A stretch of DNA of 64,000 nt from Botryllus schlosseri. Lineage: Eukaryota. Of the stretch, positions 1 to 64,000 are shown one piece after another. The translations under genes and the position numbers were made by a program. Under the pieces are notes generated by a model. That model was not told where the DNA came from. It searched no databases and saw only the letters and a list, made by a program, of their open reading frames with translations. Position 1 is the first letter of the stretch; every line of letters begins with the position of its first letter. Location of the stretch: assembly GCA_051294905.1 (NCBI GenBank), contig CM119375.1, positions 7,378,001 through 7,442,000 on the forward strand, in the 5' to 3' direction.

Positions 1-942
1 CCTGCGATAACCTAACCGTTGACATCGCTGGCCAACCAATTTCCAACACTAAAAATGCCAAATACCTTGGTGTTTTACTGGATTCGGACATGTCCTGGAA
101 GAGTCACATACAATCACTCAAACCACGACTATCGAAGGTATGTGGTCTCTTTCGCCGCCTTAGCTACATTCTGCCAGTCAGCGTGCTGTTGATACTCTTC
201 AACTCTATATATTCCTATCAAAGTTACAATACGGAATTCTTTGTTGGGGTGCTGCCTGCAAGAATACAATTGACCCACTGCAAAAACTTCAACATCGGAT
301 CATCCGTATCATTGCCAAAGCCCCACGGGGGCCTGGATGTGCAACTGATAAATCGCTTCTCAAAAGATTTGGTGTTCTAAACTTAGAAGATATGAGGAAG
401 CTAGAAATTGCCAAGTTTATGTATTAGTTCCATTGCGGTCAATGTCCCTCAAATTTCAAGGACTACTTCACCTAGGAGACAAAAGCGCACAAGTACAGCA
501 CACGCGCGTCAACGAAGAACAACTATGATCAGGACTGAATACAAGGAAACGCATTGCTCTATCAAGTATGCCGGACCCCAATTGTGGAACAGCATCTCGC
601 CGGCTATCCGACAGTCGTCGAGGATGTCCGCATTCAAGTCGAAGTACAAGCAATTTCTTCTAAATCAATACTAGCCAGTCTTCAGGATTACCGGACCACG
701 ACCTAACATCGACCTCGCCCTCCGCCACATGCCACCCCATTTTGTCGCTTGCGTCTTATATTCTCTGCATTACTTTTCATTCAGTGTGCATGCCTCTTAT
801 TTACTTCGCCTAGGCTAAGGTGGGTGTCTGATCTTAATGGCTACTCCAAGTTGTTTCGAAACCTTCCTATCTTTTCATTGTATCGCAGTCTTGTGATGTT
901 TTGAAACGATGAAAATATTAATAAACCTGATTGATTGATTGA
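1..942 (+). mobile_element. 3' end of a degenerate L2/CR1-group LINE (RT C-terminus, 3' UTR, microsatellite tail)
   Basis: Frameshifted, stop-containing peptide KYLGVLLDSDMSWKSHI..QYGILCWG..YAGPQLWNSISPAIRQS..FKSKYKQFL* (stop 672-674) matches the C-terminus of CR1/L2 ORF2; ends AATAAA (920-925) then TGATTGATTGATTGA (928-942). Confidence 0.85.
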
Positions 943-1775
943 ACTCAACATCAACAGTCAAAACATGATGTTATCCCTTTTCGAACTGTAATCTCTTAGT
1001 GGCGCTAGAGAGCCTACAATAATATGATATAGAGATACTTCAGTACGATGAACCACTCTACTGACTTCTAATCTACGAAATACAACTTGCCAGTAATTAT
1101 GATTTATCCGTCCCTCGATACAGGTATCATTTCCCTTTGTACTACCTCTTCTATTTTATGACCACATGATTTACAGCGAACTGGCGTCTGTGCGGAAGAC
1201 GACGGTGTTGCCATATTATTGCTTCGCAAGGCAAGGATGAGATTAACAAGTACTCAGATAGCTACGAAGGCGTAGTTCAATACAAACGATATATTGTGAC
1301 GGTGCTGAAGTGAAAGAATCAACATCAACAATACAATTGAGCATGCCATGCGTTATGTAGAGGGGGGTTATTCTATCATGGGCGATGCAAGCTAAACACA
1401 AAGCGTGAGATCTCGATTTTTTCTCTTCGCCTTTTTCCTTTTCGGCGAAAGTCTCGCGAACTCGAAAGCTGCGCGATAGAACAGCACTATTATAATTTCC
1501 GGATCAGGAACATTAGTATTCTCGAAGATCTGATGCCGACCGATGTGCAGTTGTGTTATGCAGATTTCTTGTTTCTTAAAGTGGCTCATTATACCTAGAG
1601 CGAAGAAAGTCAGATAGAACGCCATTCTTATTGTTTTTCTCCTGTTTGCGTACTGATTGATATGTTTCACTAGTCAGCATATTTCTTACAAATAGTTCTG
1701 TTAAGTGCTAACCGACTGTTGATGCGACTGCGTATGAAGATTTTATAAGGAGTGTACCCGCACTGGCCTTTAAAA

Positions 1776-1842
1776 ATGGCAACTCATTTTAAGCTATGGA
1801 AATTGATATGGATATGTGTCATGCTGATAGCAACCACGATAG
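1776..1842 (+). CDS. ROR: ROR exon 1 (signal peptide)
   Basis: AAAAATGG start, MATHFKLWKLIWICVMLIATTI + G, donor AG/GTAAGT, phase 1 fits exon 2. Confidence 0.8.
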
Positions 1843-4800
1843 GTAAGTGCCTTGTCTAATGTGACTGTGGGAATCGAATCATATTAATTGTGACTGTGTA
1901 TACCACCGCGACCATTCACGCATCGTTAGCGATGCGCTCTGAAAATTGCCGGCCTAAATTCATTGCCGGCAATAAAGATTCATTTATCGCACCTTTGAAG
2001 TAATTCCATTGTTCGTAATCGTAAATGACCAGCCGCGGTCTGTTTATTGTTTGCGTACTCTGTGCGTGTTCTCCAATCTAAATTTCCCTTGATCCATGCA
2101 ACATTCGGGTGATTGCTAGATAATAGACGAAAAACTTACCGCCATATTGTAGCACTGACTGTAATGATGTGAATACGGATGTTCTTGGTGGCTTATTGGA
2201 ATGATGTATGAAACGCACATCAACTTTGAGAGCATTTAAACTCGAATTTATGGCGAGATACAGTCTAGTATTCGTGATTGTTCAATGTTCATGATACCCA
2301 TGACCTGGCCATGATTACGCCATTGAAAAAGGATTTTCTCATTGCCTGAATCGTATCAGGTCTTTGATGAATAAGTCCTTCCCTGCTCTACCGGCTGCCC
2401 CAAGTATGAATAATAGGTTCCATTTCCCGTAGCCAATCCCATTTTTATCGGCGTGTAATCACATAGCAGTAGACCGTATGTCTTCGAAATGTAACAGACG
2501 GTCACAGCGCTCTGTTTTAATCAATATTAGGGTCGTCATTATTCGCGCCGCCGTGGCGAAAGTTCCATTGTTGCCCAACAATAGTAATAGCGAGCGAAAG
2601 TTTTTCGCGGAGGTCAGATAGGTCACTGAAGGCAAATTAGTCTGCGCGCTATCTGGGAATGCAAACTGCTTAATGAAATGAATAACAAGCAGTGAAATCT
2701 CGTTGGTTGTCGATTGAATCACAGATCATTGAGCACATGCATGAATTACAAACTTTTTAAATGGGGTAATTTATTTGCGAACCACATGCGCATTCTGATT
2801 CCGCATCAGTTCACCTAGGGCGAAAACACGGTCACAAAAGCCCAGACATTGCGGAGATGGAACTTATTTTCCTCGTTCTTTATCTTTCGGCATCTTCAAA
2901 TGGTTTGCCATGGTGGATCAATATCATTGTATTTCACTCCTACCAATGAATTAGCATGAGCAAAACGTTTGGTCATACCTTTACTGAACTAATTACATGT
3001 ATGTGACACTGTGTATGCCATTTGTTTATAACCGTTCGGTGGTGATCTTGGCGCCCGTAGCACGATCGTAATCTATAAAGTAATGCGCTGCTTCATTCAC
3101 GCCGTACATGGCATTCTAAGTTAGCGATCCTGTTTCCCATACCGAGGTTTGGTTGGTTTATCAGCGATTCGTCAGGCGATAGCTTCATGTAGTAGCGTGC
3201 CTCGACGGAATTGCAATCGTATATCGTGAATTCTGATCGCACCGGAAATTCGTGATACCGCGCAGACACTTATCTCCTCGGGTCTTATTTTAATGGTTGT
3301 GGAACCGTGTTGAAAACGTATCAATTTCAACGTTAGATTTTGATACTCCCGATTCCTCTGGTGGTATCACGATTTACATATACCTCGGGCGCGTTTTTAT
3401 TGAAATGACTCTGATTCGGGAGTGTATCCAGCGTTGAAGATGGCGCAACAATTTCAGCAATGCATTCAAATCGCTGCTGCAGATAAATCCACAATGTCCG
3501 AGAATGCGTAAATCTGCCTTAAAAGCTTGTATTCGACTTCACTTGAAATCTGGGAATAATATGGTTTGCATTCAATCCTACAGTACAAATATCTCTACAG
3601 GGTTGGGAGTGTTGCTAAGTTTTCTAGGAAATTCGTGTTAGTCTCCGGCATTGTTTTGCGGACAGTAAATTCAACGAATTCCTGTTGTAAAATTGTTTTC
3701 CCGAGCGCAAGAGGTCAAATACGTATGCTATCTTTATTGCCCGATACTCTTAAATCTCCGAAATAGCTGTTTTCAGCGTTTCGTCTCCTCGTAGGATCAC
3801 ATCGGTGCATGAATTGGTCATATGGAACGAACCGTGAAATCTTGCGACTTCTTGGCCGTGATTACTAACGTGATACTGATTGATCAGTATGATCACTATC
3901 AGTTAGCTACAATAAAATCGAATGCATTATTGCCCAACGCAAGATGAATAGGATATTCTCGAGTTATCCCGCAAGGACAGTATTCGCTTTTACCTTGAGA
4001 AACAAACACCGCACAGTGCTGAAACAAATTCTTCATGAAATTGGCGGTATGCGGTACGAACAATGAACATGCGTATTGTGTATTGCCACGATTAGCGCCT
4101 AACCAATTTACTAGCTTGGCTTTAGCGCAATAGCCACGCGCACGTTGATGACGGATTAGTCGGCAGGCCGTGGCAATTTCGCCAAACTTTGATGTGACAT
4201 AAGTGCAAATTTCAGTACGTCCAGCCAGTCTATAATGCGTATGTGAATGACGCCGATATTGTAGGTTCAGTATAGCTGCCGTGCCGAGATTGTTGCAGTC
4301 GTTAACACATGCGCCGCGGCACGCATGGGTTCTACTTTCACGGCGGATATCACGCTTATAGTAGCCAAGTATATGTAGGTAAAAGGTATACATCTCGCCG
4401 TAGATGTATTTCTTTAAACATTACTTGGAAAGGTCGCGACTTGGGGTACAGTAAAGTATTCCGACATTTGAGATTTACCAATTATCAACTTTTTTCACAA
4501 TTTCAACTCATTCGATTCAATTCATATTTCACCTTTGCATATGCCAGCAAAACGATGACGATTTGATGGACAGAAATATGCGTGTATCGTCCCAATTGGT
4601 AGTATATCCAACACTAACCGGAGATGAGCGAATTTATTAATTTCAAATCCGATTCCGGAATTACGATACGAATCCAAGTACCAATTCGGTGATGACTGAA
4701 ACTGACGACTGAGATCGTACGAAAGTTGGGAATTATCAAACACTCCATATTGAAATACAAATCAAATTCGTACTCAGAAACTTCGTTGGTACGAATCCAA

Positions 4801-7800
4801 TCAAAACTCGACCAAAATCTTCACATTCGTCGAGTCCATGCTCATTGCTCATCTCTGATACTGTTCAAGATGCCATCACCGCACTGCTGCCATACCCAAC
4901 TGCTTATATTTGCGGAGCATGATTTCCCTGTCTTCTCAAAAGATAGTTATTTACCCATGATTAGTCTAACATACTTTTCCTCATTGTAGATTGGGTGCTA
5001 GAACTGGTTAGTCATGTAATAGGGGTGCGAACAGGGAAAAATGAGGAACCACTGCTCTATAGATATCAAATGCATTGTAGGTATTTTCGTAGCGACTATG
5101 AACGATGTTGTGAAAGCGATAGCAGCAAACCACCTCATCTGTTATCCTACCTGACAGATATGTTGAAAGTATTTTTGCAGGGTCTATTTCTATTTTGTTG
5201 TTTTTGGAGATACATACCTTGGAGCATTGAAAGTGTCCTCTTCACTTTTACGCCTCAGGATATATAATAGTAGTAGTAGTATACAGTATCGTAGTGACGT
5301 AGGGAAATACTCAAACACATATCTTGCACTGTACGTTGTATAATTTACATATAGGTTGTGTATATATGTATGAATCTGAGATTGTGAGTGAGTAAACAAT
5401 TTAAATAGTACTATATTTTCTATGTATTTTCGCATATATTGTCCGAAAAATTCATCTAGTAAGCAATGAAATTAGCTCAACCCCCATTATTTCCCTAACC
5501 AAACCTATGATACAAAAGTGTGATTAATATACGATGAACATCTTGAAAAGATACACAAGCTCCCGGTGCTGGTTCACAATGCTGCCGTTGGTTGAGTCAT
5601 GTAATGTCGGCACTGATCGGGCTTGATTTACTGTCCTTTAGTGCCGGTGTTATGCTCGGATTTCGGCTGTATTCTCAGCTTTCAATCTTGGCGACAGGCT
5701 AGTCATAGTGGCATAAATCTCTCCAGCATTACATTTGATCAAAGGTATCCTGATCGTGATTCGCGTCGCAATACAAATATCACGAAATGGCATGTTCAAA
5801 CAATAGGAAATTGCTTTTTAAATCATAATTTTCGTTACCATCCCATTCATCAATTCGTCTACTATAACTTACGAGAATCTTTCACACAGATAGTGAAATA
5901 GGGCCTTCAGTCAACGTGTTATTTGCGATGCGTCAACACGCCTGATAGTGTTCGTTCAAAACTAGGGCTCGGCTACCGATGAGTTTTGATGTGGTTCTTT
6001 CCGCAAATGGATTTTGTCAAGATATTTGACGTATCCGTGCGGTGTATATATTATTGCACGCGCCGCAAGCAGCTTCCCAAGCCGTCCTTCTCGCTGTAAT
6101 AAAGTCCAGTTTATACTGTCATGATCGTCTTACTAACACGCGATACTGAGCATGAGCAATGAGCATTAGTATTCTACGTTGGTTTGATACCCTGGTGACC
6201 CAGTAGGCTCACAGCAGTTTGTCTTGATGTATCGAAATGGCCGTTTCTCCTATTAAATTCCAGATTCTGAATTTATGCTACGTCATCGAGTTTGAAGTCG
6301 TGAAGCTTGAATTTCTTTGTCTCGCAACGAACTTTTGATACCTCCCTATTTTCCTTATAGGATTTACAGTAGATAATTAGGCTAATAGCTTTCAAAATGT
6401 ACCTGCCCCCGTTGGCTGTTTAGGTATTCAATGGTGTGTATGGGCGGTTGCAGTTTCAGTCTTCTATCTTTGTCCTGTGGAAAGATCAGCTGAACCTTGA
6501 ATGACTCGCATTGATTATTATGTATATGACACCATGTCCATCAACTTGACCACAGGCTTCTACTCCCATTCGAACCAATTACAATGTTTTTTATACGAGT
6601 TCAATTGACAGTGAAAGATCTCGGCGAACTCTCGACACATGTATATCACTGCAATTTCGCCGTTTTCTCAGGGCCTCGAATCTTCTCGCAGCGAGGACAT
6701 TTTTAATTGGGCAATGCAAATATCAGATTTGGGCTGTGTAATACAATTAGCTATTTGGCAATCGGGCGACTGAGTCTGCGTGGCGCTGTACGTTTTCGTC
6801 CGCTATGCTGTTTGGACGACCACACGTATTCGATTTTACAGCGGATAAGAACATACCTGCCACGGCCGCGTTGATTTATATCGAATCTTCTGTTAGATGT
6901 GCGTAACGATTACGATCGTAAATAATTATTCTTTCGACGAATCGAATCTCTATCTTCCTCAAATGGTGTTCGTCTATGTATAAATCAGCTCGCTGCGTCT
7001 TAACTTTTCAAACACAAATTACGTTATCATATTTACTTGGTGAATAATAATAAAAGTGACTGAAAGCAAACATTGGACGCGTTAGAATACGAATATGGAA
7101 CTTGTCGCAAAGGATGGATTGTAAAATTTGAAAGGACATGGGGGACTTGGTCAGTTAATATTGTATTTTGTGATGCCGCCACACCGCAAACGAATATGGA
7201 TCTATCTTCACGACCCACAAACTGAAGCAATAGATATGCTGTTTTGTACCCATGAACAATTCTGACTGAACCGACGTACCGAACGTGGTAGTAAACACGT
7301 ATCAAATTGTGCCGTTACTCTGTAGTTTCTAGTAGCGACCGAGATCACTACCATGAATGATATTGAGTGACTCTCTGTCGTTCTTAGCATCTTTCCCGTG
7401 TTATCCCGTGATCTATTGACTCCTTCAACAACTCTGTCGCAAGGGCGCTCTAATTTTTCTGAAAAGGCTATCTAGATTCTTTTCTTCTATATTGCTTTGA
7501 CCCGAGATGTAATCTAGCGCACTTCGACTAAGATGCTGCGGTAATTATTCGATTAAATATCTCGATATCTGCCCTCTGCCTTGTAACTCCGACTTTGATA
7601 AGTGGATCCCGCAGTTAGATCATGGTAAAACTATAGTCGCTGAAATGCCTTGTGTTGAATGTTGACGTATACCTTGAGACGTACGTGAAATATTGATTCT
7701 CGATTCTGGTTGAGAGTACATACTAATTCCAAAATATATTCACATTGAAATAAACCCGAATATTTTCGCTTGACACTTGGTTGGGGTAATCGTCAGCACT

Positions 7801-10800
7801 TATAATAGAGAATTGGAAATAATTATGCACATCAACAATCCTATCAATAATTGTTGATATACAGTGTTTTTTTCACTTCTCTACTAGTTGCCGACGATTA
7901 CCCCTGACGAGTGCAGTTTTAGGCAATTGGAAAGAACATTGTACTACTAGTTACTGACTATTAAGCTACCGGTACCGCTGACGAGTGTCGGCGGGCAATA
8001 TCCGGGTTTATTTCAATATGAATTTATTAATCGTATATTGAAGTTCTGTTACTCTGAGAATCTCATAAAATCAAAAAGGTCATTTTGTATGCGTCGTCAT
8101 GTACGGAATCAGCCAAACCGATTGCGACGGTGTCCGGTCAATACCGAGAAAACCATTACCGAGAATGGACACCACATAGAATGGTCATTACCGAGAATGC
8201 AATGTATGCAATGCAGGCATGTTATGCACATGTACAGGTCGTGTGTATGTGCATCACGGCTTTGCCACATTCAGTATCGATTCTCAGATATAAATTTTTC
8301 GACAACGTCGTCTCAGTAAGTTAGATTCTTGTCATTGGCCATTCTCGGTAAGGTCCATTCTCGGTGGTGACCATTCTCTGTAATGTCCAGTCTCGGTAAT
8401 GCTTTTCTGGGTATTGGTATAGAACCAATTGTAACATGCCAGAAAACAGCATTCCCAAAACCGAATTCACAATCATTGGCTTACTGCGAAGGACTAGAAA
8501 TTGCTGGATTTCCAATTCGAACACAGAATCGTGACGCCACACCGTTGCTGTGGCGACCAACTCCCAAATGCTTGTCTTCACGCCTTGTTCACCGTAATTG
8601 CAGCACTCGCAGCGCGACTTTGTTCGTCCGCTTGAACTTAATCGAAATTGGAACCGGCGACAGATATCAATTTTCCGGAGATAGACATCCAGCCAAACCG
8701 ATACCAGCGCTCGAAGCAATTTGTACCTCGCGGCTCGCGGGAAAGTGGTTCTGTTTCGTCAAGGCGGTGTTTCATTACCTTAATTTAGCGCTGAACATCA
8801 CCTGCGATACTCCACAGCGGGTCGCCGTCGTATGTAATCAGGTGCCCGTCAAGGCAGCGCTACACGGAACACTCGTACGCGGACTTTGATAAATGGGATT
8901 TCGCTGTGTGCTTTCGCGACCGAACAATGTACAGTGTATTAAAAGCAACTCTATATACTTGAATATTTGACGGCTGGCAAATTCATTTGGTCTCGGCGAA
9001 AGATGTCCTCCCGACCTTTGAGTTAATGAAAGGCAAATTACTATATGATCAATGTGACGCGACGCATGTATGAGTAGAGACCAGCACCAGACCATTATAA
9101 CTACAATAATTTCAGATTTTTTAATTAGACTTGAATTAGAATTATATCAACACATTCTTTTGCAAATTAGATTGAAATTAGAATTATAGCTACATAGTTT
9201 TTTTTTAATTAAATTAGAATTGGAATTACTGAATTCGCAAAAACATGTACATTGAATCATATATATCATAGTTCGATCTCATTAGCATGAGAATAGCAAA
9301 TTTCTGTACGGCAAGCATCCATCGTTAGGCACCATACAGTTCTGCTGCAGCATTTACAGGAAAAGCAGGAGTTCGACTAGAATTAAAATTAATGCATAGA
9401 AACATTTCGCAACTTACATTAGAATTAGAGCAAAGAGCTGAAGAAAAAGTTCACAAATTAGATTACCCGTACTTCGAGTTAATTATTCTAATTAGGGAGC
9501 TAGTATTATCTAATCAAACTACGCGTTGTAAGCCGATTCTCAGTTTTTCGCGGCTTGAATTCAAACGGTGAAATTTACAACATAGTTGACTAATAATCCG
9601 TTGAATTCACATCGCAAACTCGGTGTCAAATGCGACGAAGACTATCAACACCGTTGGCCGACTTCACATACTGGTGCCATCTTCCCGAAACTATACCCTG
9701 GTGTTGCGCAGAACGTTTTTTGTACTAAATAGTCCGTAGCGTTGAGTCACTGGTGGCCGGTTACTAATACTTGTGGAGTATGTACTAGCGGAGATAATGA
9801 CTTCGAAAGATCAGTCCGCGGGTCTATTATCTCATAATGCTCCCGTGGGTATCAAACGGGGTTCCACGACATGGTTATCCTTCCGCGTTTGACCAGTGAC
9901 ACCCATCCTTATTTCTCAAATTGTTACGAATAACTTGAACTCTTTTTAGGTAAGAGTGCATCAGTCGACATCGATGTCACCACCGCATCCAGCAAGACCG
10001 ACGACGATTACGGGTAAGTTAAACATGTTACGAGAATTCTATTTAATCTCCAGTCAATTGTAATATCCTTATGCCAATAAGCTCAAGGGCTTGTAAAGAA
10101 AACGCTAAGCTTACGGGCTTGGCGTTATGCCCCTTTATCCCCTCGAAATATGCCCGGTGCGAGTTAAACAAATCTCGTCCACCGCACACGAATATGCCTA
10201 CCACTTTCAGCTAAGCCCTCAAATATTTTTCTAGAATGCTGGTCGTAATCCCTTTGTAATTGAGTCATGGCTAGTTTACTTTTTGAAAATGCTTGTACGG
10301 CCTGTCGTTACGGTTATTTATCGGACAATGCGACGGCTCAGAGTGTAGCGTAAGCCTCTCCAACATTAGCGGGATTCTGATTTGAAAATACACCACTGGT
10401 AATAGTGGTGAATCATCGACACTTTCATCGACTTATGGCACTGTAGTTCTATAGAAGTCCCCCTGCGGAGCGGATTTGTGATTTGATGCCACAAATTTTC
10501 GCTAGGCACCACGGTTGTTGGAGGGGACCGGGACACAGGCGAACACCATCAAAATTCGGCCAGGTGCAGACCCATCCTATCGTTGAGTGTTCTGTCCTGT
10601 CGTATAATATGTATAGCCTATTTGTTTCGAGGCGTGCAAGGACTTAGAATGTTCATTATCCGTCCATGCTACACCTTCTGCTGCTATAAGCGGCCCGAAT
10701 GGCAGTATGGTATAAAACGGTATCTTCACGATCAAGGAACACTCAACTGATCATATTATTCATGTGTATGTTGCGCGATATGATAGTATTCCCATGAAAG

Positions 10801-13800
10801 AGCAACAAGGTGGTTCAACTTCCCACTTTTTGTCGGGACTTAACAGTAGGAACATAAAACTTGAACAGTTGTCATTGGCCTCCTGTAAGACCATACAACG
10901 AAGACAGGCCCGTGTGATTTTCACGGCCTCGCGTATCGTGATCAGAGCCCGACCGATATTGGATTTCTGAGCCGATACCGATAAGGCCGATATCCAGTAC
11001 CTCCACCGATAACTTCGATATATTCAGCCGATATTCAAAATATATGGAATCTAGCTCAAGGCACATATTTAACACCTCAGAGCATTTTTTTCAACAATTT
11101 TACAGCCATTGATATGTTTGAACGTGAAATAAATGATCTAGGGGCTATAAAAATTTATCAAAAGCACCAATCCAGCAGTTGCAGATTACAGTTCACGAAG
11201 CACAATTTCTCGGCTCTTTCTCCAAGGAGTGAACTTCTGTGGTGGTCTTTCATAAATGATGTATATAGTACTAAACACAGTGAGTAGTCTTTCACTTGGT
11301 ACCATAGCTAGTGGCACAACAAGAATTGGAAATCTTTCTTCATTTCGGTTCCACTGCTCCCTTGCATGGGATCTTTCCTTCAATGGTTTCACGAAATATT
11401 GATATTCTTCTGGCAGTGCACCTGGAGCCTTCAGCACATCATTAACAAATAGCTGAAGAGAATGTTGAAAACAACTCAAATTGTCCATGTCTGCAAATGC
11501 TCCACCCATCATCCTTGGGCGGTTGGGCCTTGACCATGACCAGCATTTCAACAATCAATTGATCAATATTTTACTCTCTTTTGTCAGAATTGGCCAATGT
11601 CATCATGGAATCAAAAATTTTCGTATCTATTATTGGCTTCACTCCACCTTTGCTTGATTTTCTTGCCCTCTATGCTCGCATATTTCCTATCATGGTGGCC
11701 CCGCCGGCCTCAATCAGGCGACTTCATACACAGTATGATTAGCTCTGTTGGTACCGAACCAATAGCACTATCTTCAGAGAAACGTTTCGGCGCGACGCTT
11801 TTCCCTGTCATCACGAGGGTCAGTCCAGCATGATTGAAGTTGTCATTTCTCTTACTGATTGAAATCTTCTGCAGACAACTATCCATCCAGCTGATCTCTG
11901 TCTTTGGTGATCGATTATTGCAGGGGATTCCCACGAAGTCAGTGGGGCATAACGGTGATTAGTTATCTACAATATTTTTCAGATAGGCACGCCTACTGCC
12001 CTGTATGCATTATGCACTATATGCAGCTTGGCCATTCATTTTTATAATTTACTGTCCTCACGTCTTCTATCGACTTCTCCGTCTCCCTGCCACCATGTTG
12101 TGACGTCACGAAAATGACCGATATTTTTTTACCTTCAATGGCCGATACCGATATTTCTCTCCAAGCGTGATATCGACTCGATATTATCGGCGAGCCGATA
12201 ATCGGTCGGGCTCTAATCGTGATAGTGCGGTCGAGAGCACTAAGTTCGAGACGCTGTAACAACTGGTTTATGCATGACACAGGCTTGAAACTGAAACCGC
12301 GTCGGCGAAGCAATTTACACTGAATTTCAGATCAAAGCTTCCATCGTACCCGCCAATTTTGTCGCATATCTGTTTATAACATCAAATTGCCACGGCCGAA
12401 CCGATGTATAGAGCAGTGGTTCTCAACCTTTTTTTTCAGTTTGCGGGTCGGTAAAATTTTGAAACTGATTTTGCGGACCGGTGGGGTGAACCATCAGAAA
12501 TCAGAATTAATCCAGAATTTATCTATGACAAATGTATGAAATATGAATCTCGAAGTAAATGCTGCACTGCGGGGACTGGACTGCGGGACTGCGGGGACTG
12601 ATGAGAAATTTACTGCTGTCCTTTTGATATTACGCCTGTTATAATGGTTGTTCGGATTATTTTGGTTGCTCTGACTTGCTGTTTGCTAGCCCCTGTTATG
12701 CTGCCTAATCTCGTCAACCTTCCGTATTGTGACGTACGCCAAGTCCAAAGTAGATCATGAACTCTATATTGTATTGCGACATCGCGAAGAAAAATACATT
12801 ACAAATTTCTAAAACAGTTTCAAATTTTATGTTTCCCTTATTAATGGACAAGCGTCAAACTTCCTTCATTTTGCAATTGAGGCACGAAATTGTAATACAT
12901 TTATTCGTACTTGCACAGACCGCTGAGAACCACTGATCTAGAACATGTGCGACTCGTTCGTGTGACGAAACGTAACTATGGGCCTCTTATGACATTTCGA
13001 AATCATGTACCATATGTTATACATTCTTTCACTTAAGCGAAACTCAAGTATTTAGGTATACATACTTGAAATGTGCATATTCTCTTAGCGTCATAAATTC
13101 TAACATTCTTGCAGTAAATTATCGTGGGAATTTTCATCGAGCGCCAATCGCAGTATGACCTGGGTCAGATAGATGAATTATGAATGCCATATTTCTTTTC
13201 TATTTAACGATAAACACCTTCATTACAAAGCCTTGCATCGAGGTGTATGTGAAGATATGCCCTGTTTCAACTGTGCGCGTTGGGGTCAAGTGCAGAGGTT
13301 GCCAAAACCTGTCTGCATAACGAGAGTTAGTCGCGTAGCGTACCCTTCGCGTCGTAGCGGGGCCGGAAATCGTATCGTACTTGGGTAATGTTTCTATGGT
13401 CTTCGTGTGGGCTCTGTAAAGGGCGCGGGTTCAAGTTACCGGAGCGTTGCGGGGTTATTTGGTAAACGTACACGGATCCCTATGTTGTCGTTAAAAGGCC
13501 CAGGCTTGAACGTATCGTATGTGCCTGGTGTGAAGTTTTATTGACGCAAATTCTTCCTTCAATAAGTTTTCAAGTCCTTGAAGCCTTTGAACATAAGTCA
13601 CAGTACTATACCACAACTTGCGACTTTAAAAACTCACGTACAACAAAACTCAGCAGATTTCATTTGTACAACTTTTGTTCCAGGGATATATAGAACTCTA
13701 TATATCTCTGTTTTGTTCGTACGGCTTTTGAGATTTAACGCATATGTGTTTCTGTTTCAGTGACTCGGATTTGGCAGACGGTAAGTGTTGGTTATCTTGT

Positions 13801-16800
13801 GTACGGTATTAGGAAGGCACAGCCCGTTCTAAAATACGCATCGTTAATACCCTTGTACGGTTAAAAGTAATATAACCAGGCTTGCTTTAGTCTGTGTGAT
13901 ATGCGCGAGTCTTATATTGTCACTTATATGCATTCCTTACTCTTGACTGATATGACTGGGGCATCTGGTTAGACTCTTTTGAGCTATACTGGACACATAA
14001 CTGCTCTCTCTCTACGCCTGTTTTATATTCGATCGGTCTCTTCCCAGATGACAAGTGTCCGCTTACCTTTTGTGAAGATGCCGAATATCACGTTATACCT
14101 AATCAAGACTCGTATTATGAGATGATACAGTAATCGATTTCATTAATCTGGCAACTTTGCCGCTTTTGAAATGTATCTCCGGTTATTTTTCTGACGGAGT
14201 GTTTTTCCGCCACACTATATTGGAGTCAGGGTGTTATCGAATAACCTGTATCGACGCCAATGTCTCTCGGCGATATATCTGTTAATTCTAAAATATATCT
14301 AATAATGAGGTCACGGATGATATATGACGTCATAAGGCCGATAACTACGCAATAAACCGAATTAGGAATTTGGTACTACCGGTACGCAATGTTGTATCTA
14401 ATCTAGTATATCATTTTCGTGGACGCCCTCACGCCTATATGCAGTTTTCGAGCAATTGTGATGCCTACATGTGATAATTGGCTGTTACAGTTGAATTTTG
14501 CTTTGATATGCTTTCATCTTCGTCTGGACAAGTTTAGTCGACCATCTAGCTTGATTAATAGTACGGGCTCCGAAACAAATGATTGTATATTTACCCAACA
14601 TACGTTTAATAGCCAGTTCCGCAGTCGCGCTAATGCATGCATGACTGTAATGTACACTGAGTACGTATGCGGGTCATAATTTCTGAAAAATATTGCTGCG
14701 CTCTAATTACAGTTTATAGGTTTCTTAGAGCACGATATAGAAGTCTGTCTGATGCGGTCATGACAGGGTAGAGTGGGATGAACGACGTTGAACGATACAA
14801 AGTAGATGCACGTTACACGCTTAATCCAATTTCATGCTTCGCTACGGTTCGCTGATCAATAATTTCGTGTTCTTTGACATTAACGCGTTCGCATTATCCC
14901 TATTAACGCAGCAACTCCAAACGATATTATCACTACGTATATTTGTGCAATGTGCAATTGTGCATACAAAACAGCGGCCCGGTCCGACCGTCATTTTGGA
15001 TCGAGTTATGATTACATTGAATTTCCCCGACTCTGACATATTGAAACATCAGAGTTGACATTTTAGATAACGTCAACGTCACCGTCACGGTACCAATGGT
15101 AGTTAGATCCTAGATGTCCGTTATACGTGTAATTTCTTCTTGGCAAATACGTGTTGCCTCAAATTGTCTTGTAGGCCATGATGAGAACCACAAAGCTCAC
15201 CACAGTGCGATGTATATTTCACTCAATTATATCAGATAGTTGTCAGGGATATCTAGTGATCGATCCCTGGATAGTCGTTCACAATGTTGGAACCAATGTT
15301 TGGGTGAGTTGACAATGACGCGACCTAAAATATCTTTGCAGATAAGATATCGAAATTTGTTTTCATACTGCACAGCAATCTTAATTTGAACATTCATTGG
15401 GCAAAACCTTGTGCCCCGTTCCCACCTAAGTGTGCTCGTGAGCGTAATGCAGTCATAACTATGGAGTATTTGAAGCTCATCCAAAATGCCTACGAATGAA
15501 GCAGGCAATATATTAAATGTAAAAAGATCGTTCCTATCTGACAAAACATTAGTCTCCTTCTTTGTTAAACTCTCGGCAAAACCGCAGTGAATCCATAGAC
15601 AATTCTACTAGCCTACTTGCTTTTGGCGTGCGTTGGTTGGCCGTAATTAATTTGAGAATGCCCGTTGACAACTTTGACTAAAAGCCATGTTTTCAAGTGC
15701 CACATTTATTGGATTAGGCGCGCGCGATCAAAGATCTACCGCGCGACGGCTGCTAAAAATAATACGCCGACGCAGCGTGAAAGTGCTGGTGTAGCATACC
15801 AAAACCATATCCGTGTTTAATGTTTATGAATTCCTCGCGAAAGGTAATCTTTCTCGCGATAAGTCGCAAACGTTGCCTGTGAAATTTAATCGGCTGCCCG
15901 CCACGGTCGGCGGTTTCCTCGGGATTTGCGACTCCCTTTGCGGCTGCGCGGTGTCAACGCAGCCGTGCTGTTAGCTCGGCATTCAAAGAGCTTATTGTAG
16001 TACCCGTTGTTGCTGTAACGTTTCTGTGAACGCACTGTATTTGCTACGGATGGTGGTGATTCCTTTGAAACGGATGCTGTATTTCCGAACACTGTGGCCA
16101 CCCGTAGCTGGTTATTTATAATCAGGGCTGGTCACTGGTCACTTCTACATTTTTTCCCGAGAAATCAAGTAAATCTAGCGTACTTGAAATACTTACTGAA
16201 GAAGTTATATTTAAGACTATTGATACTTCCACTTCTACTAAACAGTATTTTCGGCAAAAACTACTCCCTTCTGGCGCTTTTGATTTTGTTAAGTAGAAAG
16301 TAGTTTTGGGATTTGGTTGCATCACTTCTATGAATTTAAATCATCGTAAGAACTTGGCGAAAGAACCGTTACATCACGGTAAATGTAATATTTTCCCAAA
16401 TTGCTGTTTGTGTTTCGTTGGATATTTGTAATTTTACGTTATTCGCAAAGATGCACCATGAAATTTCGAACTCTGCCACCTCCCCCTCCTATTAACTGCA
16501 AAAATCATGCTGTTACCCTTCGGACAAATCTATACTTACAGATCATTATATTCTACTCCTAATTGTATTTGAGTAGAAGTTCACAGGTTTACTTTTAGTA
16601 CTTGAGCAACAACATAGACTACCTTGATTGACCACGTAGATGTGCAATACCTCAAGAACAATTGCATATTCATCGGAGTCTGAGGGTTTCGTTTGAAAAG
16701 TACAGATTTCTCGGTCTGTAGATTATAAAGGCAGCATGCGGAAATATACGTTACTAGAATCAGATGATGTCTCGATATCTCGCGAAAGATTAAAGATGAC

Positions 16801-19800
16801 AATCGCTAATATCTGTCATTGCGTGACAAATATAAATAAGCATGCCCTTTCGCCTTTGAGACATCGTATTGATAACGCCCGACTAACAGGACCCCAGACA
16901 TGTCCAATTGATTTTGATAGATAATTCCGTAGAGTCGAAGCATATAGAAACAGTAGTTATTTCAGATTGGCTTGTCGGTCTGCAAACAGCTGAGCCTCGC
17001 ACGGGCACTTGTTCCGGAGAATTCCAATGTCATATTACCCGTGTTTTGCGACCACACAGCGTACGGTGTTATGCACCGTGCAACTAATCCGAATAGAATC
17101 GCCTCCGTTCAGCGCGCGGTCCGCTGAGGTTATTGTCAACGGAAAGTATAGGTTCACGCACTAGCTTTTACGTTACCATATGCAATTGAGTAATATACTC
17201 ATATTGAAATAAACCCGAACATTGTCGGTTGTCACTCGTCAGAGGTAATCGTCAGCAACTATAGGGAATTGGAAAGAACTTTTGCGTGATATTTCGCTGC
17301 TGGGAGTACTCTGTGCGTTATCGCTGGCCAGTGGCCATTGCCATGTAGAAATAAGCAACGTTCATTTTACCTACAAAAAAGCTGAGAATTTCTGTTCGGC
17401 TAATCATCATACAGATTGCCTTGGTGCTGAATTTGAAACCATCAGTAACCAATAACCGAACAACGCCGTCAAGAGTGCTATTTGTTTAGTTCAATCGGTA
17501 TTCTCGCGCACGCCTTTTAGGCAGGCAAATACCGTCCGCAAATGCACTTCCATATTTTCAAAACAGCTCAGAACTTGTCGGGTTTCGTCTCCGCGGCTTA
17601 TTCCCTGATTTACTGCACAGCGGAAAATATGCTCATATTTACCCAAGCACGCTCGGATAACTTCTCCATCATCGGCTGATTATTGATTGATGGAAAGTTG
17701 GCTAGGATATAATCTTCCTCGGTTTACAAAACGACGCTGCGCTATGTGCGGTGCGGCCTCGGTGAAACCTCGCCGATTTCATGCGTAAATACAGCGGCCG
17801 AATTGGCGAAGCCGGTACTGAAGAACGATTGCGATAGCTCCGCCTTACCGGAAGCCTCGATAAATCGAACCGTAAAATTGATGTGTACGCTAAGTTTATG
17901 GGCTTTCGATGTACGAACTGATTGCGCGATATCCCCGTTTCACCTTACAGACCAGCTGCGTGTTTTCCGCCGCATGTTCAAACGCGAATCTCGAAAATTC
18001 AAAGTTACCGATCTTATATAGGGGCAATCTCCCATCCTGTATGGGTAGTCGGCAATAATATCCCGTCTATGGTTAGCCCGTTACGAATTATTACAAGGTA
18101 ATATTCCGACAACTCAATCAAGTCGCTGTTTTCAAGTGTTGTTGTATTTTCAAAGACTTGAGATGCGTTTCCCCCCTTTCTCTATCCAAGGTAATAATAT
18201 GATGGAAGCTGCAATACAAGGCTGACTTGGGCGACTAGAAAATTTCCCTTTTTCATATCAGATCATAATTAGGATTATAGATATACAGTATTTCTTTCAA
18301 ATTGGACTAGAATTAGAATTATAGCTTCATATTTTTTTTTCAAATTAGATTGGAATTAGAATTACTGAATTCGCGAAAATCGGGAATATCTAAATATCCC
18401 TGGCGAAAACTTAGAAATCAAATTAAGTTCAGTTCGTATCAAACGAGAGTTCGTTCTCATACAACACGAGTGAGGCAAATGTCGGTAACCCATACCGGAA
18501 TCTCGGTACGTTTTGCCTGATATAACACGCGAGCAGCGATGATTCTCCAAGTTAAAGTAATTAAAAAAAAAAAAAAATCAAGAATTGTATGAGCACAAGA
18601 CACCGATTCCATACCGGCCCCTACTGGAATCTCGGTACGTTTTGCCTAATATAACCTGTCAGAACCGATGATTCTCCAAGTTAAAGTAATTTATAGTGAG
18701 AGCCCGGGACACCGATTCCATGAGGTCGGTAACAAGCGTGGCTCGTTTCGCACTATACAGTTCTGTATTTTGAGGGAAAAAATAGGATCAAAATTAGAGC
18801 ATAAAAACATTTCACAAAATTGTTAAAAATTAAATTACCGGCATCTCGGTCTAATTAGTCTTTAGTTCAGGGCTGGCCAACCTTTTCAGCCAAAGGGCCA
18901 CATTCGATTGACGAAATATTGCGCGGGCCACTTACCGCGCTAAGCGCGAAATTTTTTTGAAGTTTATAGGTCAATAATATTGTCACTTGACTATATTGCG
19001 GGCCTGCCGTATATCGCTGGGCTAAGTTTGCGAGGACTGGGCTATTCGGCGCATGGACATATCGATATCGAAAGCTGCGACCAACATGCGTCAATCATTC
19101 CGAGCCTAGGTTTCATAGTCAACGATCTTACTGCGAGCAGGGCATGGTATGGTATGGTATGGAACGAGAATTTTCCATACTCCATACTTGCTTTACTCTC
19201 TCCATACCATACTTGCAATTTTCCATACCATACCAACATTGTTCCATACCATACTTGATACATATTCCATACTTTCAAATACTTCAATATCATAAGTATA
19301 GTACCTTTACTAGCACCTATATTATTGATATTTCGGGTGTCATTAATGCTTAAACTAGCCATGATGCGAATCTTACTCCTGGCAATAGTTTCACAGAGTC
19401 TGTTTTGGTGAGGTTTAGTTCACATTGGTGAGGTGCCGTGTACCTTTACTCTGTCTACAGCGGTGGTTCTCAACCGAGGGTCCGCGGACCCCCGGGGGTC
19501 CGTGAAGCATTTTCAGGGGGTCCGCAAAGCCTCTCAATTTGTAAAATGATTGACAACCTAATTTTTATTTTTTAATTTAGAAAAGCATGAGCCTTTTTCG
19601 CTTCATAATAACTAAAACTTTTGGAATCACATCATTGAAATGGTCGTCTGAGATGAAATATCCGACTATGCAAACTCATTTTAATTGTCAAATTGCCAAT
19701 AGCCTGCTGATGCAAACATATTGCTGTTTAGACATGTTTTGTGGGGCCTTGTGAAAAAATGAAATGTCGGAGATAGCAAGGTCATTGGTCAAGCAGGCAA

Positions 19801-22800
19801 ACATTTCGGATTTGGAGTTGTCAGTCTCAGCAAATTAGTAAACAGTCGTTTGAAATAGAAATTCCTGAATTTGTTTTCCGCATCTGTCTCAATGAAGGAA
19901 TTGAAACTTCGCCACGAAATCCATTTTCTCTTCTGATATACCACTATACACAATAACTTCAATATGAGATGCTGGATAGAAATGACTGTAGGCTGGACAT
20001 GAAATGTTCATTAAAAACTCACACCAAATTCTACCATCGGAAGCGTTATGCGTTACTATTACATTCGCCACCAATACATCGTTCTGGAAATGGATTTTCG
20101 GCACTCATTCATATCAAGTCGAAGACGCGGATTTTCAAGACAATAAATACAGCTGGAAAATTCCCTTCGAACTAATAAAAATATACCCAATTTCTACATA
20201 TAGTGTGCTGTTATTTTCAACAAAAGTGGCTGTTTATCACTAGTCTACATTTACTATTTGCACAAGACAGTTGACGGTTGCACGATAATTGAGCCAATTT
20301 TGAGCGAAAATTAGAGGGGGTCCGCGGGGTCCGTGACGGCCCAAAACGGATCCGCGAAAACAAAAGGTTGAGAACCACTGGTCTACAGCCTCCGCGAGCA
20401 AATTGAGATAGTCAGGAGATTTTTATCTAGGACCGTCCATAAAAGGGACTGGCAACATACGGCCCGCAACGACATTTTGTCTGGCCGCGGACAGTTTCCC
20501 GTCTTACATGATAATGTGGCCCGCTGCCCCAGTCTGCCGAGATTCTCCACTACTTGCCTAATCGCCAAACTTTAGTGACCGCATGTTATTATATAGGTCT
20601 GCGCACTGCGCAGCGTGCGAGAGTGGAGCTTACGGATAAGTTCTTCGAAGCGAGAAGACTTGCATTATCAGCATTTACGATGTACTCAACCCTAATGAAT
20701 TGATATCTTGGTAAATTTTGGGTAAAGGGGCTTATCAAACGCTTTGAAATCTCAATTAAGGATTGCACTGTGAGTTAGTTGATCAGCGACAAGCAGACAT
20801 GGCGGCGCCTGTATGACAATACTGTTCTCAAATCCACATTGTATTTTCATTATCGGCGAGAAATGGCTTTGAAGTGACATTGCTGTCGATAAAATACATT
20901 CAATAAATACGATTTATTCCTTGTATATAAGGGCGAATAATTTATCCATTCAGCAATCCGGCCCGCCAAGTAGCTACTTAATTTTCCTATATCCGACCCA
21001 CCGACTAGAGAAGTTGCACGCCCCTGCTCCATAAGAATATCATCGCATTTCCGGTACATTGGCATGAGGCGCATGCAAGTTTGAAGTCAATAATTTAAAT
21101 ATAATTTATAATATAGGCGCACCCATAAAATATCCCAGCTGCAGGCGATCAATACTGCAGCGATCTGCGTGATTATTAGTACAGTATTTGGTTGGGGTAA
21201 ATGGCGAGAATTTCAAACTAAATCTACCCCATTCCCTGATCTATAATCCTAATGCGAGAGCGTTTGAAATATGACCAATAAGATATCTCGGTATGTAAAT
21301 AGTATAAATGTGCGGATAATGTTTCAGAAGAAATGTAATTATCAATCACATTGAGCATTAAGTACGTTGCATCATGATTGCTTGTAAGTTCTCGTCACTC
21401 AAGGAACGAGGTAGTTGGAGTTGCCAAAATTACCAATTATTGCGTCACATGATAGACTATGCCCGGAGACGTCGTGTCTAGACTCAACAGAATATCGGAT
21501 CAACATTACGGTTGTCATTATTACATCACAAAATCATGCCATTCCAAGTGCTCCTAAAACCGTTGCACAAGCGTGTATTTGATGATCCTACACAGCGTTC
21601 AGTAGTTCACGCTCACACATAACAAAAGCGATCGTATTCCGTGAACAGCGAACAACGTACGCTTCATAAAGCTTGTACAGATCACGATAAAATGTATAAA
21701 ACACCAAAGTATGGAAGTATGGAAATGTCATTCCATACCATAGATTAAAATCTTCCATTCCATACCATACTTGTATTGTTCCATATTCCATACCAAAATA
21801 TCGATCCATACCATACCATACTTCCATACCATACCATACCATACCATGCCCTGACTGCGAGCGCAAACGCAAGGTCGCATTTGTCTCGCGAACATAGTTA
21901 GACTCAATCTGATACATCAGGCGTTCTTCCATTTTCACAAAAAGGGCAACAATATTAAAAACAAGGAATCGAGTGACAACATGTTGCGCTAAGCTTGTAG
22001 AAAATTTTTACCTTTGATAAATCTATCGCAAATTATTCTGTTTTATTGTAGTGTACGAAGATATACCAATAAGTGACTGGCTGATGGATCTGTCAATGCG
22101 TCGGAACTGATATTTTAGTCATCACATCTCAAGTGTTGCGGCCAAACTAATCAAATTTTTGGTTGGCCTTGCATGTTCACAATCTGTGCAATCCATTTTT
22201 GATATTAGAAATTTCGGAAATTACCTCGCGGGCCACCCAAAACCTTCTCGCGGGCCACATGTGGCCCGCGGGCCACGGATTGGCCGGCCCTGCTTTAGTT
22301 AGACCAGTGGTTCCCAACGTGGGCGATATCGCCCACCAGGGGGCGATTTGGCGGCCTAGGGGGGCGAAAATGACGAAGGGGGCGATAGGGGGCGAAAATG
22401 GACAAAGGGGGCGAAAATAGCGAAGGGGGCGATAGGGGGGCGATGACGCGTTAAAACGGCTATTTTGGAGTCAATTCGGAGAAATGACTTTTTTTTTTTG
22501 GCCAACCCACGGAAATTTGGTTGCAAAAGTGTAAAATTCGACAACGATCCGAAAAGATGACCTTTTTTTTTTTTAGTCAACCCGCCGATGACTGCAGACT
22601 GTATACCGATTTTTCGGTTCACAAAATCTGGGGGGCGATGATCGGCCTTGAGCTTGAAAAGGGGGCGATGAGTCGAAAAAGGTTGGGAACCACTGAGCTA
22701 GACAATTATAATTATCTACATGTCCATGTCTGATACTATAAGGGCTTCATCTGTCATAACAAGCATAGACGGGCATGGCATGTACGTATCTGAGGGGTTG

Positions 22801-25800
22801 GTTCAACTCCAACGTAATATACAGCATGATTCCACATTGCCGTGCCGATAATCAAGGGAAAAGCAGGGGTGGGGTTAACTTGACATGTTTATCTTCAATC
22901 GTGTTACGTATCGCAAAAGGTATAGAGCACCCTGTCATCAATCGTACTGGCGCGTCTGTTTTCGTCCAAGTTTATCTTTCCGTATCACCCTGAATGACTC
23001 ACCTTACAATGTGAATCGGAACGACTCTTTTGTGCGCAGACTTAGAAAAGCGGATTTCAATATTTGCAAAGTACACGGAGCCACGTTTTCCGGTTCCGAT
23101 TGTAATCTACGCCTCTTTGTAGCAAGCAAAAACAATGTGCGTAGCGCTTTGGTCAATCTCGGCTGGTTTCACGGATCGCACATCTGCTCGGAAGTCGCCA
23201 AGCGCTCGTGCGGCGTTACGAAGATTCTACGTGTCGAGAATTTTACGACCGCACGGCGATTATCAAGTAGTCAGCCGAGATGTTTCATCATTACAAATGC
23301 TTTGTTATTGCGCGAACATGTGTTGAGACCCGCCGTGTCAGCGTATGTTGACTTTTAATACTCGTCGACGGCAAACGACTCATGACCTTTCAGCGCTGTT
23401 GTAAATATACAAACTCACTTTACGGGCCGCTGCCACCTGTCGCATTCTACGTGAACTGTTACAAAGCTCCGTTCGCTTGGTTGTGACGTGATAATGGTGG
23501 ATGTTTGCGGATGTCAGGCTACTGCGCATATAGGCGTGATGTGTGGTATTGTATTCAATCGTGAGGCAGTGGTGATCATTCAATATATTGAATATCCAAT
23601 AACAGAATTCCTTAACCTTGTTAATTCTACTTTCATGCGTATGCGTATCCACTAATACATTCCCTTTTCTTCCATTTATGCGATAATTTGTCAAATGGGT
23701 GTATTGTATACTGTATAGACATTAGACAGGTGGTCAAAACGTAATCACTAATCATCCTTTGTACTCAATTTGAAGTAGAAGTAAGGTAACGTCCTGAATT
23801 TCTACTGGAGTGCCAATAGAGATAAGTGTTGTATTACTTCTGTACTGACTCGTGACCACCTCTGGGTATGGATCCCAGATAACTATTTATACTATAACGT
23901 ACTACAGCTACACGACAATGAAGCATATGAAAATTTCGCCCAAGTCCAATAATCATGCGCGTTACTTGCGGAAATATACTCCTCATGCAGAGGGAATAAG
24001 TTTCGAAACACGATTCCAACTGAACCGTGAATTTGAATTCTAAACTTTTTCCAAAGTAGTTCCTATCGAGCCATGTGAAGGGCGGATTTGCAATCCCCTT
24101 GAACACGGAGAAATGATTTCCACGATATATTTGGACACGTTTACTTGAGAGCTGACTATGTCAGAGTCGATAACTCGGCTGAATTTACTGCAATTCTTCA
24201 TTGTTGTAAACATCGACGTCACGGCATAAAACTGGGGCTAACTGGCGTTCAATTAATACTCACGAGTCGAGAGATCCTCTTCGGATTGCTGTGATAAATA
24301 GGAAAGTTATATATTTATTTAAATCAATTTCGAAGCAAATGTCATAAACATAAGTATCTGAAGTAATTCATACCTTACAGTGTACATGTGATCAAGGGCC
24401 TCGAACAGTGTCTGTACTAAACGCACTGATGTCGAATATTGGTACTTGAATTGTCCCGATTGGTATCGTAAACAAAAGAATATTGGTTGTAAGCACCTGT
24501 CATTTTTTTGAATTATTATTATCACAACTGCAAATAAAGTTGTAAATAATTCAACCGGCCGTTTCAATTGTATGGTAATATTTAGTGAAATAATGTGCGT
24601 TCAAAGACCCGATGCGAGAGACTGATTCTCCTTATCCGACGCTCAGACGATTTCATTGTAGTACCCCTCCCGATTTCCTGTGTGATCACGTGACTGGGGC
24701 CGAATTGAAAAGTCACTTTCGCATGAACCACTCAAATATCAAATTGCCCTTTAAGCGGAGGGCAGCGTATCGGATATCGATTTTGAAATTTTACGCTCAT
24801 GTAACTCGATGATGCCTATTCCTGTAAACAGGTATCGTTTTGAATTTACGCGTGACGGCCGGGTTACATTTGTCGCCGCGTTCTTTTTCTGCTAGAGCCT
24901 CGACTATACTACAGTGTGATGTAATATAAACGATAAGAGTGCATTTCGCCATTTTCACCATAGCGTAGGGTGCAATTCAGGTCGACGGCTCTTAACCTAC
25001 AAGATAGCGTAATGGTTTAGCGTCCGGTAATAGGTCGTGGGTTCGATCCATAACTTCCTCCGCTTGGCGCTCAGCGTTACTGGAATAGCATGGCGGAGTG
25101 GTGCAAGAGTTAGAAAGCCTTGTCCAGCGGCATATGCACATCATGCACTAATGGTATGCATATATGGACAGATCGTGTGTATGTATCGTACATCGTGAGT
25201 TGGCTTATATGCTGCAAAAACTTCAATATCAAAAATAAACAATGTCCTATTCCTATTTCAACGGATCGAAACGAGTCAAATACAACTATTCTCAGTGTGA
25301 TGTATCCCAGGGATTGGGTGCGATCTGTTTTCTAGCATCACACAAAGCAGGCAGAAAGCGGTACAACAGAACCCACTATACATCTCTGTGATACATCTCC
25401 GTAAGAATTGGCGTATTTGGTGATTTCACCCCATGGAATAGGTGTGATAACAAAATTTTGTACCACCCAATAAAATGGACTGTATTTGAGCCCTACACAA
25501 TGGTTTGAATATGGTATTTACATATATTTTCAACCCAGTACATTTAACATACATTTTCAACCGATGTAGCTATACTGTATGCTAGCTTCAGATCACTTGA
25601 TCCGGTTTTGCAATTATAACCGAGTCGTAATCATGTACAATAGGGTGTTCAAAAATGATATTTTTTATCAAATGGTACTGGCTACTTGATAAAACTGTTA
25701 GGTTACCTAATTTAAGCCTACACACCAAATTTGGTTCAATTCCAACTAGTAGCCGCATTGCTACTGGAGGAGAAAGTTTCTATTTATTATTTAAAAATAA

Positions 25801-28800
25801 ATTGAATCAACATTTTTTATTCACCCCATCAAAGTGTAAGGTTGTCTATAGAAGCGATGTTCATTAAATTTGACTCAATTCCAACCAGTGGAAGCCGTCG
25901 AAAACCTTGGAAATTAATATAATAGTATTAACGGCATGGCCAATTCTTTAATTATTTATGATAGTTGTGCCCACCGTAAATACTATTTTATTCGAATCCG
26001 AATTTTTCGACGGCAATAACTCGGCTTTCACTGGTTGGAATTGGGTCAAATTCGGTGAATATCGTTTGCACTGTCTGTACAGGTTCAATTGCGTTCGGTA
26101 ATGTCCTTTCATGTGTGCATTGCAACCGAATAAACCTCCCTGTTGTCGGTTTCACGCGCACTGCACATGTCCGCGTTAATGTCTCTTTACTAAACCAGTC
26201 TTTAAGATTTACGATTCGGTAACTTGTTATTCACCGCAATGCGCCCCAGTTCTCAGCTATATCTCGCGATAAAACCTCGCGTAGACCTTTCGGGGTTACA
26301 CAACGCGTTTCGTTTCGGCTGAACGCAACATTTAGCGTATTGTGTTATTTGACGCGTCTACTGATAAATAGCGCAAAGCACGTTAGCTCATTGCTTACAG
26401 CAGATTTACTGCGAGTGACACAAGGGGGTGATTGTGTGATTTTGGGTCTTCTGATTCTCACATATGATACCCCGATCGTTACGGAGCACGGTGCTATCGT
26501 AGACCCTTATCATTGCAAATTTCCCTATTCACAACATTCGGTAACACCAGGTCGAAACTTGAGTGCGTGGTGTATGGAATTATAGTTACGGGGTGCTTGC
26601 TTCAGAGTCTTGAACTTGAGTTAGGAGTAAGTAAGGTCGGTGTGTACATTCCGTCACCCGATTCGGAATAAATGTAGCTGAATGGCATCTTTCTAACTGT
26701 CACAGTATAAATTCTGATGGGAATATGCAATTCACATCACGTACACATAAGTCAGTTTCTTACGCTTTTAGACGCACATTTGACTGTGATATTGTATCTA
26801 TCTATTCCAAGAGAGACCTGATTATACATCATTTCCCACATTGTTATTTTTAGAGATACAAGATCTACAACTAGACGAGGAGATGCGTGACCAGCATCTG
26901 CAATCGTCGGACAGGTTGCAGTTCCGCTGTCGCGTCAGCGTGTCTCCGAAAAAGGAGTTGACGTTTACCTGGTAGGACTACGTTAGTTCCTCAATGCTAA
27001 GTTTCTGTGGTAAAGCTGTGGTTTTCCACAAGTGGAAATTTGCGGGCTGCAAAATATTTTCAGCAATAGGATGACTTCAGACGTACCAAACGGGTACGGC
27101 AGCGCAATGTCGAATCACAAAATTAAAGGCAGCATGTTCTCCCATCAATGCGCTGTATAAGTCATAAGTTCGCAAAAAACATTGTCATTACATAAGATTC
27201 GCTTTGTGTGGCAATTAGTTCGCTGGTAAATAATCCAAAACAGCCTCTCCGTGTAATCCAATGTTGAGTTTCGCTTCATTTCATTCAACGAAATATAAGC
27301 CCCATGCGCCAGTCTACTTAGCCTGGGAGCGAAAAGATTATGCATATACATTATACATGCTTATTTACAGTTACGCTACACGACTTTACGCCTAATGCTA
27401 TAAAGGCGCCGCGATTGTGCTTGGATAGAAAAAGTGATGGTAATTTCGACTATTCGTTCTGCAAAAAAGTGTGTGACACTAGATGCATCTAGATTCGAGA
27501 TAATTACTTCAATAGGACTGAGGTCTTTATTGCATTGCAGTTCGGGCCTGGTTGTAGGCAAGGGCTAAAAGTTAGTAACATATCGACCTGGTCGGGTTTC
27601 CTACCTAGTTTGATATCGAACAGTATTAATAACTAGCTTCTAATACGAATGCCCGAGGCCAATTCAACTTTGCCCGCCCTTTTGACATTCCAAAAACAAA
27701 AGCTATTCCGCCAATCGGCTACCTTTTGCGGGCTATCCACGACGTGATACACAGTACAGATTGCCACCGTGTCAAATCAACGTCGTTATCGCCCAGGCAG
27801 CATTAATCGACGCGATCTTGTTTCTGGTCGGCCGGAAAATTCGCTATAGGTTGCACAATCGGGCGTAATGAGGATCGCGGTTTGTGCTGTAAGCAATTAC
27901 CGGACCGCTTTGTGAATGAATGAGTAATTCTTTTGAATAGTGGCGTCACAGTTACTATGTTCTGTTTTGAGTCGCGCCGTGCTACTGCATGTTTTGAGCT
28001 CGCTACTCTTCGGGCAGATTAGAAGCATTTCCGATGTGACCCAAAACTGGAATCTTCACGAAAAACGAAATATTGAAACTATTTAACGCTAAACGCTGAT
28101 GCCACAAGAAGGTCGACTTGAAACACACAGATGGGAAGGGGAAATTGTGCCAAATCGGGATGTCGTTTAAATCTACGATCCGGAAGAAAAATCCCAACAA
28201 ATAATGGTGTAGGTTACTCTTTTCGCGCAAAGGGTGGTATGTTGAAGCGTGTCCGAATCCATGCGTAGAAGTAGGGTCGAACATGGGCCATGTCAAATTC
28301 CAATTTTGTTATTAATTTATTTGGACATGATTGAACGTAATGATGGTGAGTTCGAATGGGGTCATAAGTAATGACAAACCGAGAACGTCTGCTAGCTACG
28401 TTCAATACACAAAACCGTAGGTAGAACAATTCAATAATTTCAGTCCTCATAGAATGACAACGAAAGGGGAAGCACCCTGAATAGAATTTTGCTGCCGACG
28501 TCAGCATTCCTGTGTTTGCGACACTTAGAGTAATTAATGTTTCGCTCTAATATAACTTCGTATGGACATTTGGTCCTCTTGATTCATATATCGAGCTGAA
28601 TATACCTGCTAACAATTTGAGCTCCTTTGTCCTATATTCCCAAATTCCAAGTCATACGGTTTTCTTCACGAAGCAAAATATGATTCCCAGGTACCACGAG
28701 AATAGCAAGGTGGACCAGGACAGTGACAACAGAATATCCATCAAGACGAGAGACTGGGGCTCTCGCTTGCAGATCTTGAACGTGTACTCCACGGACGGCG

Positions 28801-31800
28801 GCATGTATCGATGCGAGGCGTCCGACGGAGAGAAAAGCGTGCACACGGAGGCCACTCTCAAAGTGTCATTCAGTGAGTTCGCATGTTTAGGAAGTATTAG
28901 GTAGGGATGGTGTGAACTAGAGGTTCACGTTCGCGTTCTGTGTGTGAACCTCGGAAATTTAGAGGTTCACGTTCACAAACGAGCCTTGGTAGGTTCTGCA
29001 CTGTGAACCTTTGTCATATATTGTAATTTCCACTTCATTATAAGATCTTTCGTTAAATGTTATAGCATTACAACTACGGGCCGTTATATGCATGACGCTG
29101 GCAGCATAAAAATCAACACTAAACGAGCATGCACCTTGAAAATCAAAAAAAATTACTTACGTTGTTACGCAAGTTTGCTCGAATATTTAGTGACTCCCTG
29201 TTGTGAGCTTGACCCGCAATCACACAACATCAAGAGCGAAATACACTACATGTAGGTAGTCAGCGAATGATGCTTACTTAACCAATCAACCATAAAAACC
29301 GAATCCGTGCGATTGGGGTGTTGGCTACTGCTGTATAACTTGTTAATTGGGTAATATCGTTTACAAATATGGAAACCCGTTTAACACTTCGCTCAACATC
29401 AACGTGGCAACACTCAGACGCCGAATACATTGTCCGGTCTGGCCTGGACTGTTAAGGCGTAATCTTATATTTCCTTGGAAGTCCCTGTCGAAACTGTAGG
29501 CAAAGCGACGGAAGATGTTGACTTTATGGGATTATTATATCATTTGATTGCCTCAGTTGATACATTTGGCGACGTTCAAAACGTCAATATGTACTTCAGC
29601 ATTGTGGAATTATGTGGGCCGGGACGTCGCTAGGTATCGTGTACATTAATATAGGCTATCACCTCACTAAAATGTAGGGTATGAATTAGCAATATGACGT
29701 CAAGTGACGTCATGAGGTTCACGTTCGCGTTCACACAGAACCTTTCAAAAAGGTTCGCGTTCACACGAACCAGAACCTTTCAGAGGTTCACACCATCCCT
29801 AGTTTAGGCACATAGTTGGCCAGTTACGAAGTAGCTCTACTTTTTAGTAGTCATTAAGGTTTTGCCTGATTGTACTACTTATATGTTTTTTTACTCCACA
29901 TGTACTTAACAGTTTAAGACAAAGCTATACATGCCCTTGAATTTTGTAGAGTAGATCAAAAACTAAGGACTCCTAAAATCTCTCAGCAGTTTAACTGCGA
30001 AATTTGTATACTGACGACGAAAAAAGTCACCACTTTCACCCAGCCGTAACTGCCTACCTGACTGTTCACGGAATATTTGGGAAGCTGATTTGCTAAGAAA
30101 AAAAGTTATCATTTTCGCCCAATCGTAGTCACGACCCCGTTGACATCTGGTCTAGTTGAATTCTTCGATAGTGTAACTATTTGGAGCTGTAGTGGAGACT
30201 GAAAATGGACACAACGCAAAAATCAGGAGCAATGTAGATGTTGTTATATATAACACACATTGAAATATGTCAGATTTTATACATACGGGCCATATTCTGT
30301 GGCATTCTATGTTATTATAGTCATTACTCATTAAGTGATGTGAAATCGAATGTGTAAAATTTATTCTCGAGATAGATTTTATACACTTTATCAACGCCTA
30401 TGTGTCGTAAAGCGATTCGTCTAAATTGCCCGTCGCTTACAAAATACTTGGTCCGAAGGACAGGGTCAAGCGATCGCCCACTTGTATATCCATCATTTTG
30501 AACAATCGCCAAACTTTTCCGTACCCCACCCTTCACATCCGAAGCCAGAAAGTTCTGTGTTTTCACCGAGAATAATAACATTGTTTGATTGTTAGGCGTG
30601 CTATAGGCTGCCGTTTACTATTATCGTGACAAGCCCAGTTTGACGGTGTCCCGCTGAGTTTGAACAGTCGCTTGTTTCGTTGTGTGATTGATATCGCGCT
30701 TCGCACGCGGCGTGGAGAGCTTCGAACGTGCTGGAATTTGGCGTATTTTTCCGAAGTGTAACCTTCGCCAGCGTGTCACCTGTTCCCGAATTTTCTGGTA
30801 GGCTTTGGTGTAGGTTTAGTCGCTATCAGCAACATACATAAACTGTGTGACCTGTGACGTAGTAAGTTGACTATTCTTTACCGGATACTACCGGTAGATC
30901 AAGAGCACCGAAAACTTCCCTAATGGCACGTTTTGTGATAGGTATGGCTTAGCCATGGACAATTTCTCTCAACCCTTGTAACCTTAATATGTACTTTTGT
31001 CGATGTAGTGCCAATTTTGCTGAAAAATCATTTTGGGACAACATTTACCGTACGATGTAGACATGGAATATATCACCGCACCAAGGTATAAAATCGGAAG
31101 TGACGATGCATGTCGGTATTTCAATGTGGCGTCACAATGATACCCGAATGGCCACCATAGTCTGCAAAGTATGTGCTGCGAATCTTGTTCGGATTTTGGA
31201 AAAGAACTGTTTAAATATTTAAAATCGGGCATGCATTGTTGCATACTAATATACGCTACTTAAAAACGCGCTAACTGCTTCAATAGCAAATAAACATATG
31301 TAGGATGCAGTGATGAATGATCTAAACGCCGAAAAATGATATTCATCGACGATCCACCTCGTGATTTTTTGGTGTGTTGTGGCAGTAACTATGTAGCAAA
31401 ATACAGCTTTCTCATATCAATTCATATTGTATCAGTATTAGTCCGCATAACGGAATATCGTTATAAATTTAACCGTACTATTTACACTCCGCGCCGTCGT
31501 TTAAACCGTATATATTGGTTAATCCATCTGGAAGCAATAAATCAAGCAATTATTTTGCAGAACAAGAACAGTTACATATTTAGGAAACGAACCGTTTTTC
31601 AAAATGCTGTTTATCACAAAAATAGATGAGGTGTGGCCATCTGCTGCCCAATCCTATTCAATGACCAGTAGAAAAGAAATCAAAATCATAATATTTTACT
31701 GTTGTTTGCATCTTCATGGCTAAATGTGAACATGGCTATTCTGTGTTGATTGGAATTAAAACTTATAACCAGGGTTGCCATACCGTCCTTATTTCTAAGA

Positions 31801-34800
31801 TTTGTCCTTATTTTGAAGGGCTACGTCTTAGAAAACTCAACTGTCCTTATTTCTAAGAAATGTCCTTATTTTGGACTTGCGTCCTTATTTTGTCTTATTT
31901 TCAACCACTACAGAACTTTGATCGTTTCCCCTAGTATTTGTGTTGCATAATATTCATAAATTATGCTTTTGCGTCGAGATTCTATGACATCATAAAGGAA
32001 AGGAACTCTCGTGACGTACACACCATAAAATTTGACTTATAAGTGGTGAGATAGCTCGGGCCGTGAGTGGTTTCGTCTGTGCCAAGCTACCACGGCGGAC
32101 GTCATTTTAGCAGTAAACAGCAGTACCAGGTTCCTGCTGTTTGGTCTACAGCAGGATAAGCTCAAGCTGTCGGGAAGGCAGCATTTATTGCGTAGTGAAA
32201 AAAGGCGCAGTGCAGTCGACACATTGGTTAAAAAGTAGTAAATCTATTAATTATTGATAAATTTTTCTAAATTATATTGCACTTGCGCACATAGTTTTAG
32301 CTACTAATAAGGTTAAATCTGACTAGTTAAAATGAGCAGGCGTAAAAACGTTTTTCGTGACAATTATGAGAGAGAATTCAAAGGTATCTAACGAAGTTTG
32401 AAGGACGAGTGTTTCGCACATAGCAATATCTGCAATTGTGACATTAGCCTTGGAGGCCATAGGAACGACCGCTATTTCAACTCACATTGACACCCCAAAA
32501 CACAAGTAGTGTGTCATAATGATTAATTTGAGCCAGTCGAAAAATAATTTTTCCACAAGTCGATCAGCACCAACGACCACAGACGACGAGGCAGTTACTG
32601 CAGAGGGTAACTGGGCACTACATACCGTCAAACACCAGCAATCATTCCTCACCAATGATTGCACATCGCAATTGTTCAAAGCAATATTCCCCGATTCAAA
32701 CATCGCAAATAAGTTTTATTCTAAACATGGTGTACGGCCTTTTTCCATCTTGGTTGACGCCTCTAATCACAACGAGGTGAAAATTTTGGTTTATCACCCT
32801 ATGGGGAGGGGGGGGGCAAGACCAACGTTTTTTGGGAAGGGGGGCTGACGAAGTGCTGATTCGGCCCTGAGTAAAGGTAAATCTAGACATTAGCTCTTGT
32901 GAGATCCATCAAGCACTTTCTAATAACAAGGAGTTGCTGGAGCAGGTTGTTGCTGGCGAAAAGTATGGGATGTGGTATGCCACGGCTCGTATAAATACAA
33001 AGTATGTTCAAAAACGTGTTTTCATGCTAATCTAATTTTTCGACTGTCCTTATTTTTGGGTCTATGTCGATGGCAACCCTGCTTATAACGATAGCGATTG
33101 CTCGGAATTGACAGCATGCGGGTATCTTTATCAACAACGCAACCTTGCTTCAGTCGTAATGTTGGGATAAAAGATGGCATTAAACGTGAACCAATATCTC
33201 TTCTATTGTAATTGCTCTGCGTGCGTTCGCCAATTCTTCTAGTGTGCTACAAGCTCAAAAGTATGGGAGCCATCTACCCTGGGCGTTTCTGGAGAAATCT
33301 CAATCGTGTTTGCTATTCTGTCGATCGCGCGATGTAATTCGCTGTTCCTTTTCCGCTAAATCCCGGAAATACACCAGAATTCGTTTTATCTGTAGTAGCG
33401 AGGTCACAAATTACTGTGATTAAGTGTGCGAGTGGTTATTACGCGCGCTGCCATAAGAACGCAAAATGTCCGGAAGGTAGGCGACGGAAAGCAAATAATT
33501 ACAGTCGATATATCGCCGATACTGTGACTAACGCGTAACTTATAAATTCTCTGAGTGAAGGCCTACCTTTAATTGCGTAAATGTATACGTTATGTTGCGA
33601 AACAAAACAACACACAAGCTATCTTCAAGCTGTCACTCGTGATGGAAGGTAGTATTCCCTGCTTTAGGTTATGTGCTTGTAATGACATGAAATAGATATA
33701 TCACAAGTCATGTACGAAGTCAACGAAGACAGTATTATGGTGCAAGAATGTGCTTATTAGCGGGCTAATGGCGATATCTAATAGTCTAATGTAGACGATT
33801 CTTGAAACCCAGCATATCGTCCTGCAAGTACGCATCAGACCACGGGCTACGGTATTCGTTCTTACTGTACTGTACAATGCACAAATTGAACATAGTTACA
33901 GATACTTCATATTGTTGCTTCATTCACTAAAATATTTTTGACTGACATTTCGAATTTGATTCACCGTATTACTGACATCCGCTGCTGATGAGAGTCTGCC
34001 GAAAAGCTTTTAGTGAAGAATCTGAAGATACTACCAATATCTAGTTATTGCTTCATGTAATTCTGATGTTTTGTACCCCAAATGGCTTGTTTAAATTGGA
34101 CGTACATGACCTCCCTCAAAACAGCATCGTAAAAGGCAATAAATTTACCATTGTCTCGAAGTTTGTTCACTGTTCAGCGAACCGTGTAGACGGAATGATC
34201 TTGTAATCATTTTCGGTTGCCCCAGATTAACTCTTCGCTCTTCACCGATTCTGGTCACGTTTCCAGGATTGGATGAGTATGAGTACACAAGACTGCCTGA
34301 TCGGTTCATGAGTCTTTTGTTTTACCAAAATATACGCTATTACTAACAATCGCTGACGTCCGAAAGTATGAAGTTGTTACACCAGGGTGCTGCCTCTATA
34401 CTGTGTATGCTACTTTGAAGCAAAAACTGCTATTTCATAACGCCAGTTTAAATAATTCATTCGTAACTTTGTGATGCCGTTGGCTTATGGAGGAGCATCA
34501 TTGTAAGTAGAGTATGGTCGACTTGGTCGTCTATGACTTTTCCCGAAATTTCTGACAGAAGACGTTGCTAAAGTGTCGGACATTTACCCGTTTTGTTTCA
34601 GAACGGATAGCGTCACAGTCCCAATACGAGGTCACAAAGTCATAAATCCCTTTCAATTTGTCATAGTCCGGTTTTTCGTTTTTCGTATGCTGTGATACGA
34701 CATATCGAGGTTTGCAGCCTTCCGCAGTGGAAAATACTATCGAACCTATCATTTTCGTTGATAAATTATCTCTTAGTGGCAAGGTGCAGCAATCGAATCA

Positions 34801-37800
34801 TTGTCCCCAGCCGTACTGATGACTGCACTGATGTGTCACGCGAGCCAACACCCACTAAACCGCTGACCTGTTACTCGTGTTGTATTAGGCGTTAAACGTT
34901 CCAATTTAATTAACCGATACAACCGCAAACACACATCTGTCAAATTGTCGACAGCTTTCACCTCCACCGACGACGGCCATCTCCCGGGAGCCGTGCCGTA
35001 TCGCATCGAAAAATGCGCCAGTCTCGTGGAAATTTAGGGCGCCTGCTGCAGCAGCTGTCGTTGTAGAATGTAGAGTCCCTGCAAGCCACACTATTGAACT
35101 ATGACTGCGATGGTGTCTGAGGCGAATGATATTGCGATGAGTCAAGTCGTATTGGATTTCGCGACTCGCGCATGCGTAATCGTGATTGCAGTAGTTGTAG
35201 TCTCTTGCGATGTGATTGTTGCAGCCTACTGGTGTTACTTTCCATGAATTTCCCGTCAATTATAACAGGGCGGTCTGATGACAATTTAGGAATGCCTTTA
35301 TCTCAAGTGTTTTCAAATATCTGATTTCCTCACTGTGTTGGGAGTTGTCTTATCCAACAGTCCAACGTTAGTGATGTTGACATACTAAGGTCAAAGCGGC
35401 AGGCAAATCGTGATATTCAGAAAGAAATGGCCAAAACTACATCCGTCACAGTAATGACTTTCGTATAAATATGAAGTCACACTCATATTAGCCCAAGTCC
35501 ATTCCGGGCCACTCCGAAATTGACACTGGTCTAGAACCTCTGTCCTATATACGTGGAAAAGGATCTTACTTACTCTCTTATGGCACTTTGGAAATGGGCA
35601 TTATAAAGAACCTCTCGTTATAGGTAAGGTAATTTACCAACGCACGTCTACGGTCATTAGTATTAGATACACTTGACGCCATTACGCATGTATCCTATAT
35701 ACGCTGCACACAACGAAGCATATTTTCTGGCATTCTGTCGCATACGATATTGCTCGCTGGACACGTCACTGCACGTTAATATCTTGTGGCAGAGTCTTTT
35801 AGCGGTCCTTTCATCATGGTGGGGAGGGCTACAATTTCCAGCCTCTATATGTTGCTTTTAGACGGATCCACTTTTCAACGCGGCTTCATAGAACATCAAA
35901 TCATTGTACTGCATAATTTAGGCGATGGGATAAGGGAATGTAATGCGGTCATTTTTTGATCAAACGAGAATGCCGCTCCTTCACGCGAAGTCTTGCGTAT
36001 TTCCATTAAGAAGGGGATGGTGTGAGTAAGACACGGAACATCCATCAAGGTCATTAAGCATTAATTAATGCGGAGTGTAGAATAATTTATATTGTAAACA
36101 GTACCGGATTAACTTACCTATAACTTGAAAATTGGACAAGTGGTGACTGATATTCATGAATATCGTATGCGATGCGTTCATCAGTTTTAACGTTTAAGCT
36201 CTCGTGCGCCAGGTTGATTGTACGTCCGGGCCTGCCTGGGGAATATGCGAGTACAATGAAATATTGATGATGCAGTACTATCGACATTCGCTATTGTTTC
36301 TAAATGCATTGGCGCATACAGTACTATAGCATACATATGTTAGCCTCGAATCTGGATCTTCCGTTGAAAAACTTCATGATTCGTTACGTGTTCGCTACAT
36401 CTCCAATGTCAGGGATGTGAAATAATAATCCATGCTGGTGTCAATAGTCTGACTAATATTTAAAACACTGCACGGCGAATGCAGATGAATACTGAACAAA
36501 TGGGGCACGGCGGACTGGTCTGTTCGAAGTATCCCTTGGTTATCAACACTGCTGCATTATTTCCAAATTAATCGGCGTGGTGATGTCCCGATTATTATTC
36601 AAACGGATTGTTGATCGCAGGCAACTATAGTTAATTCCAGTTGCTTATTAAGACTAATTAGAGCGAAACATCGGTAGTTCCAATGCTAATCTAATTAGTG
36701 AAATGCTTCTTTGCTCTAAAGTTAATTCAAATGCTAATTTCTGGTTTTCCTGAAATTGCTACATACTGTGTATAGTGCGAAACGAGTCAAGCTTGCTGTA
36801 CAGAATTTGCTACTGTCGGGCTTACGAGAATTAACTCTAATTGGAACTAAACTTCATTCAATGCGCAAGTTTTCGCGAATTCAGTAATTCTAATTTTCAT
36901 CTACTTCGAAAATAAACTGAGTAGCTATAATTCTAATTCTAATCTAATCCGGAAAAGTGTGGTTAGAATTATAATTCTAGACTTGTTTGGAAACACTGTG
37001 CAGTTATAATTTTAATTCTAATCGAATTTGGAAAAGCTGAAATATTCTCGGCTGGCCCTAAAAGTATTGATACAATCTTCCTGCCATATTGTCCAGTGTA
37101 TCTGACAGTGCCGCGCAGATGTTATCCGAACAAGCCTCCCTGTGTAAATGTTTACAATAACATTAGCGCGTTTCTAAAGCCCTTCAGCTGCCGTAAATGT
37201 GTTCACGAATCACAAAATTAACAGAATAAAACCCAACCAAAAACTCTTTCGACCACGGCGTAACGTGAATCACCTCTGAATAATGATGGTTCAGTTACTG
37301 TTGATTACTCGTTGATTTGCTATTTACCGTAACAACAACAGGTAAATCTCCGATTGATAAGCATCACAAATGATTGTCAGGCGTCTATATTGTCTTGAAA
37401 TACGACTTCGGAACATGAAAACCAACACGTTCATTGGTGACGGGTGTTTTTTTGCGTAATCCAACTGAAGAGGTCGAACTTCCACGTGAATTAGACTGTG
37501 GCACTGGACGGGTACGTAATGTAGATTAGAGCCCGACCGATTATCGGTTTGCCGATAATATCGAGTCGATATTACACTTTGAAAGAATTATCGGTATCGG
37601 CCATTGAAGCTGATAAAATATCGGCTATTTTCATGACGTCACAACATGATGGTAGGAAGTCGGTGAACTATAATTCTTGACCGCTAGACTTGGAATATTG
37701 CTATATTTCGTACAGCTTACACTTTCAAAGTGCCCAGATGCATCCTTTCTAGTCTATTTCATGTTCAAGTATGACAATGGCTGTAAAGTTGTTGAAATAA

Positions 37801-40800
37801 AGGCTCTGAAGTTTTGAAAATGCGCCTTTTGAGGTAGATTCCCCTTTATTTGAATATCGGCTGAATATATCGGTGTTATCGGTGAAGATGTCAGATATCG
37901 GTTTTATCGGTATCGGCCCAAAAATCCAATATCGGTCGGGCTCTAATGTAGATGTGGCGCAATGAAGTGAAGTTGCCGGGCCCAATTACGAAAATTCGTA
38001 TCTGGAATCAGTGGCATAGAATATCGCGATATCTTGTATGGAGTGATCAAGGACTAATGCCACGGGTACAGGTAAAAATTACATTATGTTTCTCGAAGAA
38101 GTTAGGCTGTTCGCCTTGTTAACCTACAACTACACACGCTCTTCTCGCGATTCTATGAGACAGTCCTGGAAATATGACTTCATATTGAGTAATGTGCGGC
38201 TTGGATGTATGATTAATCCGTCTACCGGCAACGTAAACCATCCCTAATGCCGTTAGCTGGTATTAGCATCCTGAGCGCAGCGAATTTGATAGGAATTTGA
38301 ATGGAAGTCGCAGACGATCTCACGTCAGGCGCCGGGCTGGAGACATTTCAACTTCTGAGTACCTTTAGTTGTTTACAGCTTTAAGACGCGGACGGCTGTT
38401 TAGCGGTCAGAAACGGGCCTCTTTCAAGTCTGGAAGACTTGTGGCTTAACTAAGGACTAGTTGGTGCGCGAGACTGGATCGCGGATCGCGCAATTTCGTC
38501 AGATATGCCCGCGGGCTGTTTTATCTTGACGGAAAAGTATAATAAAACGGCGTTTGATGCGATTTAAAAGGTGTTAGGTTCCATGATTAGACGCGTGGTT
38601 TGTTTTGAGCAACGTTCAAAGCTTCGCGCCGGCGAGTTTAGAATCAAAAGATAACCGCTTTCGTTCTGCTGCCACCGAGCCGCCAAGGGGTGCGAGAAAG
38701 GTTATGTAATATTCTTATGATAAACTAGCTGCCATCGTAAACATTCAACACCCGATTTCATTTGAGGTCATATTCAATTGAGATATTTACACTCGAGCAT
38801 GGTATACGCAATGAAAAACAACAGTTGAACGTGCGACTTTTTCACCCCAAAACGAACCCTAACGCCAACCATAACCCCCAAATCGATAACCTAACATAAC
38901 CCTAAGTCTAACCCTCAAGTGTATACTTGCTTAGGTGTCATATGCTTATATGTCTAGTCCACGGACGATTTACAACTAGGGATTACTATGAGTGGTGTGA
39001 AATCTTGCTGTATTCATCATATACGTATCAATTGCAGATAATATCACCGACTTTTATCAATAAGCTTGTTACCACCCATTCTATCCTAACCGCTGGTGTA
39101 TGGTTTAATGTTTAATACCTTAACGGTTTTACGCAGTTGCCTAATCTCAAACTTGTATTTGTATTTCTCGGTATAGGTCTGTGAACCTCTCGCACCGATA
39201 CTAGATATCAAATTTCCTTATTAAGTTTGGTGTAAGCTACTTACGGAGTTAATCTTACTTGGGCTAATACGGCGTGAGCTAACGCTCGTGGGTGTGATGT
39301 GGTTCTCTGGGACGTTACAGTATCGGGGATATCACGTTTGCTTTCATGGTTTATCCGGGCCTGTACCAACGGATTATACACGCGCGTTGTAGCAGACCGT
39401 ACTGTAAAACTTGGGCATCTCTTACATCCGTTGTGAAAACACGCGGCACTTACGGGACACGCGATTGCCAAGTTGTAGATGTTGCGTAAACACGCCCGCG
39501 CGGAATTAGCTTGAAAATGGACACCGAAAAAGTTTCAAAGCTTTTTACGGGTTACGATACCGGCCGTACGTAAAACAACAATCGGGATCACTCATAATTT
39601 CGAACACTAGACACAAGCTATAAGCTCAAACGACTTAAAATAAATGAACACGTGCACGCTGGCCTTTTCAAAGACGGCAGACTCACGACCGTGTCAGGAA
39701 CGAACCTCTTTTCCAAACTGACTCAGTGTTACGACAAACGCAGAGGTGGTCAGATTAGTCAGGTTTAAGTAGAACTCGTGCCGTAAATTTCGATTCAATT
39801 AACAATAGAGGTATATAGCCATCTTCAAAGCGCGACAAACTTACTGTAGCAAATGAGGGGGCTTTAAACTGCTGAAGTGGGTAGCTTGAAAAATAGACTA
39901 TGCCAAGGCGTGGCATAGCTGTACTATAGCAAAGCGATGGGGGCAGATTTTCCAAATTGCAAGCTACATCTTCACCACAGAAGCAGTTAATTGTGTCGCG
40001 AGCAGGTGCAGTCGCAAATCACATTCTCTTTGCTTGTCACACGGACTGCATTGCCCAGTGAACGCACACAGTGAGACCATGCAAATTTACTTAGCACTTT
40101 ACAGTACGATACAATTTGTAAATTTCGAAAAGTAAAAATGTGGTGGTTGTACTTAAAACAGATGAAATATCACCGCTTGATCAAGTGTGATATGTAGACT
40201 AAATCTACTTTGGCCTAAAAAAGCCATGAAAATGATTCGTCATGTGACTCTATAATTTATTACTTATCAATCACCCGTCTTGTATAGTCCTATTCGTCAA
40301 CATCATTAGAGCTCAACTGATGCCTGCAATATAGTATGTATAGTGTGTACGCTTCTACACACAATAGCAAACCAGGGCTGTATAGTAAGGGATAGTGAAA
40401 CCAAGAATATTTTTAGATGATATCGAATTGCGACATACAAACGTACACCTTGAATACATAGGTGTAAAATAGTTGTAGTTACCCTACTCCCATTGCGTAT
40501 AGGTTGAAAATCTAGTCCTCGTCACTATTTGGTAGTAAATTCCGCTTCCAACCCATTCAAATCGGCGCAAACGAGTCAAAAACACTGTGCCGTATGGAAA
40601 TATATCCCAGTTGTGTAGAGGGTTTTGATTTTTTTCGCCTTCTTGGGGCGTACAAGAACAGAACCCACTACACCCCTGGGATGTATCTTCGTCTGAAATT
40701 GTAAATGTGACTGATTTACACCCACGAGAACGGGTGCGGGTGTGGGTGCCCGGGTGCCCACGGAAAGAGCTGACGACTTCATTTACAACTTACCGTAAGG

Positions 40801-43800
40801 TGGAAATCGTAATAGATTACACGATTTTCGCTTAAAGTGATCACTGATCATATTATCAGCCTACCAATAACAAATGTACCTTTACAGATAAACCACCACC
40901 ATCCGACGCAGACGACTTGGACAGGTGAGTCGCGTCGCACCATTCCCGCCGCTTGTCACGTGTCTACCCGCGCTTCTCCCATTTCAGAAACGCCTTCAAA
41001 GGAAAATGCGAGAAGTACACCGGCCAGACGTGCGCGAAATACCTGCGCAACAAGTACGTGTACCTTGAGTCGTTTCAGAAGCAGGAGGAGATCGACGCCA
41101 CTCTCGGCGACGTTTTGAAACTCATCGGTACGTATACATCGGATGTGAAAGTCGGATTTAAAAATGTTGACGCGAATCGCTTACGATATTCCTTCTATGT
41201 GTTTGAATTTGGATTAAAAAACAGGTGCGAAAATTTTGACCTGATTTTGAGCTACGGTTATCAGCACTCTGGACTTGGAATTTCAAAAAAGGATTCGCTT
41301 TTTTGCTGCTCTAGATTTGAAACTATACTTTGAAATTCTGAGAATATCGAATCCTCGTGTAATGTTTAATGTTGCATTGCAGTCAGGGCCGGATATGAAC
41401 ATGATGCGATATGAATTCGGGATTTGATTGAGCCTGAGGCTCCGAAAACACATTCGATCATTTCTGATCTCTAGCGTTGGAGTAAAATTCATTATTTCCT
41501 CCCTTGAGGACTTCCCCATCAATGTAACGACGAAATTTGGTGGATAATATTGGGATTTCGTACTCTGCTATATACAATGCAGCGGATGCAACTTATGCCC
41601 AAAACAACTTTCTGTAAACGGAAACGGTGTATTTCGCCGATTTCAACCACGGCGCAGGGTGCAAATCGGGTATATGTTACTCCCTGGTAGAAAAGTTTGC
41701 TTCAGGCCAATTCCAATGGAAAAAAATAGTCAAATACACCGTTTCGTATTGAGATATATCCCAGGGGCGAAGAGGGTTTTGTTTTCGTTTACCATCCTAA
41801 TTAGGAGCAAAAGGATGATTCATGTAAACAGAACCGACGGGGCTTACATCCCTAGGATATATCTTAATAAGAATTGCTGTGTTTGACTCATGCGAAAGCA
41901 AAATTTGGTACCAAGAGATTTTGATCGCCTGATTTGCATCTTACTCTATGGTGGAAAAACCTATTTGGAACCACTGAATCTACAGTTCATGATTCCATCC
42001 GCTCGTATCTTACTGGTTGCAGGTAACGAAGAACACGTACCGAAGAGCTGCGCAAAGTACGCGAGTCCCGCCTTCTGCCATTACGTGTTCCCGCTCTGCG
42101 ACATGGATTCGGATATCCGCGAGGACCCGGTCGCGATAAAGCTATGTCGGGAAGACTGCGAGCTGCTGCAGTACGGCGTGTGCGCGGAGGCCTTCCAGTC
42201 TCCCATGAAGTCCATTCAGGTTGGCAATCGTATTGTGAACTTAAGTTATCGTAGGCCCCGTGTGAACATTGATTAATAGTGGGACGGGAGAATTCGATTC
42301 TCTTACTAGATGCTAATCGAGTAGAATTAGGAAATTCCATAATGTTTATTATGAAGAGACTCTTGAAGGAACAGAACTTCAATATACTAATATATTATAT
42401 ACACTAATATGTCGATATTGAAATATAGCCGAATCTTTTCGCCTGACACTCGTCAGAGTAATAGTCAGCAACTAGTAGAGAATTGGAAAAAAACTTTGTA
42501 ATGTATACCACGAATCGTATCACAACATATGACGTCACCGACAGGACAATTCCAGTAATATGGCGTAAGCTTAATGCACTATTTGTAGATGATACGCGAA
42601 CCTCTTTTGTTGGCACAAACTAGGTTGGCGGAATTTGGTAAAAGTTCACTCCAAGGCGCATAAACGAAGAAAATCTGTCGCGTCGGTATTTATTTCGCGA
42701 ATAACCACCCGCCATTTCACAGGACGTGAGGAACAGCACAAAGTGCGAGAATCTGCCGCCGACCACCACCAGAGAACCGAAGTGCTCCCGGGTCGGTCTG
42801 GAGCGAGTCGTGGACAGGAGACACTCGTGCTACAACGGCACGGGCGAATCCTACAAGGGCGTTGCGGCTGTGGCGGAGGACGGGCAGTCGTGCAAGCCAT
42901 GGCCGGGCAACATGTTACAGGAGGTAAGGAGTCATTACAACAACCAGATGTCAAACAGAGGTGGTCAAATGAGTCATCTACATGGTAGGCCTACTCATCA
43001 ACTTCTACAACTATACTTAGATGACAATGATTACTATAGACTACTTATTTGATCACCCTGGCATCCATGAAGTATATATTCCCAAAAAGTAAAAGTACTT
43101 CGTTGCTGACCACCTCCACAAGAACGATCAATCTCAGCTGTTCAAGCTGAAATGTATCGATATCGTAAGACATTCCTATCCATGTCCGGCTGTAAATGCA
43201 TTGAATGTACATGGAAAGTACAAATTCATAGACTAAAACTTAGTGGTATATTTTTAAAGGACATAAGATGTAATATCTAACCGTGTTCTGCTATGTTACT
43301 AGTGGAAAATACAAACGGGAATAACACTTTCGCATACTGTCGAACAGTATTGACATTGAATTGAAATGCAATTTTCCGTTTACAGTATCCCTTTCTTTCC
43401 GGTGGTCACAACTTCTGCCGGAATCCCGGCAACGCGATGGACAAGCCGTGGTGTTTTGTAGACAGAAACAGAATCAACAAAGTCGCCTGCCAAGTGCAAC
43501 AGTGCAGTAAGTCGCTTTCGTAGGGAATAATAGCGACTTAACTAAGTCCCGTACTTTGCCAGTGTCACCCGGCGCCTCCACTGACCTTTTGGTGATAATA
43601 GTCCCGTGTCTCGGAGTGATGCTTTTGATCGGATGCATCGTGGTGGCTGTGTGCGTGGCGCGCAGGAAAAAACAACCCAGCAAGCAACATACTCCCGGTA
43701 AAAAGATAGAAATGGGGACTGTCGACTCTAAGAAGGTTAGATTATACTGCAGTACAATCCCGTGTTACAATTCTGAATTCCAGCGTTTCTCGTTTAGAAC

Positions 43801-46800
43801 ATGATTCCTACGTTACCGGCGGCCATGGTACATTTCTCGGTAGAGCTTGGCGAAGGGAAGTACGGAAAAGTGTACAAGGCGCAAATTATGAACAATCTAA
43901 CCTACTCGCCGACAGAACCGGTACAGTAAATATTTCGTGTATCTTGTTGATCGTTTTGTGATATATATCTACACTTTTCCCAATAGGTGGCGGTGAAAAC
44001 GGTGATAGCCGGCGCCTTGCCTTCGCAAATCAACGATTTTCATAGGGAGATGGACATGTACGCTGATTTGCAGCATCTGAACGTTTCCTGTTTGAAGGTA
44101 TGTAAATCCAGTGCGTTTATATGGTAGAATGGTGTATAAAAGGGGATTATTAATTGATAGTGTTGCAACCCACCCCTATAGCGACGAAAGGGGGATCTCT
44201 CCATCCGATTGGGTGGTTTGGACGTTTACACCTCATGGTTGGGTGTATTTAGAAGTTTCACGCTTAGCACAACACCAGTGTTCATTAGTCACGTGATCAG
44301 TTTTGGCGCAGTCGGCCGTGGAATCATTTAGTATTGACCCGCCTTATGGCAAACTAGGAACTATATATATATATATATAGATAGATAGATAGATAGACAT
44401 AACCTATGGATAGATGCGAAACACTTAGCAACCGTATACGATAGGCAATTTCTGGTCGCTTCGGAAACAGATAGGGTAATGTTGTGTTTGCGACCCGAGT
44501 GCAAAATTTATTTGAATTGGTCTTGAACGAAAGCTGCTGTTGCACTGATTCCGAGAATATATATTGCAAACTCGTCAGGGCACTGTAACTAACTACCCCA
44601 AAATCGTCCTTAAAATCGGAATTTGACATTTTTCCAAACCGTTGGAGCGCCGCTATAGGTAATTGTGATGGTCATGTACGGTGACGCTCTGATTGCTTGG
44701 GCCGATGCCGATTCTCGACTTGTGCAGGCATATTACACGATAGTTGCATTGCCCCGACCAGATTATAATTGTCGCATCAGATTTGCCAGCTATACTGTCG
44801 CTTGTTTCACTCCTTTCCGTCAGTTAGAAACTATGGATATCGGATTGTTACGCAGCACATCTGTCGTATTGACTTTCAGCATTATATAATCCTTTAGATT
44901 TATTGTAGACTTGACAAATGATTCAACTCTCAAACCCATCCTTACTATGTTACGGCATACCCAAACCACACACGCTCCTTTCTCATCCAGGCCTGCGTCT
45001 TACAACCCACTCTCCGATGCATGATATTCGAATACACAAGCCGCGTCGACCTCCACGAGCTGCTCACCCTGCATTCCCCGCATTCCGACATCGGCGGCAA
45101 AATATCTGGCAGCGTCAGCAGCCACACCAGCGCCAGCTTGGAGGAAGGCGATTTCCTGCACATGTCAGTCCAAGTCGCGGGCGGGCTGGAGTACCTGGCC
45201 ACGCAGAACTTTATCCATCGCGACTTGGCCGCGCGGAACATCCTGGTGTGCAGCAACAACGTGATGAAGATCTCGAATCTGGGTGTGGTCCGGGATTGTT
45301 ACTTGTCGAGTTACTATCGGTCGCCGCAAGGCGGGCATATGCTGCCTGTCAGGTATGCAACACTTTATTTCGCGATCTACGATGTTGATGGGATAGTAAT
45401 ACTGGTAGTGTTACCATATTTTGAGATCCAAAAAAGAGGCCACTTTTTGCAAGTTACAAAAGTTGTAAAAGCAGACGAGAAAACGGGTCATTTGGAATTT
45501 TTTACGGCTAATGTTGTTGGGTTCACTATAAAAGCATCATTTTCCGCCCAGGCATCTACAAGCGGGATTCCGCGTCAAATTTTGGTCGGATTGACTAAAA
45601 TAAGGATAATTTTCGGCTTTTCTGCAATAGTAGCAGCACTTACTTATTGCCAAACTCTGATGATAACACAAGTATTTCGTGATTCTCGCATCCACAGGTG
45701 GATGGCGCCGGAGAGTCTAACCGCGAACGGGTACTCGGAAAAGTCCGTCGTGTGGTCGTTCGGCGTGATGGTGTGGGAAATGTTCAGCTACGGCCTGCAG
45801 CCGTACTGCGGTTACAGTAACCACGAGGTAACTTTCTAAATGAACTTATTCATCAATTTTTTGCGGCTATTTCATAAAATTGTTAGGTTGGCTGAAAAAA
45901 ACGTTGCGCTCCAAATTTGGCTCAATTCCAACCAGTGTTGTAGTTTGAAAATTTTGAATTTATTGTAAAAAAAATTGGGGAAAAAAATTCTCTGGTGAAG
46001 TCACGAAAGTGTTAAGTTGTCTACAAATACTAATACCAACTAACTAAAACAAATTTGACTGAATTCTAACCCGTACTGTGAGCGAAGTTGCTTCATTTCA
46101 TTAATAACTCAAGGATTACCCACCGTCCATGCTACTTTTTCAAATCCACAACGTTCAACTGCAATAACTTCGCACTGTATTTTTAGACAACTTAACAATT
46201 TCATGGGGTAGGTAGACGGTATAATTTGTAATTTTTTCATTATTTATTTCATAATAAATTCGAGATTTGCAAACTACAATAGCTTCACTTCTGCCGGTTG
46301 AAATTGAGCCAAATTTGGTGTGCAACGCTTTTGTTATCCAACATAACAATTTATTGAAATAGCCGCAAACATTTGAACTGTTTTTGAACTACCCTATTGT
46401 ACATTGTCACTAATCGCTAATCCTTTCAGGTGATCGATATGATATCAAACGGCCAGACGTTGAGCTGCCCGGACCAATGCTCGTCGAGGGTGTACTCCCT
46501 GCTTCGCGAATGCTGGTCCAACGACCCCAACAAAAGACCCACCTGCAAAGTGAGTATCTCCCCCCCACACTTGGAATTTAGCTGTGCGTGGAACCGACAG
46601 GCTAGATGAGGTGTCCTTTGCAATCTATTTTACTCGTGACATCGTAGTCCTACTGTGACGTGTCGAAAATAGGACTTCACGAACAGAAGTGATCGAAGTA
46701 GTCACAATTTTTACTCAATTGGAGAGGGAGAGAGAGAGAGAGTGAAAAGCTTCTTGTAGGTACAGAACTACAATTGGATAGGATATACATATTGTAACGA

Positions 46801-49175
46801 ACCCGGATATTTTCGGCTGGCACTCGTCAGGGGTAATCGTCAGCAACTAGTAGAGAATTGATGAGAACATTTTATATCAACAATCTTATCGAGTAGTAAA
46901 CGTCGAATATCGATACAATCTGCTGACACCAATTATTGGAATCACAGCGCGGCGCGCCGTACACCTCGCTTCGTCAATTCGCTCTCGTCCATTCATTATA
47001 ATTTGATAGATATTTGAAACATCCGCCACTTAACGCTAACGCGCTGACTCAGGCCAGCCACAAGTGTTATGATGACTCACCCGTTCAGGAACTGCACGCG
47101 AAGCTGTCCGGGTGGGAAGGCGCGTCATCGACTCGGATGACGTCACAACTGGCGCAGGGGATCCATCGGCAGCTGAACAACGTGATACACGAAGGCCAGC
47201 AATTCCAGTACACGCCGCCGCAAGGCACTGTGTAAGTACAGTCATCTCGTTAGGCGCAGAGGTGGTCAAAGCAGTCTGTGTTGATGCTCAAGTAAATGCG
47301 GGAGTGTCGTTCCAAATAGAAGTAGAGGTAGGAATTGTAAGATGTGTCAAAACTACTTCTAGTGGAAGTATAAAATGAGAGGTTGAAAAGGGCTCAAGTA
47401 AAGTTCGTCCCCAAACCGCTTTCCAGTTTTCAAAATTCAAATTTTAAAAACCAAATGTGTAAAAATGTTGAAGAGAAGTAGAAGTAGTGACAAAGATAAG
47501 CCAATTGTGTAGTTTTTTGAAAACAATGATCGTGTAGAAGAGGAAGTACAGTAACAGCATAATGAATTGTGTTAAGTAGTGCAAATCGGCTGGATTAGTC
47601 GTTTTCCAAAAAAAATAGTGCAAGTATGCTGAAATTAGTACATTTTTCAAAAAAAGTAGTGCAAGTAATCTGAAATTATAACATTTTTCAAAAAAAGTAG
47701 TTCAAGTATGTTGAAACTAGTACATTTTTCAAAAAAAGTGGTGCAAGTATAGGCTGAAATTAGTATTTTTTTCCAAAAAAACTAGTGCGATTAGGCTGAA
47801 ATTAGCACTTTTTTCCAAAAAGTAGTGCAAGTATGCAAAAATAGTAGTTTTCGAAAAATGATCAAATAGAAGTGGAAGTAGTGTACAAAATTCCACTTAG
47901 TAGTTTTATCCTCAAAAAACTGCTGAGGTAGAAGTGGTACTGTAAAAACATAATCTCTCGTGTAAGCAATGCAAGTATGCGAAAACTAAGTATTTTTTCC
48001 TGTTTAAATAGCAGTGGAATAGTTTTACCAAAAAACTGATCAACCGCAAGCGACAGTAATGTAAAAACGTAAACAAAGCAAGTAGAAGTAGAAGTGGGAG
48101 TACGCAAGTACCGAGAAACATAACCATTGAGCACAAGTAAGGAAGCCCACTTGAGAACTCTGAGGAAGAGAGTACTTCTTTACTATCGAGACCACTGACC
48201 ACTGAGATCACCTCTGGTTAGCATACATCGCATGTAGAACCCCACCATGTGAGATTCTCATTCGCTCGCAGCATTGACGGATTCGGACAGCCATACATCG
48301 CCCGCCAACCCGATCCTGTCGGCAACCCGCACTACTCATCGCCCTCGCCGGCCTCGTCCGGAATGGTATCGCATGCCCCGCCGACATACCCAGGCTACGT
48401 GCAGCAACCCGCTTTTCCTCACGCGCAGATCTACCAGCAACAGCAGCAGGTCCACTACGCCAGACCGCCGCCTTCGTCATACCCAAGCCGACAGAGTCAC
48501 ACTCATAGCAGCCGAAGCACCGACAGCGGTGGGTCTTCAGTGAGAAACCAACACCACAACGGGTACAGGAACCAGACAAGGAGCTCAAACACTCAAATTT
48601 ACCAAAACTCGCCTCAACCACAATACCACCAACAGCAACCCGAGTACGAACAAGCACACGGTACTCCAGACAGCGGCGTGCACAGCACGAAAGGCGTCAT
48701 GCAACCTCAAAACCACGACTATCATCCGGAGTCTTCCGGATCGCCTGTTCCACCTCCGGGAGGCCAAAGGTCGCGGCCTGGTAGCGAATTCGTAAACACA
48801 GGATTGGAACCGATGAGAAAACCATCGTATAACGGGAAACCAGTTGTAGCACCTAAGCCGCCGTTATCGCCTTATACCTCAGACAGAGCGAGGGCGAATC
48901 CAAATCAAGGACAGCTTAATCATAATCATATCGATAATGCACCCAGAGGTGAGATTAATAATGAAAGTGACATTCAAGGACGTAACGGTACTTCGTGTGA
49001 CTCTGGTCTTCCAACGGAAGACGGGGAAACAGATTCTGGCGAAAATCAGCCGTTTTTGTCCGCCCCCGCGCCTAGGGGTTACGCGCCTAATAAGATGCTG
49101 CAAGTTTCTGGCTCTATGTCGTCGACTGTGTCCGGGTCGACTGCGGCTACTGCTGAGTCTAGGTTGACGGCGTAG
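1776..49175 (+). CDS. ROR: ROR-family receptor tyrosine kinase-like orphan receptor, complete 18-exon CDS, 1070 aa
   Basis: join(1776-1842,9950-10013,13761-13780,26854-26971,28691-28872,40888-40924,40988-41127,42023-42219,42723-42923,43386-43506,43563-43735,43798-43920,43987-44097,44991-45352,45698-45827,46430-46549,47089-47231,48272-49175) = 3213 nt, all GT-AG, phases consistent; Ig + 10-Cys Frizzled CRD + 6-Cys kringle + TM + TK domain is diagnostic of ROR. Confidence 0.93.
7736..8024. mobile_element. Family A inverted-repeat element (MITE-like)
   Basis: ATTCACATTGAAATAAACCCG .. CGGGTTTATTTCAATATGAAT (20/21 inverted match); internal CGTCAG..TAATCGTCAGCAACTAGTAGAGAATTGG recurs elsewhere. 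Confidence 0.75.
8139..8416. mobile_element. Foldback MITE with arms made of CCATTACCGAGAATG-type subrepeats
   Basis: CAATACCGAGAAAACCATTACCGAGAATGGAC at left, near-perfect reverse complement at 8385-8416; TSD not resolved. Confidence 0.7.
9097..9510 (+). repeat. Family B interspersed repeat (AATTAGAATT-rich), copy 1
   Basis: AATTAGAATTGGAATTACTGAATTCGC block shared with 18240-18867 and, inverted, 36630-37070; ends approximate. Confidence 0.7.
9950..10013 (+). CDS. ROR: ROR exon 2
   Basis: tctttttag acceptor, (G)KSASVDIDVTTASSKTDDDY(G), donor GG/GTAAGT; phases 1 to 2 bridge exons 1 and 3. Confidence 0.75.
10943..12215 (-). mobile_element. Internally deleted hAT element with transposase remnants
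   Basis: TIR (C/T)AGAGCCCGACCGAT 14/15, perfect 8-bp TSD ATCGTGAT; - strand peptide CFQHSLQLFVND (hAT CxxH motif) and W..NEERFPIL..LA..SER (dimerisation-domain-like). Confidence 0.9.
12414..12935. mobile_element. Non-autonomous hAT (Charlie-like)
   Basis: TIR CAGTGGTTCTCAAC / GCTGAGAACCACTG (13/14); degraded TSD GTATAGAG / ATCTAGAA. Confidence 0.8.
13761..13780 (+). CDS. ROR: ROR exon 3, 20-nt microexon
   Basis: tttctgtttcag / T GAC TCG GAT TTG GCA GAC G / gtaagt; phases 2 to 1 exactly join exons 2 and 4. Confidence 0.75.
17194..17280 (+). repeat. Family A partial copy
   Basis: ATACTCATATTGAAATAAACCCGAAC..CGTCAGCAACTATAGGGAATTGGAAA. Confidence 0.7.
18240..18867 (+). repeat. Family B copy 2, interrupted by an insertion at 18490-18724
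   Basis: AAATTAGATTGGAATTAGAATTACTGAATTCGCG and GCTCGTTTCGCACTATACAG match the other copies. Confidence 0.7.
18490..18724. mobile_element. 235-bp tandem-dimer insertion with 9-bp flanking duplication
   Basis: GTCGGTAAC at 18481-18489 and 18725-18733; two ~120-bp units each GGAATCTCGGTACGTTTTGCC..GACACCGATTCCAT. Confidence 0.6.
19461..20380 (+). mobile_element. Charlie-like hAT with C-terminal transposase remnant, inner member of nest
   Basis: TIR C(G/A)GTGGTTCTCAACC 14/15, perfect TSD GTCTACAG; frameshifted QILPSEALCVTITFAT..GFSALIHIKSKTR resembles the hAT dimerisation domain (~19960-20135). Confidence 0.92.
20443..21026. mobile_element. Older hAT element, second inner member of nest
   Basis: TIR AAGGGACTGGCAAC / GTTGCACGCCCCTG (10/14), CGGCCCGC subterminal motifs, TSD GTCCATAA / CTCCATAA (7/8). 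Confidence 0.75.
22305..22695. mobile_element. Non-autonomous hAT (GGGGGCGA-repeat type)
   Basis: Perfect TIR CAGTGGTTCCCAAC, TSD AGTTAGAC / AGCTAGAC (7/8). Confidence 0.88.
23725..23864. mobile_element. Short MITE of the CAGAGGTGGTC family
   Basis: CAGGTGGTCAAA .. TGACCACCTCTG; same termini as 42956-43060 and 47257-48216. Confidence 0.6.
25003..25050 (+). mobile_element. Degenerate tRNA-like SINE head
   Basis: A-box-like TAGCGTAATGG and B-box-like GGGTTCGATCC; no tail or TSD found. Confidence 0.35.
25634..26050. mobile_element. Long-inverted-repeat element related to 45840-46405
   Basis: TGTACAATAGGGTGTTCAAAAA end and CCAAATTTGGTTCAATTCCAAC blocks shared with the copy in ROR intron 15. 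Confidence 0.6.
26854..26971 (+). CDS. ROR: ROR exon 4 (first half of Ig domain)
   Basis: (E)IQDLQLDEEMRDQHLQSSDRLQFRCRVSVSPKKELTFT(W), resembles ROR L.LDEPM..I......AELHCKV. Confidence 0.9.
28691..28872 (+). CDS. ROR: ROR exon 5 (second half of Ig domain)
   Basis: (W)YHENSKVDQDSDNRISIKTRDWGSRLQILNVYSTDGGMYRCEASDG..LKVSF, I-set D.G.Y.C motif, donor GTGAGT. Confidence 0.93.
28902..29801. mobile_element. Non-autonomous hAT (TAGGGATG termini)
   Basis: Perfect 16-bp TIR TAGGGATGGTGTGAAC, GGTTCACGTTCGCGTTC subterminal repeats, imperfect TSD GTATTAGG / GTTTAGG. Confidence 0.82.
31770..33081 (+). mobile_element. Internally deleted hAT with N-terminal transposase remnant
   Basis: TIR CAGGGTTGCCAT, perfect TSD CTTATAAC, TGTCCTTATTTT subterminal repeats; peptide MSRRKNVF..I*..NICNCDISLGGH..H (BED-finger-like, with stop) and HTVKHQQSFLTNDCTSQLFKAIFPDSNIANKF. 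Confidence 0.9.
36630..37070 (-). repeat. Family B copy 3 (inverted)
   Basis: CGCGAATTCAGTAATTCTAATT and TATAGTGCGAAACGAG are reverse complements of copy 1/2 blocks; ends approximate. Confidence 0.7.
37527..37945 (+). mobile_element. 419-bp hAT MITE, same family as 10943-12215, opposite orientation
   Basis: Perfect TIR TAGAGCCCGACCGAT, perfect TSD ATGTAGAT, CCGATA subterminal repeats. Confidence 0.92.
40888..40924 (+). CDS. ROR: ROR exon 6 (37-nt Ig-CRD linker)
   Basis: tttacag / (N)KPPPSDADDLD(R) / gtgagt; phases 1 to 2. Confidence 0.85.
40988..41127 (+). CDS. ROR: ROR exon 7 (Frizzled CRD start)
   Basis: NAFKGKCEKYTGQTCAKYLRNKYVY..LI, CRD Cys1-2. Confidence 0.93.
42023..42219 (+). CDS. 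ROR: ROR exon 8 (Frizzled CRD)
   Basis: SCAKYASPAFCHYVFPLCD..LCREDCELLQYGVC, CRD Cys3-8. Confidence 0.93.
42415..42490 (+). repeat. Family A partial copy
   Basis: ATATTGAAATATAGCCGAATC..CTCGTCAGAGTAATAGTCAGCAACTAGTAGAGAATTGG. Confidence 0.7.
42723..42923 (+). CDS. ROR: ROR exon 9 (CRD end, kringle start)
   Basis: KCENLP..PKCSRVG..CYNGTGESYKG..GQSCKPW. Confidence 0.93.
42956..43060. mobile_element. Short MITE of the CAGAGGTGGTC family
   Basis: CAGAGGTGGTCAAAT .. ATTTGATCACCCTG; no TSD seen. Confidence 0.55.
43386..43506 (+). CDS. ROR: ROR exon 10 (kringle)
   Basis: [30 protein letters not shown]. Confidence 0.95.
43563..43735 (+). CDS. ROR: ROR exon 11 (transmembrane helix)
   Basis: LLVIIVPCLGVMLLIGCIVVAVCVA followed by RRKK. 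Confidence 0.93.
43798..43920 (+). CDS. ROR: ROR exon 12 (kinase Gly-rich loop)
   Basis: VHFSVELGEGKYGKVYKA. Confidence 0.92.
43987..44097 (+). CDS. ROR: ROR exon 13 (VAVK, alphaC)
   Basis: VAVKTV..DFHREMDMYADLQHLNVSCLK. Confidence 0.93.
44362..44397. repeat. Compound (TA)n(ATAG)n microsatellite
   Basis: Direct reading. Confidence 0.9.
44991..45352 (+). CDS. ROR: ROR exon 14 (catalytic and activation loops)
   Basis: MIFEY..DLHELL..SPHSD..HRDLAARNILV..KISNLG..YLSSYY..LPV(R). Confidence 0.95.
45698..45827 (+). CDS. ROR: ROR exon 15
   Basis: WMAPES..WSFGVMVWEMFSYGLQPYCGYSNHE. Confidence 0.95.
45840..46405. mobile_element. Long-inverted-repeat element filling ROR intron 15
   Basis: ~73-bp imperfect inverted arms 45863-45935 / 46293-46366; right end matches 25634 copy. 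Confidence 0.65.
46430..46549 (+). CDS. ROR: ROR exon 16
   Basis: VIDMISNGQTLSCPDQCSSRVYSLLRECWSNDPNKRPTCK. Confidence 0.95.
46783..46870 (+). repeat. Family A partial copy
   Basis: CATATTGTAACGAACCCGG..CTCGTCAGGGGTAATCGTCAGCAACTAGTAGAGAATTG. Confidence 0.7.
47089..47231 (+). CDS. ROR: ROR exon 17 (kinase end)
   Basis: ELHAKLSGWEG..YTPPQGT(V), donor GTAAGT at 47232. Confidence 0.88.
47257..48216. mobile_element. hAT-like element with internal ~41-bp tandem array filling ROR intron 17
   Basis: TIR CAGAGGTGGTC / GATCACCTCTG (10/11), partial TSD GTTAGGCG / GTTAGCAT; about six TTTTCAAAAAAAGTAGTGCAAGTATGCTGAAATTAGTACA-type units at ~47601-47850. Confidence 0.7.
48272..49175 (+). CDS. ROR: ROR exon 18 (Pro/Gln/Ser-rich cytoplasmic tail, stop)
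   Basis: ctcgcag acceptor, phase 2 fits, ~300-codon open frame ending ..AESRLTA TAG. Confidence 0.9.
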
Positions 49176-49553
49176 GTTGTAGAGTTATGAGATCTTTTTA
49201 TGTCCGGTAGTTGGTCGCGGTTGATAAGATGGTCGAAATGCGAGTATACGAGATGAGAATTATCGACGCGTTGGATTGACAACGAATATAACGAAATGAA
49301 ACGTGTAGACTTGCGTATTGGAGGTAGGCAAACATACTCCTACAGATCGAATGTTCAAAGTGTTATGCGAACCTTGCGATGCTTGGAGATATAAAACTAT
49401 TGGCGGCTGTGTAAGTTCCTATTAGTAACTCGCGCCCCGGTTCAGTTTTGAAATTGCAATGTACGTGGTGGTGAAATTACGGCGTCCCGTGTCGGTTAAA
49501 AGTTGGACTTTTTGCGCTACGCTTTACGCGATAGGACGCACAATGTAGCCGTA

Positions 49554-49559
49554 AATAAA
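49554..49559 (+). terminator. Candidate ROR polyadenylation signal
   Basis: AATAAA ~380 nt after the stop with T-rich sequence downstream; not unique evidence. Confidence 0.4.
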
Positions 49560-51197
49560 TTGCTTTTGTATAAAGTATTCCCTCGCTTTTCCTCGTAGGC
49601 TTTTTGGCTATGTTTTATATGACTGCGCTCGTATATTTATCGAATCGCTGTTTTTGGCGGAGGAAACGTGTGCTTTGGCGGTGATCCGGCCCGTTTGCTT
49701 GATACTGGAAGTTATGCGAACTTGGCGATTTCGTCAGTATGGTTTGTGAAAGCTGATGGGTACAGTGTTTTATTGGAAATATTGATATTTTTCCTTTTGC
49801 TACGTTCTTACTTTTACATTTTTGTAACTAATCAAATGTCTGTTTTGAGCTTTGTTTAAAATATAAGATGCGCAAAAAGTGGCGGAATCGAATGTACGGG
49901 AGAAAGGTAGAGGAGTGCGTCGGCGCCATGTGATGTTAAAGGCTGGTGTGCACATTAAGACCTTGAAACCACGTTGGCGGTGGTGTTCACTAGGCTTAGT
50001 GGTTAGAAGAAGCGGAATGATGACCATGTTACGACCAGAAAGCGCGCTATTACTCCGAAGTTTGATTCCCGATTATTATGAGCGGAAGGTTGGTGTCAGA
50101 ACTAAGTCTGCGCATCTTCACATCGATAAAATAATAGTATAGGCCTACAAGCAAAGCGCGTCCTCTGGAAACCTGCTGGGAATTAGAAAGGTGACTAATT
50201 TTGGTCTTGAACCGGTGGTAAAACTTTCAAAAGATGTTTGGGTGACTTATTGGCGCGGAAAACAGCTTTTGTCCGATTCCCCACCGAGCCGTCGAAATTT
50301 ATATAATTTCCTTGCTCAACTTGATTGACAAGTTTTCAGAGACATCACCAAATCCGTCATATTGGTGACCAAACTGTAGTATATAGTATTTTATTCTTCA
50401 AATTGGAAAATAATTAGTATTTGTAGTTCTGGTGATGAGAATAATACAACCATGCCCCATCAACCGATCCCTGTTCTGTAACACCGAATATTCGAGGACT
50501 ACGAAACCGCCACCAAGACATGTTTGTTTATATTCGTAAGCGGAGCCTGGATAATATATAGAAAAAAACGAGCTAACCGAAGCAGAGTAGCCACAGTCCT
50601 GTTGAGAGGTGGTCAAAGGAGTCGCAGATGATCATGACCATGAAGCAAAAGAGAAGTCTTATGCAGACGGATAAAACCAAAACTACTGTGGCGTCAGCAA
50701 AGGTATACCACCTGTATCCTTAAAATGTTTAGGCCTATAGAAGTCCCTCATAGGTGCTCACTGCTCATGGTCAGCTATCTATAGTCCAACATAACCACGT
50801 CAATCCTTCTCAAAAGCTCAACACACGCAACGTCGGGTTACATTTACTGTTCTATGCAATATATAGGGCGGGCATGAAAATTCAAAAATATCAGTAATCC
50901 TACAACGGTCAGCACCTCCTTAGTTGACGCAAGGTACAAACGCACTATACAGTAGATCAGATACAGGATTATCACGACAAATCCTAAACTGTTGGAACGA
51001 CACGGCGTCGAAAAACAAGCAATAAAACACCGCGCCACCTAGCACCGCAGAACGTTGAGACAGTATTTGGAACATGAAATTTAGAAATACAGAAATGCTA
51101 TCGCTTCCATAAAAATAGCATCGAGCTAAAAAACATTAGACTCAATCTTGCACATTAGAGACTAAGCCGTCCACGGGGCGGGATGAGAAAAGGTATA

Positions 51198-51344
51198 TTA
51201 AGAACGAGATAAGTCATCGACGATTACGTCTTCGTCGGAGTAAGCCGACATCGGCGGGCAGGTGCACACCAAATTCTGATCGCCGTACACGTCGTCGATG
51301 CGACCCACGCTCGGCCATATCTTGGAGTCCGGACGAATGAATGG
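51198..51344 (-). CDS. GLDC: GLDC last exon
   Basis: [38 protein letters not shown]. Confidence 0.95.
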
Positions 51345-54300
51345 CTGGTAAAATGGGATAAAATGGAAAATTGGATTCGGGAAGATTGGATTTGGAAATT
51401 GTGGACGTATATGGATTTGTTCTAGCCGGATTTGGATTTAGACATAGAATGTCGGGGTTTTCCCTTATTTCATGCAACTTCCGAACAGAAACTAAGTGTA
51501 CAATTGAATAAGACATTCCTATTGAATGTGGCGAGATAGCGTAGTGATACGTTCCACAGCTGCAGCTGAGGGTTCGAGTCCGACCGAGGTCGACGCCGGA
51601 ATGCCTACCAAAGTGTTGGACGTCCATCTAGTCTCCTCGCCACATGATCCGCGTAAGAGGGGTCTTAAGACAGCCTAGAAGTGGGCTGTGCTACAAGTCG
51701 GTTAATATGGAATCATAACAAAGAATACAGTACAGGCCTGGTGTAAAATGACCGATGCAGTCGAAACACCATGAATATTAAACAACAACAACATTCCTAT
51801 TGAAATAAACCTGATCTAGTAGGGCATTCAGAAGAATATTGTATTATCAACAATATATTATTCAAATGTATACTGAAGATATGTATCTCCAAAAGTCTCT
51901 AAGCCTAATATCTACGTACCTTTACTTTTTCGAAGCGATCAAGTAGGTCTGGCCTACGACTTGTACAACTTATTAAACCGGCTTTGACTACTTCTACTGA
52001 GTTTTTTATGCAGAACTATTTACCCTTTACACATTGGATTTTGTAAGTAGAATGTACTTTAGGATTGTTTAGTATACTTTTATGGGTGAAAATGTAACAA
52101 CTGGGCGAGATGTCCGCCGTATTACGGTAGATAGCTATTTGTGTGGTGTAGTCACTTCCGATTAACTACTAAAGGTCTGCGATTACGCGACCAACTCTAC
52201 TCCGAAAAAGCGATGTGCTTTGCTACCTCTGAACACGTCGAGATCTTACCAGTGGGAAAGCAGCTTTAGCTCTGGAGTAGGGTTTGTCCCATCCGTCGTT
52301 CAAAACAGAGGCCATCGTATGCGGCGCCATCTTCAACGGGTTGACGTTCCGGTCCATGTCGCCGCGTTCAATTTCCGAGATTTCCTCGCGAATGGCTGGA
52401 ACAGAAACACGAAAAAATGTCTAGGCATTCGTGCCACGCGGGCATGACGAAAAAAAAGGAATCCTGACCTCAAAATTACGGGTCACAGGCGATTACTGTC
52501 AGTAATGAAGTACTTTTAAGTTTTTAGAGATACTCCAGCAGTATTTGCCTATTTACACTACTTGCACACGCGGTTTTGTTAATTCCACATCTATTCAATG
52601 TTTCTTTAGGCAGAGTAAATAGTTTATACGATTTGGATTTTGTAGACGGTAGTTTAAAATATGTTTTCAACTCTGTTACAAGTGAAAGTGTAATAAATAC
52701 CGTCCAAAATAGCCCCGTATCACCTTCAATGAATATTGTTTTCAGAATTTGCACCTCTTTGCAATATCATCAGTCGGGTAGCGTTAGTCCGAAGATGCAA
52801 CTCGTAACTTCGAAAGTAGGTACCTCTGATCAACTGCTAGAGTAAGCGATCCCTCCATCAAATCTACTTCTTGAAATGACTTACTTGAATACTTTAAAAA
52901 ATTTTATTCGAAATAGTCTTGACATATCTGGGAAGCTGCTTCTTCTACTTGTAATTGAATACAGATTTACAATGCTACTATACTTCCACTGAGTACCACT
53001 GCTTTCACCACCTATGTATACAATATACTCACAAATAAGCGAATCGCAATATCTGTCCAGTTCTGCTTTATCTTCGCTTTCAGTCGGTTCCAACATGAGC
53101 GTGTTTGTAACGGGCCACGACATAGTAGGAGCATGAAATCCGTAGTCCTATGCAAAGACGTTTATTCTGTAAAACCTTGCCATAGCAACTTGGTTGGTTT
53201 GATTACCTGCAACCGTTTGGCAATGTCGACGGCTTCCACGTTGGCAGCTTTCTTGAAAGTCCTGGCGTCGATTATAAACTCGTGAGCGTTGAAACCTTGT
53301 TTTCCACGGAATACGATCTGTAGAGGACAAATATATCGAGATCGATTGCATAAGGAATTAATAGTACTGATACCAGTAAACTAAGGTGAATTTTATATAT
53401 GACAGACCGTACGCGGCAGTGTTGATGTCCTCTTATCTGTTCATTACATAGCATTGTGTATTATGTATCGCATTGTATACATCTTTTTGATATCATAAGT
53501 GTCCGAGAAAATGAAACAGTAGAGCAGGCTTGGGTGGCGTGACATAATACTTGAGATTTACAGAAATTTAATGAACCACAGTACCAAGGCCTCCCACATT
53601 CGAATATTACCTGGATTCATGTAGCAAACTATTTAATTTTGGCTGTAGAATAAGCCTGAAATATTATAATACGTTTTAATCGCTATGCCATGTTTACCGG
53701 TAATTTTTTTTAGATTTGGATTCACATTTTTCCCATTACCACTTTCAATTAGCAACCAACCAATCTTTCAAGATTTTGAGTTTTTTATTTGTCCAACGCG
53801 CTCTGCATCCTTATTGATGTACCGTAATAATACAGACATACATACGTTGTAATGCTTCTCCAGCCTCTTCGCCATGTAATTCGCATTCAATATTGCGACT
53901 TCGGATGCCTCTCTTAGGCCTTTGGCGCCCATCATCTGCACAGAAATAAACATATGAGTGCCATCTCCGTAAACAGCGAGGAAATTGTCAAGGACAAAAT
54001 GCGCCACCTGCACACGAGGGACAAAAGAATTTTCAAAAAAGTATGCAGGTCATCTCAAACCACACAAAAAATACTGCCACCGACACCAATTAGGTGTTAG
54101 TCGGTAAATTATCACAGACGGTCAGGCAGACATGGTTGGTATTCAAGCAGAAATAGGGACTTCCAAGTAAGCAAAAAACAATGTGTTTTAGGCCTAGTTT
54201 TTTCGGAAAAATCGAAAAATCTAAAGTAAAAGTAGTCTAAAATCATAACCAATTGAATTAGTAGTACAAGTAGGCAAAACTACCTGCGTAGGCTACTCCA

Positions 54301-57300
54301 GAATTGTAGTAGACTATGACTGATCACCTCAGAAAAGTATACATCAACCGCTGCAATACCCCGAAATCACCCACCTTGACGTAGGCCCAAGAAATAGGCA
54401 AGATACACGACGAACCCCAAGGCGCTGCGCTTACAACTCCGAGCGGGGTTGCACCGGGAAACAGGGACCCAGGCGGCGGCACCACAGGGTGAGTCGGCAG
54501 GAACGGAATGAGGTGCTTCTTCACTCCGATGGGACCCATGCCGGGACCCCCGCCTCCGTGGGGTATGCAGAACGTTTTGTGTAAGTTGAGGTGAGATACG
54601 TCTGATCCGTAATCGCCGGGTCTGCAAAGACCGACCTGAGATGGTGGTTGAAAGCAATTTAATGAAGAGTAAAATCAGAAAACGGATTAAAACACAATTC
54701 CTCAGTGCTAACCAGATAATTTTTGTAGGCAGTAAAGTCTTCAAAACTGCTACAATGTACACACAATGAGTCAAGTATTGAGAGACTATGACTTTGAGTA
54801 ACAAACATAAATGTTCTTCACGTTAAGAGTTATTTCATCAACAAAAAATGTTGTCAAGAGACGTTCTTCAGTGGTTTGTAACTCGGCATCCAACACATGT
54901 TGCAGAAAACTACGCACGTTCATTGAAACGGCGTTTTTGTGAGATAGTGATCGACCTGGGGCATTGCCACAAAGCGCTATTAAATAGAAATGGTCAAGAA
55001 GTATGAATTTATTTTCAACGACATGAGACAGGCATTATTTTCCTTGCGGTGGCAAGAAATAGATTTTAAACTTATTCCTATCATGATGTCATAAGAGACA
55101 GTACCAGAATTCATGACTGGACTCGAAGTAATACACGACACGGAATCGAATCACCCAAGTACTAAGTTCATTTATCTGTTTACAATTTTACAATTTACGC
55201 ACCTGAGCATTCATATTCGCCCCATCGACGTAAACCTGCCCGCCCAATTCGTGAATAAGGGCACACGTCTCCATGATGTCATCCTCAAACACGCCGTTCG
55301 TGGATGGATAAGTCAACATGATGGCGGCGAGAAAGTCGGCATATTTTATCGCCTGCGATACAAAATGCTCAAGTGTCGCATTTCGTGGTGTCAGATGCTC
55401 CATTGTCAGGCAACGATTTATCATACCTTGGTCCGCAGGTCGTCCAAATCCACCGATCCTTCCTTGCTGACCTTGACGGGCACCACTTGCATGCCGCACA
55501 TCTGGGCTGACGCCGGATTGGTGCCGTGCGCCGAGGTGGGGATGAGGCAGACCGTTCTTTTCATTTCGCCTTTGCTTCTGAGGTAGGCGCGGATCGCGGC
55601 CAACCCGGTGAATTCACCCTGAGCGCCGCTGTTGAAAACGGAGTACACTCAAACGAAAGAGTAACGAAACAGTCGCGTCATAGCCAGGGATGACAGATAG
55701 CCCTGGGTCTTCATAGCCAAACACGTCGATTTCGAAGGCCGAACAGACTTGAAAATGGCCAAAATCCGTTTTTTAAGCGATTTCATAAAGCAAAGTGTGA
55801 TCAGGTATTGGTATTACTAGTTTCACGAATGGTATTTCTTAAACAAGTGAAAGTAAATGGTAATATCATGGCATAAAATCTTTGGTACTGCCATAAAATG
55901 CTTCTTTTTGGGGTCAACCGTCAGAAAATACGTTCACATTCTAACAATTTGGCAACACATGTCAAGAACAAGCGATAGAATTAATTCAAATCGAGCGGTA
56001 ATGACCTTCTTAATTTCTATAAGCTGAGTGGCTCTTGGCTTGGGCTAGATTTCAAACATCAAACTAGTAGTGAAACCGTACTGCATTGGGTATTTTCGGT
56101 ATTCAAAGCGAGGAATGAAAATTCCCAGCATCCACATACTTCCGCGACTTCAAAAACACAGTGGACACTAGCTTTACAATCGTTCTCTGATAGGGCGCAA
56201 GGTACAAACTATGTGTCAGGACAAGTCTCAAGTGTCAGTGTTAGACATTATTAGCTATGGAACAGGTAAATACCTGTTAGGTTGAAAGCAAATACTGTCG
56301 TATCCGGTGATTTCACAGAGATCACGTTCCATTTCTTTGAAAAGTTCTTGATACCTGAAAGAAAGACATGATAAATACGCATATCCGATATCAGAAAGGG
56401 ATAAGACGTTAGCGAAATTGACTTTGAACAAGCACAAAAAATTTGCACGTTGAAATCACAAGACTCGAACATCGGCCTGTCTTGGATCGCAAATTCATAA
56501 ATTTATCAGTACACATCATTTACCCTCTGGCTTGATCGAGTGGCGCAAACGGATGAATATCAGCAAACTCCCTCCAAGTAATAGGCTCCATCTCGGCAGT
56601 GGAATTGAGTTTCATGGTGCACGATCCCAATGGAATCATAGAATGGGTGAGAGAGACGTCCTTATTTTCCAACTTCTTCATGTACCGGACGATATTGGTC
56701 TCTGAGTGGTGCCTGGAATAGTCGATGAAACCATAACGAGGGCAGCGTGTTTTCGAGAGGTGCCGCATTGGCTGAAGTGATCACTTGAAACCACTTGTCG
56801 GTGACCCGAATTGTTCTTGCTAATACAGCCAGGTCATAAAAGTTTAGAGCCATCTGTGCAAGCCAGGAATAACATCAACGCTGCAAACACTGGTTTCTAT
56901 AGTGGGAATACTGCAGTTAAGAAAGTTCACACACATTAAAGGTCTACTTTGCTTCTGATATTTGCGTCCAAAATACAACAGCACTAGTTTCAAAATCATT
57001 TTTTTGAAGCTTGTTGGCAAAATCCTGTTACATCTCAGATCTCTTTGCACCCGTAATAGACCCGCATTCACAACCGGCATGGTGGCAATATTCAGCGAAC
57101 TAGAATATAGGTCTATAGGCCAAGAACGGTTCCTCTTAGTCTTGTGTTAAATTTCCTTTTTTGTTGTACTCGTGATATAGTGAACGATATAAAGCGGAAA
57201 TCTGAGAAATTTCTATCATAGATGCTAAGGTTGGAAAACACAGGTATTTCACAAAAACACTCAGAGAGCTAGAAGTTACTGAGAGTTGTATTCTAACATG

Positions 57301-60300
57301 AACCTCTGAACTATCAAGGTTAGCATATTGAACACAAATGTAAATCGAATTTTTGCAACACGTACTGACACTGATGTACTAGATTGGCAGTTATCAACGA
57401 TGGCACTTGAACCGCGATGATAGTTTTTCAAGCGTTTCAATGGTCATTGGTCGTTTTGCACCTGCTTCTCCATATTCTCATACCTGATTCAGATCTTACC
57501 GAATACGTAGATACAGAATGCGCAAAGTCAAGAGCAAACGCACCGAAACGCTGGTAAGCTAAATATTACGAACAGACGCGATGAAACTCACATGTTGAAA
57601 ATTTGATGTGTTAGAAAATCGCTGGTGCGACACAATGGCGAATTGCCGATGCTGCCCTCCAAAATTTGAGGCATGTCTTCGGAGAGTTCCTCCTGTCGAG
57701 AAAATATATTTGGCATCACTGCTTTGTGATTATGTTAAAAAGCAGATTTCTGAATTCTGATTCGAATTGCTACTTATTTGTAGAAAGAACTGGTAATGAT
57801 CAAAATAAGTAGCAAAGCGCGCGAAGAAGACAAGATGGATTTGCCTGTAGATTTTTTGGTAGTCGCAACAGATTCAGAGTGATGAATCTATATATAGGCT
57901 AATGTTCAGAATAGCGAGTGTCATGATAGAGATACCTTCAGAATTGTTTGAACCCTAACATGACCCTAACCTTAACAATAGCTGCTGTTTTTAATGCCTC
58001 GTGATTTTTGAATGCCTCGCCTTTATAACACCTGCTGTTTTTCGTTACGTGACATAATATCTTAAATGAATTGCTATTGAGCCTGGATGGCATATATATA
58101 GTACTTAAATGGTAAAATCCTTTGAAAAAGTAGGCGATCACCCACAAAGTTATGCATAGCATTGTGATTTCAATCATCCTTACATTTGTATATATATATG
58201 TTCTATAATCCTTAACATACAAGACTCGAGAGCAGTATTCGAATATCGTTACATTTGGTCACGCCACCCAAATAACGGTATTCATCACCACCAATATTGC
58301 CCATATTCTCACCCAGACACAAAAATTCACAGCCCATAAAAGAACAGACAAATCCTAAGCCAAAAACTTACAGCAGTCTTCTCCCAGCCGAACACATAAA
58401 GCAGATCGTTCAGGTCAGAATGCTTGATAGTTTCGTCTAACGCGACGCCGACCTGGACATTACAACATCGATTACGTCCTGAACTGGAAATAGCAAGTCA
58501 AACGGTAAGGCAAACCTGTCCGTTGTCGTACAACCGAAGGTTAATCTTTTTCTCCCCAGCCCGAAGCAAGACCTCTCGAACGTCGGCCATCAGTTGAACT
58601 TTGAGGGTGTCGAAGAAAAGGGGATGACGAATGTAGTGGCCAGCTTGGCGGATTCCTGAAAAGATGTGAAGTCGGTCGCGGCACCGGCTTTTATAAAAGT
58701 TTGGGGCCGGGATTAAACTGCATATCACGCGCTTCTTCTCAAATGGTCATCTTTTTAGACTGCTTCTACTTCTACATAAGTTTTTAGGCAAAATTACTTT
58801 GTACTTTGAGAAGAAGAAAATAGTTTGTGGCTACGTTTGCACCACATTTATGAGTGAAAATGTTATAAATATCCAGTGATATAGCTTTTGTACCATGGTA
58901 ACTCAATATAGATTCTAAATTTTGTAGCGCCATTCAACGTTTTATATAAGTCGCTAAAATCCATTCTGCAAAATTTGAAAATAATCACCTCCGATGAACT
59001 GCTAAAAGCATGCCATCCCGCGACCAAATCTACTAAACTAGGAAACTGCTACTCCTACTTATCCTTGAGTAGCAACGCTGTCCAGTGTCCACGTCTGGTC
59101 AGGAGTCAGAGTTGTAGCAAAATAGGACGGTAATTTTTAAGTACATTTAGTAATGGGGAGTCAGACATCAAGAGTAAGAGAATTAAAATCGATACTTGAA
59201 TTAGGTTTTAGCACTCAAATCATTATGCTCCACCCTAGTCACAAGTCGGATTCACGACTTCGAACGTACCATGCGCCAAGAGCAGTGTCCCGTGATGTAC
59301 CCGCATCGCCAGATGCCTGAGCTCTTCCGGTCCGTGGTAGACGGCATACATGGCTGACATGTTGGCGAGAAGCGCCTGCGCCGTGCAGATGTTGGACGTG
59401 GCCTTGTCTCTTCTGATATGCTGCTCTCGAGTCTGTAGAGCGAGTCGGTACACTTCCGTTCCGTGAGAATCTCTGCCAACGTATCACGGTGTTAGTAGCG
59501 CTTAATTGATTTTAGCTTGATCGATTCATCAGTTATCCGATATCAGGCTCAGTGGGAATATCGGGACAGGCTGACTCCAGTTGATATTTATCGGCCTGTA
59601 TAATGGCACCGAGTTTCAAGTGGTGTTCACTTCTTGGCGAAAATGCAGGAAAATTGTGTTTTCCGAACCAGAATCTAGAGTCTTATACTAAAAAAAGGAA
59701 GAGCTTCTTGGGAGGTTCAGAACTTCAATATACAATTGAAAAGTATATTCATATTGGACTGAACAGTAATATTTCCGGCCGACACTCGTCAGAAACTAGT
59801 AGAGAATTGGAAAGGACATATTCTTTCCTATTCAAAATGAATGTACTTTCCAATCGTATAAAAAATGAAGTTTGTATCGGATATATTTTCGAATATCGTC
59901 ACAAGGTGAAATACATCACATTTTGCTGTCGACAGAAAACATCGGCTTAATCGACAAGAATATGTAGCGATGTAGTCTCAAAATTCAGATATTAAGTTAC
60001 ACAAATACTGCTACAATTTTTTGACACAAGCTACTGAATACAAATGTCACGAAATCTAAGTTGAGAGCCGAGTTCAATACATGAGGCCTCCAAATCTCGA
60101 CCGCAAAACATTAAATTTTATTATATCACACCACCACGAGTAAACACCTGTCAGGATGATTTCGGCAAATAGGTACCGTCATGTTATAACATCTTATAAA
60201 CAAGAAAAATGAAAGCTAACCTTGTCACGCCGACCACTCGCCCGGGCATCAGTCTCTTAAACTGGTCTTTGACAGCGAAAAACGCAGCATGCGGACCTCC

Positions 60301-63162
60301 ATAGTTGAGTGGGACACCAAACCGCTGGCCCGTCCCGAGAGCAATGTCACACCCAAATTCGCCAGGTGGCTTCAGCAAAGTTAACGCAAGCAGGTCGGTG
60401 GCACAAGCAATGAGGGACTAAAAACAAATTGATTGGTCGACATTAACACCAGGGTTGCTAGCATCGAACTATTTTACGGTATGTTTGGAACCTGCCAAAA
60501 ACTCATAAATTCATCGTACAGAACTGAATGCAGCAAAGTTTTCAATGTCACAAAACTTATTTAATATAATAGCCTACATTATAGTATTATATTGTCCATG
60601 TACTGGTAGTGCTTGAGATTTGAACTTTGCCGACAGCAAACAGTCCTTCTGAATATATTTCAGTTATAAAAGATTATGGCAATGAATAAAAATTTATGGT
60701 TCAGTACCCGCCACTTTATCGCTAGTAGTATAGTAATATAATTTTGCGAAAACAGCCCACGCCATGAAAACAACACCCAGTGAGCGCATTCTGATGATAT
60801 CATAGCCAATAATATTTGCGCCTAAACTCTAGTGGCATAACAAAGCAAAAGGTAATCGAGACAAACGCTTGGTTTCATCGATCGTTTGGGGTGTCAATAA
60901 TAAAAAAAATCGCAGAATAAATTTCATTTCCAGTCACTTCTATCGTTGGATAAATATTTGTTCAGTGTGAACAGACTACCGATATGTCTATTGATACCGT
61001 CACCGTCGCAATAGCCTCAAAACAACGCAAACTCCTAAGGACAGTCCATTTTAATGGCATTCAAATTCAAAGAAAACGCAGTCGCGATATAGGATTGGAC
61101 ATGGTTGGAATTGGAACCATCTTTTACAGTCCCGTAAAATTTTTAATGTTTCTCCTAATTTTAATTCCATCAAACCAATCAGCTCAAATTGAAATGAAAA
61201 ACATGAACATTACATATACAAAAGTCAAGCCCTCCATCACTCTTACAACAGAAGTGGTAAAAGCAGCAGGCGTTGCTACACAAGGGGAAAGTAGAAGCAG
61301 ATAATGAACATCTGAAAAGCACCCAGAAGTCTGTTTGTTTCAAAAAGTAGATTTGAAACGTACAGTGCATAGGATGTAGCCTTACCCCATTCTCATGCGC
61401 TTGCTCCACAAGCCCAGTGAAGTCAAAAGCACGTCCCTCCGTGTCTGGATACTGAATAAGAGCGCCTGTGAAATCCCGACAACTGAAATCCATCTTCTCC
61501 AATTTCTCCACAAAAACCTCCGTACCGATCAATCTGAAAACCGTGACACATTCAAATAAGTAAGCAGAATATACAAACAATAGAATCCTCCATAGTAATC
61601 TTACTCGGCTCGGGTCTTGACGACTTCTATAGACTGAGGATGAACATTTTCGTCGACATAGAATTTATTTCTCTTATTATGCCGGAAACACAGGGACATG
61701 GCCTCTGCGGCGGCAGTCGATTCATCAAGCAGAGACGCATTGGCGATGTCAAGACCTGTGAAATAATTTAAACTGTAGTTTCGCGGAAAGCTTTGTGCTC
61801 TAGTTTGACTCTTTACTACTGCGAAATTTACGCAATAGCAATTTCTTCACAAAAACTGTGCAATTACAATCACCATTACGGTACCAATTCCTAATGTTGA
61901 GATGATAAGCCATGCAACTGCAAGCATATGCATGGCACGCAGCTTAACAGCAGTATTTAGATCTTGTCGCAAAGTATTACAATTTTGTATGTCGATACAG
62001 GTTGTGTTGAAAATAACAACTGCATGCTTTGACAGTATTAAACGAATGGACATTTTCGACTTCAGAGATCGTATTCTGTAGGGACGTTACTCATAGGAGG
62101 AATCATAGCTATTTCCTGAGTTGCAAATAATGCGCTACATAGGATATATAATTCCTATAACACAAAGGAGCATATTGATGTAGTTTCCTAAGTAATGTGA
62201 AGATTCGTGGCCTATCAAAGTACACATTGACTTGAATTATTCTTTGGTTACGTGATCATTTTTGAGGTGAAAAACCAGGTAAAGCAAGTATGTTACGGAT
62301 CGTTATGTAAGTTCTGATTAGATTTGTATCAAATTCGATTTTTACAGAATTGATAATTGCCAAGATTTGGATGTTTTGATGGACACAGATACATCTGTGG
62401 AAAGTCAAAATAACAGATTATATACACGGCCAGCCTGTCCGTCATAAACACTGACACGAAACAGCTGATACCGGCATTACATAACCAACAAACACCCGGG
62501 GTGCAAATATTTGCATAGCTTCAACAAATATATTGCACAACGGAAAGAAAACAATTCATATTAATGTGTAAATAATTGAAGAGCCTAAAAACTACTTGAT
62601 AAATATTAAATCGTTGTCGCTGACGTCAGAGTTGTGCGTGATACAGGAGTTGACCTCGTGTCTTACACATATGACACATTTAAATCAAGATGACAATCAC
62701 ACTCACCAGTTAAATCCACTACCATGGTTTGGTAATTCAGAAGACTCTCCAGTCTGCCCTGGGCCAGCTCTGGTTGATAAGGTGTGTATGGTGTGGACCT
62801 GGAATTATTACCATAAATTAAATCTGCCATGTACTATAAGCTGATTTTATCGAATACAGTATATGAATGATTCTGTTTTTTTTTTCAAATCAACACATAC
62901 AGTCACCTATGCTACTAAAAAAGCGATAAATAATGTTTTACGATGATATTAATATCCAATACATTTTAGAATATATGGTGTGATCTTTTTGCTGCAACAT
63001 CCCTTATCATTACAGAAACTTACCATCCCGGATTCTCCAGCATGTTCCTGACAATTGTCCTAGGAACCGAACAGTTATGATAACCCATTCCGATATAGGA
63101 ACGCCAATCGCTTTGATTCGTCTTGGCCAAATTATGAAGTCTTTGCAGGATTTCATTTTCAC
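51198..63162 (-). CDS. GLDC: Glycine decarboxylase (glycine cleavage P protein), 5'-partial, 19 exons in window
   Basis: complement join of 63024-63162,62707-62798,61605-61755,61386-61533,60221-60417,59270-59472,58516-58655,58372-58452,57592-57692,56524-56712,56274-56354,55427-55628,55203-55352,54375-54635,53846-53935,53207-53317,53033-53147,52250-52395,51198-51344 = 2744 nt in one frame; motifs [49 protein letters not shown] (PLP Lys codon 54578-54576), GPGMGPIG. Confidence 0.96.
51527..51790 (+). mobile_element. Full-length tRNA-derived SINE
   Basis: A box TAGCGTAGTG, B box GGGTTCGAGTCC (51570-51581), (AAC)n tail, 14-bp TSD ACATTCCTATTGAA (51513-51526 and 51791-51804). Confidence 0.85.
52250..52395 (-). 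CDS. GLDC: GLDC exon
   Basis: [34 protein letters not shown]. Confidence 0.95.
53033..53147 (-). CDS. GLDC: GLDC exon
   Basis: [38 protein letters not shown]. Confidence 0.96.
53207..53317 (-). CDS. GLDC: GLDC exon
   Basis: [28 protein letters not shown]. Confidence 0.95.
53846..53935 (-). CDS. GLDC: GLDC exon
   Basis: [30 protein letters not shown]. Confidence 0.95.
54375..54635 (-). CDS. GLDC: GLDC exon (PLP-binding lysine)
   Basis: [57 protein letters not shown]. Confidence 0.97.
55203..55352 (-). CDS. GLDC: GLDC exon
   Basis: [30 protein letters not shown]. Confidence 0.96.
55427..55628 (-). CDS. GLDC: GLDC exon
   Basis: [36 protein letters not shown]. Confidence 0.96.
56274..56354 (-). 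CDS. GLDC: GLDC exon
   Basis: [26 protein letters not shown]. Confidence 0.95.
56524..56712 (-). CDS. GLDC: GLDC exon
   Basis: [45 protein letters not shown]. Confidence 0.96.
57592..57692 (-). CDS. GLDC: GLDC exon
   Basis: [19 protein letters not shown]. Confidence 0.9.
58372..58452 (-). CDS. GLDC: GLDC exon
   Basis: [27 protein letters not shown]. Confidence 0.92.
58516..58655 (-). CDS. GLDC: GLDC exon
   Basis: [27 protein letters not shown]. Confidence 0.93.
59270..59472 (-). CDS. GLDC: GLDC exon
   Basis: [40 protein letters not shown]. Confidence 0.96.
59745..59820 (+). repeat. Family A partial copy
   Basis: TATATTCATATTGG..CGACACTCGTCAGAAACTAGTAGAGAATTGGAAA. Confidence 0.65.
60221..60417 (-). 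CDS. GLDC: GLDC exon
   Basis: [51 protein letters not shown]. Confidence 0.95.
61386..61533 (-). CDS. GLDC: GLDC exon
   Basis: [21 protein letters not shown]. Confidence 0.95.
61605..61755 (-). CDS. GLDC: GLDC exon
   Basis: [34 protein letters not shown]. Confidence 0.95.
62707..62798 (-). CDS. GLDC: GLDC exon
   Basis: [30 protein letters not shown]. Confidence 0.95.
63024..63162 (-). CDS. GLDC: GLDC exon (first in window)
   Basis: [40 protein letters not shown](W). Confidence 0.95.
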
Positions 63163-63240
63163 CTAAAACACCATAATAACATATTTGAAGCGAGACACAT
63201 GGTAGTAGGCCTACATTACTCCAGTATACCATTGAATTTT

Positions 63241-63356
63241 ATATTCATATTGAAATATACACGAATATTTCCGTGTTGTATTCGTCAGGGGTAGAATAGT
63301 TGCTGACGATTACGGTGAGCGAGAGTCAGCCGAAAATATTATTTCAATATGAATAT
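63241..63356. mobile_element. Family A 116-bp palindromic copy
   Basis: Perfect 17-bp inverted ends ATATTCATATTGAAATA / TATTTCAATATGAATAT. Confidence 0.8.
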
Positions 63357-64000
63357 GCGAGTCGAATGACTAACTAATGTAGTTCATACGTTGCAATGGC
63401 CAGGGCAGGTCCGTTGAATGTTATGCACTTGGTTGTTTGCGTGAAATTTCCCGCGCTAGACATAACGAAAATACAATTGCCGACCGACTCTCGAGAGTTA
63501 GTGCGGTCACGAAGTCGCATACGTTGCAGATAAACTAAATAGTAACAATGAAGTCCGCTTAAGCATTTCCTATTTTGTGGCGAGACATTATAGATTACTA
63601 GCCCACAAGGTGGCTACTGGATAGTTAATGGATGGAGATTGTGTGTACGCCTGTACGGGCACTGAAGTTTATTTGAGTTCATTGCCAGCGTTCCCGATAT
63701 GAGAAAGTATATTTTAGAGCCTGATTCCTCGCCGCCTCGAGATAATCGAGCGACTGGGAGCATCGAAGCGTCAAGTTTGTCCAGCCAACCGCATGATTGT
63801 TTCGCAAAGACCAAGAAAAAACATTTAAAAATGTGGTCGTCTCGGCCACTAACGTAGCGCGTGCTCGATAAGTCGCCCTACGGGCCCCATGTCGTATTAC
63901 GGCAGGCCTCGAATGCGTGACGCCTGCCGGCGATGCGCGTGAAGAATGTAAGCCGTATTTCCACGAATGTCGACTGCATTATTTTTGCAAAGTAAACTAC

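Follow-up and report, generated by a model that had tools for sequence, protein, structure and literature searches.

A donor-like start in exon 2 of a Botryllus schlosseri ROR-family gene: a putative recursive-splicing exon that is probably spliced as an ordinary coding exon

The second coding exon of a predicted ROR-family receptor kinase gene of Botryllus schlosseri opens with a donor-like sequence directly behind its acceptor, forming the motif TAG/GTAAGA (9947–9955, forward strand). The same nine letters are rebuilt when exon 1 is joined, because exon 1 also ends in TAG. Since the rebuilt junction scores above the 10th percentile of real donors, exon 2 falls, by its sequence, under the formal definition of a putative recursive-splicing exon (RS-exon; PMC6224609). 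It is probably an ordinary, normally included coding exon that carries a donor-like start by chance. Two features count against this reading, namely the strength of the rebuilt site and the length of intron 1 (8.1 kb), which is long for the gene. All positions refer to the window, the whole 64,000 nt stretch of contig CM119375.1 that was analysed.

The gene and its 5′ exons

Downstream ORF pieces of the window gave family matches to I-set Ig, Fz, Kringle and Tyr-kinase domains, in that order, and this domain order (Ig-Fz-Kringle-Tyr kinase) marks the predicted ascidian gene as a member of the ROR family of receptor kinases. In a whole-library search with the kinase ORF, the best full-length match was a protein of 1179 aa, 83% identical in the kinase and named ROR1-like by its source (Styela clava), and further top matches were Clavelina and Ciona proteins. 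No B. schlosseri protein was among the matches to the full-length Styela protein, and no relative was found among metagenome contigs queried with the Ig exon. The exon 2 site is single-copy in the 495.5 Mb assembly, which ruled out a second haplotype copy in which polymorphism at the site might have been seen.

Exon 1 (coding part 1776–1842, forward strand, as are all features of the gene given here) starts with the ATG at 1776 and ends in ATAG at 1842, in phase 1, with the donor GTAAGT. It codes for the signal peptide MATHFKLWKLIWICVMLIATTI and contributes the first base of a Gly codon, and it is homologous to exon 1 of S. clava, with an identical phase. Intron 1 is 8,107 nt long and ranks third by length among the introns mapped in the gene (56 nt to 13,073 nt). 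Its 3′ end (9930–9949) reads ATAACTTGAACTCTTTTTAG; the acceptor (...AACTCTTTTTAG, ending at 9949) has a short pyrimidine tract and is of average strength, ranking at the 57th percentile among 69 acceptors of ascidian ROR genes. Exon 2 (9950–10013, 64 nt) opens with GTAAGAGTGC and encodes (G)KSASVDIDVTTASSKTDDDY(G), an acidic linker behind the signal peptide; its own donor is ACGG/GTAAGT (10014–10019). Exon 3 (13761–13780) is a 20-nt microexon encoding (G)DSDLAD, with the donor ACG/GTAAGT, and exon 4 (26854–26971, 118 nt) is entered in phase 1 and holds the start of the Ig domain. Joined, exons 1, 2, 3 and 4 form an open frame that reads the signal peptide, then G-KSASVDIDVTTASSKTDDDYGDSDLAD-E, and onward into the Ig domain.

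Exact spliced mapping of the annotated S. clava protein on its genomic locus (L001) gave exons of 82/67/20/118/182 nt, against 67 (coding part)/64/20/118/182 nt in the window, with equal phases. The exon 2 peptides of the two genes align as well (..SASVDIDVTTASS.. with ..SSPVDEDLTTTAA..). Since the exon plan, the phases and the aligned peptide all match the S. clava gene, exon 2 is, as predicted from these comparisons, a homologous coding exon and not a cryptic one. The annotated S. clava protein (XP_039260764) includes both exon 2 and exon 3, and the mRNA contig of a second Styela-like species has residues equivalent to the two exons. No isoform without exons 2 and 3 was found among the database matches.

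An acid-flanked tyrosine lies at the end of exon 2 (TDDDYGDSD, 9998–10013 and 13761–13780), and Styela has ASDYEELDDD at the aligned place. Acid-flanked tyrosines are the usual context of tyrosine sulfation, and a predicted context of this type would argue for a conserved function of exon 2. Spliced-leader trans-splicing onto 9950 was also considered, and was dropped because the only ATG of exon 2 is out of frame.

Several further features of the gene and its relatives were recorded. In Styela (L001 24183–24219) and Clavelina (L003 8606–8642), a 37-nt microexon lies between the Ig and Fz exons; a search between these exons in the window (28873–40987, forward strand) gave no convincing counterpart. 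A frame-keeping alternative is extension of the Ig exon to a candidate donor, TAG/GTAGGG, at 28900, which reads ..SFSEFACLGSIR/NAFKGKC. The intron between two kinase exons at 45353–45697 (forward strand) measures 345 nt, which is divisible by three, and lacks an in-frame stop, so that the ORF 44922–45836 reads through it; the chance of such a stop-free, frame-neutral intron is estimated at about 0.1% in random sequence of this composition. If retained, it would add 115 residues immediately ahead of the WMAPE motif, and the orthologous Styela intron is 248 nt. Clavelina carries two ROR paralogues tail to tail, less than 2 kb apart (L003 17536–17956, reverse strand), and no second ROR gene was found in the 15 kb downstream of the gene in the window. 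Two apparent sources of isoforms were rejected: the Ciona 'isoform X2' (P0167) is a paralogue of P0170 rather than its isoform, and isoforms X1 and X2 of the Clavelina ROR paralogue differ only in the cytoplasmic tail and not at the N-terminus.

Strength and expected frequency of the rebuilt donor

The stretch at 9940–9955 reads CTCTTTTTAG/GTAAGA, and contains both a pyrimidine tract and YAG/GTAAG. The initial annotation had reported an acceptor followed immediately by a donor-like sequence, and this is exact in letters and coordinates, with the intron ending at 9949 and GTAAGA running from 9950. Its statement that splicing of exon 1 to 9950 regenerates ATAG/GTAAGA was likewise borne out; from −4 to +6, the last position is the only one at which the regenerated site and the exon 1 donor are unlike. 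The GTAAG follows from the codons, because the phase-1 intron splits a Gly codon and a Lys codon comes next: it consists of the last two bases of the split Gly codon (G/GT) and the Lys codon AAG.

Donors were scored with a PWM made from the 69 real donors mapped in four ascidian ROR genes (the window gene, S. clava L001, the Clavelina orthologue L003 and the Ciona paralogue L005). This matrix is small and home-made, being neither MaxEntScan nor genome-wide, and the 10th percentile of real donors in it is 5.24. U1 duplex energies were obtained by pairing each site with the conserved 5′ end of U1. The rebuilt exon 1/exon 2 junction (TAG/GTAAGA) has a PWM score of 10.05, at the 84th percentile of real donors, and a U1 energy of −9.4 kcal/mol. 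The corresponding values are 9.91 and −11.4 kcal/mol for the own donor of exon 2 (CGG/GTAAGT), and 11.64 and −11.6 kcal/mol for the exon 1 donor (TAG/GTAAGT). Among the 69 junctions of the four ascidian ROR genes, the rebuilt site alone scores like a good donor, and only one other junction is clearly above the 10th percentile of real donors. Judged by its letters, the rebuilt site is a credible donor, level with the exon 2 donor by PWM and weaker by U1 pairing. On these sequence proxies (a PWM tie and weaker U1 pairing), it does not outcompete the exon 2 donor 64 nt downstream.

Putative RS-exons were defined by Blazquez et al. (2018, PMC6224609) as exons that recreate, at the junction with the preceding exon, a 5′ splice site with a score beyond the 10th percentile of canonical donors. 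The RS-exon signature that had been proposed for exon 2 holds in this sense, as the rebuilt junction is donor-like and the exon fits the definition. In humans, 3.6% of exons (6,837) are putative RS-exons, and 93.8% of these are constitutive; the share is alike across all deuterostomes surveyed, Ciona intestinalis included (PMC6224609). Because a donor-consensus start is found in a few percent of deuterostome exons, most of them silent, the motif alone is weak evidence for recursive splicing. By its sequence, exon 2 joins a known, mostly silent class.

YAGGTAAG occurs four times in the window against an expectation of 2.42 ± 1.56, and 22 of 100 shuffles reach four, so the motif is not beyond chance in the window. 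Among ascidian ROR exons, 20 of 69 (about 29%) start with GT, leaving only the AAG that follows as special, and a GTAAG start is found in exon 2 only. By base composition, AAG would follow GT in about 2% of cases. From these two figures, a GTAAG start is estimated to be expected in about 0.5% of exons, or hundreds per genome.

A second juxtaposed acceptor and donor-like motif, CTCTCGTTATAG/GTAAGGTA, is found at 35610–35632 (forward strand), deep in the 12.1-kb intron after the Ig exon (28873–40987), with a predicted U1 energy of −9.9 kcal/mol. The motif may be a candidate ratchet point within the intron, or it may have arisen by chance.

Conservation of the motif and reading frame

The corresponding junction reads AAAG/GCTTTG in the S. 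clava genome (L001), AAAG/GACTT in the second Styela-like species (mRNA contig L002), CAAG/GTTCGT in the Clavelina orthologue (L003) and GCAG/GCATTC in the Ciona paralogue (L005). None of the four has GTAAG at the start of exon 2. The initial annotation had itself named conservation of AGGTAAG in orthologues as one of the points on which its proposal could fail, and the motif is absent from all four relatives compared. All of these genes retain the split Gly codon that follows the signal-peptide exon; the Lys is not conserved, the other genes having Phe, Leu, Ser and Ile.

As the initial annotation had stated, loss of exon 2 alone (64 nt) shifts the frame, with a stop in exon 4; loss of exon 3 alone also gives a premature stop in exon 4. 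Its further statement that loss of exons 2 and 3 together (84 nt) keeps the frame was confirmed, since exon 4 is entered in phase 1 and exon 1 can be joined to it in frame; G23 then becomes E, and 28 residues are gone. The two small exons sum to a multiple of three in four of four genes (64+20, 67+20, 100+32 and 61+38), and the loss of both keeps the frame because of conserved phase-1 introns on both flanks. From these gene structures, the frame-neutral module of exons 2 and 3 is an ancestral property and does not point to a designed switch. The rebuilt donor would reach the acceptor of exon 3 before any other, and the exon 1–exon 3 product is out of frame.

Alternative readings and comparison with known systems

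The AG at the end of exon 1, once joined to GTAAG, rebuilds a donor-like site. If exon 2 is an ordinary coding exon, it would normally be included, as are most members of the putative RS-exon class. Its own donor, 64 nt downstream and at least equal in U1 pairing, would favour inclusion. By analogy with vertebrates, the exon junction complex (EJC) deposited after the first splice may mask the rebuilt site. Occasional use of that site would then yield an exon 1–exon 3 RNA with a premature stop, cleared by NMD as noise rather than produced by a designed switch.

In published work on the class, the EJC masks the rebuilt 5′ splice site, and EJC loss or very strong rebuilt sites lead to skipping via true recursive splicing; in vertebrates, strong rebuilt sites are the most prone to use (PMC6224609). 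Which outcome prevails depends on how the rebuilt donor competes with the exon's own donor (Joseph et al. 2021, PMC8605326), and skipping of an RS-exon requires that the rebuilt site beats the downstream donor (PMC6224609, PMC8605326). In a loosely matched literature search on recursive splicing in Ciona, ascidians or tunicates, none of the ten best-ranked papers contained the term itself.

Of the described systems, the deuterostome putative RS-exons (PMC6224609) are like exon 2 in being coding exons of the deuterostome lineage, and in having a rebuilt 5′ splice site in the range of canonical donors and strong splice sites of their own; Ciona was among the species in which the class was counted. 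That class was scored by MaxEntScan, whereas exon 2 was scored by a small, home-made PWM (69 donors). The Drosophila Ubx exons m1 and m2 (Hatton et al. 1998, as described in PMC8605326) are also short (51 nt, against 64 nt), follow a long intron, have a donor consensus directly behind the acceptor, and have their outcome set by donor competition, as that of exon 2 would be. According to the same account, the Ubx exons are singly frame-neutral and their recursive splicing was shown experimentally, while ROR exon 2 is not frame-neutral and is a prediction from genomic DNA. Ratchet points and cryptic RS-exons (Burnette 2005; Duff 2015; Sibley 2015; Joseph 2018, as cited in PMC8605326) share with it the arrangement (Y)n-YAG/GTAAG and a second donor less than 100 nt downstream. 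As described there, cryptic RS-exons are non-coding, with a poorly conserved interior and an ultraconserved motif, and are almost fully removed, the ratchet donor being the stronger one; ROR exon 2, in contrast, is a coding exon with a counterpart in related genes, and its own donor at least matches the rebuilt one. The motifs of Drosophila intronic ratchet points were likewise reported to be ultraconserved (PMC8605326), and that of ROR exon 2 is not conserved.

A working recursive splice site, with the rebuilt TAG/GTAAGA used in a regulated share of transcripts to remove exon 2, with or without microexon 3, is unlikely. It would yield either an in-frame ROR whose signal peptide is no longer followed by the 28 acidic residues, or an RNA that is frameshifted and degraded by NMD. 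The high rank of the site among real donors and its PWM tie with the exon 2 donor speak for such use, as do the position of the motif next to an intron of 8.1 kb and a donor 64 nt further on, an arrangement known from RS-exons, the preserved frame on loss of exons 2 and 3, and the existence of physiological recursive splicing of annotated exons in humans (PMC6224609). These points are met by the lack of the motif in both Styela species, Clavelina and the Ciona paralogue, by U1 pairing weaker than that of the exon 2 donor, and by the position of exon 3 as the nearest acceptor, which gives an out-of-frame product. All four genes share the frame-neutrality of exons 2 and 3, an ancestral trait that does not depend on recursive splicing, and about 94% of putative RS-exons are constitutive (PMC6224609). 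A switch between ROR forms or towards NMD, as raised in the initial annotation, found no support, given an unconserved GTAAG without dominance over the exon 2 donor, an ancestral frame-neutrality of exons 2 and 3, and an RS-exon class that is overwhelmingly constitutive. A regulated recursive switch keeps some probability, mainly on account of a rebuilt site of unusual strength for the gene family.

Skipping of exon 2, with or without exon 3, could also result from a failure of exon definition, the GTAAG having no role. Such an ordinary cassette would fit an exon 2 acceptor that is only average, with a short pyrimidine tract, a 20-nt exon 3 (microexons are often regulated), and the frame-neutrality of the module of exons 2 and 3 in all four ascidian ROR genes compared. 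It is very unlikely, because exons 2 and 3 both have near-perfect donors (GTAAGT), S. clava XP_039260764 and the second Styela-like mRNA contain the residues of both exons, and the database matches included no isoform lacking them. An error of the gene model at this place, such that 9950 is not a used acceptor, would be consistent with searches of transcript-derived protein fragments, in which residues 1–260 of the Styela protein gave no match in B. schlosseri or close relatives, and the Ig-exon ORF of the window gave no candidate. The model agrees with the annotated S. clava gene, however, in exon count, in phases, in its exons of 20 nt and 118 nt and in the similarity of the peptide, and the frame of exons 1-2-3-4 is open and continues into the Ig domain, which makes such an error extremely unlikely. 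Inclusion of exon 2 as an ordinary coding exon is the reading preferred here.

The most far-reaching possibility, a decidedly unlikely one, is that exon 2 of this styelid-type ROR gene gained its strong rebuilt donor in one lineage, and that the site acts as a real recursive-splicing switch, taking out exons 2 and 3 in frame or directing the RNA to NMD. The 28 residues that such a switch would remove are acidic and contain a predicted sulfotyrosine-like DDDY site just behind the signal peptide. If this were true, recursive splicing would be shown in a tunicate for the first time, and the gene would exemplify how such a switch arises from a synonymous-level change. Use of the rebuilt donor would adjust how much of a Wnt co-receptor-type kinase is made, or which N-terminus it carries, and would extend recursive splicing of coding exons to the tunicates.
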